Assembly: GCA_050309735.1 (NCBI GenBank)
Contig: JBNRMS010000035.1
Span: forward strand, 872-64,871
From: Eubacteriales bacterium
GTDB lineage: Bacteria > Bacillota > Clostridia > Oscillospirales > CAG-272
Direction of reading: 5' to 3'
DNA: 64,000 bases
Shown here: piece by piece, positions 1 to 64,000 of the stretch
How positions within the stretch are numbered: position 1 is the first letter of the stretch
Layout: every line of letters begins with the position of its first letter
Made by a program: the position numbers and the translations under genes
Notes under the pieces: model-generated
Database searches by the model: none
Told to the model about the DNA's origin: nothing
Seen by the model: only the letters and a program-made list of their open reading frames with translations

Positions 1-521
1 GTTTCGGATACCTTTGTAATCTTTATGTTGTAAAGCTTCTGCATTGTAAAGGAATCTTTTTCCTCGTTTCCGTCTTCCAGATAATAATCAAGGCTGAAGC
101 ATTCGTTGTATTCCTCGCTGTCCCCGGCGATTATATGATTGACAAAGTCATGCATGAAGCGAACGCCCTCATTGAAATTATAGTAATCAGCCTCTGAGAT
201 AGTTGTCGTTAATCCTGTTCCGGGGTCGTAGTAATAAATATTTCGGTCAAGACCAATGTAGTAGCTGTCTTTATAAATATCCTCGTTGTAATCGGGCGTG
301 TAGAAGGTTATTGTCTGGTTTGTCGGATTGTAATTGTTTTTGTCGCCGGGATTGCTCGATGTTGCGTATTTGTCTATCAGATAGGCTCCGGTATAAAAAA
401 GCACGACAAAAAGCAACATCCCGGCAAAAGAAAGCAGTATTATTTTTTTGATTTTTTGGGTGTCTTCCCTGCCCCTTCGATTTTTCAGCTTGGGCAGATC
501 TTTTCCTTCTTGTTCGGGCAT
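1..521 (-). CDS. hypothetical membrane-anchored protein (3' part lies outside the window)
   Basis: Minus-strand open frame from ATG at 519-521 (GGAG about 8 nt upstream) runs off the left edge. It has a basic N-terminus, one hydrophobic helix (IILLSFAGMLLFVVLFY) and a Tyr/Asn/Asp-rich remainder. No family recognised. Confidence 0.5.
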   Translation of the reverse strand, partial: MPEQEGKDLPKLKNRRGREDTQKIKKIILLSFAGMLLFVVLFYTGAYLIDKYATSSNPGDKNNYNPTNQTITFYTPDYNEDIYKDSYYIGLDRNIYYYDPGTGLTTTISEADYYNFNEGVRFMHDFVNHIIAGDSEEYNECFSLDYYLEDGNEEKDSFTMQKLYNIKITKVSE

Positions 522-632
522 AGATATCTCCTTATCAATTTACAACCGATTTTAAGTTTTATTTTATCACACATCAATGAATATTTCAAGAGCGGGCCGA
601 GATTATAGTGCATAAAATAAAGTTTTTTTCTA

Positions 633-661
633 TTGATGTTTTAGGCTTTATATGTTATACT
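633..661 (+). promoter_or_regulatory. sigma-A-type promoter candidate for the ApgM-like gene
   Basis: TTGATG (633-638), 17-nt spacer, TGT-TATACT (extended -10, 656-661). Confidence 0.45.
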
Positions 662-742
662 ATTATGAATAATAAAGCCTCCGCGGAGCGCAATGCAGAC
701 CTCCGGGCGCGGCAATCAAAAGAAGGATCAAACGATAAATAT

Positions 743-1960
743 ATGAAACACCTCGTACTTATCCCCGACGGCATGGCCGACCGACCGGTCGACTTGCTCG
801 GCGGTCTGACCCCGATGCAGGCCGCGAAAAAACCGTATATGGACGCACTTGCCGCCCTATCAACTGTCGGTCTGGTTAGCAATGTTCCCGACGGGATGGT
901 TCCCGAGAGCGACACGGCTAATATGGCTGTTCTCTCATTTGACCCGAAAATTTATTCTCGCGGGCGCTCGCCGCTTGAGGCCGCAAGCATGGGGATTGAG
1001 ATGAAGCCCGACGACACGGCCTACAGATGCAATATAGTCACCCTTTCCGAGGGCGGCGCATATGAAGACAAAATAATGATAGACCACAGTGCCGATGAAA
1101 TTTCGACACCCGAGGCCGATCTGTTAATAAAATCACTTGAAGAAAAATTCGGCAATGATGTGCGGAAGTTTTACACAGGCGTGAGCTACCGTCATTGCCT
1201 TATCTGGCGCGGCGGCGACGATAAATACGACTTCATGCGCCCGCATGACATTCTCGGGCGAGCAATCGGGGAATATTTGCCGAGTGAATCAAAGGGTGGC
1301 GGCGAATTTTTGCGTCTTATGCGTGAGAGCTATGATATACTTGACAATCATCCGGTGAATGCTGCCCGTCGTGAGCGCGGTCTGCGCCCGGCAAACTCAG
1401 CCTGGCTCTGGAGCCCGGGAAAGAAACCGCAGCTTCCTTCTTTCGCAGAGAAGTGGAGACTTCACGCTGCGGTTATTTCGGCTGTAGACCTAATAAAGGG
1501 TATAGGACTTTGTGCCGGGATGACGCCGATTTCGGTCGAGGGCGCCACAGGAAATATTCACACCAATTTCACCGGTAAGGCTGAAGCCGCTATTTCGGCC
1601 TTTTCAAACGGCTATGATTTTGTCTATCTCCATATAGAGGCGCCTGACGAATGCGGCCACCGAGCGGAAACCGAAAATAAGGTCAGATCAATTGAGTTGA
1701 TTGACAATTTGGTTCTTGCTCCCATCTGGAAATATCTCAAGGACTGCGGAGAAGATTATAAAATTCTTGTTCTCCCCGACCATCCGACGCCGATTGAGAT
1801 ACGAACTCATTCCTCTGAACCTGTTCCCTTCCTTGCTTATTCGTCGAAAAACGAGGTCGCGGGTGTGAAAACCTTTGACGAAGACACCGCCAAATCAACC
1901 GGCCTATACATCTCCGAGGGATACCGGTTGCTTGACTTTTTGATAAACAAAATAAAATAA
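743..1960 (+). CDS. cofactor-independent phosphoglycerate mutase family protein (ApgM-like; clade proposed as alternative homoserine kinase)
   Basis: ORF track 608..1960. Start moved to ATG 743 (MKHLVLIPDGMADRP) with AAGAAGGA upstream. Metalloenzyme-superfamily motifs DGMAD, HIEAPDECGH and LPDHPTP are present. No canonical thrB in the window, but thrC lies nearby. Confidence 0.75.
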   Translation: MKHLVLIPDGMADRPVDLLGGLTPMQAAKKPYMDALAALSTVGLVSNVPDGMVPESDTANMAVLSFDPKIYSRGRSPLEAASMGIEMKPDDTAYRCNIVTLSEGGAYEDKIMIDHSADEISTPEADLLIKSLEEKFGNDVRKFYTGVSYRHCLIWRGGDDKYDFMRPHDILGRAIGEYLPSESKGGGEFLRLMRESYDILDNHPVNAARRERGLRPANSAWLWSPGKKPQLPSFAEKWRLHAAVISAVDLIKGIGLCAGMTPISVEGATGNIHTNFTGKAEAAISAFSNGYDFVYLHIEAPDECGHRAETENKVRSIELIDNLVLAPIWKYLKDCGEDYKILVLPDHPTPIEIRTHSSEPVPFLAYSSKNEVAGVKTFDEDTAKSTGLYISEGYRLLDFLINKIK

Positions 1961-1973
1961 AAACAGGGGGTTG

Positions 1974-2675
1974 ATGTTTACGATGAGTGATATCGAGCGC
2001 CGGGATAACAGTCTTCAAACGGCACCGGGCAGGAATGAAAAAGATGATATAACGCAAAACAATTGCGATAACGGCGAGGGCGCAGCAACAAGCCCCGTCC
2101 CCGAGAAAAAATTCCCGGGGGCCTCGGAAATTTTTGATTACGTTGAGATTTTCGTCTTTTCGGTCTGCGCCGTTATGCTTCTTTTTACCTTTGCCTTCAG
2201 GCTCTGCCGAGTTGACGGTGACTCAATGAAAATGACACTTGCCGAGGGAGAGGTGCTTGTCGTTTCAGACATATATTATACCCCGAAAATGAATGATATT
2301 GTCGTATTCCATATGATAGGAACCGAGAATTCATACTATAATAAGCCGATAGTCAAGCGTGTGATTGCCGACGCGGGACACTTTGTTCGGATCGATTATG
2401 CCGCAGGAATTGTTTATGTTTCTGAGGATAATGTCTTTGACGAGTCGGACATAATAGACGAGACAGATTATATCTTTCTTGATAACGGCAAATGGAATAT
2501 GTACGGAACATATGAAGAATATGTTCCCGAGGGCTATGTGTTTGTTCTTGGGGATAACCGGAACAATTCAGCCGACAGCCGAAACAGGGATATCGGCCTT
2601 GTCGACGTGCGCCGGATATTCGGAAAGGTGATCTTTAGAATATTACCGCTGTCCGACGCGGGCAATGTGTATTAA
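1974..2675 (+). CDS. lepB: signal peptidase I
   Basis: S26 boxes GDSMKMTL (Ser), KRVIA (Lys) and GDNRNNSADSR; one TM helix after a ~60-aa N-terminal extension. Start is ambiguous (TTG 1971, ATG 1974, ATG 1983). Confidence 0.9.
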   Translation: MFTMSDIERRDNSLQTAPGRNEKDDITQNNCDNGEGAATSPVPEKKFPGASEIFDYVEIFVFSVCAVMLLFTFAFRLCRVDGDSMKMTLAEGEVLVVSDIYYTPKMNDIVVFHMIGTENSYYNKPIVKRVIADAGHFVRIDYAAGIVYVSEDNVFDESDIIDETDYIFLDNGKWNMYGTYEEYVPEGYVFVLGDNRNNSADSRNRDIGLVDVRRIFGKVIFRILPLSDAGNVY

Positions 2676-2713
2676 CATCATAAAATAGCAAAAAAGACAC
2701 AAAGGAGCAACAA

Positions 2714-3592
2714 ATGTCCTCGCAGGTGATACAATGGTTCCCCGGTCATATGGCCAAAACCAGACGGATTATATCCGAAAACTTAAAAAATGTTGACCTT
2801 ATAATTGAAATACTTGACGCGAGAATACCGCATAGCTCGCGCAACCCCGAGATAATTACGCTTATCGGCGGCAAGCCGTCGCTTGTGCTGCTCAACAAAT
2901 CCTCGCTGGCCGACGAGCAGCAGACAGCCGCCTGGAGCGAGGTCTATACCTCTGACAACTCTCTCTCTATCACAACAGACTGCATTACCGGCGAGGGGCT
3001 TGGGAAGATCTCCCCTGCAATAAAAAAACTCTGTTCTGATAAACTCGCACGATACGAAGAAAGAGGAATGCAGGGGCGCAAGCTCAGGGCGATGGTTCTT
3101 GGCATTCCGAATGTCGGAAAGTCGTCGCTTATAAACAGACTTAGCGGAGCGAAAAAGGCAAAGGTTGAAAACCGCCCCGGTGTTACGCTTAAGGGGCAGT
3201 GGGTGGCGACAAATCAAGGATTTGACCTGCTTGATATGCCGGGTATGCTCTGGCCTAAATTCGATGATAAAAGAGTGGGCGAAAACCTTGCTATTACAGG
3301 CGCTATAAGAGACAGTATTCTTGACAGCGCTGAAGTAGCGGCGGCGCTCTGCCGCAGACTGCGAAAATATTATCCGACACTCCTTTGCGAGCGTTATCGC
3401 CTTGGCAATATTGATGATTATTCCGAATTTAACGATTACGATCTGCTCCTTGAGATAGGAAGGAAGCGCGGGTGCCTTGTGGCTGGCGGCGAGATTGACC
3501 TTACAAGAACCTCGGAGATGCTGCTTGAGGAGCTGCGCTCGGGCAAAATCGGCAGGATAACACTTGACTTTATCACAAAAGAATCCGAATAG
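2714..3592 (+). CDS. rbgA: ribosome biogenesis GTPase A (YlqF/RbgA)
   Basis: WFPGHMAKTRR N-terminus; circularly permuted GTPase motifs (LNKSSL, GIPNVGKSSL, DMPG); classic rbgA-rnhB neighbourhood. Confidence 0.9.
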   Translation: MSSQVIQWFPGHMAKTRRIISENLKNVDLIIEILDARIPHSSRNPEIITLIGGKPSLVLLNKSSLADEQQTAAWSEVYTSDNSLSITTDCITGEGLGKISPAIKKLCSDKLARYEERGMQGRKLRAMVLGIPNVGKSSLINRLSGAKKAKVENRPGVTLKGQWVATNQGFDLLDMPGMLWPKFDDKRVGENLAITGAIRDSILDSAEVAAALCRRLRKYYPTLLCERYRLGNIDDYSEFNDYDLLLEIGRKRGCLVAGGEIDLTRTSEMLLEELRSGKIGRITLDFITKESE

Positions 3593-3646
3593 GGCGTTTT
3601 TAAACTATACGAATGTTTATAGCTCCCCAATTAAAAGGACAGGTTT

Positions 3647-4261
3647 ATGCTTGAATATATTCTTGAGAACAAAATGAGAGAGTGCGGACACCGCCTTGTT
3701 TGCGGGGTTGACGAGGCGGGGCGCGGCCCCCTTTTCGGGCCTGTTGTTGCCGCGGCGTGCATACTCCCGGATAGTCTTATAATCCCGGGTCTTGACGATT
3801 CAAAGAAGTTAAGCGCAAAAAAACGCGAAGAATTATATTCGATTATCACCTCGAATGCTGTCGCTTGGTCTGTTTCATCTGCAACGGTTTGCGAGATAAA
3901 CGAATATAATATACTTGAGGCGACTCTTTTGGCAATGAGGCGCGCGCTCGCTTCGCTCGACCCGATGCCAGACGCTGCTCTTATCGACGGCAATATTGAC
4001 CGGGGATTTGATATCCCCACCCGCCGCGTCATCCACGGCGACGCACTCTCGCCCTCAATAGCCGCTGCTTCGATTATTGCGAAGGTAGAGCGCGACCGGC
4101 TCTGCGTCCAACTTGATTGCGAATATCCCGGATACGGAATCGCTAAAAATAAGGGGTATGGTACAAAAGAACATATTGATGCCCTCCGTCGTCTCGGAGC
4201 GACACCCGAGCACAGGGCAAAGTTTATAAGATTTCTTAAAAATGATAAAAAAGAGGCTTAA
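3647..4261 (+). CDS. rnhB: ribonuclease HII
   Basis: GVDEAGRGPLFGPVVAAA, DDSKKL, KNKGYGTKEH motifs. Confidence 0.92.
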   Translation: MLEYILENKMRECGHRLVCGVDEAGRGPLFGPVVAAACILPDSLIIPGLDDSKKLSAKKREELYSIITSNAVAWSVSSATVCEINEYNILEATLLAMRRALASLDPMPDAALIDGNIDRGFDIPTRRVIHGDALSPSIAAASIIAKVERDRLCVQLDCEYPGYGIAKNKGYGTKEHIDALRRLGATPEHRAKFIRFLKNDKKEA

Positions 4262-4652
4262 CACACTTGACGCGGGGCGGATTGGCGAGCGTGCCGCGGC
4301 CGATTACCTTGTTGGAATCGGTTTTCGGATAGTTGAAATGAATTACCGCGTCTCCCATCTTGAAATAGACATTATCGCCGAGAACGACACCCGGCTGATA
4401 TTCGTCGAGGTGAAGGCGCGCACAGAGAACGAATCAAACCAAAGGCGATTCGGCCGCCCGGGCGCGGCGGTTACTAAAAAGAAACAGATAAATCTTGTCA
4501 GCGCTGCAAAGCAATATTTGCTAACACACAAAACCGGTAAATACACGCGCCTTGACGTTATCGAGGTTTATTTCTCTGAGCCTGCTGCGGGCAGACCTGC
4601 GACAGAAATAAGCCGGATAAACCATATCGAAAATGCCTTTTGTGCAAGATAA
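4242..4652 (+). CDS. YraN-family endonuclease-like protein (UPF0102)
   Basis: GERAAADYL...EIDIIA...FVEVKAR pattern; overlaps the rnhB end by 20 nt. Confidence 0.8.
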   Translation: MIKKRLNTLDAGRIGERAAADYLVGIGFRIVEMNYRVSHLEIDIIAENDTRLIFVEVKARTENESNQRRFGRPGAAVTKKKQINLVSAAKQYLLTHKTGKYTRLDVIEVYFSEPAAGRPATEISRINHIENAFCAR

Positions 4653-4682
4653 TAAATAAAGTCTGAAAGGGATGGTTAGATT

Positions 4683-5618
4683 ATGAAGCTCGTAGACCTG
4701 CACTGCGACACAGCTTATCGTATTCACCGTGACAGCGAGAGGCTCTCAACAAACAATCAGCATATCTCGCTCCAAAAGGTTGCAAGATACGAAAAATACG
4801 CTCAATTCATGGCCATTTTTACATCGCATAAATTTACGGCCGAACAAGCTTATGTCCGCTTCCATGAGGTTTTTGGATATTTATCGGCAGTACTTAACGA
4901 GAACAAAGACAGAATTGTAAAAATTACCGACGGTCGGGAATTGCCCGCCGTCTGGGAGAGCGGCAAGCACGGAGCGGTAATTACGCTTGAGGACGCAAGG
5001 ATTTTGTCTGATGACATAAGCCGCCTTGAGGCACTCTATCGCAAGGGTATTCGCTCGATTGTCCTGATGTGGAGCGGCGAGAGTTGTATCGGCGGTTCAC
5101 ACAACACAGAGGTGGGACTTACCGATTTTGGTCGACTTGTAACCGAGAAATGCTTCGAGCTGGGCATAATTCCCGACATCTCGCACGCCTCTGCGAAAAC
5201 GGCATCCGAGGTGATTGATATCGCCGGGCGGTTCGGCAAGCCGATAATCGCTTCTCACTCAAATTCACACTCTGTGTACGGGCACACACGCAACCTGCGC
5301 GACTATCACTTTGAGGCCATTCGCGACATGGGGGGTGTAGTAGGTATCAGTCTTTGCCGCTCGCATTTAGCGCCCGGGGGAAAGGCAGGACTTGACGACA
5401 TTATCCGCCACATCGAGCATTATCTCTCACTCGGAGGAGAGGATACGATTGCACTTGGCTGCGATCTTGACGGAACCGATCTTCCCGAGGGCTTCTCAGA
5501 CGTTGCCGACCTGATAAAAATAGCCGACAGAATGTCGGAGCTCGGACACAGCAATGATTTGATTGAAAAGCTTTTCTATAGAAATGCCGAGAAGTTTATA
5601 ATTGAAAATGTAAGATAA
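4683..5618 (+). CDS. membrane-dipeptidase family protein (peptidase M19)
   Basis: DLHCDT (HxD metal site), DISHAS and ASHSNSH motifs in the order typical of renal-dipeptidase-like enzymes. Confidence 0.75.
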   Translation: MKLVDLHCDTAYRIHRDSERLSTNNQHISLQKVARYEKYAQFMAIFTSHKFTAEQAYVRFHEVFGYLSAVLNENKDRIVKITDGRELPAVWESGKHGAVITLEDARILSDDISRLEALYRKGIRSIVLMWSGESCIGGSHNTEVGLTDFGRLVTEKCFELGIIPDISHASAKTASEVIDIAGRFGKPIIASHSNSHSVYGHTRNLRDYHFEAIRDMGGVVGISLCRSHLAPGGKAGLDDIIRHIEHYLSLGGEDTIALGCDLDGTDLPEGFSDVADLIKIADRMSELGHSNDLIEKLFYRNAEKFIIENVR

Positions 5619-5656
5619 ATTTGCCAAAGTAAAGTTCAAAGGAATTGTTTTTTATT

Positions 5657-7171
5657 ATGATGTATAAAAGCACAAGGGACGCGGGAGCGCGCCCGAACAC
5701 CTCGGCAGAGGTGATAAAAAAAGGATTGGCAGACGACGGCGGACTTTTCATGCCCGACACAATCCCTCAGCTTAGCAAGGAAGATATTAAAAACCTCTGC
5801 TCGATGAGTTACCCTCGGAGAGCGGCCTTCGTTCTCTCGAAGTTTCTCACCGATTATACCTACGACGAGCTTCTCTCCGACTGCGAAGATGCCTACCGCG
5901 AGGAATCCTTCCCCGGCGGTCCCGCGCCGCTGGTAAGGCTCTCTGCTCTTGCTGAAAAAGACAGAAAAGATGAGCCGGAAGGCTCGCATTATATACTTGA
6001 ACTATGGCATGGGCCGACAGCCGCCTTCAAGGACATGGCGCTCCAGATTATGCCCCGCCTTCTCATTCGCGCTCTCTCAAAGACCGGCGAGAATAGAAGG
6101 GCGCTAATCCTTGTCGCCACCTCAGGTGATACAGGCAAGGCGGCGCTTGAAGGCTACCGCGATATAGACGGCACAAAAATAGTGGTTTTTTATCCTGTGG
6201 AGGGTGTGAGTCGGGTTCAGAAGCTGCAAATGGCCTCACAGGCAGGTGCGAATGTTGAAGTTTTGGCAGTGCGCGGTAATTTTGACGATTGTCAGAGCGG
6301 CGTCAAGCGCCTTTTCTCAGACGCTGGTGTCGCCGCCGAGCTTGACCGTAATGGATATTTCTTTTCAAGTGCAAATTCAATAAACTGGGGTCGCCTTGCC
6401 CCGCAGATAGTCTATTATGTATCGGCCTATTGCGACCTTGTCGCCTCTGGAGATATAGGGTATGGAGATGCCGTCAATATCTGTGTTCCGACCGGAAACT
6501 TTGGAAATATCCTTGCCGCCTATTTTGCAAAGCTAATGGGGCTTCCTTTTGCAAAGCTTATCTGCGCATCAAATTCAAACAATGTGTTAACTGAGTTTCT
6601 ACGAACCGGAACATACGACCGCAATCGCGATTTTCACTTGACAATGTCACCCTCGATGGATATTTTGATTTCAAGTAATCTTGAGCGACTGCTCTGCCTT
6701 ATCGCCGACGCCGAGAAAACAAAGGAATACATGGATTCGCTCGATAAAACAGGCAGATATACTGTGTCGGCCGAGGTTATGAAAAAAATTTCAGAGACCT
6801 TTGTCGGATACTGCGCCAACGAGGGCGAAACCTCAAGGACTATTTGCGACACTCACAAAAAATACAACTACCTCTCCGACACGCATACCGCCGTCGCGCT
6901 CAACGGCTCCTCTCAATATCGTAAAGATACCCACGATACCGCGCCAATCATCACCGTTTCAACCGCAAGCCCCTATAAATTCGCTGCAGACGTTTACCGC
7001 TCGCTGACCGGCACCCCGCCCGAAGGTGATATTGAGGCGCTCGACCAGCTTGCTAGTTTTACAAATGTCCCACTTCCCTTCCCGCTTGAAAATATCGGCG
7101 GCCGCGAACTTAGATTTAAGTCGGTTATTGATAAGTCGGAAATGAAGGAATGGGTGATAAACAGTTTATGA
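5657..7171 (+). CDS. thrC: threonine synthase (long form)
   Basis: PLP-lysine motif FKDMALQ and SGDTGKAA. ORF track 5645..7171; ATG 5657 lies 14 nt after AAAGG. Confidence 0.9.
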   Translation: MMYKSTRDAGARPNTSAEVIKKGLADDGGLFMPDTIPQLSKEDIKNLCSMSYPRRAAFVLSKFLTDYTYDELLSDCEDAYREESFPGGPAPLVRLSALAEKDRKDEPEGSHYILELWHGPTAAFKDMALQIMPRLLIRALSKTGENRRALILVATSGDTGKAALEGYRDIDGTKIVVFYPVEGVSRVQKLQMASQAGANVEVLAVRGNFDDCQSGVKRLFSDAGVAAELDRNGYFFSSANSINWGRLAPQIVYYVSAYCDLVASGDIGYGDAVNICVPTGNFGNILAAYFAKLMGLPFAKLICASNSNNVLTEFLRTGTYDRNRDFHLTMSPSMDILISSNLERLLCLIADAEKTKEYMDSLDKTGRYTVSAEVMKKISETFVGYCANEGETSRTICDTHKKYNYLSDTHTAVALNGSSQYRKDTHDTAPIITVSTASPYKFAADVYRSLTGTPPEGDIEALDQLASFTNVPLPFPLENIGGRELRFKSVIDKSEMKEWVINSL

Positions 7172-7190
7172 TAGCAAGAGGGGATGCTTT

Positions 7191-7217
7191 GGGGGAAACT
7201 TCTCCGAAAGTTTCCCC
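7191..7217. terminator. bidirectional intrinsic-terminator-like hairpin between convergent thrC and the DUF1540 gene
   Basis: GGGGAAACT-N8-AGTTTCCCC stem between two convergent stop codons. Confidence 0.6.
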
Positions 7218-7240
7218 ACCGCTTCGCTTTTCTCAGCCTT

Positions 7241-7429
7241 TTATTCTTCCTTAGGCTTGAATGTCGCGCAGATGGTGTCGGCGCTTGTCTGGGCGCTCGT
7301 CGGACCGACATTTATTTGCTCGGCAGTACAGTAGTTGCTGACATCATGATAATAGCAATTTCTAACATCGCATCCGATGCACTTGTTGACATCGCCAGAT
7401 TTTTTTTGTTTTTCATTGTGGTTATGCAT
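7241..7429 (-). CDS. DUF1540 domain protein
   Basis: MHNHNEKQKKSGDVNKCIGCDVRNCYYH...CTAEQINV pattern typical of DUF1540. Start set at ATG 7429, 13 nt after GAAAGG; ORF track gives 7498. Confidence 0.75.
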   Translation of the reverse strand: MHNHNEKQKKSGDVNKCIGCDVRNCYYHDVSNYCTAEQINVGPTSAQTSADTICATFKPKEE

Positions 7430-7695
7430 ATTTATGACCATACCTTTCTGAGATAAGCGTGAATCCTGTCTTTCGGCATTTGCCGAATTGCCACACATAA
7501 TGCGGCAATTATAAAGAACTCACAGTTTGAAAGATTTATCTTTCAAACTACATCTCATACCGCCATAGCGGCGAAAAATTTACTTTGATTTCTTACAGGC
7601 AAAGATATTAGCCTTTTATTTTGCCTATAATCAATATTATTATGTTCCGATAATGCTCGGGTATTCTGAGTTTTTCCTGAAAGGAGAGTCGTTAT

Positions 7696-8415
7696 TTGTC
7701 TGTTTTTGTGATTTCTGACCTGCATCTTTCGACCAGCACAAACAAATCTATGGAAATTTTTGGAGCAGCATGGCAGGACTATACAACACGATTGAAGAAT
7801 AATTGGAATAATGTAGTTGAAATTGATGACACTGTGATAGTGCCGGGCGACGTTTCTTGGGGAATGACGACAGAGGAAGCTTTGCCCGATTTGCTCTTGT
7901 TAAACTCTTTGAACGGCAAAAAAATTATCGGCAAAGGAAATCATGACTTTTGGTGGACTACACAAACCAAGCTAAGCAATACCCTCAAAGTAAACCGAAT
8001 TGATACTATTAATTTTCTTTATAATAATGCATATTTAACCGAAAATTTTATTATTGCGGGTACACGCGGCTGGTATAACGAGGCAACGACTGGAATGACC
8101 GAGAACAGGCCCGACTATCAAAAAATTATAAACCGCGAGGCGATAAGGCTCAGACTAAGTCTTGAGGCGGCTCAAAAACTGCGCGGCGACAGCGAGACTC
8201 CAATAATTGTTTTTTTTCACTTTCCTCCGGTCTGGAATGGTAATGTCTGCCGGGAGCTTGTGGATTTGCTCTGTGAATATGGTGTAAAAAAATGTTACTT
8301 CGGTCACATACACGGAAATTACGGCGTTGACAGAACAATATTGTTTGAAAATGTGACCTATGAGTTAATCTCGTCGGATTTTCTGAACTTTACGCCGATA
8401 CCAATCAGAATATAG
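7696..8415 (+). CDS. metallophosphoesterase (calcineurin-like phosphoesterase family)
   Basis: SDLHLS, PGDVSWG, GKGNHDFWW and FGHIHG metal-ligand motifs; TTG start 6 nt after GAAAGGAGAG. Confidence 0.8.
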   Translation: MSVFVISDLHLSTSTNKSMEIFGAAWQDYTTRLKNNWNNVVEIDDTVIVPGDVSWGMTTEEALPDLLLLNSLNGKKIIGKGNHDFWWTTQTKLSNTLKVNRIDTINFLYNNAYLTENFIIAGTRGWYNEATTGMTENRPDYQKIINREAIRLRLSLEAAQKLRGDSETPIIVFFHFPPVWNGNVCRELVDLLCEYGVKKCYFGHIHGNYGVDRTILFENVTYELISSDFLNFTPIPIRI

Positions 8416-8447
8416 TCTATCTGCATACATAATATGTAGGAAAGCTA

Positions 8448-8476
8448 TTGACAAAACTGACATTTTGAAGTAAAAT
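8448..8476 (+). promoter_or_regulatory. sigma-A-type promoter candidate for tig
   Basis: TTGACA (8448-8453), 17-nt spacer, TAAAAT (8471-8476). Confidence 0.6.
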
Positions 8477-8518
8477 TAAGAGGTTGTTAAAATTATTTCA
8501 TCGGAGGATAAATTAAAA

Positions 8519-9871
8519 ATGAGTTTAATCAAAGCCGAGAAAACCGAGAAAAACCTGTATGTGCTTGAATTTTCGGTCGATAAGGCGAAATTTGAAGCAG
8601 CGGTTAATAATGCATACCGCAAACAGGTTAAAAAGGTCAACATTCCCGGCTTCAGACCCGGAAAGGCTCCCCGCCATATAATTGAGAAGATGTATGGCAA
8701 AGGCTTCTTTTATGACGATGCCTTCAACGAGGTTCTTCCCGAGGCATATGAAAATGCGCTGAAAGAATCGGGTATAGACGCGGTCAGCCGCCCTGATATC
8801 GACGTTAAATCGGTTGATGACGGGGTTGTTTTCACAGCGAATGTTTATGTTAAACCCGAGGTTTCAATTGAGGGATATCGCGGAATCGAGGTGGAAAAAC
8901 ACATCCATACCGCTTCAGACGAGGAAATAGACGCGGAAATTAACATGCTTCGCGAGCGCAATGCCCGCGAAATCGAGGTAACCGACCGCGCCGCTGAGCT
9001 TGGCGATATTGCTGTGATTGATTATGAGGGCTTTGAGGCAGAGAGCGGTCTTCCTTTTGAAGGCGGTCGCGGAGAGAACCATCCGCTCGAACTCGGCTCG
9101 GGTTCCTTCATCCCCGGCTTTGAAGAGCAGATAGTCGGCCACAATATCGGAGATTCATTTGACGTGAAGGTCACCTTCCCGGAACAGTATCACGCAGCCG
9201 AACTTGCCGGGAAACCGGTGGTGTTTACCTGCCGTCTTAATTCGATAAAAAAGAAGGAACTCCCTGAACTTGACGATGAATTCGCAAAGGACGTTTCGGA
9301 ATTCAACACCTTCGCTGAATACCGCGACGACGTGAAGGCAAAAATTCAGAAGAGACATGAGGATTCGGCCGAGATGGAATTTAATTCGGCGATTACCGAG
9401 GCTCTTGCTAATAAAGTGCAGGCAGATATCCCCGAGGCAATGTTTGAAAACGAGACAGAAAACTTTGTCCGCGACTACGACAATCGCCTGAGAATGCAGG
9501 GGCTTAGCCTTAGCGACTATTTCAAATACACAGGACTGACCCTTGATGATATGCGGAAGCAGATGAGGCCGCAGGCAGAGATTCAGGTTAAAACTCGCCT
9601 GGCACTTGAGAAAATTGTTGAGCTTGAGGGTATAACTGTGAGCGAGGACGAGATAGACGCCGAATTTGACCGCTTGGTCGAGCAATACAATATGGAGCTT
9701 AACCGGGTTAAAGAAGTGGTGGATGCCGAGGGCATTTCAAAGGATTTAGCTGTTCAAAAAGCGCTCGACTTGGTAAGAGACAACGCAGAAATTAAAATGT
9801 CGGAGTGCCACTGCGACGACGCCGAGCATTCGGATGACGCTGATGATGCAGATGCCGATAAGGCCGAATAA
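8519..9871 (+). CDS. tig: trigger factor
   Basis: Ribosome-binding signature GFRPGKAP, central FKBP-type PPIase region, tig-clpP-clpX synteny. Unusual Cys/His/Asp-rich C-terminal tail. Confidence 0.95.
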   Translation: MSLIKAEKTEKNLYVLEFSVDKAKFEAAVNNAYRKQVKKVNIPGFRPGKAPRHIIEKMYGKGFFYDDAFNEVLPEAYENALKESGIDAVSRPDIDVKSVDDGVVFTANVYVKPEVSIEGYRGIEVEKHIHTASDEEIDAEINMLRERNAREIEVTDRAAELGDIAVIDYEGFEAESGLPFEGGRGENHPLELGSGSFIPGFEEQIVGHNIGDSFDVKVTFPEQYHAAELAGKPVVFTCRLNSIKKKELPELDDEFAKDVSEFNTFAEYRDDVKAKIQKRHEDSAEMEFNSAITEALANKVQADIPEAMFENETENFVRDYDNRLRMQGLSLSDYFKYTGLTLDDMRKQMRPQAEIQVKTRLALEKIVELEGITVSEDEIDAEFDRLVEQYNMELNRVKEVVDAEGISKDLAVQKALDLVRDNAEIKMSECHCDDAEHSDDADDADADKAE

Positions 9872-10012
9872 TGCGCGAGGATTATTTAAATGCGGCACAA
9901 GTGTTTCGAGCGAATTTTCTAATAGCGGGAATCTGCCCCGCTTTTGCCGGCAGAGCCGGAGCGAAAATTCCAAAATATATTTAAGCCGCCCGAAGGCGGC
10001 AGGGAGATTAAT

Positions 10013-10621
10013 ATGTTGAATTATACTTTTCCACAAAACTCGCTTGTCCCGATGGTCGTTGATCAGAACAGTCGGGGAGAAAGAGCTTATGACATCTTTT
10101 CACGCCTGCTCACCGACCGTATTATCTTTCTCTCGGACGAAATCAACGATGTAACCGCGTCGCTGGTTGTGGCTCAGATGCTCTACCTCGAAGCGCAGGA
10201 TCCGGATAAAGATATAAATTTCTATATTAACAGTCCCGGCGGCTCTATTTCGGCTGGTATGGCGATTTTCGACACGATGAATTTTGTCAAATGTGATGTT
10301 GCCACTATTTGCATAGGCATGGCCGCCAGCATGGGTGCATTTTTGCTCGCCTCAGGTGCAAAAGGAAAGCGCTCTGCCCTGCCGAACAGTCTGATTATGA
10401 TCCACCAACCGCTGGGCGGAGCCAGAGGTCAGGCGGCAGACATAAAAATTCAGGCTGAATTGATTCTTAGAATACGCGATAATATCAATTCGTTGCTTGC
10501 TGAGCGAACCGGCAAGACCATCGAGCAGATCGCGAGCGACACCGACCGCGACAACTATATGACCGCCGAGGAAGCTAAAAACTACGGGATTATCGACACG
10601 GTTATGGCACGTCGCGCTTAA
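10013..10621 (+). CDS. clpP: ATP-dependent Clp protease proteolytic subunit
   Basis: GMAASMG (Ser) and MIHQPLGG (His) motifs. Start moved to ATG 10013 (GGGAG upstream); ORF track start is 9944. Confidence 0.95.
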
Positions 10622-10651
10622 CCGACCGACACGCGAAAGGCTTACTTTATC

Positions 10652-11977
10652 ATGGCTAACTCTAATTCAAATACAAGAAACAATAAATCCGCTCGCTTTT
10701 GCTCGTTCTGTGGGAGAAATGAAAATCAGGCTAATTTTCTGGTTCCCTCGCCAAATGGCCTTTTTATCTGCGACTTTTGCGTTGAGGCCTGCGAGGATAT
10801 CATTTATAATAACCTCGCCCAGACGAGAGATACCACCGGACTTCTAACCTTTGAGGCGCTTCCCCGCCCCATGGATATAAAATCAACACTTGACCAATAT
10901 GTGATAGGGCAGGACGATGCTAAGGTCGCATTGTCGGTCGCGGTGTACAATCACTACAAGCGCGTTCTCAGCGCCGAAAAAAACAAAAAACTCAATGTGC
11001 GCCGCAGTCGCTCTCTGAAGAGCAAGGCCGAGGAAGCACAACCCGAGGAGATAGAGCTTCAAAAGAGTAATGTGCTCTTAATAGGCCCTACCGGAGTCGG
11101 CAAAACCTATCTCGCGCAGACTCTTGCAAAAACGCTGAAGGTTCCCTTCGCCATTGCCGACGCGACAACACTCACCGAGGCGGGATATGTCGGAGAAGAC
11201 GTTGAAAATATTCTTCTCCGCTTGATACAGGCTGCCGACTATGATATTGAGCTTGCCGAGCGCGGAATAATATATATCGACGAGATAGACAAGATATCGC
11301 GAAAAAGTGAGAACCGCTCGATAACCCGCGATGTTTCGGGCGAGGGCGTGCAGCAGGCTCTGCTAAAAATCCTTGAGGGCACAGTTTCAAATGTTCCTCC
11401 GCAGGGCGGCCGCAAACATCCGAATCAGGAGTTTATACAAATAAACACCGAGAACATCCTTTTCATCTGCGGTGGAGCCTTTGACGGGCTTGATAAAATC
11501 ATTGAGCGGCGCAAGGGCAACAACACAGTCGGATTCCAAGGCGAAATTCTCAAAAAAGATGAGCGGCGGGAGACGGGTATATTTAAGGATGTTATCACGC
11601 ACGACCTGATAAAATTCGGCCTTATTCCCGAACTTGTCGGGCGCATACCGGTTATCGTCACCTTAAACGACCTCGACCGCGAAGCGCTTGTCAGAATTAT
11701 CAGCGAACCTAAAAGCTCGATTGTAAAACAATATATAAAGCTATTTGAAATGGAAGGGGTCGATTTGATATTCGATCGCGCAGCTCTTGACGCGATAGCC
11801 GAGCTGGCAATATCCCACAACACCGGCGCGCGCGGTTTGCGTTCGATTATGGAAGGCATAATGACGGGCGTAATGTACGAGATTCCGAGCAGACGAGATA
11901 TTGAGACGGTTACAATAACCGAGGGCTGTGTCAAGGGCAATGAAAAGCCTGTTTATACTTTTAGATCAGCGAGCTGA
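10652..11977 (+). CDS. clpX: ATP-dependent Clp protease ATP-binding subunit ClpX
   Basis: N-terminal zinc ribbon CSFCG...CDFC, Walker A GPTGVGKT, Walker [10 protein letters not shown]. Confidence 0.95.
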
Positions 11978-12007
11978 CCTGCCTTATAAAATCACACAGC
12001 CTAATAT

Positions 12008-12043
12008 AGCCGCACATCCTGATTTCAGGATGTGCGGCTTTTT
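12008..12043 (+). terminator. intrinsic terminator after clpX
   Basis: AGCCGCACATCCTGA / TCAGGATGTGCGGCT 15-bp stem followed by TTTTT. Confidence 0.85.
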
Positions 12044-12082
12044 GACAAAATCAGATATTCAAGCCGAAATAAAGAACGAGTT

Positions 12083-12110
12083 GGGGAAGCCTCCTAAAAG
12101 AAGCTTCCCC
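12083..12110 (-). terminator. terminator-like hairpin after the Cys-rich protein gene
   Basis: GGGGAAGC-N12-GCTTCCCC stem; on the minus strand it is followed by a T-rich stretch. Confidence 0.5.
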
Positions 12111-12133
12111 CGGCGTATCTTTTGATGGCTGTA

Positions 12134-12985
12134 TCAACTTCCGCCGCACCTTTTCTCAACATTTCCGCCGCCGCTTCCAAAGGATGGGGTGGAAAATTCT
12201 CCGGTTGGGAATGCCATAGTTCGGAAAAGATTGCAGGGGTCACCCTCGCTTGCCGAGACGCACTCCTTGTCGGGAACGCTGTACTCGACGGCATTAATGA
12301 GATACTGCGCCGGTCTTACAAGCCTGCACACCGAGAATATCCCGATTGACACCGCAAGGTACTTTTCTCTTCTGTTAGGGCTGTTGCTCTCGTCGCACAG
12401 ATTCCCGCTCAGGCGGTAGGTGACCGCCTCGGGGATATCGCAAGCGCAGCAGCAGCAATAGCACTTTCTCTCTTCCCCGGCACAGAGGACGCGGGTCTTG
12501 AGAATGATTGGGTCGACAGCTTCAACCACAACCCGGGGTGCGTTCCTTGAGCAGTTGACCGGATCGGGCGAGGCGCAAAAATCATCAACATCGGGCGTGC
12601 TTCTGAACACGCTGACATTGCTTTCACTTCCGTAAAGTACTACGTTCTTTTCAACAACCGCAACACCTTCAAATTCCTGCGCCTTTCCGCCAACACAGGC
12701 CTCGCAGACCAGCTTGCAGTAGTATCTGATGGTAACTGTGTAGAACCCGCGGTTAAATTGCACCGGCTCAATGTTTATGTATGTCCATGCGATACAAGCG
12801 CTTTTGGTTCTGACGTTTGTCGTGCGCTCTATGATATCGTTTCCGAAATCAGTGAGTATGACCCGTACATCTTCAAAACAGTCCCGGTCACGGCAGGAGT
12901 CAAGGATTCGGTTTGCCTCGATGCAAACCGTTTCCCTGCCGGATGAGCCTCCGGAAGGGCCGCAACAAAAACGATTATCTGCCAT
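12134..12985 (-). CDS. cysteine-rich hypothetical protein (283 aa)
   Basis: ORF track 12134..13063; start moved to ATG 12985 (MADNRFCCGP) with GGAGG 8 nt upstream. Many Cys residues, including the run CYCCCCACD. No family recognised. Confidence 0.7.
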   Translation of the reverse strand: MADNRFCCGPSGGSSGRETVCIEANRILDSCRDRDCFEDVRVILTDFGNDIIERTTNVRTKSACIAWTYINIEPVQFNRGFYTVTIRYYCKLVCEACVGGKAQEFEGVAVVEKNVVLYGSESNVSVFRSTPDVDDFCASPDPVNCSRNAPRVVVEAVDPIILKTRVLCAGEERKCYCCCCACDIPEAVTYRLSGNLCDESNSPNRREKYLAVSIGIFSVCRLVRPAQYLINAVEYSVPDKECVSASEGDPCNLFRTMAFPTGEFSTPSFGSGGGNVEKRCGGS

Positions 12986-13193
12986 ATTAAAAAACCTCCA
13001 GTATTTATGAGGAGAAAAGACAATCTCCTCTAATATTTTATGCACTCTCCGAAAATTTGACATTGATCGTTGTTTGTTTTTATTGCATAAATGAAAAAAT
13101 TACCCCTCCTATACACCTTCTCTCATAATCGGGCAGCAATGGGCTCGGAAACAAATTGTTTCCAGAATCTTTTCAATATTTTTCTAAATGCTA

Positions 13194-13222
13194 TTGACAT
13201 TTAGTATTTTTTGTTATAAAAT
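13194..13222 (+). promoter_or_regulatory. sigma-A-type promoter candidate for the CvpA-like gene
   Basis: TTGACA (13194-13199), 17-nt spacer, TAAAAT (13217-13222). Confidence 0.6.
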
Positions 13223-13291
13223 TACACAAGGAATAATAACCTACTGTTAAAATAGGAATATGAACCTGTATCTTGTAAGGAGGTGTTTTCT

Positions 13292-14863
13292 ATGAATTAT
13301 TTACTACTATTATCGGTATTAATTGTCGTCATTAACTTAGCAGTGATCGGACTTGGTTTCTTATTTGGTTACCGGAGAGGTACAGGTCGGTCTGTTGTTA
13401 GGCTTGGTTACATTTTGGTTATTTCATTTATCGCCTATTTTCTCGCGATAGCCATCGCGAAGCCGTTGTCCGAAACTGTTTTTTCGGCGATAAAGCCCTA
13501 TTTCGACACAAACGAAACCCTACAGAAATATGCTCAAAATTCCACGGTTTTTGAGTCTCTCATCAGAGGATTGATTTCGTCAATTCTCGCGCCGATTCTC
13601 CTGCCGATTATATTTGCGATTTTCCAGGCGCTGTCGATGATTAAATTCAGGTTTATCGCCGACAAACTTGTAAAGCTAGTGAAAAAGGGCGGCGACCCGA
13701 TGACGCAAAAAAGCCGCCTTATAGGCGGAGGGATAGGCATGGTTCAAGGGTTCATTATTGCCTCGGCTCTATTAGTGCCGCTCTTTGTCGCACATACAAT
13801 TATTGCAACCGCGGAAGATAACATATCGGGAGGAACCGAGGCAGCGATTTATGCCCCGGAGGGCACTGGGATGCATTCGCTTTCGTTAAACAGACCCTCT
13901 GTTGCTAATAACCGCTTGGCCACTGGCTTCTTTAATTTCTTTGTTCTTCCTACCGGATCTCAATCGCTCACCCATATTGTTGGCAGTCCTTATAACCTTA
14001 GAACCGAAGGTCCCTTGCTTCTCGGGGCGGCGAATACCATGTTAATAAACTCGGGAGGTACAGGGTTCTTAGGTGGCGGCGGCACGGATGACGGCTCTGA
14101 TCTAACCGGTTCGGGCGGGAGCTCAACCGATACTAACGCCATTGTAGCTCTCTTCGCCAGTATGATACCCTACATCGAGCAATCGGAGCTGCTCTCGGAT
14201 TTAGCCGCAGACCTGCTCAACACAGCTGCGACCATCTGGGAGAGCGGTGAGAGCTTTCTCGGGGTATCTTTCAACACAGACAATGCGATTATCTCAAATC
14301 TCCTCTCCTCTCTTATCGAATCGCTTCGCAATGCCAATCCTAATAATGTATCAAGTATTCTGACCACCTTTTTTGTTGTCGACGAATCGGGTGAAAGCGT
14401 TATTGGAGGCATGATAAAAATGAAGTTTGACAGTGAAATTTTGCAAGATCCCGGCGATTCTCTCGACTCTCTTGTTGATATGCTAATCGCAATTAACAGC
14501 AATCCCGAGCTCTCTCTGATTGGCGAGAGCATCGGCGACATCGGAAAACAACTTATCAGCGAAATAGATATACCCGCCATTCCCGCAGAGAACACCGCGG
14601 TGTATGAAGAAATCGAAACGGCCCTTAAGAGCGCGATCAACACTATGCCCAGCGCAAACAGCTATAAGGAAAGCGTGTATTCTCTTTCTTCTGAAATAGT
14701 CAACATTTCCTCAAGCTATAATTATGAGATTGAGGACGCCGAGTCAAAGCTTATCTCGATAAGCCTTCTGTCTTATTTCGGCAGCTCCGAGAATATAACG
14801 GTAGACGGGCTGAAGGATTATTTCGGTGTTATCGACCCAGATGCCATTGAGGTGGGCAAATAA
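13292..14863 (+). CDS. CvpA-like membrane protein with long C-terminal extension (523 aa)
   Basis: ATG 13292 lies after AAGGAGG. N-terminal helices and the GYRRGTGRSVVRLG motif resemble CvpA. A Gly/Ser/Thr-rich linker and an acidic domain of unknown function follow. Confidence 0.6.
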   Translation: MNYLLLLSVLIVVINLAVIGLGFLFGYRRGTGRSVVRLGYILVISFIAYFLAIAIAKPLSETVFSAIKPYFDTNETLQKYAQNSTVFESLIRGLISSILAPILLPIIFAIFQALSMIKFRFIADKLVKLVKKGGDPMTQKSRLIGGGIGMVQGFIIASALLVPLFVAHTIIATAEDNISGGTEAAIYAPEGTGMHSLSLNRPSVANNRLATGFFNFFVLPTGSQSLTHIVGSPYNLRTEGPLLLGAANTMLINSGGTGFLGGGGTDDGSDLTGSGGSSTDTNAIVALFASMIPYIEQSELLSDLAADLLNTAATIWESGESFLGVSFNTDNAIISNLLSSLIESLRNANPNNVSSILTTFFVVDESGESVIGGMIKMKFDSEILQDPGDSLDSLVDMLIAINSNPELSLIGESIGDIGKQLISEIDIPAIPAENTAVYEEIETALKSAINTMPSANSYKESVYSLSSEIVNISSSYNYEIEDAESKLISISLLSYFGSSENITVDGLKDYFGVIDPDAIEVGK

Positions 14864-14879
14864 TACATAAGAAAAAGAG

Positions 14880-14907
14880 CCGCGGGGAACAAATTTGTTC
14901 CCCGCGG
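14880..14907 (+). terminator. intrinsic terminator after the CvpA-like gene
   Basis: CCGCGGGGAACAAATTTGTTCCCCGCGG palindromic stem followed by TTCTGAATTTT. Confidence 0.7.
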
Positions 14908-15006
14908 TTCTGAATTTTCGGTCGAGGGGGTTGTTAAAATCCTCCCACCGAAAATTATGCTCCAAAGTCAGCAAAGCCAAATAGCTCAAAAGTTTTTTAG
15001 GGGGGC

Positions 15007-15038
15007 ATGGGGGAACTTTTTTCAAAAAGTTCCCCCAT
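15007..15038 (-). terminator. terminator-like hairpin after the ABC transporter operon
   Basis: ATGGGGGAACTTTTT / AAAAAGTTCCCCCAT stem 18 nt beyond the permease stop. Confidence 0.55.
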
Positions 15039-15055
15039 ACGTATCCCCATATCCC

Positions 15056-16039
15056 TTACCTCTCCTCTCTGAAATACGAGAGTCCGAGGCTTGAGGGCGC
15101 CTGGTCTTCTTTTTTGCGGCGGAAGCTAATAATGATAAGAACGATGATTGTAACGACGTAGGGAGCCATTCTGGCGAGGTCTGCCGGAATACTGATGTTT
15201 ATCAGATTAGGCAGGAACTGATATAGCCAGTAAAGCGTTCCAAAGACATATGCCCCCCAAATGGCGTTTATCGGTTTCCATGTTGTGAAGATAACAAGAG
15301 CAACAGCCAGCCAGCCGAGATTTTGAATCTCACCGGAGGTCGCCCAAATGCCGTTGTTATAGTCAAGAACATAATAAAGACCGCCAAGGCCGGTTATGCC
15401 GGCGCCTATTGAGGTGGCAAGATATTTGTATTTTATCACGTTGATACCCGCGGCGTCGGCAGTTGCGGGATTCTCGCCGACCGCCCGCAGATTAAGCCCT
15501 GTGCGAGTTTTATTAAGAAAAAGAGTGAGGACTATCGCTAGCGCAATGGCAACATAGACCAGGAAGCCATAGGAAAAAAAGATTTCGCCGACAACGCCGA
15601 GCTTTGTCGATAAATATGGGATTTTCGCGCTGAAAACGCTGTTTGAATATTCAGCCTTTGTAGAAACCTCACCGTCCATTATAAAAACTCCGAAAAAGTT
15701 TGCAATTCCGATGCCAAAGGTGGTCAGAGTAAGTCCGGTAACATTTTGGTTGGCGCGCAGGGTTATTGTAATAAAGCTGTATATCAGCCCTCCAATAACA
15801 GAAGCGGCAAAAGCGCAGACAAGGGCAAGCAAAATAAGAATAAGAGCGTTAGGATTCTCGGCACCTTTTTCGTAATAATAGGCGCTTGCAAACCCCGCGA
15901 AGGCGCCCAGATACATAAGCCCCGGCACACCAAGATTAAGATTGCCCGATTTCTCGGTGATTATCTCGCCCATAGAGCCGAACATGATAACCGTTCCGAA
16001 CATTACTGTTCGAATAATCCAGGATATAAGATTAGTCAT
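15056..16039 (-). CDS. ABC transporter permease (BMP/nucleoside type, NupQ/YufQ-like)
   Basis: Polytopic membrane protein; last gene of the BMP lipoprotein-ATPase-permease-permease operon. Confidence 0.85.
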   Translation of the reverse strand: MTNLISWIIRTVMFGTVIMFGSMGEIITEKSGNLNLGVPGLMYLGAFAGFASAYYYEKGAENPNALILILLALVCAFAASVIGGLIYSFITITLRANQNVTGLTLTTFGIGIANFFGVFIMDGEVSTKAEYSNSVFSAKIPYLSTKLGVVGEIFFSYGFLVYVAIALAIVLTLFLNKTRTGLNLRAVGENPATADAAGINVIKYKYLATSIGAGITGLGGLYYVLDYNNGIWATSGEIQNLGWLAVALVIFTTWKPINAIWGAYVFGTLYWLYQFLPNLINISIPADLARMAPYVVTIIVLIIISFRRKKEDQAPSSLGLSYFREER

Positions 16040-17168
16040 TAATTTCGACTCCTTTCATTTCGGGTGTGTTTTTTGCTCTGGTTCGGAAAATCAGGCGATA
16101 GTTAAGGAAAAACTCGCTTCCGATTATAAAAAAGAGGATTATTCCCGATATGATATCGGATGCATAGTCATTCATTATGCTGTAGGTCGAGGCGATTTGA
16201 TGCGCCCCCTTCTCAAGGAAAACGAGCAAAAACGAGGTAAGCACCATATAGAATGCATTAAACTTTGAGAGCCACGCGACAATAATTGCGTCAAACCCGC
16301 GGCCTCCGCCGGTTGTCGTTGATATTGTTTGCGAGCCGCCTCCAACCAGCAGAAATCCGGCAATTCCGCATATGGCGCCCGAGATTGCCATGGTTCGTAG
16401 TATCACTTTTGAAACGTTTATACCGGCATATCTTGCCGTCTTCTCAGATTCCCCGACCACGCTTATCTCATACCCGTGCTTTGTGTATCTAAGATATACA
16501 AATATAATAACAGTGAGAGCAGCAATGACTATCAAATTAATTCCGCCCCGGTCGCCGAACACCACCGGGAACCAACCGGCCTTAGTGTCCATATTTATAA
16601 CTCCAAGGCTTGATCGCTGCCCCCTCCAAACATTAGTGTAGTATGCCACAAGTTGTATGGCGATATAGTTCATCATGAGTGTGAAAAGCGTTTCATTGGT
16701 TGACAGTTTGGCCTTGAATATCGCCGGTATAAGACCCCAGACAGCTCCCGCTGCCGCCGCGCCTAGCGCCATCACAGAAAAAAGCAGCCAGGGCTCAAGC
16801 GCGGAAAGTTTTAGCATACAGAAAGCCGCCCAGAGCGCGCCGACAAGCAGTTGCCCCTCGCCCCCGATATTCCAAAAGCGCATTTTGAAGGCCGGGGCCA
16901 GCGCCAGCGCGACTACAAGTAATTTTGCCGTTTCCTGAACTGCCCATTTTAAGCGCATAAGCTTCACTCCGCCAAATGTTCCCGCAAACATCGCGCGGTA
17001 AACGCCTATGGGGTCAAGCCCTGTTACAAAATAAATAAAGAGCGCGTCGATTATAAGCGCTGCGAGCACGGCGGCGGCGCGTATAGCTATTCCCTGCCAC
17101 ACCTTTATCGAATCACGCTTTATAATCCGCACAAAGGGCTCTTTTACAGTTGTTTTAGCCGAGTTCAT
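16032..17168 (-). CDS. ABC transporter permease (BMP/nucleoside type, NupP/YufP-like)
   Basis: Polytopic membrane protein; 8-nt overlap with the downstream permease and 4-nt overlap with the upstream ATPase. Confidence 0.85.
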   Translation of the reverse strand: MNSAKTTVKEPFVRIIKRDSIKVWQGIAIRAAAVLAALIIDALFIYFVTGLDPIGVYRAMFAGTFGGVKLMRLKWAVQETAKLLVVALALAPAFKMRFWNIGGEGQLLVGALWAAFCMLKLSALEPWLLFSVMALGAAAAGAVWGLIPAIFKAKLSTNETLFTLMMNYIAIQLVAYYTNVWRGQRSSLGVINMDTKAGWFPVVFGDRGGINLIVIAALTVIIFVYLRYTKHGYEISVVGESEKTARYAGINVSKVILRTMAISGAICGIAGFLLVGGGSQTISTTTGGGRGFDAIIVAWLSKFNAFYMVLTSFLLVFLEKGAHQIASTYSIMNDYASDIISGIILFFIIGSEFFLNYRLIFRTRAKNTPEMKGVEIND

Positions 17169-18745
17169 TGGTCTGCTCCCTCCCCGCCGTCTTTATTTGC
17201 ATTTTCATTTTTGTTGCCGTCGGCAAGGTTGGTCATCAACATTCCAACCTCCTCTTTGGTGGTTTTTCGAGCGTCGACTATCCCGTTAAGCCTTCCGCCG
17301 CATAGCACCAGCACGCGGTCGGAAAGGGCGAGCAGAACATCAAGGTCCTCGCCGACATATATGACAGAGACCCCCTTGGTTTTCTGCTCGTTGAGCAGCC
17401 GATAAATGGTATATGATGTATTGATGTCGAGCCCGCGTACCGCGTATGCTGTCATAAGCACGCTCGGTGCCGAGGCAATCTCGCGCCCGACCAGGACCTT
17501 CTGCACATTTCCCCCTGACAGGCGCCGCACCGGAGTCTTAACGTCGGGTGTAACAACCTCAAGTTCCTCTGCAATCTTTCCGGCAAGCTTCTTTGGTTCT
17601 TTCCTCTCTGTGAAAAAGGACGAGCCCTCACCGTAATTTTTGAGCATCATATTGTCCGCCATTCCCATAGAACCGACAAGCCCCATGCCGAGCCTGTCCT
17701 CGGGCACAAAAGAGAGCGCAACGCCAAACTCACGAATCTGCCGCGGCGTCTTACCCACAAGTTGTTGATGCTTCCCTCCGCCGGGCGGATAATACTCAAC
17801 GCTGCTTCCCTCGACCGGTTTTGCAAGTCCCGCAATTGATTCGAGCAGTTCCTTCTGCCCGCAGCCCGAGATACCCGCGATGCCTAAAATCTCACCGCTG
17901 TAAGCCTCAAAAGACACATTGTCGAGCGCAAGAACGCCGTCTGCGTTATAACATGAGAGATTTTTAACCGCCAGTCTTCTCTCGCGTTTAACCGGTTCGG
18001 GACGCTCAATATTAAGCTCTACCTTCTGTCCGACCATCATTTCGGTGAGCGACAGTTCTGTTGCTCCCTTAGTATCTACAGAGCCGACATATTCGCCCTT
18101 TCGTAGAATGGCAACTCTATCGGAAACTGCGAGCACCTCATGCAGTTTATGCGTGATAATGACTATCGCCTTACCGTCAGACTTCATATTTCGGATAACT
18201 GCGAATAGCTTTTCCGTCTCCTGCGGGGTCAGAACGGCGGTCGGTTCGTCAAGTATGAGTATGTCCGCGCCCCGCCAGAGCACCTTGATTATCTCAAGCG
18301 TTTGTTTCTCCGAGACCGACATATTATAAACTTTTTTGTGCGGGTCAAGAACAAAGCCATATTTTTTACATATCGCCGAAACCTCGCGAGCCACGTTCTT
18401 CATGTCAAACCTGCCGCCGCGCTGCCCGAGGATAACATTCTCGGCTGCGGTGAAAACATCCACCAGCTTGAAATGCTGGTGAATCATGCCGATTTTATTG
18501 TCGTATGCATCCTTGGGCGAGCGTATCGACACTTCCTCGCCGTTTACAAGTATCTGCCCCTCGTCGGGATAATATATGCCCGACAGCATATTCATAAGTG
18601 TAGTTTTCCCGCTGCCATTCTCACCGAGCAGCGAGAGAATTTCACCGTGCCGTATCTCAAGGCTCACATTTTTGTTTGCGACCACTTTGCCAAAGGACTT
18701 TGAAATATTCCTCAGTTCGACGGCGCTGCTTTTTTTATTGTTCAC
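17165..18745 (-). CDS. ABC transporter ATP-binding protein with two fused cassettes (NupO/YufO-like)
   Basis: GENGSGKT Walker A, ILILDEPT Walker B, second cassette with LSGGNVQK. GTG start 8 nt after GGAGGAAA. Confidence 0.9.
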   Translation of the reverse strand: MNNKKSSAVELRNISKSFGKVVANKNVSLEIRHGEILSLLGENGSGKTTLMNMLSGIYYPDEGQILVNGEEVSIRSPKDAYDNKIGMIHQHFKLVDVFTAAENVILGQRGGRFDMKNVAREVSAICKKYGFVLDPHKKVYNMSVSEKQTLEIIKVLWRGADILILDEPTAVLTPQETEKLFAVIRNMKSDGKAIVIITHKLHEVLAVSDRVAILRKGEYVGSVDTKGATELSLTEMMVGQKVELNIERPEPVKRERRLAVKNLSCYNADGVLALDNVSFEAYSGEILGIAGISGCGQKELLESIAGLAKPVEGSSVEYYPPGGGKHQQLVGKTPRQIREFGVALSFVPEDRLGMGLVGSMGMADNMMLKNYGEGSSFFTERKEPKKLAGKIAEELEVVTPDVKTPVRRLSGGNVQKVLVGREIASAPSVLMTAYAVRGLDINTSYTIYRLLNEQKTKGVSVIYVGEDLDVLLALSDRVLVLCGGRLNGIVDARKTTKEEVGMLMTNLADGNKNENANKDGGEGADQ

Positions 18746-18835
18746 CGGTCAGATTTCCTCCGAATCAAATCAAATAAAAACAACTGTAAAGGGAAGCTTG
18801 GTCAGCCTCCCTTTACAGCGTGTGAATAACTAATC

Positions 18836-20077
18836 TCAGCTTACGGACGGCACGTTAATACCGTCTATAATAATATCAAAGTAAGGAGCGCTGCGGAGCG
18901 TCGATTCGGCGAAATAATATTTATCGCCGCTATTGACTATTGTTTCCTTGCCGTCCATACCCCATGAACCGGTATAGCTGGTCAGGTGAGCGCCGTCCTT
19001 TGTGAATTTCGAGCAGTCAAAGATATGCAGGGTTCCTGCCTTGATGGAGGCAATCGCCGCGTCAACGGCTTCCTGTGTACCGGGGGCAACCGCTGCGGGA
19101 TTGAGCTTTGTTATAGCAACCGCGTCTTCGGAATAACCCTTGGCCCAGTCTGTGACTATATCCTCGCCTCTCATCACTGATCCGATAGCATATTCATAAT
19201 AAACCTTCCACTCGTTTGTCGCCGAGGTCAGAGCCGCGTCGGGAGCGGTGCCGATCATATCGACATTATAGCCCACCGAATATGCAATTTTCCCGTCTTT
19301 GAAAGCTTTCTGAACCGCGGCAGGAGCGCCGGTCGAGTCAGCGTGCTGGCCGATGATAACCGCGCCGTTTGCCATCATGGCCTCAGCGGCGGCACCCTCC
19401 TTCTCAATATCAAACCATGACGAGGTGTAGTTTACTTCCATCACGACATTTTCATAAATAGATTTTATGCCAAGATAGAAAGCTGTGAAGCCCGATACAA
19501 CCTCAGCGTATGAGAAAGCGCCGACATAACCGACCTTAACATTGCCGTCTGCATCAAAGCTGTTAGGCTGTTTTTCTTTTGTGAGTGTACCCGATTCGAC
19601 AAGCTCTTTAATCTTCATTCCCGCAACGATACCCGAGATATATCTCGACTCGTAAACGCAGGTGAAGGCATTTTTCAGATTTGAGAGACCGCTTTTGGCG
19701 GCTTTATCGCCTGTCATGGCAATGAAAGTGATATCAGGGAACTGGCGTGCAACCTGCTCCATATAGTCCTGATGACCGAACGAGTTGGAAATTATCAGCC
19801 CGCAGCCCTGTCCGGCGAGATCCTGAGCTGCCTGCAGGCAGTCTTCAGTGTCGTCGCGAACACTGTATTTCCAAAGAATTTGGCTGCTATTGAGATTTAG
19901 CGCTTCGGCGGCCGCGGTGATGCCGTCGATATGAGCTTTTGAATAGCCTTCTGTGGCGTCTCCGACTAAAATTACGCCGACTTTGAAATCGTCGTCGGTT
20001 TTTCCGCAGGACACAAGAGTTGCGGCAGAGATTACAAGAACAAGCGCAAGGATAGCCGCTAAGAGCTTCTTAGACAT
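18836..20077 (-). CDS. BMP-family (PnrA/Med-like) substrate-binding lipoprotein
   Basis: Lipobox LVSCGK; Bmp-family pattern; first gene of the operon. Confidence 0.85.
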   Translation of the reverse strand: MSKKLLAAILALVLVISAATLVSCGKTDDDFKVGVILVGDATEGYSKAHIDGITAAAEALNLNSSQILWKYSVRDDTEDCLQAAQDLAGQGCGLIISNSFGHQDYMEQVARQFPDITFIAMTGDKAAKSGLSNLKNAFTCVYESRYISGIVAGMKIKELVESGTLTKEKQPNSFDADGNVKVGYVGAFSYAEVVSGFTAFYLGIKSIYENVVMEVNYTSSWFDIEKEGAAAEAMMANGAVIIGQHADSTGAPAAVQKAFKDGKIAYSVGYNVDMIGTAPDAALTSATNEWKVYYEYAIGSVMRGEDIVTDWAKGYSEDAVAITKLNPAAVAPGTQEAVDAAIASIKAGTLHIFDCSKFTKDGAHLTSYTGSWGMDGKETIVNSGDKYYFAESTLRSAPYFDIIIDGINVPSVS

Positions 20078-20108
20078 TTAAAAATTCCTCCAAAAGTTTT
20101 AATATAAA

Positions 20109-20133
20109 AAGGGTAAACGCATAGTTTACCCTT
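20109..20133 (-). terminator. expression-platform terminator of the purine riboswitch
   Basis: Minus strand reads AAGGGTAAAC-TATGC-GTTTACCCTT followed by TTTATATT, located between the aptamer and the SD. Confidence 0.75.
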
Positions 20134-20150
20134 AATATCCTAAAAAAACA

Positions 20151-20220
20151 GCTTATAGTCGGGCAAATGTAGGCTGCCCGGTAGAAACTTCCCGACCTTT
20201 ATCTCGGGGGATATACAAGC
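20151..20220 (-). promoter_or_regulatory. purine riboswitch aptamer, guanine class
   Basis: Minus strand reads GCTTGTATATCCCCCGAGATAAAGGTCGGGAAGTTTCTACCGGGCAGCCTACATTTGCCCGACTATAAGC. It matches the xpt G-box almost position for position (UAUA J1-2, AAGUUUCUACC J2-3, CCGACUAU with C at the specificity position). P1, P2 and P3 all pair. Confidence 0.9.
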
Positions 20221-20260
20221 GGTAAATATTCAATTATCATCAACATATTGGGACAAGTTA

Positions 20261-20289
20261 ATTATAGCAGTGCATATATTGTATGTCAA
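20261..20289 (-). promoter_or_regulatory. sigma-A promoter driving the riboswitch and ABC operon
   Basis: Minus strand has TTGACA (20289-20284), 17-nt spacer, TATAAT (20266-20261). Confidence 0.7.
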
Positions 20290-20418
20290 GATGTTTTTAG
20301 ATTTTTTCGTCTCTTTATGCCAGAGACACAGAGATCGGGGTAGTGTGAAAAATAATTTTGGTTATTTTGTCGAGATTGTCTTACATCAATTTGCCATACA
20401 ACTAAATATCCACCCTCA

Positions 20419-23400
20419 TTAAATCTCAATCTCGCCCTCGAACACCTTCACCGTGCCGCCGGTTAGGATTATGCCTTTATCCGAGGAGTTGACTATAAGG
20501 TCGCCGCCGGGAACCTTTACTGTGATATCCTCGTTTTCACGGCAATAGCCATTTTTAATGGCGGCGGCCACAGCTGCACAGGCACCCGTGCCGCAGGCGG
20601 GGGTTTCGCCGTTGCCACGCTCCCAAACACGCATTTTCAGCATATTGCTGTTCACCACTGTAACAAATTCAGTGTTTACGCGTTCTGGGAAGATTTTATG
20701 GTGTTCAAACAGGGGGCCAATTGAGTTGAGATCGAGATTATCAAGCCGGTCGCGGAAAATGACGCAGTGCGGGTTTCCGATGGCAAGACAGGTGACCCTG
20801 TATTCCCTGCCCCCCACCTCAAGCGGCATATTTACAACTTCATCCGATTTGACCAGCGCCGGAATTTCGGCAGGCGCGAAGAGAGCCGAGCCTACATTGA
20901 CGCTGACATAATTTACCTTGCCGTCTGTTATATATAAGGTTAATTCTTTTACACCACTGTCTGTCTCAACAGTGATATTCTCTCGGTCGACATAACCGTT
21001 GTCAAATATATATTTCCCAATATTCCGTATAGAGTTTCCGGCAAGCTTTCCGCGGCTGCCATCCCGGTTGTAAACCCGCATTTTAATGTCGGCGATGTCA
21101 GATTTTTCAATAAGGGCAATTCCGTCGCCGCCGATGCCAAGCTGCCTGTCGCAAAGCGTCAAGCAGAGCGATTCGGGGCTCTCAATTTTGCCGTCGAAGT
21201 TTTCGATACATATATAGTCGTCGCCGGTCGCCTGCATTTTGGTGAATCTTATTGTTTCCCGGGTCTTTTTCATGTTGTTTATGTCAACAAGTCCGGTATT
21301 CTGCTGCGTGTATCGACTGGCTATGATATCTGCAACGGCATTTGCCGTGTCAAGCGAGGTCATACAGGGGATTGAATGAAGAACGGCCTGGCGATGCAGG
21401 ATGGTATAATCGTTGAGCGTCGAATCCATCAGCGCGCCGGTATAGACGATATAGTTGATTTTTCCGTCCTCAAGCAGTTTAAATACCCGCTTATCCTTAA
21501 TGCTGACAATAATTTGAACCTCTATTCCAAGCTTTGAGACAGACATAGCTGTCTCGCGCGTGGCGTAGATTGTGAAGTGCATATCGTCAAATTTTTTGGC
21601 GAGCGAAACTATCTCCTGCTGATCCTGCGAGGCGGCGCTGAGCAGCACCCCAAGCTCGCGGTGCGAAGCAAATGACTTGAGCAGCATACCCGCCGAGGTC
21701 ATCCCTTTAAAAAGAGCCTCGCGCAGATTTCTGCCAACCCCCAGCACCTCGCCGGTCGATTTCATCTCGGGGCCGAGCGAGGAGTCGGCGTCGGTCAACT
21801 TCTCGAAGGAGAAAACCGGCACTTTGACAGCGTAGTAAGGCGGAGTTTTGTAAAGTCCGGTTCCGTATCCGAGGTCGCGCAGCTTTGCGCCGGTCATAAC
21901 CCGGGCGGCGATATCGACCATAGGGATTCCGGCAGCTTTGCTGATATACGGAACTGTCCTTGATGCTCGCGGGTTGACCTCGATAACATAAAGCTCGTTG
22001 TGATATATGAGATATTGGATATTTACAAGCCCTTTTGTTCCAAGCGATTTTGCGAGATATTCGGAGCTTTCGACAACGGTTTTCATCATCTTGTCGTTGA
22101 TGCTAAAGGGGGGATAGACGGCTATAGAGTCGCCGCTATGCACCCCGGCGCGCTCGATATGCTGCATAACTCCGGGGATAAGCACGTCCTCGCCGTCTGA
22201 TATGACATCAACCTCAATCTCCGAGCCCATCATATATTTGTCGACGAGCACCGGATTCTCGATTTTCTCGGCGAGTATTCGCTTCATGTAGGTTTTTACT
22301 TCATCCTTGTTGTAGACAATTTTCATATTCTGCCCGCCGATAACATAGGACGGGCGGAGCAGCACCGGGAAGCCGAGTTTTTCGGCCGCAGCGATTGCGT
22401 CTTCAAGATTATTAACACCCATTCCGTGCGGGCGCTTGATTCCGAATTTTTCAAGGAGTGCGTCAAACTTTTCGCGATCCTCGGCAAGGTCTATTCCTTC
22501 GGCCGAAGTGCCAAGAATTTCAATGCCTTTTTTGTGGAGATATGAGGTGAGCTTTATGGCGGTTTGCCCGCCGAAGGCAACGACCACGCCAACCGGTTTC
22601 TCAACCTTAATTATGTTCATGACATCCTCTGGGGTGAGAGGCTCAAAATAAAGGCGGTCGGCGGTGTCGTAGTCGGTTGAAACAGTTTCGGGATTGTTGT
22701 TGATAATCACAACATCATATCCGAGGCTTTTGAGCGTCCATGCGCAGTGAACAGACGAATAGTCAAACTCGATCCCCTGCCCTATTCTTATTGGCCCCGA
22801 GCCGAGCACTATTATAACCGGACGTCCGCTTCGTTTTATTTGGCGCGCCTCGCACTCCTGGTCGTAGGTCGAGTAGAAGTAGGGGGTTACAGCGTCAAAT
22901 TCTGCGGCGCAGGTGTCGACCATTTTATATACGCAGCGCGAGCTCGGCAGCTTTTTCACGCCCGAGATATGGCGAAGCGCCCGGTCGGTGTATCCGTATT
23001 TTTTTCCCTTGAGATATAGCTCCTCATTGAAATTCCTTGATATTTCGGCTTCATAATCAGCAAGGTTTTTAAACTTTTTTAAAAACCAGCGGTCAATCCG
23101 AGTAAACTCAAATATCTCGTCTATCGACATTCCACTCTTTATTGCCTCAAATATCGAGAAGATGCGCCTGTCATCGGGAGTTTTTAATCGTTCGGTGATA
23201 TCCTTTTCGGATATCGGTGCGGTGTTTAGTGTATCGAGCGAGAGCTCGGCTCCGCGAATCGCTTTCATAATTGCCATCTCAAATGAGGGGGCGATAGACA
23301 TCACTTCGCCTGTCGCCTTCATCTGTGTTCCGAGCTTGCGAGAGGCACCGACAAACTTATCAAAAGGCCATTTGGGGAATTTAACTACGATATAATCTAA

Positions 23401-24447
23401 CGCCGGCTCAAAGCAGGCGCAGGTCTTTCCGGTTATCTCGTTCTCAATCTCGTCAAGCGTGTAGCCAAGTGCGATTTTGGTGGTGATTTTTGCAATCGGA
23501 TAGCCGGTCGCTTTTGAGGCGAGCGCCGAGGAGCGTGAAACGCGCGGGTTGACCTCAATCACAGAATACTCAAAACTGTCGGGATTGAGCGCAAACTGAC
23601 AATTGCATCCGCCTACAATGTCAAGCGCCGAGATGATATTGAGCGACGCTATTCGGAGCATCTGATATTCTTTATTTGACAGAGTGACAGCCGGAGCGAC
23701 TACTATACTGTCGCCTGTGTGTATTCCAACCGGGTCTACATTCTCCATGCTGCACACCGCGATAGCGTTTCCGGCGCTGTCGCGCATTGTTTCAAATTCG
23801 ATTTCCTTCCATCCGTAGATATACTTTTCAATAAGAATCTGTCTTATCGGAGAGGCATCAAGTCCGGCCTCGGCCGCCGCCACCATCTCCTCAGGCGAAT
23901 AAGCGACGCCGCCCCCCGAGCCTCCGAGCGTGAAGGCCGGGCGGATTATGACGGGATAACCTATGCGCTCGGCGATATCAATAGCATGGTCAACATCATT
24001 CGCGATCTCCGACGGCACTGTCGGCTCGCCGATTGAATCCATAGTTTCTTTAAAAAGGCGGCGATCCTCGGCTTTGTCGATAGCATCTACATTTGTTCCG
24101 ATAAGTCTGACACCGTATTTTTCAAGAACGCCCTGTTTGCCAAGCTGCATTGACAGCGTAAGCCCGGTCTGCCCGCCAAGGCCGGCAAGCAGGCTGTCGG
24201 GGCGCTCTTTTTCTATTATTCGCGTGAGCGTTTCCACGGTGAGAGGTTCAAGGTATATTTCGTCGGCCAGCGCGTTGTCGGTCATGATAGTTGCCGGATT
24301 TGAGTTGACAAGCACCACATTAACCCCGGCAGCTTTAAGCACGCGACAGGCCTGCGCTCCGGCATAGTCAAATTCGGCGGCCTGACCGATGATTATCGGC
24401 CCTGAGCCTATCACAAGCACCTTTTTAATACTTTTATCAAGCGGCAT
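20419..24447 (-). CDS. carB: carbamoyl-phosphate synthase large subunit fused in frame to a DapF-fold (diaminopimelate-epimerase-like) C-terminal module
   Basis: Single uninterrupted 1342-codon ORF. Residues 1 to ~1065 are a full CarB (two ATP-grasp halves with GGQTGLTL / GGQTAIKL, plus the MGS-like domain). Residues ~1067-1342 are DapF-like (FTKMQATGDDY, GNPHCVIF, ERGNGETPACGTGACA). ATGA overlap with the carA stop. Confidence 0.85.
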   Translation of the reverse strand: MPLDKSIKKVLVIGSGPIIIGQAAEFDYAGAQACRVLKAAGVNVVLVNSNPATIMTDNALADEIYLEPLTVETLTRIIEKERPDSLLAGLGGQTGLTLSMQLGKQGVLEKYGVRLIGTNVDAIDKAEDRRLFKETMDSIGEPTVPSEIANDVDHAIDIAERIGYPVIIRPAFTLGGSGGGVAYSPEEMVAAAEAGLDASPIRQILIEKYIYGWKEIEFETMRDSAGNAIAVCSMENVDPVGIHTGDSIVVAPAVTLSNKEYQMLRIASLNIISALDIVGGCNCQFALNPDSFEYSVIEVNPRVSRSSALASKATGYPIAKITTKIALGYTLDEIENEITGKTCACFEPALDYIVVKFPKWPFDKFVGASRKLGTQMKATGEVMSIAPSFEMAIMKAIRGAELSLDTLNTAPISEKDITERLKTPDDRRIFSIFEAIKSGMSIDEIFEFTRIDRWFLKKFKNLADYEAEISRNFNEELYLKGKKYGYTDRALRHISGVKKLPSSRCVYKMVDTCAAEFDAVTPYFYSTYDQECEARQIKRSGRPVIIVLGSGPIRIGQGIEFDYSSVHCAWTLKSLGYDVVIINNNPETVSTDYDTADRLYFEPLTPEDVMNIIKVEKPVGVVVAFGGQTAIKLTSYLHKKGIEILGTSAEGIDLAEDREKFDALLEKFGIKRPHGMGVNNLEDAIAAAEKLGFPVLLRPSYVIGGQNMKIVYNKDEVKTYMKRILAEKIENPVLVDKYMMGSEIEVDVISDGEDVLIPGVMQHIERAGVHSGDSIAVYPPFSINDKMMKTVVESSEYLAKSLGTKGLVNIQYLIYHNELYVIEVNPRASRTVPYISKAAGIPMVDIAARVMTGAKLRDLGYGTGLYKTPPYYAVKVPVFSFEKLTDADSSLGPEMKSTGEVLGVGRNLREALFKGMTSAGMLLKSFASHRELGVLLSAASQDQQEIVSLAKKFDDMHFTIYATRETAMSVSKLGIEVQIIVSIKDKRVFKLLEDGKINYIVYTGALMDSTLNDYTILHRQAVLHSIPCMTSLDTANAVADIIASRYTQQNTGLVDINNMKKTRETIRFTKMQATGDDYICIENFDGKIESPESLCLTLCDRQLGIGGDGIALIEKSDIADIKMRVYNRDGSRGKLAGNSIRNIGKYIFDNGYVDRENITVETDSGVKELTLYITDGKVNYVSVNVGSALFAPAEIPALVKSDEVVNMPLEVGGREYRVTCLAIGNPHCVIFRDRLDNLDLNSIGPLFEHHKIFPERVNTEFVTVVNSNMLKMRVWERGNGETPACGTGACAAVAAAIKNGYCRENEDITVKVPGGDLIVNSSDKGIILTGGTVKVFEGEIEI

Positions 24448-25526
24448 CAGTTTATACCTCCCTTTTTGTGAAACTGGTCAACCATTGAAATAAACCTCTC
24501 AAAGAGGAAGGATGTGTCAAGCGGACCGGCGCAAGCCTCGGGGTGAAACTGCACCGAGAAGGCCGAAAGCCCGGGATATTCAATCCCCTCGCAGGTGCCG
24601 TCGTTTGCATTGGTGAATATCTCCCTGCCGATTTCGCCAAGACTTGAGGTGACGACGGCATATCCGTGATTCTGGCTTGTAATGTATGTGCGGCTGCCGA
24701 AAATCTCCTTAACCGGCTGATTGGCGCCGCGATGCCCGTATTTTAGCTTTTCCGTCCGGCCGCCCGCGGCGAGTGCAAGCAATTGATGCCCAAGGCAAAT
24801 TCCGAATATCGGCAACCTTCCGAGCAGTTTTTTTAGCTGCTCGATTTCATATATGTTCTCTGCCGGGTCGCCGGGGCCGTTTGAGAGCACAATTCCGTCG
24901 GGTAAGGTGGCTAGAATTTCTTCGGCCGATGCTGTAGACGGAAGCGAGCGCACACTGCAGCCCCGCTCTGTTAGCGAGCGAATTATGTTTGTTTTCGCGC
25001 CATAATCTATCAAAGTGAGCCTGAATTTTTCATTTTGTGATACAAAAATTTCCTCTTTGCCGCAGGTGACGCTACTCACAGCCCCCTCAATTTTAAAATT
25101 TCTGATAAAAGAGAGGTCGTCGGGAACACTGTCGCAGATAGCGGCGTTCATAACACCGCGCTCCCGGATGATTTTGGTCACCTGCCGGGTATCAATTCCC
25201 GAAAGCCCGACAACATTATTTCGCTCCAGAAAGGTGTTAAGGTCATACTGACTTCTGAAATTGGATGGATAGTCGCAGGCCTCGCGCACCACATAGCCCC
25301 GCACGCAGCACCTACCCTCGAAATCCTCCTCGATGATTCCATAATTGCCAATCAAAGGGAAGGTCTGAAGCACGATCTGGCCGTAATAGCTCGGATCTGT
25401 CAGCGTTTCGATGTAGCCGCACATGCCGGTTGTGAAGACCAGCTCACCGACATTTTCTATGTCGGCTCCGAACTTCTCGCCGGGGAAGACGCTACCGTCC
25501 TCCAGTACAAGATAAGCTTTTTTCAT
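24447..25526 (-). CDS. carA: carbamoyl-phosphate synthase small (glutaminase) subunit
   Basis: GICLGHQLL (Cys) and QFHPE motifs. Start moved to ATG 25526 (MKKAYLVLEDG) after GGAGAGGAAA; ORF track start is 25634. Confidence 0.92.
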   Translation of the reverse strand: MKKAYLVLEDGSVFPGEKFGADIENVGELVFTTGMCGYIETLTDPSYYGQIVLQTFPLIGNYGIIEEDFEGRCCVRGYVVREACDYPSNFRSQYDLNTFLERNNVVGLSGIDTRQVTKIIRERGVMNAAICDSVPDDLSFIRNFKIEGAVSSVTCGKEEIFVSQNEKFRLTLIDYGAKTNIIRSLTERGCSVRSLPSTASAEEILATLPDGIVLSNGPGDPAENIYEIEQLKKLLGRLPIFGICLGHQLLALAAGGRTEKLKYGHRGANQPVKEIFGSRTYITSQNHGYAVVTSSLGEIGREIFTNANDGTCEGIEYPGLSAFSVQFHPEACAGPLDTSFLFERFISMVDQFHKKGGIN

Positions 25527-25604
25527 TGTTTTATATTTTCCTCTCCCCCGGCCGCCCGAATCTACCAGTCGGTCGGGTAAAAATAAACACAAATATATAC
25601 AATT

Positions 25605-25639
25605 GAAAGATGAGGCGTCATAAGACAAACTCATCTTTC
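25605..25639 (-). terminator. hairpin between argF and carA (possible partial terminator or attenuator)
   Basis: GAAAGATGAG-N15-CTCATCTTTC 10-bp stem just after the argF stop; a mixed A/T tract follows. Confidence 0.4.
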
Positions 25640-25649
25640 AGAAATTTAT

Positions 25650-26636
25650 TCACGACAGTGTGGCGGCCATAACGGCCTTTATTGTGTGCATACGGTTCTC
25701 AGCCTGATCGAAAACAACCGAGTTTGAGCTCTCGAATACCTCGTCGGTAACCTCAAGCCCGTCAAGTTTGTATTTTTCGCCGACAGTGCGGCCGATACCG
25801 GTTTTCATATCGTGGAAGGCCGGCAGACAGTGCATAAAAATTGCACGATTTCCGGCAATACCCATAAGTTTTTTGTTGACCTGATAGGGTAGCAGTGCTG
25901 AGATACGCTCATCCCAAACCTCTTCGGGCTCGCCCATTGATACCCAAACGTCGGTATATATAACATCAGCCCCTCTTGCAGCCTCGGCCGGGTCGGATAA
26001 AAATCTTAGTTTCGCGCCCGACGCACTCGCCTCAGACTTGCATACAGCTATTAAATCGTCGGACGGAAAATATCCGGTGGGAGCGCACGCTGTAAAATTA
26101 AGCCCCATTTTAGCGCAGCCGACCATGAGCGAGTTGCCCATGTTATACCTTGCGTCACCAATATAAACGAAATTTATACCCCGAAGACGCCCGAATTTCT
26201 CGCGGATGGTCATAAGGTCTGCCAGCACCTGTGTGGGGTGAAATTCGTTTGTCAGACCGTTCCAAATCGGAACGCCCGCATATCTTGCCAGCTCCTCTAC
26301 TATCTCCTGCCCAAATCCGCGGTATTCAATCCCGTCATACATCCGGCCGAGAACCCGCGCCGTGTCGGAGATGCTCTCTTTCTTGCCAATTTGAGAGGAG
26401 GCGGGATCAAGATAGGTAACTCCCATCCCCAGGTCATGCGCGGCAACCTCAAAGGCGCAGCGTGTACGCGTGCTTGTTTTTTCGAATATAAGCGCTATAA
26501 TTTTGCCCTCGCAGAGTCGGTGGGCGATTCCCGCCTTCTTCTTTGCCTTAAGCTCGTCGGCAAGGTCGACAAGGCGGCTGATCTCCTCGGAGGTAAAATC
26601 AAGCAATTTAAGAAAGCTTCTTCCTTTTAGATTCAT
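25650..26636 (-). CDS. argF: ornithine carbamoyltransferase
   Basis: STRTR, HPTQ and HCLPA motifs; start ATG 26636 after GGAGGTAGG. Confidence 0.93.
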
Positions 26637-26650
26637 TCCTACCTCCATAA

Positions 26651-27814
26651 TTATTCGGCGCAAGCCGCCCTGATAATCCCGACTGCTCTCTTTAGCACCC
26701 CATCGGGTATATTAAGCGCAGGCAGAAGCCTGAGCTTGTGTTTTGCCTTGATTAGGATAACACCCGCCTCGCGGCATTTGGCGATAACCTCGGATGCATT
26801 CTTCACAGTTTCAATGCCAAGCATCAGCCCCATCCCGGTGACGCTTACAATTCCCGGAGAACCCGAGAGTTCCCTTATTATATAATCCGACTTTTTTGTC
26901 ACTTTGTCAAGTAGTTTTTCATCAATTCTTGATAAAATATTTAAAGCGCCGGCCGAAACAACCGGATTTCCCCCGAAAGTTGAGCCGTGAGAGCCGGGTG
27001 TGAGTACATTTTTCGTCTTTTTGCCGAGAAGAGTTGCGCCTATCGGCAACCCGCCACCAAGCCCCTTTGCGGTGGTGACTATATCGGGAAGAATATCATA
27101 GTGCATATAGGCAAAATACTTTCCTGTCCGTCCGTTTCCGGTCTGAACTTCATCGGCGACAAGCAGGACATCATGCTGATCGGCAAGCCTTTTTAGCTCT
27201 TGCACAAAATCATATTCAAGAGGCAAAACTCCACCCTCGCCCTGAATCAGCTCAAACATCACCGCCGCAACCCTACCGGTCTTTATCATTTTTTCGATCG
27301 ATTCTATGTCACCCGGCTCGGCATAGTAAAAACCGTCTGTGAGCGGAAGAAAATCCTTGTGAAAGTCACTCTGCCCGGTTGCGGCCAGTGTTGTTATTGT
27401 CCGGCCGTGAAAGCTGTTCTTGAGGGTGATAATTTTGTATCGGTCTTTGCCGTATTTGTCGGCTGCGTATTTGCGCGCTGTTTTAATGGCGCATTCGTTT
27501 GCCTCGGCGCCCGAGTTTGAGAAGAAAACCTTACTCAGCAGGCTGACCTCACACAAGCGCTCGGCAAGGAGTACACATGGGTCACTATAAAATAAATTCG
27601 ACGTATGTTGACATATATTTAATTGTTTTGTGACGGCCTCGATCCATTCATCATCACACTCGCCAAAGGTGTTAACCGCGATACCGCTGCCAAGGTCTAT
27701 ATATTCCTTGCCGTTCTCATCGTAAACAAGCGATCCCTTCCCGCGTACGATATTGAGCGGAAAGCGGACGTATGTAGCGGCGATAAACTCGGCGTCCTTC
27801 TGGTATATATTCAT
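26651..27814 (-). CDS. argD: acetylornithine aminotransferase
   Basis: Class-III aminotransferase motifs ([31 protein letters not shown]); start ATG 27814. Confidence 0.9.
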
Positions 27815-27828
27815 AATGTATATCTCCC

Positions 27829-28698
27829 TCAATCCTCTGTTTCAGCTATCATTGTCCCCGCTCCCTCGTCGGTCAGCATTTCAATTAAGAGCGAGTGGGG
27901 TATTCGGCCGTCAATAATAGTCACCTTGGAAACTCCCCTCATTATCGCTTCGATACAACACTCAATCTTGGGTATCATTCCGCCCGAAACACTGCCATCG
28001 GCAATCATTCTCCGAGCGTCTTCAAGATTGACGAAACGAATCAGTGAGGAAGGGTCGTTGACGTCGCGCAGCACCCCGGCGGTGTCGGTCAGAGTCATAA
28101 GGCGCTCGGCCTTCATGGCTCCCGCAATATATGCAGCGGCTGTGTCGGCATTGATGTTGTAGACATTACCCTCCGCGTCGCAGCCAACCGTTGAGACAAC
28201 CGGGATATATCCGTTACGGAGCAGGTCGGTGATAGGCTCGACATTCACATTTGTAATCTCGCCGACAAAACCGTGAATTTCGTTCTTTTTTCGCGCCTCA
28301 ATCAGCCTGCCGTCAATTCCGCAGATGCCGATAGCGCGGCCGCCCTTAGTCTGTATTAAATTGACAAGGTTTTTGTTAACCTTTCCGGCAAGCACCATCT
28401 GCACTATCTCGGCAGACTCTTTATCTGTCACCCGCAGCCCGTCAATAAAAACCGATTCCAGGCCGAATTTTTCGAGCACATCTGTAATTTCGGGGCCGCC
28501 GCCGTGTACCAGAACAACACTGACGCCGATTAGCTGAAGCAGTATTATATCATCCATAACCTGCCGCTTTAACTCCTCGTTTATCATCGCGTTTCCGCCG
28601 TACTTGACAACGACGATTTTATTATAATATTTTTGTATATACGGCAGCGCCTGTGTCAGTACCTCGGCGCGCTGAGCGTTCACAATATCTAATGACAT
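27829..28698 (-). CDS. argB: acetylglutamate kinase
   Basis: VVKYGGNAM, VHGGGP and NINADTAA motifs. Confidence 0.93.
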   Translation of the reverse strand: MSLDIVNAQRAEVLTQALPYIQKYYNKIVVVKYGGNAMINEELKRQVMDDIILLQLIGVSVVLVHGGGPEITDVLEKFGLESVFIDGLRVTDKESAEIVQMVLAGKVNKNLVNLIQTKGGRAIGICGIDGRLIEARKKNEIHGFVGEITNVNVEPITDLLRNGYIPVVSTVGCDAEGNVYNINADTAAAYIAGAMKAERLMTLTDTAGVLRDVNDPSSLIRFVNLEDARRMIADGSVSGGMIPKIECCIEAIMRGVSKVTIIDGRIPHSLLIEMLTDEGAGTMIAETED

Positions 28699-28781
28699 AT
28701 AATCTTCCTCATTTTATAACAATATTCATCTGTCAGTCGGGACTTGTGCCGCTGCCATAGTCTTGAGCCGAAAGGTGCAAA

Positions 28782-29993
28782 CTATGTTCTGTAATCTCCG
28801 TTTATTTTAACATAGTCGTACGTGAGGTCGCAGCCCCATGCTCTCGCTCTGCAGCGCCCGCTTTTAAGTTCGATTTTAATGATAACCTCTTTCTCAAGCA
28901 AAATTTCCTTGGCCGTTTGCTCAGAGAAAGCTATCACCATGCCGTCCTTACACACCATAATCTCACCCGCCCCCGAGGCAAACGAAACATCGATTCGACC
29001 GACGTCAATTTCAGCCCCGCTATATCCGATGGCGCAGAGTACGCGTCCGCAGTTTGCGTCTGCCCCGAACATCATCGATTTAACCAGTGATGAACTTATG
29101 ACACTTTTTGCAACAGTCTTTGCGGTTTTCTCATCGGGTGCGCCCTCAACCTTGCATTCGAGCAGCTTTGTTGCTCCCTCGCCGTCTGCCGCTATCATGC
29201 GGCAGAGGTAGAGGGTGACGGTGTTGAGCGCCTCCACGAATGCCGAAAAGTCCTCCCCCTCGGAAGTTATTTCGCGATTTTCCGCCATGCCGTTTGCCAT
29301 CACGCTCACCATGTCGTTAGTTGAAGTGTCGCCGTCGACGCTTATCATGTTAAAGGTGTTTTTCACGTCTTCGGAGAGTGCCTTTTGCAGCATTTTTTGT
29401 GATATTGCGGCGTCTGTTGTGATAAAGGCAAGCATTGTGGCCATATTCGGATTTATCATACCCGAACCTTTGGCAATGCCGCCGATTTTACACTCAACCC
29501 CGCCAATCATAAAGCTGACAGCGATCTCTTTTTGTGAAATGTCGGTGGTCATTATCCCCTCGGCCGCCTCGCGGCTGTTTTGACCGAGCGATTTTACAAG
29601 TTCGGGGATTCCTTTTTTTATCGGCGTAATGTCAAGTTTTTGCCCGATTACCCCGGTCGACGCTATGACTACATCCTTCGGGGAGATTCCAAGTTCGCGC
29701 CCTATAAGCTCGCAGGTCAGTTCGGCGATTTCAACGCCGTTTGGATTACAGGTGTTGGCATTGCCGCTGTTGCAGATTATGGCCTGAGCGTATCCGTCGG
29801 CGATATTATTTTTTGTGACCAAAAGCGGCGCGCCCTTAACAAGATTTGTGGTATAAACCGCCGCTGTTATCGCTCTTCTTTCACTGAAAATCAGGGAAAG
29901 ATCGCGTTTGCTGCGGTTTTTACGTACGCCGCAGTGAATTCCGCTCGCGGTGAATCCTTTGGCGGCACAGACGCCGCCTTCTATAATTTTCAT
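28782..29993 (-). CDS. argJ: bifunctional ornithine acetyltransferase / N-acetylglutamate synthase
   Basis: Self-cleavage site PNMATMLAFITTDA. Start ATG 29993, 13 nt after GAAAGG; ORF track start is 30005. Confidence 0.92.
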   Translation of the reverse strand: MKIIEGGVCAAKGFTASGIHCGVRKNRSKRDLSLIFSERRAITAAVYTTNLVKGAPLLVTKNNIADGYAQAIICNSGNANTCNPNGVEIAELTCELIGRELGISPKDVVIASTGVIGQKLDITPIKKGIPELVKSLGQNSREAAEGIMTTDISQKEIAVSFMIGGVECKIGGIAKGSGMINPNMATMLAFITTDAAISQKMLQKALSEDVKNTFNMISVDGDTSTNDMVSVMANGMAENREITSEGEDFSAFVEALNTVTLYLCRMIAADGEGATKLLECKVEGAPDEKTAKTVAKSVISSSLVKSMMFGADANCGRVLCAIGYSGAEIDVGRIDVSFASGAGEIMVCKDGMVIAFSEQTAKEILLEKEVIIKIELKSGRCRARAWGCDLTYDYVKINGDYRT

Positions 29994-30159
29994 TCTAATA
30001 ACCATGCCTTTCTGTTAGCCGAGGTTTGTGCCGGCTCGGAGCCTGTCAATTTGTTGCCATTCATAAGAGGAAGGAGGCACAAAATTCACCGTTTGAGCGA
30101 AGCTTGCTTCACTCAAGCGGTTGCAATCTGTTCCAAAAAGATAATAGCGCAAACAAAAG

Positions 30160-31089
30160 TTAAAGCGTCAATCCTTTTTTGGCCGGAATGCCGAGGGCTA
30201 TATTCATACACTCAACAGCCGCGCCCGACGCCCCCTTGCCGAGGTTGTCGAACTGCGCGTACAGGGTTATGCGCTCGTCGTTGCCCGCGACTGTTATCTT
30301 CATTTGGTCAAGTCCTGTGAGTGCGCCGCTCGATATGAAGCCCCTGCTGTCAATAGAATCACAATATCGAACAAGACCATTCCTGTATTTGTTTTTGTAT
30401 ATATTAGTGATGTCTCCTGCATTCGCTCCGCTCAGCATCCGGGCAAAAAGCGGGATTGTTATGAGCATTCCGCTGAAATAATCGGCAACGACAGGAGTGA
30501 AGTGCGGCTCGTATACAAGCCGACTTATTGCTCGCATTTCCTTTAAGTGCTTGTGCCGCTGCTCGGTTGCGTAAATTCGAGGTGAGGAATATTCATCTGT
30601 TCTGTCGCCATTCTCATATTCGGCGATCATCTTCTTGCCGCCGCCCGAATACCCGGTCAGAGAGAAGCAGGTTAACTCTGTTTTTGCCGGCAGTATCCCA
30701 GCCTCGGTCAGCGGATATATGAGGGCGATAAAGCCGCTCGCGTGGCACCCCGGCACTGTTATACGTTTTGAATTTTTTATCGCGTTGTGGTGGGCCTCGG
30801 ACAACTCCGGAAAGCCATATGACCAGCCCGGGGCTGTTCGGTGTGCTGTTGAGGTGTCGATAATTATTGTGTCCGGGTTCTCAACCATTCGAACCGCCTC
30901 GATTGCCGCCTCGTCGGGCAGGCAGAGGAAGGCAACGTCGGCCATATCAAGACATTTTTTTATCTCATCGGGATCTTTTCTAAGCTCGGGAGAAATTGAA
31001 ATCAGCTTTATATCATCTCTTGCCTCGAGCCGCTTATAAATTTTAAGGCCCGTGGTGCCGGCCTCGCCGTTAATAAAAACGCTTTTCAT
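30160..31089 (-). CDS. argC: N-acetyl-gamma-glutamyl-phosphate reductase (short type)
   Basis: NGEAGTTG N-terminal NAD fold, catalytic VPGCHASG, ~310-aa form. Confidence 0.88.
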   Translation of the reverse strand: MKSVFINGEAGTTGLKIYKRLEARDDIKLISISPELRKDPDEIKKCLDMADVAFLCLPDEAAIEAVRMVENPDTIIIDTSTAHRTAPGWSYGFPELSEAHHNAIKNSKRITVPGCHASGFIALIYPLTEAGILPAKTELTCFSLTGYSGGGKKMIAEYENGDRTDEYSSPRIYATEQRHKHLKEMRAISRLVYEPHFTPVVADYFSGMLITIPLFARMLSGANAGDITNIYKNKYRNGLVRYCDSIDSRGFISSGALTGLDQMKITVAGNDERITLYAQFDNLGKGASGAAVECMNIALGIPAKKGLTL

Positions 31090-31139
31090 ATAAATATAAA
31101 TCTCCTAAACAAGTGGCGACAATCTCCTCTCGCCGCGCC

Positions 31140-32528
31140 TTATCTGTCTGCCGCGAGATACTCCTCGAACCACTTTATTTGAGCGGCTACCGAGGCAGGA
31201 CAAGTTCCGCCGGCCGAAATGCGCTTAGCAACGCAATTCGCAAGGTCAATTTCGCGATAGAGATCGTCCTCAAAGAGTGGGTCATGTGATTTGTATTCTT
31301 CAAGAGTCAGTTCTTCAAGGACACGGCCGCATTTAATCGAATATGCCACAATTTGCCCAACCGTCTTGTATGCCGCCCTGAAGGGCACGCCTTTTTTTGT
31401 AAGGTAGTCGGCAAGGTCTGTCGCATTGATAAATCCGCGCTGTGCCGCCGCGTACATATTCTCCCCGTTGACCTTCATTGTCTTGAGCATCGGCGCGAAA
31501 ACCTCAAGGCAGATTTTAACCGTATCAACAGCGTCGAATATCGCTTCCTTGTCCTCCTGCATATCCTTGTTATATGCCAGAGGAAGCCCTTTTAGAGTGG
31601 TAAGAAGCGAGATAAGCCCCCCGTAAACTCGGCCCGTCTTGCCGCGTACGAGTTCGGCCATGTCGGGATTCTTTTTTTGAGGCATTATGCTCGAACCCGT
31701 GGTATAGGAATCGTCAAGCTCTATAAACCGAAACTCCCACGACGACCAGAGCACGATTTCCTCAGAGAAGCGCGAGAGGTGCATCATCAGGATTGAGAAG
31801 CAGGAGAGAAGCTCAAGGCAGAAATCTCGGTCGGACACTCCGTCAATACTGTTTCGGACTATCCCGTCAAATCCGAGAGCAGACGCCGTCATCTCTCTAT
31901 CTGTATCATAGGTTGTTCCCGCAAGCGCGCATGAGCCGAGCGGAGACAAATTCATGCGTTTCACAGCGTCACAAATACGTCCAATATCCCGCTCAAACAT
32001 ACTCGCATATGCTAAAATGTGATGTGAAAATGCAACAGGCTGCGCGCGCTGCAAGTGTGTGTAGCCGGGCATGATTACATTCTTATTGGCATTTGCCTGC
32101 TCAACAATCGCCCCTATCATCTCCCTAATCAGGTCGATTATCTCATCGGCTTCGTCGCGCAGATAGAGCCTTGTGTCGAGCGCCACCTGGTCGTTTCTGC
32201 TTCGCGCCGTGTGCAGCTTTTTGCCGGCCTCGCCCACCCTTGCGGTTAGCTCGGATTCGACAAACATATGTATATCCTCGGCACCTGGGTCGAATTCAAG
32301 CTCTCCCGCTTCAATGTCGGCAAGAATTCCCTCAAGGCCTTTTATTATTATATCTGCCTCGCCCTCGGTGATTATTTTACAAGCGGCCAGCATTTCAGCG
32401 TGCGCTATCGAGCCTTTAATGTCCTGACGGTACATTTTTGAATCAAAGCTTATCGAGGAATTGAAGTGGTCTGCTTTTTTATCGAGCGCACCCGAGGCGC
32501 GCCCCGCCCACATCTTATTGCCGCTCAT
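31140..32528 (-). CDS. argH: argininosuccinate lyase
   Basis: Fumarate-lyase signature [12 protein letters not shown]; 4-nt overlap with argG. Confidence 0.95.
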
Positions 32529-33751
32529 AAGCCGTTATTCGCTTTCATCTTAGCGTAAACCTTGATCGGCAGGCCGTAGAGATTAATAAATCCGGTAGCC
32601 TCACTCTGGTCGTAGACATTGTCCTCTTCGAAGGTGGCGATGTCGGCGTCGTAAAGCGAGTAGGGCGAGGATACGCCGGCATTAATAAGGTTGCCCTTAT
32701 AGAGCTTGAGAGTGACGTCTCCGGTTACATATTTCTGTGTGGTTTTCACAAAGGCGAGCAGTGCCTCGGTCAGCGGTGTAAACCAGAGCGCAGAGTAAAC
32801 CTGTTCGGCAAGGCGGAGAGCGACAAGCGATTTATAGTGCGAGGTGTCTCGGTCAAGGCATAGGCTCTCAAGAACCTTGTGCGCGTGATAGAGTATCGCT
32901 CCGCCCGGTGTTTCATAGACGCCGCGACATTTTATGCCGACCAGTCGGTTCTCGACAATGTCAAGGAGTCCTATCCCGTTCTCTCCGCCGAGTTTATTAA
33001 GTGTTTTGACAAGCTCAACCGAGTCCATCTTTTTGCCGTTGACCGCCGTCGGAATGCCTGATTCAAAATGCACCGTCACATATGTAGGCTCATCGGGCGC
33101 CATTTCGGGCGAAACGCCCATTTCAAGGAAGCCCTTTTTATTGTATAGAGGCTCGTTTTTCGGATCTTCAAGATCCATTCCCTCATGCGAAAGGTGCCAG
33201 ATATTCTTGTCCTTTGAGTAGTTGGTTTCGCGGCTGATTTTGAGAGGTATATTGTGCGCCTCGGCATATTCAATCTCTTCCTCGCGCGATTTTATGCTCC
33301 ATTCACGCCAGGGGGCTATGATATGCATATCGGGCGCGAAGGCCTTTATGGCCAGCTCAAAGCGCACCTGATCATTTCCTTTGCCGGTGCATCCGTGGCA
33401 GATGGCATCTGCTTGCTCGGCAAGCGCAATCTCGGCTATCCGCTTTGCTATTGGAGGACGTGCGGCAGCCGTTCCAAGCATATAATCCTCATAAAGGGCG
33501 CCTGCCTGAACCAGCGGAAAAATATATTCCTCGAGAAATTCCTTTGTAAGATCTTCTACATAGAGCTTCGATGCTCCTGTCTTGAGGGCTTTCTCCTCAA
33601 GTCCTTCGAGTTCGTCTGCCTGACCGACGTTACCCGAAACGGCGATAACCTCGCAGTTGTTGTAATTTTCTTTGAGCCACGGGATAATTATCGAGGTGTC
33701 AAGTCCCCCGGAATATGCAAGTACAACCTTTTTAATTTTACTTTTATCCAT
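32525..33751 (-). CDS. argG: argininosuccinate synthase
   Basis: [12 protein letters not shown]-PPase motif and [13 protein letters not shown]. Confidence 0.95.
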
Positions 33752-33780
33752 TTTATAAACCTCCGGAATGTGTCATTGTT

Positions 33781-33819
33781 AATGCATATATATTACACTA
33801 TAATGCATAATATTGCAAT
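33781..33819 (-). promoter_or_regulatory. argG promoter overlapped by two tandem ARG-box-like operators (putative ArgR/AhrC site)
   Basis: Minus strand has TTGCAA (33818-33813), 17-nt spacer, TAATAT (33795-33790). The 18-mers AATGCATATATATTACAC (33781-33798) and AATGCATAATATTGCAAT (33802-33819) are separated by 3 bp. Both resemble the TGAAT-W4-ATTCA ARG-box architecture. Confidence 0.5.
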
Positions 33820-33919
33820 AGCTTTTTTGATATTTATTAAAGTTTGTCAGTGTTGACCTATTTCTGTTTTTTGGCTTGCTGCCTTTTTGTGATTTTTGAG
33901 TTATGACTATGACTATAGA

Positions 33920-33933
33920 TGCATAATTATGCG
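33920..33933. promoter_or_regulatory. third ARG-box-like palindrome
   Basis: TGCATAATTATGCG, a near-perfect palindrome ~170 nt upstream of the argG start. Confidence 0.35.
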
Positions 33934-33964
33934 AGTTTTATGAGTGTTGATGAATGCCTGCTTC

Positions 33965-34897
33965 TCAGCTTGCAATTAGGTGGTCAATAATTTTTAGTGC
34001 ATCGCGATATCTGTTCTCCTTATTGTCGGACGAAAATAATCCTATTATATATTCGCGGCTACCGTCGTCAAGTGTAACAGTGCAAATAAGATTATAATTC
34101 CCCGCCCCCGCAGAGCCGGTTTTTAGACCGGTGACATATTCGCAAAAAAACTCACTCTCATCGTCAAGCATAAGATTTGTGTTTATCCAACGGTTGGTGT
34201 GGCCGCTGGCATATGTCACATTATCATATTTCATTCCGGCATATTTCATTATTATTTCATTTTGTGAAGCAATCATCGAGATAAGAGCAATGTCTTCGGT
34301 TGTTGTGTAATGGTTGTCGTTATAATATCCATCGGGCGAGGTGAAGCGACTGCCGCAAAGCCCTATCTGCTCGGCGTATTCATTCATTCCGCGAATAAAA
34401 TATTCAACCGCTTCCCTGCCGTCTATATCCTCACTCCCCGCAAGCTTTTTGCCTGCCGCTGCCGCGAGGGCATATGCCGCGTCGTTTCCCGAGGGCAGCA
34501 GCATTCCCTCGATTAACATTTCGACGCTCAGCCTATGGTGCGATTTTATATACGCTATTGATGAATCGGACGCAACAAGCGCAAGCTCGCTCCCGGGGGT
34601 TATAATTTCGTCAAGCCCGAGCAATTCAAGCGCGAAAAGGATTGTGAGCAGTTTAGTTGTGCTCGCCGGATATACAACTAGCTCCTCGCCCTTCTTGTAT
34701 ATAAATTCATGATTTGCAACATCATATACAAAGGCTTGTCCCGACAAAATATCAATGTCAAGCTGCTCAGCAACGCAGGGGATATAGCCCACGTCATTCT
34801 CCGAGTGCAGAACCGCGGCCGGGCGCTCGCCGGCGCATGAGGCAAGCAGCAACAGCGCGGCAATACTTATAATAAGTAATCTTTTTTGAGCTTTCAT
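33965..34897 (-). CDS. serine-type D-Ala-D-Ala carboxypeptidase (peptidase S11), lipoprotein
   Basis: SxxK (ASTTK), SxN (PSGND) and KTG (LKTGSAG) motifs; lipobox LLLASCAG. Confidence 0.88.
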   Translation of the reverse strand: MKAQKRLLIISIAALLLLASCAGERPAAVLHSENDVGYIPCVAEQLDIDILSGQAFVYDVANHEFIYKKGEELVVYPASTTKLLTILFALELLGLDEIITPGSELALVASDSSIAYIKSHHRLSVEMLIEGMLLPSGNDAAYALAAAAGKKLAGSEDIDGREAVEYFIRGMNEYAEQIGLCGSRFTSPDGYYNDNHYTTTEDIALISMIASQNEIIMKYAGMKYDNVTYASGHTNRWINTNLMLDDESEFFCEYVTGLKTGSAGAGNYNLICTVTLDDGSREYIIGLFSSDNKENRYRDALKIIDHLIAS

Positions 34898-34982
34898 AAT
34901 TATGACTTTTCCTTATTTTACTTCATTACATCATACCATATTATAACAACTATTTCAACAGTTAAAACCTCAATATAAAATT

Positions 34983-35010
34983 TGCCCCCATCAATTTTTT
35001 GATGGGGGCA
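34983..35010 (-). terminator. intrinsic terminator after aspS
   Basis: TGCCCCCATCAA / TTGATGGGGGCA 12-bp stem; the minus strand continues AAATTTTAT. Confidence 0.8.
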
Positions 35011-35057
35011 GGATTATTAAGCCAATGTATAACGGGTATTGAAAAGCGCTCTCTTCT

Positions 35058-36434
35058 TTAGGGCCTTAGCCTGTCGCGGTCTCTCGGAAAAGCGGTCGCC
35101 TGCTTGACGTTTTCAAGCCCGAGTATATGTCCGACAATGCGCTCAAGTCCGAGTCCCATGCCGCCGTGAGGGGGCATCCCGTACTTGTGCATAGTCAGGT
35201 AGTCCTCAAATTCAGCGGGGTTCATGTGCCGCTTTTTCATTTTAGCAACCTGTTCCTCGTAGTCATGTATGCGCTGGCCGCCGGTTGTAACCTCAAGGCC
35301 GTTGAGCAGCATATCAAAGCTCAGGGTATAGGTCGGGTTGGCGGGATCGTCCATCGCGTAGAAGGGGCGTTTGACTGTCGGGTAGTGGGTTATGAAAAGG
35401 ACGGGTGAGTTGTATTCTTTGTTGAAATATTCGCCCAGCCACTTCTCTTCCTCGGGCGCAAAGTCGGGCTCGAGCAGCGCTTCTTGCCCCTTTGTGCCGG
35501 GATGCGCGTCGGCAAAAAGTCTCTTTGCCTCGGTGAACTTTATCTTCGGAAAGCGCGTAAGTTCGGGCAGTCTGTTCCCCTTGCCGAGGAAGATCTCAAG
35601 CTCGGGAGCGTATTCCTCGTTTAGTGTGCGGTACATATGCCGGAACATACGCGCCTCAAGTTCGAGCAAATCCTCAAAGGAATTAATGAAGCCCATTTCA
35701 AGGTCAAGCCCTTGAAACTCGTTTATGTGGCGGTTTGTGCTGTATTTCTCGGCTCTGAAAACCGGACCGACGGTGTATGCCTTGCCGAAAACCCCGACCA
35801 TAATCTGCTTATACATCTGCGGGCTTTGGTTGAGATATGCTTTCTCGCCGAAGTAATTAACCTCAAACATATCAGCCCCCCCCTCAGCGCCTGCCGAAAC
35901 GATCTTGGGCGGCACAAACTCGGTGAACCCTTCCTCGCGCAGGAAGGTGCGGAAGGAGTGAAGAACACCGTCACAGACCCTCATGATCGCCCGAACCTTC
36001 GGATTTCGCAGGGTGAGCACGCGGTTGTCGAGCAGGGTATTGAGATTCAGCTTCTCGATCTTTCTGTCGTTGCCGATTTCGACCGGGGGCACGGCCGCCC
36101 TTCCCGACACCCGCATCATCTTCGCTATCATTATATCAAAACCGAGCCGGCTGCGTTCCTCGGCAACAATTGTTCCTTCAATCACCACACACTCCTCAAC
36201 TGCGAAATCCTTTATATCGCAATCCGATCTCTCCGCATCCCAAACGCACTGGAACACAATCCTCGGCGAGCGGATATTGACAAAGGCAAAGCCGCTCATC
36301 AGCTTTATTCGGTGAATCGCGCCCTTAACGGTTACCGGGTCGCCGTCCTTCAGCTCGCCGGAATTGTATTTTTCAATTATCAGCGAGATATCGCTCATAT
36401 CGGCCTTCTTTTCAAAATCAAGAAATTCTATCAT
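35058..36434 (-). CDS. aspS: aspartate--tRNA ligase, archaeal/eukaryal type (type 2), probably non-discriminating
   Basis: Class IIb motifs FRAEKYSTNRHINEFQGLDLEMGF and GGMGLGLERIV, plus the C-terminal FPRDRDRLRP typical of type-2 AspRS rather than AsnRS. Adjacent to gatCAB. Start ATG 36434 is 13 nt after GAAAGG; ORF track start is 36446. Confidence 0.8.
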   Translation of the reverse strand: MIEFLDFEKKADMSDISLIIEKYNSGELKDGDPVTVKGAIHRIKLMSGFAFVNIRSPRIVFQCVWDAERSDCDIKDFAVEECVVIEGTIVAEERSRLGFDIMIAKMMRVSGRAAVPPVEIGNDRKIEKLNLNTLLDNRVLTLRNPKVRAIMRVCDGVLHSFRTFLREEGFTEFVPPKIVSAGAEGGADMFEVNYFGEKAYLNQSPQMYKQIMVGVFGKAYTVGPVFRAEKYSTNRHINEFQGLDLEMGFINSFEDLLELEARMFRHMYRTLNEEYAPELEIFLGKGNRLPELTRFPKIKFTEAKRLFADAHPGTKGQEALLEPDFAPEEEKWLGEYFNKEYNSPVLFITHYPTVKRPFYAMDDPANPTYTLSFDMLLNGLEVTTGGQRIHDYEEQVAKMKKRHMNPAEFEDYLTMHKYGMPPHGGMGLGLERIVGHILGLENVKQATAFPRDRDRLRP

Positions 36435-36615
36435 TATTATGACCATACCTTTCTGTTTTTAGAGGTTTGTGCCGGTACCGGATCCGCCGGTATTGCTGCC
36501 ATCTCCTACAGCTCCAAAGGCACAAATCTTGTTGTTTGAAAGAAAACTTGTTTTCTTACAAACTTCTCCCTTATGCCACCCCGGGGGGCGGCTATATATT
36601 TTTATTTTGGCACAA

Positions 36616-38052
36616 TTATTCGCTAAGCAGCTCTGACACCACCGAATTGACAATATCCGGATTCGCCTTGCCCTGCAGCTTTTTCATTGTTCGGCCGACG
36701 AAGAAGGCGAAAACCTTTGTCTTACCGCTCTTATATTGGGCGACTGTGCCGGGGTTCTCGGCAATCACGGCGGCGGCGGCCTCCCGTATGTGCTGTTCAT
36801 CGTCTATCTGTGTCAGATTGTTGCGTTTTATAAAATCGTTAACGTCAAAATCGTGCGACTCGAAAATCTTCTCAAAGACTCCGCGTGCTGCGGTGCGGTT
36901 TATCTTTCCGCTCCTCACCACTCTCACGAAGTCTGCGAACTGCGCAGGGTTTATATCAATCTCCTCAACCGACATAGATTTTGTGTTCATCAGGTACATC
37001 ATGTCGCCGAGTATCCAGTTGGCTGTTTCCTTTGCGTCGCCGCATAGGGCAACCGTTTCCTCAAAGAGACAGGCAAGCTTCTTTTTGTCGGTTATAAGTC
37101 CGGCATCGTAATCTGAAAGCCCGTATTGTGACATATACCGCACCTTCTTTTCGTGTGCGAGCTCGGGCTGTTCTGCGCGAAGGCGGCTTATCATCTCGTC
37201 GCTTATATAGATAGGCGGGATATCGGGGTCGGGGAAATAGCGGTAGTCCTGCGCGTTTTCTTTTGTGCGCATAGAGAAGCTTTTGCCCTTGTTATCGTCC
37301 CATTTGCGGGTTTCCTGAACAACCTTTCCGCCAGATTCAATAAGCTCAATCTGGCGCCGTGATTCATCCTCAATTGCGCGCTCGATTGACTTAAAGGAGT
37401 TGATATTTTTCATTTCTGTGCGGGTGCCGAACTTATCGCTGCCCGCCGGCCTTACCGAAAGGTTCACGTCGGCCCTCATCGATCCTTCCTCAAGCTTTAC
37501 GTCGGAGATCTCAAGGTATTCAAATGTCGACTTGAGCCAGCCAAGATATCCGAGCACCTCCTCGGCGCTCCTAAAGTCGGGCTCCGAAACTATCTCGATA
37601 AGCGGAACGCCGCAGCGGTTGTAGTCGGGATATGAAAGGTCGCCGTAGGGCGAATGAATCAGTTTGCCCGCGTCCTCCTCCATGTGTATCTCGTGAATCC
37701 GCGCCGATTTTTTCTCGCCAGTGCGGGTGATATAGTCGACCCGGCCGTTTACGGCAAAGGGCAGATAGAGCTGTGAAATCTGATAGGCCTTTGTAAGATC
37801 GGGATAAAAATAGTTTTTGCGGTCGAATTTATTGTATTGATTTATCTCGCAGCCGAGCGCAATCCCTGCTTTTACTGCGTATTTGAGCACCTTTTCATTG
37901 AGAAGAGGCAGTGTTCCCGGCATTCCGATGCAGATCGGGCAGCAGTGCGTGTTAGGCGCACCTCCGAACTCGGTTGTGCAGGAGCAGAATATTTTTGATT
38001 TTGTGGCAAGCTCGACATGAACCTCGAGCCCTATTACAGTTTCCCAATTCAT
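36616..38052 (-). CDS. gatB: Asp-tRNA(Asn)/Glu-tRNA(Gln) amidotransferase subunit B
   Basis: GatB N-terminal pattern MNWETVIGLEVHVELATKSKIFC and a C-terminal YqeY-like domain. Confidence 0.95.
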   Translation of the reverse strand: MNWETVIGLEVHVELATKSKIFCSCTTEFGGAPNTHCCPICIGMPGTLPLLNEKVLKYAVKAGIALGCEINQYNKFDRKNYFYPDLTKAYQISQLYLPFAVNGRVDYITRTGEKKSARIHEIHMEEDAGKLIHSPYGDLSYPDYNRCGVPLIEIVSEPDFRSAEEVLGYLGWLKSTFEYLEISDVKLEEGSMRADVNLSVRPAGSDKFGTRTEMKNINSFKSIERAIEDESRRQIELIESGGKVVQETRKWDDNKGKSFSMRTKENAQDYRYFPDPDIPPIYISDEMISRLRAEQPELAHEKKVRYMSQYGLSDYDAGLITDKKKLACLFEETVALCGDAKETANWILGDMMYLMNTKSMSVEEIDINPAQFADFVRVVRSGKINRTAARGVFEKIFESHDFDVNDFIKRNNLTQIDDEQHIREAAAAVIAENPGTVAQYKSGKTKVFAFFVGRTMKKLQGKANPDIVNSVVSELLSE

Positions 38053-39527
38053 CTGACGTCACCTCCGGGTGTGAGCTTGTGGAAATTTGTCACGCTCTGG
38101 TATGCGTGGCCTGCTCTTAATAGAAGGGGCTCTGAGAGCCGCTGACCGATAAGCTGCGCTCCGATCGGCAGGCCTTGCTTGTCAAAACCGCACGGCACCG
38201 ACAATCCGGGCAACCCCGCGATGTTTGCCGAGGCGGTGAAAATATCCGAGAGATACATCTTAATCGGTTCGGGGATGCTTTTGCCAAGCTCAGGTGCGGT
38301 ACTCGGTGAGGTCGGACAGATTATCAGGTCATATTTTTTGAATATCTGGTCAAACCAGTTCTTTATCTTTGCTTTTACCTTGAGTGCTTTGCTGTAATAA
38401 GCGTCGTAATAGCCCGAGGAGAGGACAAATGTGCCGAGCAGGATTCTCTTTTTAACCTCGTCTCCAAAGCCCTCGCTCCGAGTCTTTTTATAAAGATCAA
38501 GAAGACCGTCGTAGTTTTCGCTGCGGAAGCCGTATTTTATCCCGTCAAAGCGCGAGAGATTTGAACTTGCCTCCGCTGAGGCTATAATATAATAGGTCGG
38601 AACAACATAATCAAGGAAGGGCAGGCTAATTTCCTCAACCACAGCGCCCATTCCCTCAAACACCCCGGCAACAGCCCTCACGCGCTCGGCGATATCGGTG
38701 CTAAGTCCCTCCTTGTTAAAGCACTCGGCAGGGATCCCTATCTTAATTCCCTTAACCTCACCGTCAAGTGCGGCAAGATAGTCGGGGTGTGTGATGTCGA
38801 GCGAGGTTCCGTCAAGCCGATCCTGGCCGCAAATCACATTCATAACGGCGGCGCTGTCGGCGACATCCTTTGTGAGCGTACCTATCTGGTCAAGCGAGGA
38901 AGCGTAGGCGAAAAGCCCGTAGCGCGAGATGGCACCGTAGGTTGGTTTAAAGCCGGTAACACCGCAGTATGAAGCAGGCTGACGGATGCTGCCTCCGGTA
39001 TCCGAGCCGAGCGCAAATGGAGCTTCGCCCGCCGCAACCGCCGCGGCTCCGCCGCTTGACGAGCCGCCCGAGACTCTCTCTAAATTCCACGGGTTTCTCA
39101 CCGCGCCGTAATGCGAAATCTCGCCTGTCGAGCCCATCGCGAATTCGTCTAAATTCAGTTTTCCAAGTAAAATAGCGCCGGCCGCCTCAAGCCGCTCGAT
39201 TACCGTGGCGTTATATATCGGCGTGAAGTTGTCAAGCATTTTTGAGGCGCAGGTTGTCTTGATTCCTTTTGTGCTGATATTGTCTTTGACCGCCACCGGA
39301 ACGCCCGCCAGGGGGGAGCTTATCTCGCCCCGCTCAATTTTTGCCTGCACTTCGACCGCCCTTCCGAGCGCCCGCTCGCGGCAGACGGTGATATATGCGT
39401 TAATATCCTTATCTTTTGTTTCAATAATGTCGAGCACCTGCTCGGTTGCCTCGACGACGCCAATCTCGCCTTGCTTGATTGCGCGGCCGAGTTCAAGCGC
39501 CGTCATTTTTGTTATGTCAATTGCCAT
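38049..39527 (-). CDS. gatA: Asp-tRNA(Asn)/Glu-tRNA(Gln) amidotransferase subunit A
   Basis: Amidase signature GGSSGGAAAAVA and KDNI; start ATG 39527 after GGAGG. Confidence 0.95.
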   Translation of the reverse strand: MAIDITKMTALELGRAIKQGEIGVVEATEQVLDIIETKDKDINAYITVCRERALGRAVEVQAKIERGEISSPLAGVPVAVKDNISTKGIKTTCASKMLDNFTPIYNATVIERLEAAGAILLGKLNLDEFAMGSTGEISHYGAVRNPWNLERVSGGSSSGGAAAVAAGEAPFALGSDTGGSIRQPASYCGVTGFKPTYGAISRYGLFAYASSLDQIGTLTKDVADSAAVMNVICGQDRLDGTSLDITHPDYLAALDGEVKGIKIGIPAECFNKEGLSTDIAERVRAVAGVFEGMGAVVEEISLPFLDYVVPTYYIIASAEASSNLSRFDGIKYGFRSENYDGLLDLYKKTRSEGFGDEVKKRILLGTFVLSSGYYDAYYSKALKVKAKIKNWFDQIFKKYDLIICPTSPSTAPELGKSIPEPIKMYLSDIFTASANIAGLPGLSVPCGFDKQGLPIGAQLIGQRLSEPLLLRAGHAYQSVTNFHKLTPGGDVR

Positions 39528-39598
39528 AAAAACCTCCATGCCGCCCGAGAAGCGGCTTATTTAATCGTGAAAAGCTACATTCGGTAACTTTTACGCTG

Positions 39599-39886
39599 TC
39601 ATTCTATTGTTTTTGGGACTATAACAGTCTCGTCGGTGTGCTCAGGGGCATTTGAAAGTATTTCGCCGCGATCGTATGACGGCACAATCTCGTCGCGCCG
39701 CATCACATTGCTCATCGTGAAAACGTGTGACAGCGGCTCTATATTCTTTGTATCAACCCTGTTAAGAATACCCACATAGTCAACTATCGCACCAAGCTCG
39801 TCGCGCATTTTCTCGGTAGTTTCGTCGTCAAGTTCAATTCTTGCAAGCTCGGCGACATGCTCCACAATTTCTTTTGTTATTTTCAT
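39599..39886 (-). CDS. gatC: Asp-tRNA(Asn)/Glu-tRNA(Gln) amidotransferase subunit C
   Basis: 95 aa, MKITKEIVEHVAELARIELDD; start ATG 39886 after AAGGAGG. ORF track start 39973 runs into the T-box. Confidence 0.9.
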   Translation of the reverse strand: MKITKEIVEHVAELARIELDDETTEKMRDELGAIVDYVGILNRVDTKNIEPLSHVFTMSNVMRRDEIVPSYDRGEILSNAPEHTDETVIVPKTIE

Positions 39887-39908
39887 CCGAAAAACCTCCT
39901 TATAAAAT

Positions 39909-40170
39909 AAAAAAACGCCTCTCTCCCTATCTGTTTGACAGGGACGAAAGACATCTTCCGCGGTACCACCCACATTAGCCTTGCGGCTCGCTCGCGCGGA
40001 TTAACGCTCCGCAGACAGACGGTTCTACTTGCCATAAGGCTTTCTTCCGCCGGCTCCAAGTTGTTGTTCGCCCAAATTCCCTGCTGCGTCGCACCAAACC
40101 GCAGCTCTCTTAGACGAGAATTATGGGTTACTTCTCTTTTCACAGCCTTTTTGCATATCTTCTGTTACTG
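39909..40170 (-). promoter_or_regulatory. T-box riboswitch leader of gatCAB, probable Asn (AAC) specifier
   Basis: Minus strand carries the canonical T-box AATGTGGGTGGTACCGCGG (39959-39976), followed by a terminator stem plus T7 (39909-39952). Stem I elements AGAGA and GGTGCGA are present. The specifier region is GCGAACAACAACTTGG (AAC repeats at 40060-40068). Confidence 0.85.
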
Positions 40171-40176
40171 AAAATA

Positions 40177-40205
40177 ATATTATCACGAATGATATAGAAT
40201 GTCAA
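40177..40205 (-). promoter_or_regulatory. sigma-A promoter of the T-box/gatCAB operon
   Basis: Minus strand has TTGACA (40205-40200), 17-nt spacer, TAATAT (40182-40177). Confidence 0.65.
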
Positions 40206-40244
40206 GAACTTTTTTGACATTTAATACTATTCTTCTTAAAAAAT

Positions 40245-40283
40245 CTGCCGGGCAAGCTTAAAATATTATGCTTGCCTCGGCAG
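40245..40283 (-). terminator. intrinsic terminator after tsf
   Basis: CTGCCGAGGCAAGC / GCTTGCCCGGCAG stem followed on the minus strand by ATTTTTT. Confidence 0.85.
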
Positions 40284-40294
40284 ATAGCTGAATG

Positions 40295-41224
40295 TTACTG
40301 ATTGCCGGTGAGTTTTGCAATTTCGTCGGCGAAGTTATCCTCGCGCTTCTGAATACCCTCGCCCTTCTCGTAGCGATAAAACCCGGTGACCTTTATTTTG
40401 CCGCCGAGTTCCTTTGCGGTATTCTCAATATATTTTGAGACCTTCATCGAATCGTCCTTGACATATCCTTCCTCGAGCAGGCAGTTGTTATCATAAAACT
40501 TACCGATTCGACCCTGAACCATTTTATCAATAATGTGGGGAGGCTTATTTGCATTTGAGGGGTCGTTTTGTATCTGCGAGGTAAGGATTGCTTTCTCCTC
40601 GTTAATAACCTCGGCGGGAACCGACTCCTTGTCAAGATATGCGACGGGATAAGCGCCAACCTGAAGCGCTATATTCTTAGCAAACTCAGAGAAACCCTGG
40701 GTCGAGAGTACCTTCTCGTCTGCATCGAAGGTGACTATTACGCCAATCGAGCCAAGTCCATGCACATAGGTGCTTGTGATACCTTCAACGATGACAAAGC
40801 GGCGGATTGTTATCTTTTCCTTAATGACAAGGATAAGCTCCTGGAGCTTGCTCTCGACTGTAAAATCGCCCTCGGGATAAGCGAGAGAATTAAGCTCGGT
40901 GATATCTGCCGGCCTTTTTGCAATAATAACCTTAAGCAGATTGTCGACATAGTCTATGAACATATCATTTTTTGCAACAAAGTCGGTCTCTGTGTTAACC
41001 TCGATCATAGCGGTTATGTCACCATCTTTGAGTATGCGGACAATACCATCGGCCGCGATCCTGCTTTCCTTCTTGGCCTGCGCTACAAGTCCTCTTTCGC
41101 GGAGCAGCTTAACTGCCGCTTCCATGTCTCCGCCGGTGTCGACAAGAGCCTTTTTGCATTCCATCATGCCTGCGTTTGTCTTTGCGCGCAGCGCCGCAAC
41201 ATCTTTAGCTGTTATATTTGCCAT
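40295..41224 (-). CDS. tsf: elongation factor Ts
   Basis: N-terminal UBA-like motif ITAKDVAALRAKTNAGMMECKKAL; rpsB-tsf synteny. Confidence 0.95.
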   Translation of the reverse strand: MANITAKDVAALRAKTNAGMMECKKALVDTGGDMEAAVKLLRERGLVAQAKKESRIAADGIVRILKDGDITAMIEVNTETDFVAKNDMFIDYVDNLLKVIIAKRPADITELNSLAYPEGDFTVESKLQELILVIKEKITIRRFVIVEGITSTYVHGLGSIGVIVTFDADEKVLSTQGFSEFAKNIALQVGAYPVAYLDKESVPAEVINEEKAILTSQIQNDPSNANKPPHIIDKMVQGRIGKFYDNNCLLEEGYVKDDSMKVSKYIENTAKELGGKIKVTGFYRYEKGEGIQKREDNFADEIAKLTGNQ

Positions 41225-41250
41225 TTTAATCTCCTTTTCAAGTCTTGTGA

Positions 41251-42024
41251 TTATTCCTCGGTGTTCTCAAGGGGAGCCGCCTCACCCGATGAGAGAGCGC
41301 TTTCCTCAGCAGACGCTGCCTCGGCATCCTGCTCATTCTGCTCACCCTGCTTGCCTTCGATTACGGCGTCGGCAAGGGTTGCCGATATGAGGCGAATTGC
41401 AAGGATGGCGTCGTCGTTTCCGGGGATTATATAGTCAGCGTAGTCGGGATCGCAGTTTGTATCGACAATGGCGATTATCGGAATGCCGAGCTTCTTAGCC
41501 TCAAGAACGGCGTTTCTTTCCTTTTTGGGATCTACTATAAAAATGGCGTCGGGAAGCTGAGTCAGATTCTTTATGCCGTTGTAGTTCTTTTCAAGATTGA
41601 AAATCTGCTTCTGCTTGGAGGTGACCTCCTTTTTGGTAAGCTGGTCAAAAGTGCCGTCGTTCTGCATGGCAATAAGATTGTTAAGGCGTGCGATAGAGCG
41701 GCGGATGGTCTTGAAGTTTGTGAGCATTCCGCCCGGCCAGCGAACGTTTACATAGTACATATTACAGCGGGTTGCCTCTTCTTTAATGGCGTCGGCCGCC
41801 TGCTTTTTGGTTCCCACAAAGAGAACCGAGCCGCCACGAGCCGAAATGTCGCGAACGAACATATAGGCTTCTTCAAACTTTTTAACGGTTTTCTGCAGAT
41901 CGATAATGTAGATACCGTTTCTTTCTGTGAAGATGTATTCAGCCATCTTCGGGTTCCATCTTCTTGTGTGGTGTCCGAAATGGACGCCGGCTTCAAGAAG
42001 CTGCTTGATTGTGATTACAGACAT
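41251..42024 (-). CDS. rpsB: 30S ribosomal protein S2
   Basis: [27 protein letters not shown]; start ATG 42024 after AAGGAGG (ORF track start 42093). Acidic C-terminal tail. Confidence 0.95.
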
Positions 42025-42152
42025 TGAAAAATGTCCTCCTTCGGTTTTTCCACCACATCCGCTCCCGGCAACAAAAACCGCACATAGCGGCACCGAAAGC
42101 CAACGCGGATGTGTGTGTATTTATTTATACTGTATAAAACAGCACAAAACAC

Positions 42153-42181
42153 ATTATAACACAGGTATATTTTACATTCAA
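42153..42181 (-). promoter_or_regulatory. sigma-A promoter of rpsB-tsf
   Basis: Minus strand has TTGAAT (42181-42176), 17-nt spacer, TGT-TATAAT (42158-42153). Confidence 0.65.
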
Positions 42182-42272
42182 CAGACATCAAAAAAATTTA
42201 CAAATTGTTCACAATGTCGTGCCGAAAACCGGTCTGTTCCCTTCCCGCCCCCTTATTATTACCACTCTCCCC

Positions 42273-42563
42273 TCATCTAAACCATCCGAATTTTCGGCGC
42301 TCATTTGAGCAGCATGAGATTTCGGCGGGCGTGATTTTCACAAGAATGGTGTCCTCGCCTATACACTGGATTTTATCCCAGCAAATCCTTATATCATGGC
42401 ATCTTCCAATACCGAAAAACCCCCCGCCGCCGGTTATTATAAGCGCGATGATTTTTCCGTCGTCGCGGCAAAATTCAAAGTCACAAGCATAGCCGAGGCG
42501 AGCGCCGTCGCAAAGATTTATAATCTCTTTCAGGCGAAGCTCTGATGTGCTCAAAACTCGCAT
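42273..42563 (-). CDS. YlmC/YmxH-family sporulation protein (PRC-barrel)
   Basis: ~96 aa with the pattern LKEIINLCDGARLGY..DFEF...GKI.ALII. Confidence 0.8.
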   Translation of the reverse strand: MRVLSTSELRLKEIINLCDGARLGYACDFEFCRDDGKIIALIITGGGGFFGIGRCHDIRICWDKIQCIGEDTILVKITPAEISCCSNERRKFGWFR

Positions 42564-42671
42564 ATCACATCCCCCTTAAATGTATTTATTATTCATTCTA
42601 ATTATATGTCGGGGGGTGAGAAATGTATTCGGACGCGGGAGGATGTGATATGCTTTGATATATATACACAA

Positions 42672-42703
42672 GGGGAGAAAACTATTAAATAGAGTTCTCT
42701 CCC
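42672..42703 (-). terminator. intrinsic terminator after the clpE-like gene
   Basis: GGGAGAGAAC-N11-GTTTTCTCCC stem; a T-rich tract follows on the minus strand. Confidence 0.7.
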
Positions 42704-42728
42704 GCCTGCCTTTTATCTCAATATAGAC

Positions 42729-45041
42729 TTACATACAATTAACCTTCAGTTCCCCATCGACCTCGGTTATCGAGGCGCACGAGCAGGTTTTTTTATAGTC
42801 AGAAATAATTATTTCGGCGAGCCTGTCCTCAACCTCGGTTTGGATATAACGGCGAAGGTTGCGAGCGCCAAATTTTGCCGAATATGCCTTCTCGGCTATT
42901 AATGCCGCAGCCCCGTCAGAATAAGTGAGTTTTATATTCTTCTCTGAGAGCGCCATTTTAAGCTCATCAAGCATTATTGAAGCAATCTTTTTGAAATCGT
43001 CGCGGTCGAGCTGGCGGAAGGTGATTATCTCATCAACACGATTTATAAATTCAGGGCGCAGAAAAGCCTCAAGTGCCTTCTGGGTTTTTTCCTTTGCCGC
43101 CTCACTCTCGTTTTTTGTATATCCGATAGGAGTTGTGCTTCTGTCAGAACCGGCGTTTGTCGTCATAACAAGTATGGTGTTCTCAAAATTCACTGTTTTT
43201 CCGTGCGCGTCGGTTATCCGCCCGTCGTCAAGTATCTGAAGCAGAATGTTGAGAACATCGGGATGTGCCTTCTCAATTTCATCGAAAAGAACAACCGAAT
43301 AAGGTCGGCGCCGAATTTTTTCGGTGAGTTGCCCCGCCTCGTCATAGCCGACATATCCCGGGGGCGCTCCGATTATCCTTGATATAGAATGCTTTTCCAT
43401 GAATTCTGACATATCAAGTCTAATTAAAGTCTCGGGCGAGTCGAACATATCGGCCGCCAGCGTTTTTACAAGTTCGGTTTTCCCGACGCCGGTAGGACCG
43501 GCAAAGATGAAGGAAACCGGCTTTCTCTTATATGACACTCCCGCGCGGTTGCGTTTAATGGCGCGGGATACGGCGCTGACCGCTGTATCCTGCCCGACTA
43601 TCCGCTGCTTTAGCCGCGCCTCAAGCTTGTCTATTCGCTCAAATTCATTTTCTGTGATTGAGGCGGCTGGGATGCCCGTCCAAATTTCAATAACGCGCGC
43701 CAGATCTTCAGCTCCAAGCGAAACCTCGGAAACAAGCTTTTCGTTCTCACGCAGACGGTCGGACAGTTTTATCTCTTCGGCTTTTATTTTCGCGATTTTC
43801 TCGAACTTTTCGTTTGTAGTTGAAGGATCCTCAGCCGTGAGGCTCTCAAGCCCTTCGCGAGAGGCCTTTAGCTCTAGCAGCCGATCTTTGATGCGGTAAG
43901 CCTCATTGAGCGGGGCGCTCGAAAGCGAGAGCTGCGAGGCGGCCTCGTCAAGAAGGTCGATTGCCTTGTCGGGCAGATAGCGGTCGGTTATATAGCGCTC
44001 TGAGAGCCTGACGGTCAACCCCAGAATCTCGTCTGAAATTTTAACCGAATGGAAATCCTCATAATAGTGCTTTATGCCGCGTAGCATCTTCTCGGTGTCG
44101 ACGACAGACGGCTCGTTAACCGTCACCGGCTGAAATCTCCTCTCAAGCGCTGTGTCCTTCTCGATATATTTGCGGTATTCATTAAGAGTGGTCGCTCCGA
44201 TAACCTGCACCTCTCCGCGAGAGAGCGCAGGTTTGAGTATGTTGGCGGCGTTCATGCTGCCCTCGGCGTCACCGGCGCCGACGATGTTATGAACCTCGTC
44301 GATAAAGAGGATTATATTGCCCGACTCGCGAACCTCCGAGAGCAGGCCGAGTATTCTTGACTCAAACTGGCCGCGGAATTGCGTTCCGGCGACAAGAGCG
44401 GTCAGGTCTACAAGATACAGCTCCTTGCCGAGTAAACGATAGGGCACGTCGTCGTCGGCAATGCGCTGAGCCAGCGCTTCGGCAATCGCGGTTTTACCCA
44501 CCCCCGGCTCGCCGATAAGGCAGGGATTGTTCTTCTGCCTCCGGCAGAGAATCTGTATCACCCGCGCCAATTCGCGCTCGCGCCCGACTATTTGGTCTAT
44601 CTTTCCCTCGGAGGCAAGGCGCGTTAAATTTCTGCAATATGTGTCAAGAAATTTGCGTTTATTAGTGTTTGATTTTGTTTTGGCACTCTCTTTCTTTTTT
44701 TCCTTTTCCCGCTCGCCCCCTCCGCCCTCAGGCACAAGACCACTCTCGCGGAAAAGCTTCGGGAAATCTATCGCGGGTGCGCCTCCATCCTCGTTGTCAT
44801 CGGCGTCGGAGGGAAGACCGCCCTCAGTGTTTATAATCTCGGTTACGTCCTTCTCCATATTTTCAAGTTGCTCGGGAGTAATCCCAAGCTTGCCCATAAT
44901 GTCACCGAGTACATTGTCGACAGGAAGACCGAGCTCCTTGGCGCATCTAAGGCAGAGCCCCTCGGTTATTTTCTCGCCGTTCTCAAGTTTTGTAACGAAA
45001 ACGGCCGCGATTCTTTTTTTACAATTTGTACACATTACCAT
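42729..45041 (-). CDS. Clp/Hsp100 AAA+ ATPase with N-terminal zinc-ribbon (ClpE-like)
   Basis: Two AAA+ modules ([20 protein letters not shown] and [23 protein letters not shown]). The N-terminal CTNCKK...CLRCAKE zinc-ribbon replaces the ClpC-type N-domain. Start ATG 45041 is 13 nt after GAAAGG; ORF track start is 45053. Confidence 0.85.
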
Positions 45042-45147
45042 ATATATGACCATCCCTTTCTATGGTGCAAAGATCAGTGCCTGCACCGCGTCAAATTCCT
45101 GCGGCAGGGGCACAAAACTTGATTGACTTTAAAATATATTTTAGATT

Positions 45148-45741
45148 TTATCTATTAATTCTATTTTTTTCGGCTTTGGCAGGCATAATATTATCCGCTT
45201 CAGAACCTGCGTTTAAATATCTTGCGATATAAAGCGCCATGACGATGGTCATAAAGAGCATAATTATTATGTAGATGACATTAATATAATTTCTAAATTC
45301 CTCAGCTCTGTCGGCCGATACAAGGACAAACAACCCCGCCGCCGAGAGGATAACTGCTCCCGCCTTACCATACCGGTTTGAATGGGCTATAACGCCTCGC
45401 CGCTTTATCAAAAGAAGGGCAAGTGTTATCTGTATTGATTCTTTTAGTATAAAAGGAATTATCAGCCAGACAGGCAGAAGTTTCTTTATTGCAAGACAAA
45501 CAAGAACAGTTGTCTGAAACAGTTTGTCCGCAAGCGGGTCAAGAATCTTTCCGGCGTCAGAAGTCCAGCCGAATCGCCTTGCAAGGTAACCATCGAGCAC
45601 ATCTGTAGCTCCCGCAAGAAGATAGATCCCGGCGGCGGCAAGACGAAAGTTCGGGAAGTTGTAAAACACGAAAAAAACAAAAATAAAAATCAGAAGTATT
45701 CTTATTATACTCAGGACATTCGGAATATTTTCTTTTTTCAT
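45148..45741 (-). CDS. pgsA: CDP-diacylglycerol--glycerol-3-phosphate 3-phosphatidyltransferase
   Basis: CDP-alcohol phosphatidyltransferase motif DGYLARRFGWTSDAGKILDPLADK. Confidence 0.9.
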   Translation of the reverse strand: MKKENIPNVLSIIRILLIFIFVFFVFYNFPNFRLAAAGIYLLAGATDVLDGYLARRFGWTSDAGKILDPLADKLFQTTVLVCLAIKKLLPVWLIIPFILKESIQITLALLLIKRRGVIAHSNRYGKAGAVILSAAGLFVLVSADRAEEFRNYINVIYIIIMLFMTIVMALYIARYLNAGSEADNIMPAKAEKNRINR

Positions 45742-46439
45742 GAAATATTCAATTGGCTGATAAACCTGAAAATGATAGTTTTATTGACAATTTCAAGCGC
45801 CGCCGATGCGTCTTTGGAGGCAACAACAAAATAAATAATAATATTCGCGGCAAAGACAAAGAGCAATATATAAATACACGCACAAGCAATGCCAAGACAG
45901 AGCCCGAGCAGTCGATTTACGGTGCGCAGCACCGGAAGCTCAGCGACTTTCTCAATAAAGAAGGCGGCAACGGCAAGGACAATAAAAGCAATTATAAAGA
46001 CCAGCACATAGCCGATTATCCTTGAGATAAATGCCGAAATCGGCAGTGCTATCTGAGAGGCAAGCTCCTGCAGCCGCTCACCTGATGCGGCAGTGTCGGC
46101 GGCATAACCTGCGGTTATCGCGTCGAGATTAGCTCCGCTTTTTTCGGCGAGCACAGAGAGGGATTTCGGAATTTTATCTGCGATTTTTGACAGGTCAAAG
46201 GCAGAGCTGCCTGCTTCGTACATTCCCGAGAGCGTATTGTAAACCGACCCGGTTATCTTTGCGTCGATAAATTTCTCGGCAATAAGAGCGCCAAGCGACT
46301 TCCCGAAGATTGAGGCGCAGATAAAGGCAAGAATCACCTTTCCAAATCCGAGAACCGCTCGGACAAATCCTTTCTTATAATAGACAAAAATTGTAATACC
46401 GGCGATAAGTAGAATCATTAAGTCAAGCAAATAATTCAT
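45738..46439 (-). CDS. cvpA: CvpA-family membrane protein
   Basis: MNYLLDLMILLIAGITIFVYYKKGFVRAVLGF and four predicted TM helices. Start ATG 46439 is 13 nt after GAAAGG. Confidence 0.75.
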   Translation of the reverse strand: MNYLLDLMILLIAGITIFVYYKKGFVRAVLGFGKVILAFICASIFGKSLGALIAEKFIDAKITGSVYNTLSGMYEAGSSAFDLSKIADKIPKSLSVLAEKSGANLDAITAGYAADTAASGERLQELASQIALPISAFISRIIGYVLVFIIAFIVLAVAAFFIEKVAELPVLRTVNRLLGLCLGIACACIYILLFVFAANIIIYFVVASKDASAALEIVNKTIIFRFISQLNIS

Positions 46440-46618
46440 TTTTATAACCATTCCTTTCAAGTGTACCGATGTACCGAGATTTATGCCGGTTCCGCCGTCT
46501 TATGGGCGGAACTGCCGCTGTTACAAACGCGACGTGGGCGCATGGCGTTGCATGCAAGAGAAAAGCTTTCTTAAAATTATAAGGCTTATAAAAGATTTCT
46601 CTCTTTCCCTTCTCCTCT

Positions 46619-47878
46619 TTAATATCCAAGACTGACCGCCCTTGAGGCATAACACACAAAGACAAAATCTGCCGACGATATTATTAAATTCTCGCCGCCC
46701 GGGGCACACGGCTTTACCTCGTATGTGCCCGATGCGGTGTCATAGCGCGCCACCGAATCCGAATAAAGCACAAAGATTATATTTCCGCGTTTTTTTATGT
46801 CTTGCGGCTCACCGTCAAGCCTTATTGTTACCATCTCCCCTCTGTAAGGTATCGAGTGGAGAAGATATCCCTTATTATCCGAGAGTGCGGCGGCAAGCCC
46901 GCTTTGGTCAGCGTGGGCAAGCATAATCGCCTCTGTGTCGGCAATGGCGATTTCTAAAGGACTATCCTCGCGCCCCTGAAGAAAAATACTTTTTTCTCCG
47001 ATATAATAATAGCAAATTGTTCCCGCGGATGAGTTCTCCGAGATGCCGCCGCATTCAACAATCAGCTCGCCCACGCTCTTGGCAAGGATTATTTTGTCCT
47101 TATCCTTTTCCCGGTAAGCATAAAGACTCTGCGACAGGCGTCCGCCCGACGTTCCGACAGGTGAGACAAGGAGAAATTTACCGTCAGGTGTTAGCGATTG
47201 TGAGATAACATAATCATTATAATAATATGCCGCGGCTCTTGCGAAATCTTGCCCGTAGCGATAGATTACCGACTTATATTCGCTCTCTGAGGTGAGAATT
47301 GAGAAAGAACCGTCCTCGCTGATATCGACTGAGAGAATCGGATAATCAAGCGTTTCTGTGTAGAGACGGGCGAAGGAGTTGTAAACCGAAAATTCTTTTC
47401 CGCCCTGGTCATATACAATGAAGTATTTACTCGACGCACGTATCACCGGGCGGGCATATTCGGGGTAATAGGTAGCGGTTTTGCGTCCGGTTGCCGAGAA
47501 CACCGAAAGAGAGCCGGCACCGCCCCTTATAAGTCCGCCCTTGTAGCCGGCATAGCAGCGATTTTCCTCATAGTTATAGATAACAAATGGGGTTGTATGG
47601 CTTTCGGCCGAGACGACTGCGTCGAAATCCTTTATGAAATAATAAAGGTTCTCATATGTAACACTCTTTATATTAAGGAGCACCGCTCCTAAAATAAGAA
47701 TCACAAGCAGCGCCGCAGACACAAAACCTGCAACATGAAATATATCGGACGCCCTTGCGTAATAGGGGTTGTACAGCCCTGCAAAGTCCTCTCCGGCGAG
47801 CCTTATCTCGCCGGCAGGACGGATGCGAAAGCGCTTTTTAATATATGTCTTAATATGATTTTGGATTCCGGAACTCAA
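46619..47878 (-). CDS. hypothetical single-pass membrane protein with beta-rich extracytoplasmic domain
   Basis: TTG start after AAAGGGGGAT, one TM helix (VAGFVSAALLVILILGAVLL) and a repetitive Tyr/Ser/Gly-rich beta-type sequence. Family not recognised with confidence. Confidence 0.6.
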   Translation of the reverse strand: MSSGIQNHIKTYIKKRFRIRPAGEIRLAGEDFAGLYNPYYARASDIFHVAGFVSAALLVILILGAVLLNIKSVTYENLYYFIKDFDAVVSAESHTTPFVIYNYEENRCYAGYKGGLIRGGAGSLSVFSATGRKTATYYPEYARPVIRASSKYFIVYDQGGKEFSVYNSFARLYTETLDYPILSVDISEDGSFSILTSESEYKSVIYRYGQDFARAAAYYYNDYVISQSLTPDGKFLLVSPVGTSGGRLSQSLYAYREKDKDKIILAKSVGELIVECGGISENSSAGTICYYYIGEKSIFLQGREDSPLEIAIADTEAIMLAHADQSGLAAALSDNKGYLLHSIPYRGEMVTIRLDGEPQDIKKRGNIIFVLYSDSVARYDTASGTYEVKPCAPGGENLIISSADFVFVCYASRAVSLGY

Positions 47879-47892
47879 TTACGATCCCCCTT

Positions 47893-48672
47893 TCAATAAA
47901 CCACCTTGTTCAGATACAAACCGTGAGGCGGGAGTGTTCTACCGGCAAGTCTTCTGTTGCGCGAGGAGATAATTCGGGGGATATCATCCGGCGATATTTT
48001 GCCTTCCGCAACCTCAAGTATGGTTCCGGCCATTATGCGCACCATGTTATAGAGAAAGCCGTCGGCACTGACACGGAAGATAACTATATCACCAATTTTA
48101 AATATATCCGAATTTATCACGTTTCTTTCTGTATGCGTGATATCAGAACCAGACGCCATGAAGGAGAAAAAATCATGACTGCCGACAAAGTGCGCCGCAG
48201 CTCGGTTCATCTCGGAGAGCTTTTTATCATCAAGCAATCTCGGATAATAAAGCGACCTGCCGCTCTCAAAGGGCGAGCGCACGGGGGAATTATAAATGCG
48301 GTATATATATTCTTTGTATTTTGCGCTGTATCTTGGATGGAAGTCACCACCGCGCCACTCGGCCGATTTAACGGCGATATCGTCGGGCAGATATCTGTTG
48401 AGCGCGCGCGGGATTTTATCGGGCTCGATAGTTGAATTTAGGATATTGCTTCCCTTCTCTGTGACAGTTGCAGAGAATTCATTAGCGTGAACTCCGCTGT
48501 CTGTGCGGCTGCACCCGGTGATGTCGCATTCGCGGCAGAAAAGGCTCGCTGCCGCCTCGCCTAATTTCTCCTGAACGGCGACGCCGTTTTTTTGTTTTTG
48601 CCATCCGACATAGTTTGTTCCGAGAAAGGATACAAGAAGCCAAAGCTTCATGTTCAAATTTCCGCCTTCCAT
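47893..48672 (-). CDS. truA: tRNA pseudouridine(38-40) synthase
   Basis: GTNYVGWQKQ and catalytic RTDSGVHA motifs; ecfT-truA synteny. Alternative start at ATG 48651 (MKLWLL). Confidence 0.92.
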   Translation of the reverse strand: MEGGNLNMKLWLLVSFLGTNYVGWQKQKNGVAVQEKLGEAAASLFCRECDITGCSRTDSGVHANEFSATVTEKGSNILNSTIEPDKIPRALNRYLPDDIAVKSAEWRGGDFHPRYSAKYKEYIYRIYNSPVRSPFESGRSLYYPRLLDDKKLSEMNRAAAHFVGSHDFFSFMASGSDITHTERNVINSDIFKIGDIVIFRVSADGFLYNMVRIMAGTILEVAEGKISPDDIPRIISSRNRRLAGRTLPPHGLYLNKVVY

Positions 48673-48733
48673 GATTTATGACCATTCCTTTCTAAGACAA
48701 GTGAGGATCCTACGATTGGGCATATAGATAGCG

Positions 48734-49555
48734 TTATGGCATTGTATAGCCTATTCCATATTTGTTTATCAGCAAAAGTCCGGCTCCGAAGGCTATCATG
48801 ATGCATAGCGCCACAAGGTCGCGCGCACTGTAGTGTGAGATATTGAGTTTTGTTCGCCCCTCGCCGCCGTGATAGCAGCGGCATTCCATAGCCGTTGCAA
48901 GCTCGTCTGCCCGCCTGAATGCCGAGACAAAAAGCGGAACGAGCACCGGGATGAGCGCCTTCGCGCGCTTAAAGAGAGAGCCGGTCGTGAAATCTGCGCC
49001 TCGCGCCTTTTGAGCAGACATTATTTTATTTGTCTCCTCGGTCAGAGTCGGGATGAAGCGCAGTGCGATGGTTATCATCATTGCAAACTCGTGCACGGGC
49101 GCTTTTATCAGTTTAAGCGGCGAGAGCAGACGCTCAAGCGCGTCTGTCAGCTCGATGGGCGAGGTGGTATATGTCATAAAGATCCCGGTTCCGATAATCA
49201 GAACCACTATTCTCACCGCGATAAAAAGCGCGTGCATTATTCCCTCATAATAAAGGGTGATTTTCCACCATGTGAGGAGGACTGTTTCTCCTTTGGTGAA
49301 AAACATATTTATTATAGCCGTGAAAAGTAGGATGAATATTATTGGCCTGAGCGACTTGAGTACAATCTTCAATGGAATTGACGAGGCCGCGACAAGCAGG
49401 ACAGCCGACATCAAAAGGACGGCGAAACTTATCACGTTTTTGCACAAAAACGAGCAGGTGATATATAAAATTGCCATTATAACCTTACATCTCGCGTCAA
49501 GACTGTGTATTAGCGAGCTCGCCGGATAATATTGGCCGAAAGCGATGTTGTTCAT
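48734..49555 (-). CDS. ecfT: energy-coupling factor transporter transmembrane protein EcfT
   Basis: CbiQ/EcfT-type polytopic protein with the AQKARGADF coupling-helix motif, downstream of two EcfA ATPases. Confidence 0.9.
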   Translation of the reverse strand: MNNIAFGQYYPASSLIHSLDARCKVIMAILYITCSFLCKNVISFAVLLMSAVLLVAASSIPLKIVLKSLRPIIFILLFTAIINMFFTKGETVLLTWWKITLYYEGIMHALFIAVRIVVLIIGTGIFMTYTTSPIELTDALERLLSPLKLIKAPVHEFAMMITIALRFIPTLTEETNKIMSAQKARGADFTTGSLFKRAKALIPVLVPLFVSAFRRADELATAMECRCYHGGEGRTKLNISHYSARDLVALCIMIAFGAGLLLINKYGIGYTMP

Positions 49556-49623
49556 TTTAGGGGATGCGCCTTTCCCGCCGCCCGAGCCGGTTGTTATGCC
49601 CGTGCTGTGGCGGCACTGTTAGT

Positions 49624-50472
49624 TTAATTCAGAAGTTTTAAAACGGCTTTTACAGCGCCGTCAACCGTGTAGGGTATATTTTCAAGCGGGGCACCGAGCT
49701 CGCGCAGCTTTAGCATCAGGCGTGTGATCTCGGGAACGTCAAGCCCAGTGTCGCGTAGCTGGTCGGCGCGCGAGAAGATTTCGCTCGCCGTTCCGCTCAT
49801 GAGAATCCCGCCCTCGAAAAGCACAACTATCGAGTCGCACACAAGAGCCATGTCCTCCATGCTGTGGCTGACGATAATAACCGTCGCTCCTGTTCTCTCG
49901 CGGTAATTTCTCACCGCCGCGAATATTCTCTCCCGCCCCGCCGGGTCAAGACCGGCTGCCGGTTCGTCGAGCACAAGAACCTCCGGTCTCATCGCCATTA
50001 CACCCGCAATTGCCGCCCGCCTTTTCTCGCCGCCCGATAGGTCGAAGGGCGATTTTTTGAGCAGCTCGTGCTCAAGACCAACGATTTCCGCCGCCTCAAG
50101 CACCCTTTTTTGTATCTCGTCTTCTGTGAGCCCCATATTGCGGGGGCCGAAGGCGATATCCTTGGCGACGCTCTCCTCAAAGAGCTGATATTCAGGGTAC
50201 TGCATGACAAGTCCGACCCTGAATCTTATTTTCGATATTTCCTTGGGTCTTGCCCAGATGTCGACTCCGTCAAGCAGCACACGACCCGACTCGGGCTTCT
50301 CAAGTCCGTTGAGAAGCATCATCATGGTTGACTTCCCCGAGCCGGTGTGTCCGATAATGCCGGTGACCGTGCCTTCCTCTATTTCAAGGTCTACCCCTCG
50401 CAGCGCGAAGGTTTCGTAGGGCGTGCCCGAACTGTAGACATAATTAATTTTTTCAAGCTTTATTTTCGTCAT
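49624..50472 (-). CDS. ecfA2: energy-coupling factor transporter ATPase EcfA2
   Basis: GHTGSGKST Walker A, LSGGEKRR signature, LVLDEPAAGLD Walker B. Confidence 0.92.
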   Translation of the reverse strand: MTKIKLEKINYVYSSGTPYETFALRGVDLEIEEGTVTGIIGHTGSGKSTMMMLLNGLEKPESGRVLLDGVDIWARPKEISKIRFRVGLVMQYPEYQLFEESVAKDIAFGPRNMGLTEDEIQKRVLEAAEIVGLEHELLKKSPFDLSGGEKRRAAIAGVMAMRPEVLVLDEPAAGLDPAGRERIFAAVRNYRERTGATVIIVSHSMEDMALVCDSIVVLFEGGILMSGTASEIFSRADQLRDTGLDVPEITRLMLKLRELGAPLENIPYTVDGAVKAVLKLLN

Positions 50473-51341
50473 TTTACATCTCTGTTTGATAAATACTTTA
50501 TTATTTCGGCCGCAACTTCTTCCGGCGTGACCGGATTTCCGGGTACTTCAAATCCCCGGTGAGCAAGCTGGTCAATCAGCTCGACAGACTGCGGAACGTC
50601 AAGTCCGTGCTCGCGCAGGAACTGTGGCTTTGAGAATATCTCTTGCGGCCGAGCGTCGACAAGCAGTCTGCCACCGTCAAGGATTATAACCCTGTCTGCT
50701 CTCACAGCCTCATTCATATAATGCGTTATCATGATTACGGTTATCCCTTGCTCGCGATTGAGCTTTTCAACCGTCTGCATAACCTCCGCCCGCCCGCGTG
50801 GGTCGAGCATGGCGGTCGATTCGTCGAGTATTATGCACTCGGGGTTCATCGCCAACACACCGGCTATGGCAATTCGCTGCTTCTGTCCACCCGAGAGGCG
50901 ATGGGGCTCGTGTCTCTCGTAACCCTTCATTCCGACCGCCTCAAGCGCTTTGTCAACGCGACGGCGTATCTCGGGAGACGGAACACCAAGATTCTCGGGG
51001 CCGAAGGCAATATCCTCCTCGACTATGGTGGCGACAAGCTGATTGTCAGGATTCTGAAAAACCATCCCGACCTTTCGGCGAATGTCGAGTATATCTGAGT
51101 CGGTGAGGCTGGACGAGGTAATGTCCTTGCCGTCGATGAATATCCTTCCCGAGGCCGGGTCAAGTATCATGTTAAGGAGCTTAGCAAGGGTGGACTTTCC
51201 CGAACCGTTTCGGCCAATAACAGCGATATATTCGCCCCTTTTAATATTCAGGTTTATGTCGATAAGAGCCGGAGCCTCGCGGCCGTTCTCATCCTTATAA
51301 TTACAATACAGATTCTCTGTTCTGATGAAAAATTCTTGCAT
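50469..51341 (-). CDS. ecfA1: energy-coupling factor transporter ATPase EcfA1
   Basis: GRNGSGKST, LSGGQKQR and IILDESTAMLD motifs; start ATG 51341 after GGAAGG. Confidence 0.92.
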   Translation of the reverse strand: MQEFFIRTENLYCNYKDENGREAPALIDINLNIKRGEYIAVIGRNGSGKSTLAKLLNMILDPASGRIFIDGKDITSSSLTDSDILDIRRKVGMVFQNPDNQLVATIVEEDIAFGPENLGVPSPEIRRRVDKALEAVGMKGYERHEPHRLSGGQKQRIAIAGVLAMNPECIILDESTAMLDPRGRAEVMQTVEKLNREQGITVIMITHYMNEAVRADRVIILDGGRLLVDARPQEIFSKPQFLREHGLDVPQSVELIDQLAHRGFEVPGNPVTPEEVAAEIIKYLSNRDVK

Positions 51342-51421
51342 TTGATTTAACCTTCCGGGTGGCAACAGTCCCCGTTTCTCTATTTTGCTCCGAGCGCTCG
51401 CGCCCTCGTTTTACTTATATT

Positions 51422-52288
51422 TTATTTAAGTGCCGTCCAGCGCGCCGAGGCGCCTGCGGGCAAAAATCCTTTAGTTGTGCTCACCGGCAGGGCAAGCTCT
51501 CCGGCCTCGGTCACCCCGCCTCGGCGCGAGGTGATGCGCATATCAAGTATATATCTCATTGAAAGGGGCGAGAGGCCTGTGGTGTATGAATTTATAAGGA
51601 AAAACAAGGGTTTGTCCGAGAGAAGGCGCGAGCTCAGTTCGACAAGATTGTCGATATTTTCTTCAATTTTCCAGACCTCGCCCGACGGCCCCCGGCCGTA
51701 TGATGGCGGGTCCATTATCACCGCGTCATACTTTGAGCCTCGCCGAATCTCGCGTTCGACGAATTTTTTACAGTCATCTACAATATACCTTATCGGCGCC
51801 TCAGACAATCCTGAGAGCGCTGCATTTTCCTTTGCCTGTTGCACCATTCCACGTGCGGCGTCGACATGGCATACGCTCGCTCCCGCCGCGGCGGCTGCGA
51901 CTGTTGCGCCTCCGGTGTATGCGAAAAGATTAAGCAGCGTTATTTTCCGGCCGGAGTTTTTTATAAGTTCGCCAAACCAATCCCAGTTTGCGGCCTGCTC
52001 GGGGAAAAGCCCGGTGTGTTTGAATCCCATCGGACGCAGGGCAAATTTTAAATTTCGATAGCTTATATTCCATTGTTCGGGTAATTTTTGCTTTATCCAG
52101 GAACCTCCGCCGCTCTCAGAACGTCTGTATATAGCGTCGGCTCTTTTCCATTCGGGGGCGCGGCCACCGCCGCTCCATATCACCTGAGGGTCGGGGCGGA
52201 TGAGGATGTATTTCCCCCATCGTTCGAGCCGTTCGCCGCCTGCGGCGTCGATAAGCTCATATTCTTTCCATTTATCTGCTGTGAACAT
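51422..52288 (-). CDS. class I SAM-dependent RNA methyltransferase (RlmI/YwbD-like catalytic domain)
   Basis: LNLFAYTGGATVAAA (SAM motif I) and VIMDPPSYGRG (motif IV); start ATG 52288 after GGAG. Confidence 0.75.
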   Translation of the reverse strand: MFTADKWKEYELIDAAGGERLERWGKYILIRPDPQVIWSGGGRAPEWKRADAIYRRSESGGGSWIKQKLPEQWNISYRNLKFALRPMGFKHTGLFPEQAANWDWFGELIKNSGRKITLLNLFAYTGGATVAAAAAGASVCHVDAARGMVQQAKENAALSGLSEAPIRYIVDDCKKFVEREIRRGSKYDAVIMDPPSYGRGPSGEVWKIEENIDNLVELSSRLLSDKPLFFLINSYTTGLSPLSMRYILDMRITSRRGGVTEAGELALPVSTTKGFLPAGASARWTALK

Positions 52289-52310
52289 ATAATCTCCGTT
52301 TAATTCTATC

Positions 52311-52808
52311 CTATTTGTTATAATATCCTGCAATGCGCGAACAACCCGAGTGTGCATGGCAAATGGCGACGGCGAGCGCGTCGGCCGCGTCGTCCGGCCG
52401 GGGCGGCTCCTTTAGACTAAGCAGCAGGGTTACCATGCTGATCACCTGTTTTTTATCTGCCCGCCCGTATCCGACAACGGCCTGTTTAACCTGAAGGGGG
52501 GTGTATTCAGCAATGTCAAGACTTTTCTTCGCGCCTGCAAGGAGTATTACGCCCCGCGCTTGGCTGACACGGATGCCTGTGGTCTGGTTAGTATTCCAGA
52601 AAAGCTCCTCCACCGCCATTGCCGCGGGTCGATATTTTTGAATTATTGCTCCTAATTCATCGTATATTGCGGCAAGGCGCTCGTGTGTCGGCATGCTTGC
52701 CGAGGTTTCTATGACACCATAGTCAAGAACCCTAAAGCGCCCACCCGCAAAATCTATAACTCCCCAGCCGACAATCGCGATTCCGGGGTCAACACCTAAA
52801 ATAACCAA
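52311..52808 (-). CDS. ruvC: crossover junction endodeoxyribonuclease RuvC
   Basis: MVILGVDPG...AMAVEELF...DAADALAVAICHA catalytic acidic-residue pattern; TTG start. Confidence 0.92.
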   Translation of the reverse strand: MVILGVDPGIAIVGWGVIDFAGGRFRVLDYGVIETSASMPTHERLAAIYDELGAIIQKYRPAAMAVEELFWNTNQTTGIRVSQARGVILLAGAKKSLDIAEYTPLQVKQAVVGYGRADKKQVISMVTLLLSLKEPPRPDDAADALAVAICHAHSGCSRIAGYYNK

Positions 52809-52939
52809 ACTATTATGCCTTTCTTTATCAAGTGAAGTTCAGTCTCTCTTAGCATCACATGACAATACTCCATGATGGAGTATACCACACAATTCGAGCA
52901 AAGTCAATTATTTTATCCCAATTAATGCCTCGCCCGATG

Positions 52940-52968
52940 TTTACAATCGGGACTCGATATGATATAAT
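52940..52968 (+). promoter_or_regulatory. sigma-A promoter (extended -10) of repeat copy A
   Basis: TTTACA (52940-52945), 17-nt spacer, TGA-TATAAT (52963-52968). Confidence 0.6.
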
Positions 52969-53048
52969 ATACACGCCAGCAGGTTTCTTTGAAACCTGCG
53001 ATGTCGCAACGGCGTGCGAGCGCATGGGCGAAATTCACTTGCGACTAT
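52957..53048 (+). repeat. promoter-proximal structured leader module, copy A
   Basis: By manual alignment about 82 of 92 positions are identical to 62481-62572. Contains hairpin GCAGGTTTC-TTT-GAAACCTGC (52979-52999) and helix GTCGCAA-N29-TTGCGAC (53003-53045). Confidence 0.8.
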
Positions 53049-53088
53049 TATATAATTATATATATAATAGCCTGGAGGATAAAAATCA

Positions 53089-53283
53089 ATGAACATCGTA
53101 AAGCTTTCCCCCGGCGACAGCGTTGAGCTAAAAAAGCCGCATCCTTGCGGAGCTGTGCTCTTCCGGGTTGTGAGAGTGGGCTCTGAGGTTCGGATAATTT
53201 GCTCGGGCTGCGGAAGGGATATGAATGTCGACAGAATAAAGCTTGAAAAATCAATAAAAAAAGTTTTCGTAAAGGAACAGTAA
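53089..53283 (+). CDS. DUF951 family protein
   Basis: 64 aa with the pattern G..V.LKK.HPCG...F.V.R.G.DV...C..C. Confidence 0.75.
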   Translation: MNIVKLSPGDSVELKKPHPCGAVLFRVVRVGSEVRIICSGCGRDMNVDRIKLEKSIKKVFVKEQ

Positions 53284-53285
53284 AA

Positions 53286-56258
53286 ATGTCGTTTATTAAA
53301 CCGAAAGAAAAACATCTGACCCCGACTGTGCCGGGGGTGAAAAGCCGATTTTCCGGGATGGGTTATCTCTCGTTTGCCTTTATCATCCCGGTGATTATCA
53401 TGTATCTTATATACATCGCAATGGAGATACATCCCTTTGGTAACGGCTCGGTTCTCGTGCTTGACCTAAACGGCCAGTATGTTTATTTTTATGAGGCGCT
53501 GCGAAATTTTGTGTACGGAGACGCAAGCCTGCTCTATTCCTTCTCCCGCGCTCTCGGCGGAGATTTCATGGGTATTTATGCCTACTATGTCTCCAGCCCA
53601 TTTTCATATATAGTCTGCCTTTTCCCGCAGACAAGAATTCTTGAGGCACTGCTCGCAATATTCCTCTTGAAAACCGGCATCACCGGCTTAACATTCGGAT
53701 TTTATATACACAAAACCGGCAAGAGCAGAAGTAAAATCGCTACAGTCATTTTCTCCTGTATATATGCACTGACAGCATACGCAGTGGTTCAGCAGCACAA
53801 CTCGATGTGGATTGACGCGGTTATGTGGCTGCCTATTATCACCTACGGAATCGAACAGCTAATTAAATACGGGCGCTTTAAGATGTATGTCTTTTTCCTT
53901 GCGCTGACCATGTTAAGCAATTTCTATATCGGCTATATGGTCTGCTTCTGGTCGCTTGCCTATTTCTTTGTATATTATTTCTCCTATAACAAAAGCAAAA
54001 TCAACAACCCCTATAGCGAGAAGTTCCATTTCATAAAATCCTTCCTCCGCTTCGGTCTATTTTCGCTGCTCTCAGCGGGTATCGCCGCGGCAATTCTGCT
54101 CGCCGCTTACTATTCGCTCACCTTCGGCAAAACCGAATTTTCAAATCCCAGCTGGGCATTTAATCTTAAATTTGATGTAATAGAGCTGCTTGTCAAATTC
54201 CTTCCCGGGTCTTACGACACTGTGCGCCCCGAGGGGCTTCCCTTCGTTTATTGCGGTGTTCTGACGCTAATTCTAATCCCCGTCTATTTCCTCTCACCCA
54301 AATTCACCCCTCGGGAGAAAATTATGTCGGGCGCCCTTATCGCCTTCCTTACGCTCAGCTTTACAATCTCTGTCGCCGACCTTGTATGGCATGGTTTCCA
54401 GCGCCCGAACTGGCTAAACTACCGCTACAGCTTCATGCTTTGCTTCTTTCTTTTGACGCTGGCCTGCTCGGCCTTTGATGAGATAAAGTCGATAAGCTCA
54501 AAAACAATCTTTGCCATCTCTACGGCGCTTGCAGCTCTCGTGGTGTTTATCCAAACACTTGACCTTGATTTTGTCGACGACCTGCAAACAATCTGGTTCT
54601 CGCTCGCCGCAATTTCTGCCTACCTGATTATTCTTTGTCTCCTTAAAGTCACGCGTTTTCGCGAGGATATACTCCTTATACTTGTATTCATAGTCGTCTT
54701 TGAGCTTTTCGGAAACGGACTTACAAACGTGGTCGACCTCAACAGCGACGTCGTCTATTCAAACTACAGCGGCTATAACGACTTCCTCGCCGCATACCGC
54801 CCGGTGCTTGAAATACTTGAAGAGAAAGACGATTCTTTCTACCGCTATGAAAAAACAACTCACCGCAAGGTAAACGACAACATGGCGCTCGGCATCCGCG
54901 GCCTTTCAAACTCTACCTCAACGCTCAACGCCGACACGATCAGTTTCCTCTCCCGCATGGGATACTGCTCAAAGTCGCACTGGTCTAAATATGCCGGAGG
55001 CACGCCGGTCAACGACTCGCTGCTCGGGATTAAATATATTATAACAACCGATGATCTCTCTGATTATTATCCCTCATATTTTGAATATGGCGGATTTAAT
55101 GTTTGGCACAATAAATATGCTCTCTCGCTCGCCTATGGAGTTGATGAGAGGGTGAACGGAATTGTAGCCGATATATACGAAACCCCCTTTGATTATCTTA
55201 ACGCGCTGCTCACCGCAATGGTTGGCCAAGATGAGACGATACAGGTCTTTGTGCCTATACCGGTATCTGAAATTATAACAAACGATTTTTGCGCCAAATC
55301 CTTTATTGCAGGACACCATAAATACGCCAGAACCTCGGAGGAGCACGACGCGAATGTTTTCTACACCTTCATAGCTCCGAATGACCAAGAGGTGTTCTTT
55401 TATCTGCCAAGCGACTATCAGCGCGAGGTCGGCCTGAAGGTCAACGGCTCGTCCGCCGGCACCTTCTGGGGCGGGGATACCGACCGCATTATCTCGCTCG
55501 GAAGCTTTAGAGACGGTGAGTCTGTTCGTCTGACAATGACACTTAATTATATTGACCTTTATGTGAAAAACGGCTATAACTGCTTCTTCTATATTGACAT
55601 GGAAGCCTTCGAGGCTGTGATGTCAACGCTCTCGGAGATGCAGTATAACATCGAGGAATACACCGAGCACTCTTTTGAGGGAAGGCTTACCTCGCCGCGC
55701 GACAATCAAATAATCCAGACTTCCCTGCCCTATGACCAGGGCTGGAAGATTTATGTTGACGGAGAGCGGATTGATAGCTTTGAAACGCTTGATGCTCTGC
55801 TCGCCTTCCGCGTTGATTCGGGTGAGCATGAGATAAAAATGACATATATGCCCGATATGTTTGTTATCGGATTTATAATCAGCGGCGCTTGTATTCTAAT
55901 CTTCATTCTTCTCATAATCTTCGAGAAAAAGCTGCTCATCAAGAACCGCGAACTGCCGCCCGCGCCTATAATTGATATTGGCGCCACTAATGCCGCTGAT
56001 GTTGACGGCGACATCTATGACTATGATAATCCGAAGGACGATTACGATCCCGAGCCTCCCTGCAAGGCAGACGAAGACTACGGCGAAAACCTTTATATAG
56101 CACAGTACTACAATTCGCCCCCTGATTTTACGTCCGACGAAAACCTTCAGGAAGAGCAAATGCCTAAACAAAATCTTAGAAAATTCAAGCCGCGCAGCTC
56201 GTATAGGAGAGAGCTTGTCCGCGGCCGGCGCAACGCGAGGGCAAAAACGAAAAAATAA
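53286..56258 (+). CDS. YfhO-family polytopic membrane protein (putative glycosyl transferase of cell-envelope polymers)
   Basis: 990 aa with more than 12 TM helices in the N-terminal ~480 aa, a large extracytoplasmic domain, a terminal TM helix and a charged tail. Starts 3 nt after the DUF951 gene. Confidence 0.8.
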   Translation: MSFIKPKEKHLTPTVPGVKSRFSGMGYLSFAFIIPVIIMYLIYIAMEIHPFGNGSVLVLDLNGQYVYFYEALRNFVYGDASLLYSFSRALGGDFMGIYAYYVSSPFSYIVCLFPQTRILEALLAIFLLKTGITGLTFGFYIHKTGKSRSKIATVIFSCIYALTAYAVVQQHNSMWIDAVMWLPIITYGIEQLIKYGRFKMYVFFLALTMLSNFYIGYMVCFWSLAYFFVYYFSYNKSKINNPYSEKFHFIKSFLRFGLFSLLSAGIAAAILLAAYYSLTFGKTEFSNPSWAFNLKFDVIELLVKFLPGSYDTVRPEGLPFVYCGVLTLILIPVYFLSPKFTPREKIMSGALIAFLTLSFTISVADLVWHGFQRPNWLNYRYSFMLCFFLLTLACSAFDEIKSISSKTIFAISTALAALVVFIQTLDLDFVDDLQTIWFSLAAISAYLIILCLLKVTRFREDILLILVFIVVFELFGNGLTNVVDLNSDVVYSNYSGYNDFLAAYRPVLEILEEKDDSFYRYEKTTHRKVNDNMALGIRGLSNSTSTLNADTISFLSRMGYCSKSHWSKYAGGTPVNDSLLGIKYIITTDDLSDYYPSYFEYGGFNVWHNKYALSLAYGVDERVNGIVADIYETPFDYLNALLTAMVGQDETIQVFVPIPVSEIITNDFCAKSFIAGHHKYARTSEEHDANVFYTFIAPNDQEVFFYLPSDYQREVGLKVNGSSAGTFWGGDTDRIISLGSFRDGESVRLTMTLNYIDLYVKNGYNCFFYIDMEAFEAVMSTLSEMQYNIEEYTEHSFEGRLTSPRDNQIIQTSLPYDQGWKIYVDGERIDSFETLDALLAFRVDSGEHEIKMTYMPDMFVIGFIISGACILIFILLIIFEKKLLIKNRELPPAPIIDIGATNAADVDGDIYDYDNPKDDYDPEPPCKADEDYGENLYIAQYYNSPPDFTSDENLQEEQMPKQNLRKFKPRSSYRRELVRGRRNARAKTKK

Positions 56259-56309
56259 AATCTAAAAATTAGTTCAGTTTGAGCCGCAAAAGGCGGCATG
56301 GAGATAAAA

Positions 56310-56945
56310 ATGTTTTATTATATCAGCGGCAGCCTTGTGCTGCTTGAGCCCGGCGCGGCCGTGATTGATGCGGGTGGGGTGGCTTATCGGATGTCGATAA
56401 GCCAGACAACCTATGAAGCACTACCCAAAACCACCCTGCGCGATGCGCCCCAGCGCGCCACTCTCTACACATATCTTGTGGTGCGCGAGGATGGCGTTGA
56501 GTTGTTCGGTTTTGCCTCGCTTGAAGAGCTGTCGGCATATCGGATGCTTCTGACCGTCTCGGGTGTCGGCCCCAAGGTGGCTCTGTCGGTGCTATCGCAG
56601 CACACACCCGAGAAATTTGCGCTCGCCGTTCTGACAGAAGATAAAAAGACGCTCTCGCAGGCGTCGGGTGTTGGCCCCAAAACAGCCGCAAGGATTATAC
56701 TTGAACTCAAAGATAAACTTGCCTCCTCGGCACTCGGCGTCGGGGCCGCCGATTCGGATAACGCGCTCGAGGGCGGAGCGCCGACAGCGGGCGGAAAACG
56801 CAGCAAAACCGCCGACGCAGCCGACGCACTGATAGTGCTCGGATATTCACGTTCCGAAGCGCTCGCCGCGCTCAAGGATATTGATGTGGTAACGCTGCCG
56901 CTTGAGGAAATTATCAGACTTGCGCTCAAAAAGCTGATTAAATGA
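56310..56945 (+). CDS. ruvA: Holliday junction branch migration complex subunit RuvA
   Basis: MFYYISG start and two HhH motifs (GVGPKVA, GVGPKTA); ORF track start is 56298. Confidence 0.92.
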   Translation: MFYYISGSLVLLEPGAAVIDAGGVAYRMSISQTTYEALPKTTLRDAPQRATLYTYLVVREDGVELFGFASLEELSAYRMLLTVSGVGPKVALSVLSQHTPEKFALAVLTEDKKTLSQASGVGPKTAARIILELKDKLASSALGVGAADSDNALEGGAPTAGGKRSKTADAADALIVLGYSRSEALAALKDIDVVTLPLEEIIRLALKKLIK

Positions 56946-56980
56946 AGGGCTCGCTACACTTGAAAGGAATGGTTATTTAA

Positions 56981-58042
56981 ATGACGAACGACGACCTTGA
57001 TTTTGAGAATCGGTTGGTATCAAGTTCATATACCCCCGAGGACACCGAAACCGACTATTCTCTGCGCCCCCGTCGTCTTGATGAGTATATAGGACAGGAA
57101 AAAGCGAAGGAGAATCTCCGGGTTTATATAAACGCCGCAAAGCAGCGGGGCGACACTCTCGACCATGTTCTGCTCTACGGCCCTCCCGGGCTCGGGAAAA
57201 CCACGCTGTCCTCAATTATAGCAAACGAGATGGAGGTCAATCTCCGCATAACCTCAGGGCCGGCAATTGAGAAGCAGGGTGACCTTGCTGCGATACTTAC
57301 AAATCTCTCGCCCGGAGACATACTTTTTATCGACGAGATTCACCGCCTGCCGACCTCGGTCGAGGAAATTCTATACCCCGCGATGGAGGACTATGCCCTT
57401 GACATCATAATCGGCAAAGGTCCCTCTGCGCGGAGCATCAGAATTGATCTTCCCCGCTTCACACTCATCGGTGCCACAACCCGTGCCGGGCAGCTCGCCT
57501 CGCCACTGCGCGACAGATTTGGAGTTATCATGCGTCTTGAGCTTTACTCGCCCGAGGAGCTTGCTACAATAGTCAGCCGTAGCGCCGGGATACTAAAACT
57601 CGCCATAAGCCCCGACGGCGCACAGGAGATAGCCTCGCGCTCGCGCGGCACGCCTCGGATAGCAAACCGCCTTCTCAAGCGGGTGCGTGACTTTGCCGAG
57701 GTTAAGGGCGACGGCACAATAAGCCACCAAATAGCAAACTACGCGCTCGGCTGCCTTGAGATAGACCCGCTCGGACTTGACAATATCGACCGCAGAATGC
57801 TTACGACTATAATTAAATTTTACGACGGAGGCCCGGTCGGACTTGACACACTTGCCGCCACCATAGGCGAGGAATCGGTGACGCTTGAGGATGTCTACGA
57901 GCCTTACCTTATGCAGATAGGCTTTCTGAACAGAACCCCGCGCGGTCGCTGTGCCACAAGGCTGGCATATGAGCATCTTCGCCTTCCATATCGGAATGTT
58001 ACCGAGAATGGAGAGCAGATTAGAATCAATGCGGACGAATGA
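56981..58042 (+). CDS. ruvB: Holliday junction branch migration DNA helicase RuvB
   Basis: GPPGLGKTT Walker A, FIDEIHRL Walker [12 protein letters not shown] sensor motif. Confidence 0.95.
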
Positions 58043-58159
58043 ATTTTCTGTCATGGTTTTACACAGTAAAAGATTATAGATTCAAAGTAAGTATTAACAA
58101 TAGGTTTGCCGCAAAGAAAGAATATAAGGTTAAAATATTACGATTATAGCAGCTAAGGT

Positions 58160-58425
58160 GTGTATTTCATAGCAATTTGCACACAAACCCGAATCCATTT
58201 ATTCGGTGAGGTTTCCGCCGTAGGGGATGCCCTATGTGGCATCCCGCAAATCCCCCCGCAATTTATCCCTCACCCAAATGGTTCCTCAAAAATGATTGAA
58301 CGATGGTTATATGGCAACGCTCTTACCACGACCACAGCATCCGTGATGGAGAAGATTATAAAAACCATTTGAAATACATAGACGAAAACCCCGCAAGATG
58401 GCAGGAAGATAGTTATTATACCTAA
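58160..58425 (+). pseudogene. decayed IS200/IS605-type (Y1 / RayT-like) transposase gene remnant
   Basis: One frame gives YFIAICTQTRIHLFGEV (N-terminal family motif). Another frame (58303-58425) gives WQRSYHDHSIRDGEDYKNHLKYIDENPARWQEDSYYT (C-terminal family motif). The middle of the gene is missing and the frames are broken. Confidence 0.65.
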
Positions 58426-58457
58426 GAATAAAAATTTTATATTAGGCGGTGTTTGAT

Positions 58458-59228
58458 ATGTTAAACCAATCTCAATTTCCCATATTGGAATTTGATTCAA
58501 ACAGAAAAGCCAAGATAGAGCCATCAAACTTTATCAAAAAAAAGCAGGTGCCAAAGGCGTGTGTCATCACTTTTTTCAAGGAAGTGCTGCGCCGGAAATT
58601 TGAGGACGGCGAACTGAAACAAATCGGCACGCTTCGCTCGGAAACAGTTGATCTTCCGATTTATGAGACAGAATATAACGGTCGCGCGGCGGGTCTTGTC
58701 GGAGGATTTGTGGGAGCCGCGGGCTCGGCGGGACTGCTTGAAGAATTAATCGCCATGGGATTTGAAAAATTCATCGTATGCGGTGGTGCTGGAGTTTTGA
58801 AGAAGGATATCCAAGTGGGTCATCTAATTCTGCCCGTTTCCGCCGTGAGAGACGAAGGGGTTTCATATCATTATATAGAACCCTCGCGCGAGGTCGAATG
58901 TAATCCAGACGCGATAGATGCGATTGAAAAAGCATTGAATAAAGAAAAAATCCCGTTCATCAAAGCAAAAACCTGGACAACCGATGCCCTATACAGGGAA
59001 ACCGAAGCTAAAATAGCAAAAAGAGTTTCGGAAGGCTGCGTCACCGTTGAAATGGAAGCGGCGGCATTCTTCGCTGTTTCCAAATTTAGAAATGTTTTTT
59101 TAGGACAAATTTTGTACGGCGGAGACGATTTAAGCGGAGTTGAATGGGATGACCGTGATTGGAACAGCAGAGGGGAAATAAGATATAATCTGGTAGAGCT
59201 GTGTTTGAAAATAGCCACAGGTTTATAA
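58458..59228 (+). CDS. nucleoside phosphorylase family protein (PNP/UDP-1 fold)
   Basis: GGFVGAAGSAG, RDEGVSYHY and VEMEAAAFFAV motifs; ATG 58458 (ORF track GTG 58449). Confidence 0.75.
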   Translation: MLNQSQFPILEFDSNRKAKIEPSNFIKKKQVPKACVITFFKEVLRRKFEDGELKQIGTLRSETVDLPIYETEYNGRAAGLVGGFVGAAGSAGLLEELIAMGFEKFIVCGGAGVLKKDIQVGHLILPVSAVRDEGVSYHYIEPSREVECNPDAIDAIEKALNKEKIPFIKAKTWTTDALYRETEAKIAKRVSEGCVTVEMEAAAFFAVSKFRNVFLGQILYGGDDLSGVEWDDRDWNSRGEIRYNLVELCLKIATGL

Positions 59229-59268
59229 TAATTTACCTTTACAAATAAACATAATTCAGCCTTCGCCC

Positions 59269-60204
59269 TCAAGTCAGCACCGGCGCTGTAAAGAGCAATT
59301 CCCTGATGCCGGCATATTTCTGAAAATACCCTGCGTTGTCCGGACCCGCACCTTGCTCGCCGCAGTACACCGTGTAGGAAGGTATGCCGAGTACACTGCT
59401 GCACCAGCCAACAAGGCTTCCCCGAGCCTCCTCGCTCCTAATTTCGACAAGCGGCTTGCCGCTGATGCGCGAGAGCGACTGACCTATGCTCTTTCCCCTC
59501 GGTATGGCCTCGTCCTCTATGTATGCCACGCTCTCAGGGCCGCACTCAAGGCTGAGCAACAGCCTGATTTTGTCGTTATAGCGCAAATACCCCGAAAGCG
59601 CGCTTGTCTCGGGCTCAGACTCGGGGTGAACCCCCGCGTATCCCGACGGCGCACCGCAGGTCTTTGCTCCGTCCTGCTTGTTATATTCTATGTAGTCATA
59701 ATTAAAATTTCGCCCAAGGTCAACTCCCCGCGCGTTTGCCGCCCAGCGCGAGATGTCACCCCCTCCGTTCATTGCCATAATGCGCGGGTGGAGCGGGTTG
59801 TCCTCGGCGATGCCCTCGGTGACGTATGACACGCCGTCGGGATTCAGTATGGGCAGAATATGTATCGTCCGGGTCGCCTCAAGACTCTTAAGATTCAGGT
59901 TGTAGATCCGGCGATTGTTTTTTCTTGTCTCGCAGTATTCGTTTATAAAACGCAGTATCAGCGAGCAGGTTATATAGTCGGCTCCGCTTATGCATCCGAC
60001 ATAAAGAAGCTCTTTTTTGCCGCTTCCGAAGCTTATCATGGGTATGCTTTTCCCAAGGACGGTTTGCCCTATTGAGGACACATTTATATTGTCATACCGC
60101 AAAGACAGGATGTCAAGACACTCCATCATTTCCTCGCAGCATGTAATTCGCTCGTAATCAAGAATTCTTTTATCCTTGTCAATACCCTGTCGGTTTGTGT
60201 TCAT
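59269..60204 (-). CDS. M14-family carboxypeptidase-like protein (gamma-D-Glu-meso-DAP peptidase-like), catalytic residues apparently substituted
   Basis: M14 landmarks ILPILNPDGV, RGVDLGRNF and HPESEPET are present. However, the HxxE zinc motif reads SGAD, the third-ligand position reads LSLECG and the TxEL catalytic Glu position reads TVYCG. Confidence 0.7.
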   Translation of the reverse strand: MNTNRQGIDKDKRILDYERITCCEEMMECLDILSLRYDNINVSSIGQTVLGKSIPMISFGSGKKELLYVGCISGADYITCSLILRFINEYCETRKNNRRIYNLNLKSLEATRTIHILPILNPDGVSYVTEGIAEDNPLHPRIMAMNGGGDISRWAANARGVDLGRNFNYDYIEYNKQDGAKTCGAPSGYAGVHPESEPETSALSGYLRYNDKIRLLLSLECGPESVAYIEDEAIPRGKSIGQSLSRISGKPLVEIRSEEARGSLVGWCSSVLGIPSYTVYCGEQGAGPDNAGYFQKYAGIRELLFTAPVLT

Positions 60205-60298
60205 TGCGCTTCTCCTTAATAGTTATACTTTATACATTATATTATGTTCCCGAAGCCCGAATAATGCAGCTATAAATTCCGAATGCCGAGGTGTAAAA

Positions 60299-61048
60299 AT
60301 GCAATCAACATACGACCCAAAACTCAAAACCAAACTGACAATAACAATGACCATATTGGCATTTGTGATATTTTCTTTTTATTCTTTTGTCTTAGTGCCG
60401 CTGAGTATCAAGGCCGCAACCGACGTTTCCTTCATGGTTCCGCTGCTTTCCGACCTTCTGCCATACCTTAAATATCTAACCGAAATAGCCGGAATGCTCC
60501 TTATGTACTCCTTTATAATATATGCGGCATACCGCTTCGGGAAATCTGGTGCCAGCCTTTATGCAGCTCTTTTTCTAGTTCTCGTGCTTTATGAATATAT
60601 CACCTCGCATCTGGTGACCTATATCCTCGCCGGCCGCTTACCAGATTTTTCCGATTTCTTATTTGATTTTATGTACATGGTGGCAATACCCGTGCTCATC
60701 ATTTGTGCAATACACGCGATAATACTTCTTATTATATATGTAGTTTTCAAAAACACAGGTGATTCTTCGGACAAGGCCGCAATCCTCCCCTTCAAAAAGC
60801 TTTACAGTCGTGAAAATCACCTTCAGCGAGTGGCCTTATATATTTCCACCCTCTTTGCGGCAAGCCAGATAGTAAATCTTATAATAACCGACCTCTCAAT
60901 CGGCGCCCCGTCAAATCTGGGCGAGCTTTTATGGATGGTTGTTTCGTATTTGACCTCCTTACTAATGCTGCCCGCGTCCTATTTATTTATTATATATATC
61001 TTAATTTCGCTAAACAACAAGGATATCCGAATGAAATACGACGTGTGA
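60299..61048 (+). CDS. hypothetical polytopic membrane protein
   Basis: ATG 60299 after GAGGTG (ORF track start 60176 overlaps the divergent gene). About 6 hydrophobic helices; no family recognised. Confidence 0.6.
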   Translation: MQSTYDPKLKTKLTITMTILAFVIFSFYSFVLVPLSIKAATDVSFMVPLLSDLLPYLKYLTEIAGMLLMYSFIIYAAYRFGKSGASLYAALFLVLVLYEYITSHLVTYILAGRLPDFSDFLFDFMYMVAIPVLIICAIHAIILLIIYVVFKNTGDSSDKAAILPFKKLYSRENHLQRVALYISTLFAASQIVNLIITDLSIGAPSNLGELLWMVVSYLTSLLMLPASYLFIIYILISLNNKDIRMKYDV

Positions 61049-61131
61049 TATTAAAGAATTATTCATCAGATGTGAATAAGCATCCCCACCTGCCATAACG
61101 CAAGGTTATGCGATTTATTAAAAAACTGTAT

Positions 61132-61160
61132 TTGAATTATCCTCCCCGAAGTGATATACT
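61132..61160 (+). promoter_or_regulatory. sigma-A promoter candidate for purA
   Basis: TTGAAT (61132-61137), 17-nt spacer, TGA-TATACT (61155-61160). Confidence 0.55.
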
Positions 61161-61189
61161 GATGTTATCATAAGGGGAGGATTAATATT

Positions 61190-62473
61190 ATGATCAAAGC
61201 TATTGTGGGAGGCTGCTGGGGCGACGAGGGCAAGGGCAAAATCACAGATTTGCTTGGAGCCGACGCCGATATTGTAGTCAGATTTCAGGGGGGCGCCAAT
61301 GCCGGACACACCATAATCAACGAATATGGGAAATTCGCGCTTCATCTTCTTCCGTCGGGTGTTTTTCACAGAGGCGTGACAAATATACTCGCAAGCTCGG
61401 TCGCTTTTGATGCTGACATGTTCTTCGGAGAACTTGCAACACTTGGGAGCCGGGGGGTTCCGCGCCCCGAGATACTTGTCTCCTCGCGCGCGCAGCTCCT
61501 CCTTCCCTTTCATAAACTACAGGATAAACTTGAAGAAGAGCGCCTCGGGCGGCACAGTTTCGGCTCCACAAAGTCTGGAATTGCCCCCTTTTATTCTGAC
61601 AAATATGCAAAGAGAAATATACAAATCTCCGAGCTCTACTCGCATGGTCTCCCCGATAAGGTAGAACGGTTGGCTGAGGAAAAGAATATATATTTCAAAG
61701 CTTTTTACGGTGTTGAGAAAGCCCTTGACGCCGCGGCGTTGCTCGATAACCTCAGGGAGCTCGGCGAGCGGCTTGAGCCGCTGCTATGCGACTGCCCGCA
61801 TTACATGAGCGAGGCGCAAAGAGAGGGCAAGAAAATACTTCTTGAGGGACAGCTCGGCGCGCTGCGCGACCCCGACAACGGGATATATCCCTATGTAACC
61901 TCGTCCTCACCGCTCGCGGGATATGGCAGCGTTAGCCTTGGAATCCAACCGAATGCGATAAATTCTATTGTGGCGGTGGTCAAGGGATACTCAACCTGCG
62001 TTGGCGCAGGCCCCTTTGTCGGCGAGCTTTCGGGTCCTGTCGCAGAGGAACTGAGGCTCCGTGGCGGCTCTGACGGTGAATTCGGCGCCACAACCGGTCG
62101 GCCGCGCCGAATGGGATGGTTCGACGCCGTTGCCGCAAGATACGGGTGTATGCTTCAAGGCGCTACTGAGGTTGCGCTGACACTTATTGATGTCCTCGGT
62201 TATCTTGAGAGGATACCGGTCTGTACCCAATATAAAATCGGTGACAGGACAACTCGCAATTTTCCCGAAACTCACCTACTCGAGTTTGCCGAGCCTGTTT
62301 ATGAGTATCTTGACGGCTGGAAATGCGATATTGCAGGCGTTACTGCCTATGAAGGCCTTCCTGTCGCTGCTAAAAAATATGTCGACTTTATAGAAAATCA
62401 GCTCGGTTTGCCTATAACATTAATCTCAAACGGTCCCCGCCGCGAACAAATACTAATTCGCGGTTGCAAGTAA
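61190..62473 (+). CDS. purA: adenylosuccinate synthase
   Basis: WGDEGKGK P-loop, GGANAGHT and TTGRPRRMGWFD motifs. Confidence 0.95.
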   Translation: MIKAIVGGCWGDEGKGKITDLLGADADIVVRFQGGANAGHTIINEYGKFALHLLPSGVFHRGVTNILASSVAFDADMFFGELATLGSRGVPRPEILVSSRAQLLLPFHKLQDKLEEERLGRHSFGSTKSGIAPFYSDKYAKRNIQISELYSHGLPDKVERLAEEKNIYFKAFYGVEKALDAAALLDNLRELGERLEPLLCDCPHYMSEAQREGKKILLEGQLGALRDPDNGIYPYVTSSSPLAGYGSVSLGIQPNAINSIVAVVKGYSTCVGAGPFVGELSGPVAEELRLRGGSDGEFGATTGRPRRMGWFDAVAARYGCMLQGATEVALTLIDVLGYLERIPVCTQYKIGDRTTRNFPETHLLEFAEPVYEYLDGWKCDIAGVTAYEGLPVAAKKYVDFIENQLGLPITLISNGPRREQILIRGCK

Positions 62474-62492
62474 AAATATCATATGATATAAT
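62464..62492 (+). promoter_or_regulatory. sigma-A promoter (extended -10) of repeat copy B
   Basis: TTGCAA (62464-62469, inside the purA 3' end), 17-nt spacer, TGA-TATAAT (62487-62492). Confidence 0.6.
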
Positions 62493-62615
62493 ATACACAT
62501 TGGCAGCTTTCGAAGAAAGCTGCGATGTCGCAACGGCGTGCGAGCGCATGGGAGAAATTCACTTGCGACTATGGTATTATATACACATTGGCAGCTTTCT
62601 TTGAAAGCTGCGATG
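62481..62615 (+). repeat. promoter-proximal structured leader module, copy B plus a partial tandem reiteration
   Basis: 62481-62572 matches copy A, with hairpin GCAGCTTTC-GAA-GAAAGCTGC at 62503-62523 and helix GTCGCAA/TTGCGAC at 62527-62569. 62575-62615 repeats TATTATATACACATTG plus hairpin GCAGCTTTC-TTT-GAAAGCTGC. Confidence 0.8.
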
Positions 62616-62677
62616 CCGAAGCTGCTAAAGAGGTTCCCTGCCAATATATTCTCCGTCCCCGACAAGGAGGAGTACGC

Positions 62678-63586
62678 ATGAACATAAGCTATGACTGGTA
62701 CAGAATTTTTGCCGCTGTCGCCGAATGCCAAAGCATTACGGCGGCTGCAGAGCGGCTATTTATCTCGCAGCCCGCAGTCAGCCGGTCTATCCGCCAGCTT
62801 GAGGAGACGCTTGGCTGCCGGCTTTTCGAGCGGGTTCCAAAGGGCGTCAGGCTGACACGCGAGGGGGAGCTGCTCTTCTCTCATGTGTCGGACGGGATAA
62901 GCGCTTTTTCTTACGGCGAGCGCAAGCTGATTTCTATGATGCGTCTTGATGTTGGCGAGATACGAATCGGCGCGAGCGACATGACACTTGAATTCTGCCT
63001 TCTTCCCCACCTTGAGGCCTTCCACGCGCTTTATCCGGGCGTGAAAATAAGCATAACCAATCAACCGACCCCGACAACGCTCTCACTTCTCGGTGAGGAA
63101 AAGATTGATTTCGGTGCGGTCAGCGAGCCCTTTGAGTTTCTGCCCGCGAATGAGATTGAGGTCAGACGGGTGCGAGAAATACGGGATATTTTTATCGTCG
63201 GCAGAAGCCTTGCCGATAAATTTCGCGGCGCAGTTAAAATATCAGAACTCCCATCAGACCAACTTATAATGCTTGAAAAAAACACGAGTACCCGCGCCTA
63301 TCTTGATGCCGAGTTCCGAGAGCGAGGATTTTTAGCCGAACCAAAGTTTGAGCTTTCGACAAGTGCTCTAATTGTGCGGTTTGCCGCGCGCAATCTTGGT
63401 GTCGGCTGCGTTGTAGATGACTTTGCAAGAGCTGCACTCGCGAGCGGCGAGGTGAGCGAGATTGATATTTCAGACCCGCTGCCTCCGCGGCATATCTCCA
63501 TAGTCCGCCGAAAGTCATACTATTCGCGAGCCGCTCTTGCACTTTTGAAAATGATATTATCAGGCACGACAGAATCCGACAAATAA
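62678..63586 (+). CDS. LysR-family transcriptional regulator
   Basis: N-terminal wHTH SITAAAERLFISQPAVSRSIRQLEE and a C-terminal LysR substrate-binding fold. ATG 62678 lies after AAGGAGG; ORF track start 62525 lies in the repeat. Confidence 0.9.
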   Translation: MNISYDWYRIFAAVAECQSITAAAERLFISQPAVSRSIRQLEETLGCRLFERVPKGVRLTREGELLFSHVSDGISAFSYGERKLISMMRLDVGEIRIGASDMTLEFCLLPHLEAFHALYPGVKISITNQPTPTTLSLLGEEKIDFGAVSEPFEFLPANEIEVRRVREIRDIFIVGRSLADKFRGAVKISELPSDQLIMLEKNTSTRAYLDAEFRERGFLAEPKFELSTSALIVRFAARNLGVGCVVDDFARAALASGEVSEIDISDPLPPRHISIVRRKSYYSRAALALLKMILSGTTESDK

Positions 63587-63652
63587 GCAGGGTTGGTCAT
63601 AATATTATAACGACATGGTAATATTTAAAAATTATTGTCGTCTCGTGATGCC

Positions 63653-63694
63653 CAAAAAACACCCCGGTGAGAAGCAAACTGTTTCTCACCGGGG
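63653..63694 (-). terminator. intrinsic terminator after the ABC ATPase gene
   Basis: CCCCGGTGAGAA / TTCTCACCGGGG 12-bp stem followed on the minus strand by GTTTTTT. Confidence 0.85.
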
Positions 63695-63727
63695 TACACT
63701 TATTCCTTGGTACGTTATATCAATTTC

Positions 63728-64000
63728 TCAAAGCACAGCTTTGAGAAAGCTTTTGGTTCTATCATTGCTCGGTCTGTCGAATATTTCGGCGGGTGTTCCC
63801 TCCTCGGTAATTCTCCCGTCGCTCATGAAGATTATCCGGTCGGCAACCTCGCGGGCAAAACCCATCTCGTGTGTGACTATCACCATTGTCATGCCCTCAT
63901 TCGCAAGGTCTCGGATGAGATCAAGCACCTCGCCGACCATCTCAGGGTCGAGCGCCGAGGTCGGCTCGTCGAAGAGCATCACCTTCGGGTTCATAGCAAG
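63728..64000 (-). CDS. polar amino-acid ABC transporter ATP-binding protein (GlnQ-like), 5' part outside window
   Basis: [14 protein letters not shown] (Walker B/D-loop) and VTHEMGFA (H-loop). The frame stays open to the right edge. Confidence 0.88.

Follow-up and report, generated by a model that had tools for sequence, protein, structure and literature searches.

Carbamoyl-phosphate synthase (CPSase) ranks among the textbook allosteric enzymes, and DapF, the diaminopimelate (DAP) epimerase, is both a textbook two-thiol epimerase and an antibiotic target. The eukaryotic multi-enzyme CPSases, CAD and URA2, carry further enzymes fused after the CPSase allosteric domain, and the trans-3-hydroxy-L-proline dehydratases arose from two-cysteine proline racemases by loss of one cysteine. 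In E. coli the allosteric domain of CPSase mediates formation of the (alpha-beta)2 dimer and binds effectors, CPSase dimers forming via the regulatory domains and effectors shifting the oligomerisation (PMC6245113). DapF is defined mechanistically by a thiol/thiolate pair (PMC12039745), and the E. coli enzyme is a tight dimer whose C73A/C217A mutant is inactive and which moonlights, independently of catalysis, as a protein-binding activator of RppH (PMC6061791, PMC4227774).

The window analysed here, a 64-kb stretch of DNA, contains at 20419..24447 (-) one ATG-to-TAA open reading frame of 1342 aa plus the TAA stop, with zero internal stops in the ORF listing and translation, which we designate carB~dapF* and which is the final gene of an arg operon; all further features given below also lie on the minus strand. 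As a first-pass annotation of this DNA had claimed, Pfam and NCBIfam match CarB and then DAP_epimerase within this single frame. The CarB part (residues 1 to ~1061; 21265..24447), delimited by NF003671, TIGR01369, an alignment with E. coli CarB and the conservation of its tail, comprises two pre-ATP-grasp/ATP-grasp units, the oligomerisation domain, the MGS-like allosteric domain and a conserved C-terminal tail NTxLVDINxM(K/R), the Pfam matches being, in order, PF25596 x2, PF02786 x2, PF02787 and PF02142 (2x CPSase_L_D1/D2, CPSase_L_D3, MGS). It scores 1440 bits against the CarB equivalog NF003671 (cut-off 599; residues 1-1046 on a 1058-position model) and 1412 bits against TIGR01369 (cut-off 1027). 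The MGS-like regulatory domain plus tail occupies residues ~931-1061 (21265..21657; PF02142 at residues 945-1030, E. coli CarB alignment and AF2 model), residues ~934-1043 corresponding to E. coli 945-1055 of 1073, and because of this alignment the native CarB end is placed near residue 1061, leaving a spacer of about 4-6 residues, so that the earlier description of a full-length CarB followed by a short linker also holds. The protein thus shares with E. coli-type CarB and the arginine-specific CarB of Bacillota the domain order through the MGS-like domain, an equivalog-level score, an overlapping upstream carA and an arg operon, but differs from them in about 280 extra C-terminal residues in a DapF fold. 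Its sequence marks the CarB part as an ordinary large subunit of CPSase, with ATP-dependent carbamoyl-phosphate synthesis as the predicted activity. Several of the positions reported by Thoden et al. 1999 to form the UMP/IMP site of the E. coli protein appear substituted in the alignment.

Attached to the MGS-like domain and tail is the extra module, DapF* (residues 1066-1342; 20422..21252), a complete two-lobed DapF fold according to TIGR00652, phmmer against the PDB, AF2 and Foldseek. Its score against the DapF equivalog TIGR00652 is 255-260 bits (cut-off 114.65; residues 1066-1340 on model positions 1-268 of 270), and in the phmmer search it matches the PDB structure 2otn with 216 bits. The module derives from a genuine DapF, sharing with characterised members (EC 5.1.1.7; 1GQZ/2GKE of H. 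influenzae, 9MRO of Anabaena and 2OTN of B. anthracis) the fold at TM 0.83-0.92 and 36-39% identity, whilst differing from them in being covalently joined to CarB in an arginine rather than a lysine/DAP gene context.

The junction reads ...LVDINNMKKTRETIRFTKMQATGDDY, as previously quoted, and its GAC ATA AAC holds an out-of-frame TAA. The proposal that MKKTRETIRFTKM was the old N-terminus of DapF found no support in the comparison, since NTELVDINxMR is found in all fusions and aligns with the C-terminal ~18 residues of CarB proteins that carry no fusion; because of this match the junction Met more likely belongs to the CarB tail. From NTELVDINxMR it is only some 6 variable residues to F-x-K-[ML]-Q, where the conserved part of DapF begins. 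The spacer T-R-E-T (residues 1062-1065; 21253..21264) is, in a codon alignment of 10 species, constant in length and variable in sequence. CAD and URA2 likewise place a C-terminal fusion beyond the CPSase regulatory domain, but the partners in CAD (DHOase, ATCase) belong to the same pathway and are joined by long linkers, whereas DapF* has a different pathway of origin and an altered catalytic site, and is attached with hardly any linker.

The out-of-frame TAA had also raised the suspicion that a single indel, introduced in assembly or sequencing, had joined separate carB and dapF genes. An in-frame stop does occur at this place in one other locus (P0122 / L037), as a single TAG at a Tyr codon in the linker of one 2.4-kb metagenome contig, but this is the only such case, so that orthologues are far from uniformly presenting two genes with a stop between them. 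Against an artefact, frame and junction length are the same in 10 divergent species despite many synonymous and non-synonymous differences, residues on either side of the junction are conserved, 15 complete fused ORFs come from independent genomes, and hundreds of copies of identical length are present in NCBI, ENA, Logan and JGI. These comparative data already refute the artefact, which we regard as next to impossible.

The best 120 matches to the junction all (120/120, at 96-52% identity) carry MGS plus DAP_epimerase. Species-representative genomes yielded 20 fused loci, at least 15 with complete ORFs of 1342-1392 aa, and full-length products of this size recur across hundreds of independent assemblies, the 90%-identity clusters of the fused sequence having 542, 137 and 72 members from independent sources and assemblies. 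The CarB-DapF-fold fusion is therefore a real, conserved architecture, and the group that carries it is a large one of uncultured Clostridia from gut and rumen, with source labels that are mostly Oscillospiraceae or Ruminococcaceae. Databases name the full-length copies simply ‘carbamoyl-phosphate synthase large subunit’, and fragments of the fusion are annotated ‘diaminopimelate epimerase’. No publication on a CarB-DapF fusion was found in the literature searched, and the domain combination, which the first-pass annotation had not recognised as a described one, is apparently undescribed.

Upstream of the fusion in the window lie carA, encoding the CPSase small subunit (24447..25634; its stop shares 1 nt with the carB start), and argG, argH, argC, argJ, argB, argD and argF (25650..33751). 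The unit is bounded at 20136..20289, where a sigma-70-like promoter (20289-20261; 12/12 matches) and a purine riboswitch (20136-20238) start the next, unrelated unit (Bmp/ABC transporter). The order argD-argF-carA precedes the fusion wherever a fused locus has sufficient flanking sequence, and carA is also present in related loci, L033 excepted; in P0126 carA-carB~dapF lies outside an arg operon.

The claim that the DapF-like module is complete stands for the fold and not for the active site. We transferred the roles of pocket residues by alignment from the Anabaena DapF structure paper (PMC12039745). The first catalytic cysteine, Cys73 in H. influenzae and Cys75 in Anabaena, is Ala1136 (GCC; 21040..21042), and across the 142 fused sequences of the window's clade this position is Ala in 126, Gly in 14, Ser in 2 and never Cys, as against Cys in 121/121 standalone DapFs and 11/11 Cys-type N-extended sequences. 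The second catalytic cysteine (Cys217/224), Cys1285 of the Cys1285-Gly1286-Thr1287 motif (20587..20595) that also forms the N-terminus of the carboxylate-binding helix, is kept in 142/142; such 100% conservation exceeds the obvious need of a pure binding domain and hints at residual chemistry. Asp1076 (21220..21222) occupies the Asn11/Asn13 position, which contacts the proximal alpha-amine of the ligand (PMC12039745) and is Asn in 121/121 standalone DapFs; in the clade it is Asp in 89/142 and Asn in 53/142, and a change found in only 63% of members is not an obligatory compensation. The residues at positions 73 (Ala/Gly/Ser) and 11 (Asp/Asn) co-occur in all combinations.

The remainder of the pocket is retained, N1127, G1137, N1138, N1225, N1258, E1276, R1277, C1285, G1286 and T1287 being 97-100% conserved in the clade; this covers Asn66, Gly76, Asn77, Asn164, Asn197, Glu215, Arg216, Gly225 and Thr226, the DAP-contacting residues in Anabaena numbering (PMC12039745). 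Shared with DapF are thus the residues that contact the distal and the proximal part of DAP, the catalytic Cys217/224 and the aromatic residue of the dimer interface; the module has in addition clade-specific invariant residues near the pocket (Asn1279 in ERGNGET, Glu1092 and Glu1114). The sequences are 61% identical on average (minimum 40%), and dN/dS of DapF*, at 0.04-0.18, is similar to the 0.01-0.11 of the MGS domain. Two patterns are hence present together: that of a one-cysteine enzyme, with one catalytic Cys lost and the other strictly retained, and that of a pseudoenzyme, with a catalytic residue lost and the fold and ligand pocket under purifying selection. Because the thiol/thiolate pair is gone, canonical two-base epimerisation of L,L- to meso-DAP should be beyond the module, and because one of the two cysteines is missing clade-wide, a loss that the first-pass annotation had overlooked, DapF* is not to be read as a working enzyme of the lysine/peptidoglycan pathway.

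In an NJ tree the Cys-less modules fall into a single clade, and the CarB fusions P0126, P0123 and P0124, which retain the Cys, are its sisters. Such fusions are rarer; those in P0126 (1349 aa; MAG Oscillospiraceae GCA_050950425.1), P0124, P0133 and P0237 share the architecture, conserved tail and junction length, differ in keeping CGN and Asn11, and are presumably true bifunctional enzymes. Since the rarer sister fusions keep both cysteines, fusion came first and the Cys was then lost once. The carB~dapF* gene is an old gene fusion maintained by selection, arising from a single ancestral end-to-start event, and the two-cysteine form persists in sister lineages; in the window's clade Cys73 later gave way to Ala, Gly or Ser, and Asn11 was often exchanged for Asp.

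The AF2 model of DapF* has a pLDDT of 87.7, and Foldseek superimposes it on the closed, ligand-bound DapF 9mro with a TM of 0.92 and an rmsd of 1.8 A; the matches also include 3-hydroxyproline dehydratases, distant members of the same fold. A two-domain model reached a pTM of 0.81, higher than the value attainable from the DapF lobe, 63% of its size, by itself, and it is from this pTM only that we infer packing between the MGS and DapF* domains.

Of the two readings first offered for the fusion, a gene-fusion event is borne out and a new regulatory module is a live hypothesis. We tentatively favour, at a little under even chances, a regulatory role, in which DapF* would bind a ligand, dimerise or do both as an appendage to the allosteric domain of a CPSase of the arginine pathway. 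Held at the C-terminus of that domain by a tether of about 4 residues, DapF* would enclose DAP or an amino acid nearly isosteric with it, of the diamino or ureido type, or would simply dimerise, and either event could change how active the enzyme is or how it oligomerises; the Asn-to-Asp change may replace the lost thiolate as partner for the alpha-ammonium group of the ligand. E. coli DapF and RppH offer a precedent in which a DapF fold acts on another enzyme by protein-protein contact, but there a non-covalent contact joins DapF to an unrelated partner, and DapF is still a working epimerase. A more specific proposal, which we consider rather doubtful, is that DapF* is a new CPSase allosteric sensor, an ex-epimerase receptor for meso-/L,L-DAP or for near-isosteric citrulline/ornithine that would couple cell-wall/lysine precursor status or arginine flux to arginine-specific carbamoyl-phosphate synthesis across a major group of gut Clostridia. 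This sensor reading places DapF* at the dimer axis via its attachment to the regulatory domain. Counting against the regulatory appendage, oligomerisation by itself is described as leaving CPSase regulation in E. coli unchanged (Mora 2002, as cited in PMC6245113).

That the protein is truly bifunctional and still the cell's DAP epimerase, with water in the Cys-to-Ala/Gly cavity, possibly activated by Asp1076, as the second acid/base, seems unlikely to us. It would account for the strict conservation of all DAP-binding residues and Cys1285 and for a score far over the DapF equivalog cut-off; the two-cysteine sister fusions show that the architecture started as a plausible bifunctional enzyme, and neither the window nor the neighbourhood of the fusion at other loci contains a second dapF. 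Should these genomes have no second, canonical dapF and no ddh or dapF2 bypass, meso-DAP may still have to come from the module. However, the lost cysteine is one half of the pair that defines the mechanism and is invariant in the standalone homologues, the free combination of residues 73 and 11 leaves no consistent replacement base, and an essential cell-wall enzyme would be an odd last cistron for an arginine operon. C73A mutants of H. influenzae DapF are reported by Koo et al. 2000 not to epimerise, which also speaks against bifunctionality. The absolute conservation of one cysteine with systematic loss of the other, the clade's own invariant residues by the pocket, the match of the model to 3-hydroxyproline dehydratases and the strong purifying selection would fit neo-functionalisation to single-base catalysis, in which Cys1285 alone might carry out an elimination, a dehydration or a one-way abstraction of a proton from a DAP-like substrate, and trans-3-hydroxy-L-proline dehydratase resembles DapF* in having lost exactly one catalytic cysteine and kept the other and the pocket. 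That dehydratase nevertheless belongs to another subfamily, changed its Cys to Thr and acts on a substrate with a beta-hydroxyl leaving group; the gene context of the window and related loci offered no candidate substrate with a beta-leaving group, whether of the arginine pathway or linked to carbamoyl phosphate, the DapF* pocket is the same as in DAP-specific enzymes, and the covalent tie to CarB through a fixed 4-6-residue spacer would go unexplained, so that we think single-base chemistry improbable.

Poorer still are the prospects of an evolutionary relic, in which chance read-through fused adjacent genes, DapF was dispensable and the domain was kept as structural ballast for CarB stability. 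An end-to-start, nearly linker-free fusion agrees with it, as does the Ddh route, which makes DapF dispensable and is common in gut bacteria (643/2856 genomes; PMC9026213), but ballast predicts a conserved core, whereas here it is the pocket that is conserved, and a relic would not be expected to combine such sequence divergence with a low dN/dS and with ten ligand-contacting residues kept at nearly 100%.

The fusion is carried widely by abundant gut and rumen Clostridia, and its fragments annotated as DAP epimerase call for caution in automated metabolic reconstruction, where they could falsely fill the DapF step of lysine and peptidoglycan synthesis in these MAGs. If the regulatory appendage that we favour is correct, DapF* would give CPSase a new domain for regulation or assembly and would be a clean natural case of an enzyme turned sensor or pseudoenzyme, with intact two-cysteine sister fusions for comparison.

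The gene carB~dapF* lies at window positions 20419-24447 on the minus strand as one uninterrupted ATG-to-TAA ORF of 1342 codons (ORF call and translation), and encodes, as the first-pass annotation had proposed, a complete CarB followed by a DapF-fold module (here DapF*). Pfam and NCBIfam models find CPSase_L_D1/D2 twice, CPSase_L_D3 and MGS in the CarB part (NF003671, 1440 bits, residues 1-1046), whilst the DapF* part scores 255 bits with TIGR00652 (cut-off 114.65; residues 1066-1340, model positions 1-268 of 270). Alignment to E. coli CarB, in which window residues ~934-1043 correspond to E. coli residues 945-1055 of 1073, places the native CarB C-terminus at about residue 1061, so that the start of DapF follows almost directly on the end of CarB. 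An internal translation start at Met1059 was rejected, there being no Shine-Dalgarno-like sequence upstream as judged by eye; this Met also lies within the conserved CarB tail and is replaced by Ile in the related locus L033.

The junction sequence quoted in the first-pass annotation and the out-of-frame TAA noted there are both present in the window DNA, the TAA having raised the concern that an indel or assembly error had merged separate carB and dapF genes. Codon alignment of the junction from 10 species revealed no indel, the frame being kept despite many nucleotide differences, with a conserved CarB tail (NTELVDINxMR), then ~6 variable residues and then a conserved DapF start (F-x-K-[ML]-Q). 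In a domain-architecture search, as that annotation had suggested, using 443 residues across the junction as query, MGS and DAP_epimerase were both found in 120/120 of the best matches, at identities from 96% down to 52%. A scan of species-representative genomes matched the whole junction in 20 loci, 15 of which contain complete fused ORFs of 1342-1392 aa, the remainder being cut off at contig ends. Exact look-ups placed full-length fusions in 90%-identity clusters of 542, 137, 72, 10 and 9 members, drawn from NCBI, ENA, Logan and JGI assemblies and identical in length in nearly all cases. The representative-genome loci, the large clusters and the 10-species alignment refute an artefactual merger, the probability of which is vanishingly small, and the CarB-DapF fusion is genuine.

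A stop codon at the junction was found in a single orthologue, L037, on one 2.4-kb metagenome contig, where an in-frame TAG (1350-1352) occupies the linker Tyr codon and the rest of the carB~dapF* frame is continuous. This TAG, which may reflect a sequencing error, a pseudogene or a natural split variant, divides the gene into carB and a 'standalone' Cys-less DapF of 289 aa (P0122); we rejected P0122 as a standalone protein since it is the fused gene interrupted by that single codon. An apparent 729-aa DapF fusion in L027 was likewise discarded as artefactual, dapF and the adjacent aminotransferase-like gene being separated by a masked N-run. The L027 region (5268-7454) comprises a standalone two-Cys dapF, the N-run and an apparent LL-DAP-aminotransferase-type gene (identified by eye only); in a Clostridia MAG this would represent the canonical setting of dapF, as opposed to the arg-operon setting of the fusion.

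Alignment to solved DapFs places Ala1136 of the window protein (KLAGNSIRN) at the first catalytic cysteine of the CGNGxRC motif (Cys73 in Haemophilus influenzae, Cys75 in Anabaena), the second catalytic cysteine being kept as Cys1285 (ACGTGAC). Among 142 fused sequences of the window protein's clade the Cys73 position is Ala in 126, Gly in 14, Ser in 2 and Cys in none, whereas it is Cys in 121/121 standalone DapFs collected by exhaustive representative search and genome scan; the genome loci split perfectly, with Ala or Gly in 20/20 fused and Cys in 13/13 standalone genes. Residue roles were transferred, via the alignment to solved DapFs, from the Anabaena DapF structure (PMC12039745). Contacts to the distal amino-acid end (N1127, N1225, N1258, E1276 and R1277, equivalent to Anabaena Asn66, Asn164, Asn197, Glu215 and Arg216) and to the proximal carboxylate (G1137, N1138, G1286 and T1287, equivalent to Gly76, Asn77, Gly225 and Thr226) are 97-100% conserved in the Cys-less clade. 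The only altered contacts are two side chains at the proximal alpha-amine, Cys75 becoming Ala, Gly or Ser and Asn13 becoming Asp in 89/142 clade members (Asp1076 in the window protein). No consistent replacement base for Cys73 was identified across the clade, because positions +3, +6 and Asn11 vary within it.

The DapF* module is not decaying and is under strong purifying selection. Nei-Gojobori dN/dS values between species pairs were 0.04-0.18 for DapF* (the highest, for L014/L017, being inflated because the L017 3' end is frameshifted), 0.01-0.11 for the MGS domain and 0.02-0.07 for the CarB core. In L017 (2485-6627) the frameshift affects the last ~30 codons, and the product is 1381 aa long with an aberrant Arg/Cys-rich end; its CarB is 98% identical to that of L014, and the clearly clostridial nature of the locus makes the Bacteroidaceae label of the MAG suspect. 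Residues 900-1342 gave a confident AlphaFold2 model (mean pLDDT 87.7, pTM 0.81), and the modelled DapF* superposes on closed, inhibitor-bound DapFs (9mro, TM 0.92, rmsd 1.8 Å; 3ejx, TM ~0.9). Tyr268, which is needed for dimerisation of E. coli DapF (PMC6061791), has an aromatic equivalent (Phe or Tyr) in 141/142 clade members, which is Phe1336 in the window protein. The fused protein has an intact CarB and an intact DapF fold and pocket, with one catalytic cysteine missing.

Relatives of the fusion come from uncultured Clostridia of gut and rumen that bear the labels Ruminococcaceae, Oscillospiraceae, Faecousia or Anaerotruncus, the closest being L001 at 84-88% identity. WGS sets of MAGs with the Cys-less fusion include CAZMZJ01, CAJJPG01, DKDS01, DJET01, JAFOYI01, CABPZE01 and UQZY01. 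Some CarB-DapF fusions retain both cysteines and Asn11, namely P0126 and the fragments P0124, P0133 and P0237. P0126 is complete (1349 aa); its gene stands outside an arg operon, in the order carA-carB~dapF, in an Oscillospiraceae MAG (1.68-Mb contig). The two-Cys fusions have junction length and tail motif in common with the Cys-less clade. In an approximate distance-based NJ tree of DapF modules, without support values, the Cys-less modules of a subsample form one clade (46/46), the successive sisters of which are P0126 with P0123, P0124 with a standalone Acutalibacteraceae DapF, and P0133 with a Scatolibacter DapF. The simplest scenario is one end-to-start fusion giving a bifunctional enzyme, then a single loss of Cys73 in the arg-operon lineage. 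A divergent Cys-less group (P0163 and P0164, 42% identity) falls elsewhere in the tree, which may reflect a second Cys loss or a long-branch effect.

Several variant architectures were also encountered. In the 1392-aa fusion of L016 (3160-7335), from the 72-member cluster, the CarB oligomerisation domain contains two inserts, which follow window residues 474 and 499; one of them is Cys-rich (…CTSDCKTCRCCCGES…), its composition suggesting a metal- or redox-related role. P0148 (315 aa) joins the first ~100 CarB residues to the CarB tail and DapF* through an internal deletion of ~940 residues, and P0164 (332 aa) has an unrelated Cys-rich N-terminal segment before a truncated Cys-less DapF*; both could be misassemblies or rearranged pseudogenes. 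Another DapF fusion from the representative search, P0214 (776 aa), consists of an N-terminal canonical two-Cys DapF and, behind it, the middle and C-terminal domains of a Mur ligase, and is a same-pathway (peptidoglycan) fusion.

The fused gene closes a minus-strand arginine operon of nine genes (argG, argH, argC, argJ, argB, argD, argF, carA, carB~dapF*), and the order (argD-)argF-carA-carB~dapF* recurs in all related fused loci whose upstream flank is long enough. The exception is L033 (2311-7320), in which argF directly abuts carB~dapF* and carA, present in the other fused loci, must be elsewhere or missing. We found no conserved downstream partner gene, the neighbours varying by species (Mrp/ParA-type NTPase, thymidylate synthase/DHFR, PEPCK, SecF). 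No second DapF was detected by tblastn in the 64-kb window, nor any DAP/lysine pathway gene among its Pfam-scanned ORFs (up to 58.4 kb); besides canonical dapF, candidate routes are the Ddh bypass, which is common in gut bacteria (643/2856 genomes; PMC9026213), and a PLP-type DapF2. Downstream of the operon is a unit with its own consensus promoter (sigma-70-like, 12/12) ahead of a purine riboswitch (Rfam RF00167, 63.7 bits; with the promoter, 20136-20289, minus strand) and a terminator-like hairpin (20133-20109, minus strand). The riboswitch-controlled genes (15056-20077, minus strand) encode a Bmp/PnrA-like binding protein together with one ABC ATPase and two permeases, which probably form a system for purine or nucleoside uptake. 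Between clpX and this transporter, two ORFs (12134-13063, minus strand, 309 aa; 13283-14863, plus strand, 526 aa) had no Pfam match at E≤1e-5. Elsewhere in the window a T-box leader (39937-40152, minus strand; RF00230, 95.9 bits) precedes a gene group (35058-39973) made up of gatC-gatA-gatB and the gene for a class II (Asp/Asn/Lys-type) aminoacyl-tRNA synthetase. The leader and the 5' end of the gatC ORF, as called mechanically, overlap, and the true gatC start probably lies further downstream.

Single C73A mutants, described by Koo et al. in 2000, reportedly do not epimerise, yet can still abstract a proton from one face. DapF catalysis requires a thiolate base on one C-alpha face and a thiol acid on the other (PMC12039745), and mutation of both cysteines inactivates E. 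coli DapF (PMC6061791). From this need for a thiolate/thiol pair, together with the behaviour reported for C73A, we infer that DapF* cannot be a canonical epimerase. Our favoured, if tentative, reading is that it is a ligand-binding and/or dimerising regulatory appendage, tethered by ~4 residues to the end of the CPSase regulatory domain. In E. coli this domain binds ornithine, IMP and UMP and makes an (alpha-beta)2 dimer contact, and effectors shift the oligomeric state of the enzyme (PMC6245113). DapF forms a tight dimer and closes over the bound ligand (PMC6061791, PMC12039745), and the E. coli protein has a non-catalytic function in which it activates RppH by binding to it (PMC6061791, PMC4227774). 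The frequent Asn to Asp change would supply a carboxylate partner for the ligand alpha-ammonium group in place of the lost thiolate.

Residual, water-mediated epimerase activity, which would make the fusion a true bifunctional enzyme, we consider unlikely. A new one-base reaction at Cys1285 is argued for best by the absolute conservation of this residue; it would be comparable to the reaction of the 3-hydroxyproline dehydratases, which derive from proline racemases; on this analogy such chemistry is conceivable, with a low probability. That DapF* is structural ballast fits poorly with the conservation of the pocket and appears distinctly improbable.

The CarB and DapF parent families are thoroughly known, and the fused sequences are unremarked in public databases: our literature search for a CarB-DapF architecture or a natural Cys73-less DapF found nothing relevant, and the fusion has no dedicated NCBIfam model. 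Full-length fusions are named only 'carbamoyl-phosphate synthase large subunit', and contig-end fragments 'diaminopimelate epimerase, partial'; pathway annotation is affected because fragments are called 'diaminopimelate epimerase'. A classic allosteric enzyme has here recruited an enzyme domain, in a fusion that is conserved, abundant and testable.

Follow-up and report, generated by a model that had tools for sequence, protein, structure and literature searches.

Carbamoyl phosphate synthetase (CPS) is a textbook allosteric enzyme, with UMP, IMP and ornithine as classical effectors, whose regulation is, to our knowledge, known only from stand-alone CarAB and from eukaryotic fusions. Canonical diaminopimelate (DAP) epimerase, DapF (EC 5.1.1.7; 2otn, 9mro, 3ejx, 1bwz), is a two-domain protein with a pair of catalytic cysteines, Cys73 and Cys217 in the Haemophilus influenzae enzyme. 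According to the sections consulted of PMC4227774, the E. coli double mutant DapF(C73A/C217A) has no activity and yet still binds and stimulates RppH (PDB 6d13), so that a DapF fold can act on another enzyme without catalysis. For Pseudomonas aeruginosa DapF, a rise in melting temperature with substrate and with product is reported (PMC13728532). The proline-racemase superfamily, in the account given by the consulted part of PMC4364671, comprises Cys-Cys, Cys-Thr (dehydratase) and Ser-Cys (function unknown) types, and the loss of one Cys of the pair goes with a change of function. We found no publication on a CarB-DapF fusion or on a DapF pseudoenzyme in the literature; in its consulted passages GapMind 2026 (PMC13759103), in which LL-DAP secretion by an E. 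coli dapF deletion strain serves as a read-out, covers DapF2 and other gaps and not the CarB-DapF fusion.

We analysed a window of 64,000 nt, the whole stretch under study, from the assembly GCA_050309735.1 of a Eubacteriales bacterium, a gut-type member of the Clostridia (contig JBNRMS010000035.1, positions 872 to 64,871, forward strand). It contains an ORF of 1342 amino acids (20419..24447, minus strand), last in an arginine operon, in which CarB is followed by a DapF-like module. The reading we prefer, and to which we give about an even chance of being correct, is that this module, an enzyme in origin, no longer acts as an epimerase and serves CarB as an accessory domain that binds a ligand.

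A DapF-like module at the carboxy terminus of CarB

CarB proper (residues 1-1046; 21310..24447, minus strand) consists of two ATP-grasp halves, an oligomerisation domain and an MGS-like allosteric domain (residues 945-1030; 21358..21615, minus strand), the last matching PF02142 with 36.1 bits (cut-off 24.1). Profile searches returned NF003671 at 1440.2 bits (cut-off 599) and TIGR01369 at 1412 bits (cut-off 1027), and this full-length match, together with a carA partner directly upstream, identifies the protein as CarB. The carA gene, encoding the CPS small subunit (24447..25634, minus strand; NF009475, 423.2 bits), ends in a stop codon that overlaps the carB start, and is itself preceded by argF, argD, argB, argJ, argC, argH and argG (25650..33751, minus strand). 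The fused protein is the sole CarB of the host genome. In a search of PDB sequences residues 600-1043 aligned with residues 617-1055 of the 1073 in E. coli CarB (1ce8, 1bxr, 1jdb), the alignment extending up to where the allosteric domain ends; the MGS domain alone gave no match to PDB sequences. Whereas the E. coli protein stops at residue 1073, the query adds 276 residues of DapF fold after a conserved 20-residue junction.

The junction (residues 1047-1066; 21250..21309, minus strand) carries an N-T-E-L-V-D-I-N-x-M-R motif common to fused homologues, with Thr1051 present in all 105 sequences compared and the Glu, Leu, Val and Asp in 100-103 of them. An internal start at Met1059, giving a separate DapF-like protein, was considered and rejected, since an evident Shine-Dalgarno sequence is lacking before it and conservation of the junction is at the protein level; the junction has no stop codon ahead of Met1059.

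The module itself (residues 1067-1342; 20422..21249, minus strand, stop codon 20419-20421) matched TIGR00652 DapF with 258.9 bits (cut-off 114.65) over profile positions 2-268 of 270, and PF01678 with 173.4 bits in two stretches. An AF2 model covering residues 930-1342 predicts that it shares the full two-domain fold of canonical DapF (pLDDT 92). The best Foldseek match was the closed, aziDAP-bound DapF 9mro_A (TM(target) 0.92, rmsd 1.8), with 3ejx at 0.90; PhzF and 3-hydroxyproline dehydratases were remoter neighbours. Members of the proline-racemase superfamily (6r76, 4k7g; 12-15 % identity) share the fold superfamily with the module but belong to different families. As to how the module lies against CarB, the pTM of 0.77 for the two-domain model is a weak hint only, with a linker pLDDT of 69-75 (75 and 69 in the 10-residue blocks over residues 1040-1059), and complex prediction of the MGS-like domain (930-1062) with the module (1067-1342), run without controls, gave 0.00 twice against a mark of 0.32 and speaks neither way.

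Catalytic site and pocket

We aligned the module to the solved DapFs 2otn (E 1.3e-62), 9mro, 3ejx, 8qzy and 1bwz. The sequence-only reading had proposed that the first catalytic Cys is replaced by Ala, the next conserved Cys by Asn, and that the second Cys motif is intact, and all three proposals agree with the alignment. The site of H. influenzae Cys73 is occupied by Ala1136 (21040..21042, minus strand), whose GCC codon, read from 21042 to 21040 and the same as named in the sequence-only reading, is two base changes from TGY. Asn1142 (21022..21024, minus strand) stands at the Cys79 site of the 'RC' motif, and DGSE reads DGSR. The second motif, ERGNGETPACGTG, is unbroken and holds Cys1285 (20593..20595, minus strand) at the Cys217 site. 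Thus only one half of the canonical catalytic pair is present. Among the 120 closest fused homologues and the query the first position is Ala in 114, Gly in seven and Cys in none, while the Cys1285 site is Cys in 121/121; judged by this pattern of 121 sequences, which excludes sequencing error or chance, the alanine is a trait of the lineage.

The pocket around this site is largely preserved. The ligand contacts, as listed in the portions consulted of PMC8225329 and PMC12039745, are Asn11; Gly74, Asn75, Gly218 and Ser/Thr219; and Asn64, Asn157, Asn190, Glu208 and Arg209. Nine of the ten are kept, including every contact to the distal end and to the alpha-carboxylate, and the second Cys and ten other tabulated ligand-contact and pK-site residues are intact. 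Glu1276-Arg1277 (20617..20622, minus strand), equivalent to Glu208 and Arg209, is retained as the pair to which, in canonical DapF, the amino and carboxyl groups of the distal end bind according to the same portions. The exception is Asn11, described there as binding the reactive alpha-amino group, which is replaced by Asp1076 (21220..21222, minus strand). The sequence-only reading held that the GNDF motif is lacking, which overstates the case: the motif reads GDDY, its Tyr for Phe is common in stand-alone DapFs of related genomes that have both Cys, and the two residues ahead of the motif Gly vary among canonical DapFs. What stands of that claim is the Asn to Asp change, the only one in the motif to set the module apart from catalytic relatives.

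Cysteine status and meso-DAP supply

We examined 94 fused modules in relatives and found 62 without a catalytic Cys and 32 with both, so that Cys-deficient forms make up about two thirds; both Cys were present in 38/38 stand-alone DapFs. The Cys-intact fusions, from related Clostridia, have the same architecture and junction as the query. Replacements at the Cys73 site were Ala (37 plus one AA), Gly (10 plus one GS), Ser (nine), Thr, Tyr and Phe, whereas the second Cys was kept in 90 of the 94, its loss being confined to four full-length modules (CS, TS, GS, AA). Asn11 is changed to Asp in only 13/62 deficient modules, and this substitution is therefore uncoupled from the loss of the Cys. Among 50%-clustered representatives the first site was Cys in 134 of the best 150 matches, with one gap, and the remaining 15 non-Cys rows were largely fragments of fused proteins; a search of the ESM Atlas returned ordinary DapF clusters only.

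Loss of the Cys is associated with another route to meso-DAP. An alternative was found in 60/62 deficient genomes, 33 having a stand-alone DapF and a further 27 Ddh, and the two with neither found are draft assemblies (completeness 97 % and 90 %) with congeners that have DapF or Ddh. Conversely, where no alternative route was found for a fused genome both Cys were kept in 8/10 (odds ratio 10, Fisher p 0.0024, kin not being independent). In those eight genomes the intact fusion is the only meso-DAP route found, and the fusions are therefore probably true bifunctional enzymes.

The host genome (96.75 % complete) contains a single DapF match, the fused module. It encodes Ddh (411 bits) adjoining dapA and dapB on one contig, as well as LysA, while DapL families were all below cut-off in this genome (65.2 against 364.7 bits and 148.7 against 593.25 bits). 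Because Ddh makes meso-DAP directly, the cell has no need of the module for lysine or the cell wall and, in contrast to cells relying on canonical DapF, can do without an epimerase.

It could still be argued that the module epimerises DAP, with Asp1076, water or the Ser at +3 replacing the thiol, since the second Cys and the binding residues are present and Asp1076 occupies the Asn11 site that contacts the reactive amine. We regard this as very improbable. The base acting on one face, the equivalent of Cys73, is an alanine, for which reason the module should be unable to epimerise DAP; the candidate Asp is found in a minority of deficient modules; the E. coli double Cys mutant is described as inactive; the thiol tends to be retained where no other route exists and is backed up almost wherever it is missing; and with no LL-DAP-forming aminotransferase over cut-off in the host, the substrate of an epimerase would not be made. 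The view that the module cannot be the DAP epimerase of this cell, already put forward from the sequence, is thereby strengthened by the dapA-dapB-ddh route and by the backups in deficient relatives.

Origin of the fusion and selection on the module

The fusion is carried by 49 of 300 class-sampled Clostridia genomes. In the module tree the fused or unfused state needs just two changes, and the query falls in a Cys-less clade of 26 modules (SH-aLRT support 98 %). In two genomes (G357 and G413) carB and dapF are adjacent with one in-frame stop between them. A single clade of 38 deficient modules was not rejected in the 61-row tree (AU p = 0.121), and because of this value we do not claim repeated Cys loss from it; a 134-row FastTree, whose support is less reliable, gave 11 parsimony changes, at least four of them forced by starred branches. 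Fusion came first and the thiol was lost later, where a stand-alone DapF or Ddh gave redundancy, with selection on the pocket persisting.

The module is not decaying, and purifying selection acts on it. Estimates of dN/dS were 0.07-0.29 in the five evaluable Cys-deficient pairs and 0.014 and 0.032 in the two Cys-intact fused pairs open to evaluation, from which it follows that some relaxation occurred. In nine genomes with both forms identity is 61.4 % among the fused Cys-less modules and 53.6 % among the stand-alone DapFs, and in 34/36 genome pairs it is the fused form that is better conserved. Across 38 deficient modules 37 of 277 columns are invariant, and all eight ligand-contact positions are among them; in the wider set pocket positions are retained in 59-62 of 62. 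The query clade has also acquired conserved positions of its own, with Asn1083, Glu1114, Val1265 and Lys1311 99 % conserved and Asn1266 95 % conserved, all of which are variable in canonical DapFs. Further clade-specific residues lie near the site, namely Arg1128, adjacent to Asn64, and, in the ERG-x-GET loop, Asn1279. Decay of the pocket is real in a few lineages (G365, G415 and G068), and G035 and G109 have substitutions at both Cys.

These data bear on whether the module might lack any ligand function and persist only through its covalent attachment to an essential enzyme, either as a structural element that aids folding, solubility or oligomerisation through DapF-type dimer contacts or as a relic in slow decay. 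The changes at the catalytic residue on the 134-row tree, the lineages in which pocket residues have also gone and the raised dN/dS relative to Cys-intact fused pairs would all suit such a relic. Relatives also manage without the module: two genomes of the same family (G049 and G095) have CarB frames 1059 and 1064 amino acids long and no DapF homologue, so that the module is dispensable for CPS. We nevertheless consider the explanation unlikely, as pocket residues whose invariance structure would not require are kept almost throughout the deficient set, the module exceeds active stand-alone DapFs in conservation, its dN/dS is 0.07-0.29 and new invariant positions have arisen in the clade.

Possible functions of the module

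Under our preferred reading of the module as a ligand-binding ex-enzyme, the C-terminal 276 residues, which form a complete DapF fold, would no longer epimerise DAP. Their pocket keeps the second Cys, both helix N-termini at which the alpha-carboxylate is held (Gly-Asn and Gly-Thr), and five residues (Asn/Asn/Asn/Glu/Arg) that hold the distal end of an L-amino acid. We infer that a ligand is still bound, that it may be meso-DAP or an L-amino acid resembling it and charged at the distal end, and that it may affect CarB, the domain being fixed at the allosteric end of CarB, where it could provide an additional regulatory or structural input to CPS. The change of Asn11 to Asp alters the charge at the site of the reactive amine, and the ligand may therefore not be DAP. 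The dispensability of the module for CPS, the partial relaxation seen in dN/dS and the pocket decay of a few lineages count against this reading. A precedent is the E. coli DapF-RppH pair, although there DapF is free-standing, has both Cys in nature and acts on a Nudix hydrolase, whereas the module is covalently joined to CarB.

The second Cys, invariant in the 121 closest sequences, would seem to exceed the needs of simple binding and leaves room for one-thiol chemistry. The module might accordingly be a new enzyme in which Cys1285 is the sole base and abstracts a proton from one face of a DAP-like substrate (elimination or dehydration, isomerisation, decarboxylation), perhaps tied to arginine or carbamoyl-phosphate metabolism. 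The near-universal second Cys among the fused modules examined, the preserved pocket with the new Arg1128 and Asn1279 beside it, and the PhzF and 3-hydroxyproline dehydratase neighbours in Foldseek are compatible with this. The parallel with the proline-racemase superfamily drawn by the sequence-only reading is a fair one in that one-Cys variants do exist there, in the consulted account (PMC4364671), including the Cys-Thr trans-3-hydroxy-L-proline dehydratase. In that enzyme, however, it is the second Cys that is replaced; the module has lost the first, to Ala, and kept the second, as in the Ser-Cys type, and its family is DapF rather than Pro_racemase, so that it does not belong with the dehydratases. 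Four full-length fused modules lack the second Cys as well, the residue at the Cys73 site varies with no new catalytic residue fixed, and none of the neighbouring genes at the locus points to a substrate of the module. Taken together we think a one-thiol enzyme quite unlikely.

A more specific form of the ligand-binding reading is that the module is a DapF-derived receptor domain, in which the former active site binds meso-DAP, or some other amino acid that is basic or of the aspartate family, and so provides an allosteric input unlike that of any studied CPS, tuning carbamoyl-phosphate supply to the lysine/cell-wall branch. Aspartate is drawn on both by that branch and by pyrimidine and arginine synthesis, which compete for it. 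We offer this version tentatively, as a possibility with the likelihood against it.

Implications

Since the module lies far over the TIGR00652 cut-off, automatic annotation and pathway tools will call it DapF and so mis-assign the lysine route in these genomes. The fusions provide a clean case of a natural transition from enzyme to pseudoenzyme. If the preferred reading is true, a dead amino-acid epimerase serving as a domain of CPS would represent a new mode of regulation or organisation in a sizeable fraction of the Clostridia from gut and rumen, and, were the receptor form of it correct, such an input would be common in the class given the frequency of the fusion among the sampled genomes.

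Architecture and surroundings of the CarB-DapF fusion

The carB::dapF-like ORF (20419-24447, minus strand), one open frame of 1342 codons, is the last gene of a minus-strand arginine operon, following argG, argH, argC, argJ, argB, argD, argF and carA. Profile searches identified residues 1-1046 as a complete CPS large subunit (NF003671, 1440.2 bits; TIGR01369, 1412 bits), with two ATP-grasp halves, an oligomerisation domain and an MGS-like domain at 945-1030 recognised by Pfam. Residues 600-1043 aligned with residues 617-1055 of the 1073 of E. coli CarB, so that the DapF-like module starts just beyond the natural C-terminus. This module (residues 1067-1342; 20422-21249, minus strand), located at the same coordinates by an earlier sequence-only reading, matched DapF over its whole length, scoring 258.9 bits with TIGR00652 (cut-off 114.65) and matching PF01678 twice. 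The 20-residue junction is kept as protein (N-T-E-L-V-D-I-N-x-M-R), with Thr1051 in 105 of 105 fused homologues, and its inspection revealed no Shine-Dalgarno-like sequence 5′ of Met1059; separate translation of the module from this codon is therefore unlikely.

In the CarB allosteric domain (21358-21615, minus strand) the equivalents of E. coli Thr974 and Thr977 are kept as Thr963 and Thr966, with Gln, Ser and Tyr in place of Lys954, Lys993 and Asn1015, respectively. We take these five to be nucleotide-effector residues of E. coli CarB, and the classical UMP/IMP site of this CarB may be altered. Genes 5′ of the operon encode a non-discriminating-type aspartate-tRNA(Asn) ligase (NF003483, 470 bits; 35058-36446, minus strand) and a homologue of the VanY-D-like D-Ala-D-Ala carboxypeptidase (33965-34897, minus strand; 155.9 bits, well under the cut-off of 625). 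Downstream, a perfect sigma-70-type promoter with an extended TG (TTGACA-17-TATAAT; 20289-20261, minus strand) heads a separate Bmp/PnrA-type ABC transporter unit, whose binding-protein gene lies at 18836-20077; a hairpin with a 10-bp stem (20133-20109, minus strand) is located between the two.

Active site and predicted structure of the module

Alignment to five solved DapFs (2otn, 9mro, 3ejx, 8qzy and 1bwz) places Ala1136, not Cys, at the first catalytic position (Cys73, H. influenzae numbering) and Asn1142 at Cys79, six residues further on, bearing out both substitutions proposed from the sequence alone. The Ala1136 codon is GCC (21042-21040, minus strand), at the position given in the earlier reading and two substitutions away from any Cys codon, so that a single base error does not explain it. 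The second catalytic motif is intact as claimed (Cys1285 within ERG-x-GET-x-x-CGTG), and the DGSE of canonical DapF reads DGSR. The supposed loss of the GNDF motif stood only in part: its residues were correctly named and the change of Asn11 to Asp1076 is unusual, but the catalytic stand-alone DapFs of relatives commonly have Tyr in place of Phe. In canonical DapF, according to passages of PMC8225329 and PMC12039745, the reactive alpha-amine donates a hydrogen bond to Asn11; we suggest that Asp1076 could still accept this bond while adding a negative charge. Residue 1139 (21031-21033, minus strand), three after the lost Cys and equivalent to Gly76 of CGNG, is Ser in the module; in the 121 closest fused homologues it is Cys (56), Ser (51), Ala (7), Asn (6) or Val (1), a Cys/Ser toggle too variable for a replacement base.

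Residues 930-1342, modelled with AlphaFold2 on a 63-row alignment, gave a mean pLDDT of 92 and a pTM of 0.77; across the junction (1040-1059) pLDDT fell to 75 and 69 in two successive 10-residue blocks. The modelled module most resembles DapFs closed around a ligand, namely aziDAP-bound 9mro_A (rmsd 1.8, TM-score by target 0.92) and 3ejx (TM-score 0.90); open forms are more distant (rmsd 3.0-3.6). The module is DapF by sequence and fold but, its defining catalytic pair being incomplete, it is not a DAP epimerase by that pair and we do not file it as one.

Distribution of the fusion and of the cysteine loss

A homologue search with residues 1060-1342 among proteins of 738-2349 aa (7994 candidates scored) gave 5161 matches at E ≤ 0.001. 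The best 120 of these all contain CPSase and PF01678 domains and, where the source is named, come from Clostridia, Oscillospiraceae, Ruminococcaceae or Eubacteriales metagenome genomes. Of these 120 sequences plus the query, 114 have Ala and seven have Gly at the Cys73 position, 107 have Asp and 14 have Asn at the Asn11 position, and all 121 retain the second Cys, Asn64, Glu208 and Arg209. A DapF match occurred in 123 of 151 genomes belonging to the same order, in frames of ~280-300 aa (stand-alone) or ~1340-1380 aa (fused), often with both in one genome. Across 300 scored genomes of the class we found 51 matches spanning the CarB-DapF junction, the window's genome included. In two of the 51 (G357:C73:7588-8823 and G413:C57:1473-2633; loci L114 and L118) a single in-frame stop at the junction divides carB from a Cys-intact dapF lying next to it in the same frame, an arrangement that looks like the pre-fusion state.

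We aligned 94 fused modules (query included) with 38 stand-alone DapFs and these two adjacent dapF genes. Both catalytic Cys are kept in 38 of 38 stand-alone DapFs, in both adjacent genes and in 32 of the 94 fused modules; the other 62 fused modules are deficient, that is, without at least one. By first and second site the deficient modules are Ala-Cys (37), Gly-Cys (10), Ser-Cys (9), Tyr-Cys, Phe-Cys, Cys-Ser, Thr-Ser, Gly-Ser and Ala-Ala (one each). That the module is a new one-thiol enzyme is a less likely reading: Cys1285 is strictly retained in the closest clade and passages of PMC4364671 give a dehydratase precedent in the proline-racemase superfamily, although no new catalytic residue has been fixed at the vacated first site and the second Cys is also lost in four modules. 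Asn11 to Asp was seen in 13 of 62 deficient modules and 0 of 72 intact sequences; it is a later change that arose on a Cys-less background, uncoupled from the Cys loss.

The fusion is patchy even inside the family of the window's genome. In two members (G049 and G095) CarB is encoded by frames of 1059 and 1064 aa and DapF homologues are absent, and the module is therefore an accessory to CarB, not a necessity; two others (G147 and G021) gave no CarB match at E ≤ 1e-100, one of them having only a stand-alone DapF. In a further genome (G089:C29:3621-5330; loci L013 and L014) a stand-alone dapF lies on the same strand within ~40 bases downstream of a Cys-intact CarB-DapF fusion, the two DapF sequences being 59% identical. 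Three representative proteins from elsewhere (P0187, P0237 and P0258), stand-alone and DapF-like at ~290 aa, lack both catalytic Cys, so that dead DapF paralogues exist outside the CarB fusion too.

Supply of meso-DAP

The window's genome (1.86 Mb, 96.75% complete) contains no DapF match besides the fused module. It encodes a meso-DAP dehydrogenase (Ddh; 411 bits, cut-off 180.6), with dapA, dapB and ddh head to tail on one contig outside the window (G000 C30:49402-52207), a second dapA on C64 and lysA on C77. Searches of this genome for two families of LL-DAP aminotransferase gave scores far under cut-off; with the Ddh route present, meso-DAP and lysine can be made without LL-DAP and without an epimerase.

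A similar redundancy is found across the 62 genomes with a deficient fused module, 33 of which have a stand-alone DapF (taken from profile match counts in the same-order sample) and another 27 Ddh over cut-off. Neither was found in the remaining two drafts (G033 and G005, 97% and 90% complete); a congener of the first (G003) has a stand-alone DapF and two of the second (G061 and G035) have Ddh. Both Cys are kept in eight of ten fused genomes for which no other route was found. The odds ratio of Cys state against alternative route was 10 (p = 0.0024), a descriptive value only, since the genomes are kin and not independent. The module is very probably not the cell's epimerase; residual epimerase activity via another base is the least likely reading given this back-up pattern across relatives and the lack of an LL-DAP source in the window's genome.

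History and selection

A 61-row tree built with both catalytic Cys columns removed placed the query inside a clade of 26 Cys-less modules (98% SH-aLRT, 14 family codes) and required at least three changes for the Cys loss; the AU test did not reject a grouping of all 38 deficient modules in one clade (p = 0.121). On a 134-row FastTree the intact or deficient state needed 11 changes, at least four of them forced by starred branches, and fused versus unfused only two. Our interpretation is that neighbouring carB and dapF genes fused once, long ago, and that the thiol was later lost repeatedly, a number of times that the trees do not firmly fix.

Selection acts on the module, and its pocket is preserved. 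By the Nei-Gojobori method, dN/dS was 0.073, 0.292, 0.137, 0.097 and 0.089 in five Cys-deficient pairs and 0.014 and 0.032 in the two evaluable Cys-intact fused pairs, three further pairs being saturated at synonymous sites. In nine genomes with both forms, mean identity was 61.4% among Cys-less fused modules against 53.6% among stand-alone DapFs, the fused form being the more conserved in 34 of 36 genome pairs, which are not independent. The 38 deficient modules of the same order share 37 invariant columns of 277, including all eight tested ligand contacts (Asn64, Gly74, Asn157, Asn190, Glu208, Arg209, Gly218 and Thr219), and these contacts are retained in 59-62 of all 62 deficient modules. 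Exceptions fall chiefly in three genomes that also have a stand-alone DapF (G365, G415 and G068), whose modules look truly degenerate. Positions variable in canonical DapFs have become constrained in the query's clade (Asn1083, Glu1114, Val1265 and Lys1311 at 99%, Asn1266 at 95%), where Asn1279, in the loop that leads to the second Cys, and Arg1128, beside Asn64, stand at 82-84%. A passive structural relic fits in part, in that Cys loss is repeated and a few lineages have decayed, but leaves unexplained the invariant pocket and a conservation above that of the active enzyme.

A possible role on CPS

The findings agree with an ex-enzyme retained as a binding module, the reading that we favour. 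The catalytic pair is dispensable, having gone where the activity is redundant, with assorted replacements and sometimes with both thiols lost, while the residues predicted to hold the alpha-carboxylate and the distal L-amino-acid end hardly ever change. The ligand might be meso-DAP, which is the only DAP isomer made in this Ddh organism. In the mechanism of Pillai et al. from 2006, the D-centre proton of meso-DAP reportedly faces Cys217, not Cys73, so that a Cys73Ala pocket should still accept it. With Asp in place of Asn11, the pocket might just as well prefer Lys, Orn, Arg or another ligand whose far end is cationic. That the module still binds a small molecule is probable.

The junction that ties the module to CarB, at its allosteric end, is fixed and conserved, which makes it natural to guess that the module regulates or organises CPS; regulation of CarB itself we put forward tentatively, as the less probable outcome. 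Neither a search of the full-text literature nor the DapF passages of GapMind 2026 yielded any account of DapF fused to CarB or of DapF domains that are Cys-less. E. coli DapF and RppH offer a precedent for a catalysis-independent role of DapF, the C73A/C217A protein being inactive yet binding and stimulating RppH (PMC4227774). We rate the module as a pseudoenzyme domain of the DapF family carried on CPS.

Follow-up and report, generated by a model that had tools for sequence, protein, structure and literature searches.

Copies A and B of a leader module within the window, the whole 64,000-nucleotide stretch of DNA analyzed here, are two members of an 88-bp repeat family with ~100 copies, restricted to one lineage. 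The repeat body lies directly 3′ of the pre-existing -10 box of sigma-70-type promoters. From sequence comparison, we consider it very probable that the repeat is an insert that duplicated within this lineage alone and that native promoters transcribe it into a 5′ leader whose hairpin lies close to the end. The original prediction had the module occurring twice, as a regulatory leader or a small RNA; instead, searching the same genome with two rounds of nhmmer gives 113 hits, which group into 76 loci, and the supposed two-copy leader is one sample of a repeat that is confined to one species and often tandem.

Anatomy of the Window Copies

Copies A (52957–53048) and B (62481–62572) lie exactly where they were predicted, and the estimated ~10 differences between them are exactly 10 mismatches over the 92-mer (82/92 identical in alignment). 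Their longest identical run is 33 nt, and the A versus B identity is 88.6%. Because they share this run, recombination between the two copies is conceivable. All features of the copies described below are on the + strand.

Copy A is sited in a divergent intergenic region. The - strand gene upstream of it (52311–52808), which from its sequence we take to be RuvC, has orthologs 70%–78% identical in congeners. The first gene 3′ of the copy encodes DUF951 (53089–53283, + strand; 64 aa; Pfam PF06107, 8e-21), with its ATG 41 nt past the end of the unit. The -35 hexamer of the DUF951-yfhO promoter, TTTACA (52940–52945), is native and lies in unique DNA outside the repeat. The left extended -10 box, TGATATAAT (52960–52968), is where repeat homology starts, and it is the native -10 box. 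With 17-nt spacing this promoter has 11/12 matches plus the TG. The unit itself spans 52959–53047 (model positions 1–89; nhmmer 85.6 bits, covariance model 103 bits) and contains hairpin 1, GCAGGTTTC-TTT-GAAACCTGC, with a 9-bp stem and a 3-nt loop (52979–52999), followed by module B, GTCGCAA-N29-TTGCGAC, with its invariant inverted 7-mers (53003–53045). A second -10-like box, the right box TTATATAAT, follows directly 3′ of the unit (53048–53056), and an additional TATAAT lies 3′ of it (53063–53068).

Copy B has the same layout. Its -35 hexamer, TTGCAA (62464–62469), is again in unique DNA and stands at 17-nt spacing from a -10 box inside the unit, also TGATATAAT (62484–62492), with 10/12 matches plus the TG; the extended -10 promoters described for both copies are thus present. 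The unit (62483–62571, model 1–89; nhmmer 95.1 bits, covariance model 115 bits) is the top-scoring copy genome-wide, is near the family consensus, and is 95% identical to copies on contigs C42, C21, and C14. It contains hairpin 1, GCAGCTTTC-GAA-GAAAGCTGC (62503–62523), and module B (62527–62569). The fifth stem pair of hairpin 1 is G:C in copy A and C:G in copy B, in agreement with the original prediction, as are the stem and loop lengths. The partial reiteration noted after copy B is likewise real: a unit at 62571–62628 (model 1–58; nhmmer 40.2 bits) has a degenerate box, TGGTATTAT, and another hairpin 1 (62591–62611), and is truncated within module B. The gene for a LysR-type regulator follows (62678–63586, + strand), with its ATG 49 nt past the end of the array.

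A Head-to-Tail Repeat Family

The window's own assembly comprises 1.86 Mb in 82 contigs, at 50% G+C. BLAST of the 92-mer against it returned ~70 matches, many spaced exactly 88 nt; the nhmmer hits likewise have a period of 88, and a covariance model of the unit finds 101–105 copies. The unit is thus 88–89 bp long and present in ~100 copies, of which 80 nhmmer hits are essentially full-length, with the consensus ATGATATAATATACACATTGGCAGCTTTCGAAGAAAGCTGCGATGTCGCAACGGCGAGGTAACGCATGGGAGAAATTCACTTGCGACTA. It opens with an extended -10 box (A-TGn-TATAAT); after ~10 nt comes hairpin 1, a palindrome of 21 nt, and then the 46-nt module B. The first half of the 29-nt stretch within module B differs among sub-families. 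One copy, at C31:6703, has no palindrome, with exactly that piece missing.

Loci hold single units or arrays, always head-to-tail and of up to four units, and many arrays finish in a truncated unit that ends at model position 43, 55, 58, 65, or 70. Arrays total 8.8 kb, or 0.47% of the genome; copy number and array lengths are underestimates in this fragmented 82-contig assembly, because repeats sit at several contig ends. At these contig ends the repeat breaks the assembly. Mean identity is 92% between adjacent units and 77% between non-adjacent ones, which argues that arrays grow or are homogenized locally. The units have no terminal inverted repeats: the best end-to-end alignment is 4 nt, below the shuffled mean.

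To place the arrays relative to genes, repeats were masked, genes were called by a crude longest-ORF procedure, and 75 loci were classified. The array is oriented toward a same-strand downstream gene at 62 of the 75, and the remaining 13 arrays face no gene start. Divergent intergenic regions hold 33 arrays versus 6 in convergent ones, and in co-directional regions 24 arrays are sense versus 7 antisense. Most start codons lie 20–55 nt past the end of the array (median ~40 nt), and Shine-Dalgarno (SD) sequences sit in unique DNA, outside the units. The downstream genes are unrelated: besides DUF951 and the LysR regulator they include dxs, gyrB, glyA, HU, trpS, a 5′-3′ exonuclease, a DAG-kinase-like gene, rimM, and two tRNA genes. 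The description of a portable module upstream of unrelated genes is supported. Among intergenic regions having a gene-directed TGnTATAAT, the repeat is present in 41 of 151.

The Repeat Body Lies at Native -10 Boxes

The -35 hexamers associated with the repeat are in unique DNA. At a spacing of 16–18 nt, a -35 with at least 4/6 matches precedes 57% of first units versus 12% of background, and one with at least 5/6 matches precedes 31% versus 2%; of the internal units, 2/36 have a -35 with at least 4/6. We compared seven loci with their congener counterparts: ruvC/DUF951 (copy A), purA/LysR (copy B), ProRS, a DtxR-like gene and two others, and tRNA-Gln. In all seven comparisons the same -35 recurs in the congeners, together with (A)TGnTATAAT in the position that the left box occupies here; an unrelated short leader follows the congener box, and the repeat body is absent. 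At locus A, TTTACA at 17-nt spacing is conserved in three congeners (G003, G004, and G005), with TGATATAAT in the same place and no body after it. At locus B, the LysR ortholog of G005, which starts MNISYDWYKIF, lies behind a native TTGCCT-17-TGGTATAAT promoter. The congener promoters at target loci share (T)ATGnTATAAT with the 5′ end of the unit, and that at locus B shares ATGGTATAATATAC. The original prediction had counted the promoter as part of the module. From these comparisons it appears instead to be native, not brought by the module, with the unit supplying only a -10 box, since the -35 and TGnTATAAT pre-exist in congeners at both window loci.

For ProRS and tRNA-Gln, the right box stands as far from the gene as the native -10 does in the congeners, and the leaders are colinear; the loci therefore differ from their congener counterparts by precisely one 88-bp period, which lies between two boxes. 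Not all events are such clean one-period insertions, because part of the native leader has been lost, shortened, or replaced at loci A and B and at loci on contigs C30 and C31.

Arrays are usually followed by a further, decaying copy of the box. TGnTATAAT, with at most one mismatch, directly follows 25 of 52 terminal full units (48%) versus 0.09% of background, and its free position n matches that of the unit's own box in 19/24 cases (permutation mean 9.9). The share with a perfect TATAAT falls from 78% among left boxes to 58% among internal and 28% among right ones. A test for target-site duplication over 16 nt was not significant (p = 0.135), with only the box and its free position correlating, and the second box could equally well be a truncated next unit as a target duplication.

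Hairpin 1 Is Maintained and the Module B 7-mers Are Invariant

Structure statistics were taken from 44 distinct full copies. In these, 97.5% of hairpin 1 cells pair, and the loop sequence varies freely. Two pairs covary strongly: at 25:37, 24 copies have C:G and 18 have G:C; at 29:33, 25 have C:G and 17 have U:A. All four combinations of their states are present. When independent paired changes were counted on a tree built from non-hairpin columns, which is too weakly resolved to make the count reliable, the two pairs gave 16 and 15 versus ~21 and 20 with shuffled labels. Among the unit's helices, covariation is confined to hairpin 1. Hairpin-templated correction is another possible source of paired changes where the DNA forms a perfect palindrome, as it does at hairpin 1. 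Because of this, the double change between copies A and B, originally put forward as a sign of selection on structure, and its counterparts across the family show that hairpin 1 is maintained but do not single out RNA as the selected molecule.

The 7-bp outer helix of module B is essentially invariant, its two 7-mers being conserved in 99.7% of cells. It is present in copies A and B as described and, because it is invariant, provides no covariation evidence and neither supports nor contradicts pairing. The proposed inner helix, CGTGC/GCATG, is not supported: it is specific to one sub-variant, 57% of cells pair across the 44 copies, and there is no two-sided change. An alternative 3-bp helix was considered and is no better supported.

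Folding energies are lower than those of shuffled sequence (z = -2.0 to -4.9). In predicted folds hairpin 1 is the robust feature; the module B helix is in the minimum-energy fold of copy A and absent from that of copy B. We found neither a terminator after copy A or B nor an SD-sequestering platform at these copies on the + strand. A short terminated small RNA is unlikely because there is no such terminator.

Module B has some likeness to tRNA. Against 36 tRNAs, its best local alignment scores 23 versus a shuffled maximum of 17.5 ± 2.3 (p ~0.03) and is to the 5′ half of tRNA-Gln; one element lies directly upstream of tRNA-Gln on contig C22. The likeness is weakened because the congener tRNA-Gln reads GTAGCC instead of GTCGCC. 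That module B may derive from the 5′ half of tRNA-Gln is a lead only.

Distribution beyond the Source Genome

A search of the genome and its relatives, as proposed with the original prediction, brought further copies in the genome itself and none in 40 relatives: the covariance model has no true matches in 10 congeners or in 30 further family- and order-level genomes. One hit of 29.7 bits, in congener G007, is spurious, being the pyrH-frr terminator hairpin on the opposite strand. A pattern scan with the exact pattern of the 21 most conserved bases, using one genome per species, gave only two chance-level matches of at most 13 bits among 185,579 species genomes, and at most 21 bits among JGI metagenome contigs. 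These matches, two of them in MAGs (one Pseudomonadota, one Oscillospiraceae) and the others in six metagenome contigs, reach 13–21 bits versus 50–115 bits for true copies, and we regard them as chance. The collections scanned may leave out the records of the window's own genome. An Rfam cmscan of 50000–64000 on both strands returned 0 matches at E up to 1, which bears out the view that the module matches no known riboswitch class.

The DUF951 leader of congener G003 has a 17-mer, GGCAGGTTTTGAAAAAA, identical to one hairpin 1 variant, and this leader is the best match to the family profile by nhmmer among 25 congener sequences, although a weak one (10 bits, over the first 39 positions). Copy A may thus lie at or beside the founder locus, or be an old site. 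Congener DUF951 leaders were also considered as decayed copies of the unit; they give no covariance-model match at E up to 10, and this is a lead only.

A Probable Promoter-Preserving Insert and Its Alternatives

The preferred explanation is a promoter-preserving insert. In each event a single 88-bp period would come to lie between two -10 boxes. The spacing of the -35 to its box on the upstream side, and of the box to the leader on the downstream side, would not change, so the insertion would be tolerated. The leftmost box would be the working promoter, which would place the body in the 5′ leader. The left box, which retains the native -35, is by far the best conserved and thus the one under selection, and on this ground the body is probably transcribed; both the start site and transcription of the body are predicted from promoter geometry and box conservation. 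With a start ~7 nt past the box, hairpin 1 is predicted to begin ~4 nt from the 5′ end. Stem-loops at such a position protect mRNAs from 5′-end-dependent decay, and by analogy hairpin 1 might act as a 5′ mRNA stabilizer. Most probably the module serves as a constitutive leader and insulator whose effect is neutral to mildly useful, and not as a ligand sensor. Arrays would grow via local duplication, and the candidate routes to new promoters are an enzyme that recognizes hairpins and a TATAAT target, or ectopic recombination through box homology.

The second of these routes, passive spread without a dedicated enzyme, is possible but less likely than not. Rare ectopic recombination or template switching would use the 11–14 nt of (T)ATGnTATAAT(A) common to all of the genus's strong promoters, with a box-body-box donor converting a single-box recipient and unequal local exchange then expanding arrays. 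Even without the repeat, congener promoters at the target loci have (T)ATGnTATAAT in common with the 5′ end of the unit (at locus B, ATGGTATAATATAC), and the box-body-box layout with its matched n position is in keeping with such exchange. Neighboring units are much more alike than distant ones, array 3′ ends are ragged (model 43, 55, 58, 65, and 70), native leaders have been replaced, and the copies, with a mean identity of 77%, are old, so that a low rate would be enough. However, RecA-dependent exchange between distant loci normally needs homology well above 9–14 nt, so the shared box is too short for the usual reaction. Moreover, this lineage acquired the repeat at 76 loci, yet ten congeners with the same promoter consensus acquired it nowhere, and the invariance of the module B 7-mers is left unexplained. 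An enzymatic route, in which the repeat is a non-autonomous IS200/IS605-like or REP/RAYT-like element and a Y1 (HUH) transposase joins it to the 3′ side of TATAAT in the non-template strand, possibly while the open promoter complex is melted, is favored by that invariance, seen among copies that are otherwise 77% identical, but on balance appears unlikely. It fits the lack of terminal inverted repeats, the hairpins located toward both ends of the unit, the single orientation on an asymmetric target, the exact placement after TATAAT at 7/7 loci, and stem-conserving changes with a free loop, as in REPINs. The genome also has one intact Y1_Tnp gene (C29:5935–6432; PF01797, 27 bits versus a cut-off of 23), and the window a remnant of a paralogous Y1 (IS200/RayT-like) transposase gene (58267–58425, + strand; 57% identity to aa 111–164, two stops), whereas the gene is absent from 8/10 congeners and present only as a pseudogene in one. 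We considered the C29 gene as the mobilizer and found no physical link to the repeat: its flanks are unrelated, with no unit, GTCGCAA, TTGCGAC, or similar hairpin within ~1 kb. Also counting against a Y1 enzyme, congener G010 lacks the repeat despite its 11 Y1 matches, of which several are fragments or pseudogenes; arrays are head-to-tail rather than inverted pairs; and native leaders are replaced at several loci. IS200/IS605 elements make no target duplication, so the second box after the unit is a further difficulty, though it could be the element's own right end. This single-strand route concerns the manner of spread and is compatible with a promoter-preserving insert. Its strongest form, a self-propagating element that targets the -10 of active promoters (for example, the non-template strand of the open complex) through Y1/HUH-type insertion of a replacement extended -10 box and a 5′ hairpin, such that the gene stays expressed, is decidedly unlikely.

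Two further explanations concern function. The module B 7-mers or the palindrome could be the site of one trans-acting protein or RNA that co-regulates the repeat-bearing genes. The conservation of both 7-mers in 99.7% of cells agrees with a shared operator, as does their location, since a factor bound there, past the -10 box but ahead of the ribosome-binding site, would stop transcription or make it pause, and Neisseria REP2 offers a precedent (PMC3184786). We nevertheless judge a regulon improbable: the downstream genes are mixed housekeeping genes and tRNAs with no common theme, copies per promoter range from 0.5 to 4, the half-sites are 36 nt apart center to center, which is unusual for a dimeric regulator, and no candidate regulator was identified. 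A ligand-sensing riboswitch, a conserved cis-regulatory leader, or a small-RNA gene family is very improbable. Although a promoter lies directly upstream, the stable hairpin has paired changes, and folding energy is below that of shuffled sequence (the z values above), the Rfam scan at E up to 1 is empty, the unit is found in one species only, and the orthologous congener leaders have no repeat. Tandem and truncated copies upstream of unrelated genes, covariation in a simple hairpin alone, the poorly conserved inner helix, and a + strand with neither terminator nor SD-sequestering platform all point the same way.

Recognizing a promoter-preserving insert removes a false riboswitch or small RNA candidate, and the repeat could mislead automated searches for regulatory RNAs in this lineage. 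It also means that about a quarter (41/151) of the perfect extended -10 promoters in one small gut-type Clostridia genome acquired the same 88-bp insert at the -10 box. Should targeting lie behind its placement, the repeat would display an insertion specificity that is new and would exemplify, in nature, insertion that leaves the promoter intact; should recombination lie behind it, a shared promoter consensus would by itself be enough to start a family of repeats. Were self-propagating -10 targeting true, the repeat would be the first described mobile element with the promoter -10 box itself as its target.

Comparison with Known Systems

The closest architecture, by analogy, is that of Neisseria REP2 and Borrelia IR-A/IR-B. 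Like the unit described here, these are intergenic, have no terminal inverted repeats, carry two internal stem-loops near the 5′ end together with promoter elements, lie directly upstream of unrelated genes and oriented toward them, and number in the tens within one lineage. For these repeats, an origin from a promoter and 5′ UTR duplicated to other sites has been proposed, and REP2 genes are reported to be induced on host-cell contact (PMC3184786). REP2 is 120–150 bp and includes a ribosome-binding site and, in fusion with the gene, an ATG (Delihas 2011, PMC3184786; Morelle et al. 2003). In contrast, our unit is 88 bp, stops ~40 nt before the native ribosome-binding site, has no ATG, supplies just the -10 box next to a native -35, and forms head-to-tail arrays. 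The two have no sequence similarity, and the host here is of a different, Clostridia-type phylum.

Matus-Garcia, Nijveen, and van Passel (2012; commentary PMC3575422) define putative mobile promoters as sequences that precede non-paralogous genes of a single genome and are 80% or more identical over 50 nt or more, a purely operational class in which most families are pairs. Copies A and B, 82/92 identical and upstream of DUF951 and LysR, with more than 70 further loci, are of this kind. Whereas those families are mostly pairs, this one has ~100 members, and beyond the definition it has a defined -10 anchoring, an orientation rule, and a tandem habit.

REP/BIME and REPIN sequences are described as mobilized by RAYT (Y1) transposases (Bertels and Rainey 2011, in PMC3575422; PMC8049555). 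They resemble this repeat in having a short palindrome with paired stem changes, many intergenic copies in one lineage, and a RayT-like Y1 gene in the genome. REPs lie mostly at gene 3′ ends, in inverted pairs or alternating clusters, and flank the RAYT gene, whereas this repeat is head-to-tail, at promoters, co-oriented with genes, and absent from the flanks of the Y1 gene. Its geometry is that of IS200/IS605 elements: subterminal hairpins, no inverted ends, a fixed target 5′, and one orientation. A cognate TnpA with element ends matching the repeat was not found in the genome, where the sole Y1 gene has unrelated flanks. Correia elements of Neisseria (CREE/NEMIS; Siddique et al. 2011, as cited in PMC3575422) are also small non-coding repeats, which carry or create promoters and enter 5′ UTRs. 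They are characterized by 26-bp terminal inverted repeats, a TA target duplication, and insertion in either orientation, none of which is seen for this unit; in particular, it lacks the terminal inverted repeats of classical MITEs and Correia elements.

The 5′-terminal stem-loops that stabilize the ompA and papA mRNAs of E. coli and the aprE and ermC mRNAs of B. subtilis (reference list of PMC3997798) offer the nearest analogy for hairpin 1, a stable hairpin with a free loop that is predicted to begin ~4 nt from the 5′ end. Those stabilizers are single-gene features, whereas hairpin 1 is part of a repeat.

Repeat Units at the DUF951 and LysR Leaders

The DUF951 gene lies downstream of copy A of the 88-bp repeat, and the orthologous leader in the congener G003 (L047, corresponding to window positions 52969–53088) carries GGCAGGTTTTGAAAAAA, a sequence identical to one variant of hairpin 1 (the 21-nt palindrome of the repeat), 16 nt 3′ of its TGATATAAT box. 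In the DUF951 leaders of the congeners G004 and G005, GGCAGGTTTTG precedes a longer GCAGG...CCTGC hairpin. The repeat family could have its founder site, or an ancient one, at the DUF951 locus. The 3′ TTGCGA of copy A also forms, with 18 nt and a downstream TATAAT, a promoter-like site (53039–53068; 10/12 matches) just 5′ of the DUF951 Shine-Dalgarno sequence, so that locus A has three consecutive −10-like boxes.

In the LysR leader (window 62571–62645), the second of two 21-bp palindromes, read separately as part of a possible operator pair, is instead hairpin 1 of the truncated second repeat unit. The two palindromes of this leader are self-complementary, so in the predicted fold of the RNA each can also pair with the other. 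Downstream of purA in G004 (L060/L063), the LysR orthologue apparently lacks its N-terminal part, with the tblastn match beginning at about residue 79, and we saw no promoter or start after purA.

Variant Copies and Array Surroundings

One copy in the window's own assembly, G000 (C31:6703–6768), lacks exactly the 21-nt palindrome, with the junction reading …ACACATT directly followed by CGATATCGCAACGG…; precise loss of hairpin 1 is therefore possible. Palindromes are often lost precisely.

A further unit lies directly 5′ of tRNA-Gln(UUG) (C22:818–1000, minus strand), where the 20–22 nt from the box to tRNA base 3 are present twice, flanking the repeat body on both sides. Module B of the repeat loosely resembles the 5′ half of this tRNA, which has GTCGCC in G000 versus GTAGCC in congeners.

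Directly 3′ of three head-to-tail arrays is TGTTATAAT(G/T)AGGTAATAG (downstream flanks from C36:28589, C37:1517, and C56:28642), and directly 5′ of two is GGGGTGAGG(C/T)AAGTGCAGAAAC (upstream flanks C8:11646–11675 and C56:28915–28944). These short repeated sequences suggest that G000 has further repeat families or composite units. Arrays also lie ∼1 kb or less from several contig ends (C21:164, C39:25, C37:359, C77:426, C22:912, C18:1161, and C71:1243). The repeat probably breaks the assembly, so that the copy number and array lengths given here are too low.

A Y1 Transposase Remnant between the Two Copies

The spacer downstream of ruvB, between copies A and B, contains a remnant of a Y1 transposase gene (window 58267–58425, plus strand) with two stops. 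An intact 166-residue paralogue (C29:5935–6432) scores above the Pfam Y1_Tnp cut-off. Among ten congeners, eight have no Y1 match, one has a pseudogene only, and G010 has 11. The remnant is RayT/IS200-like and retains the C-terminal WQRSYHDH...YIDENP motif.
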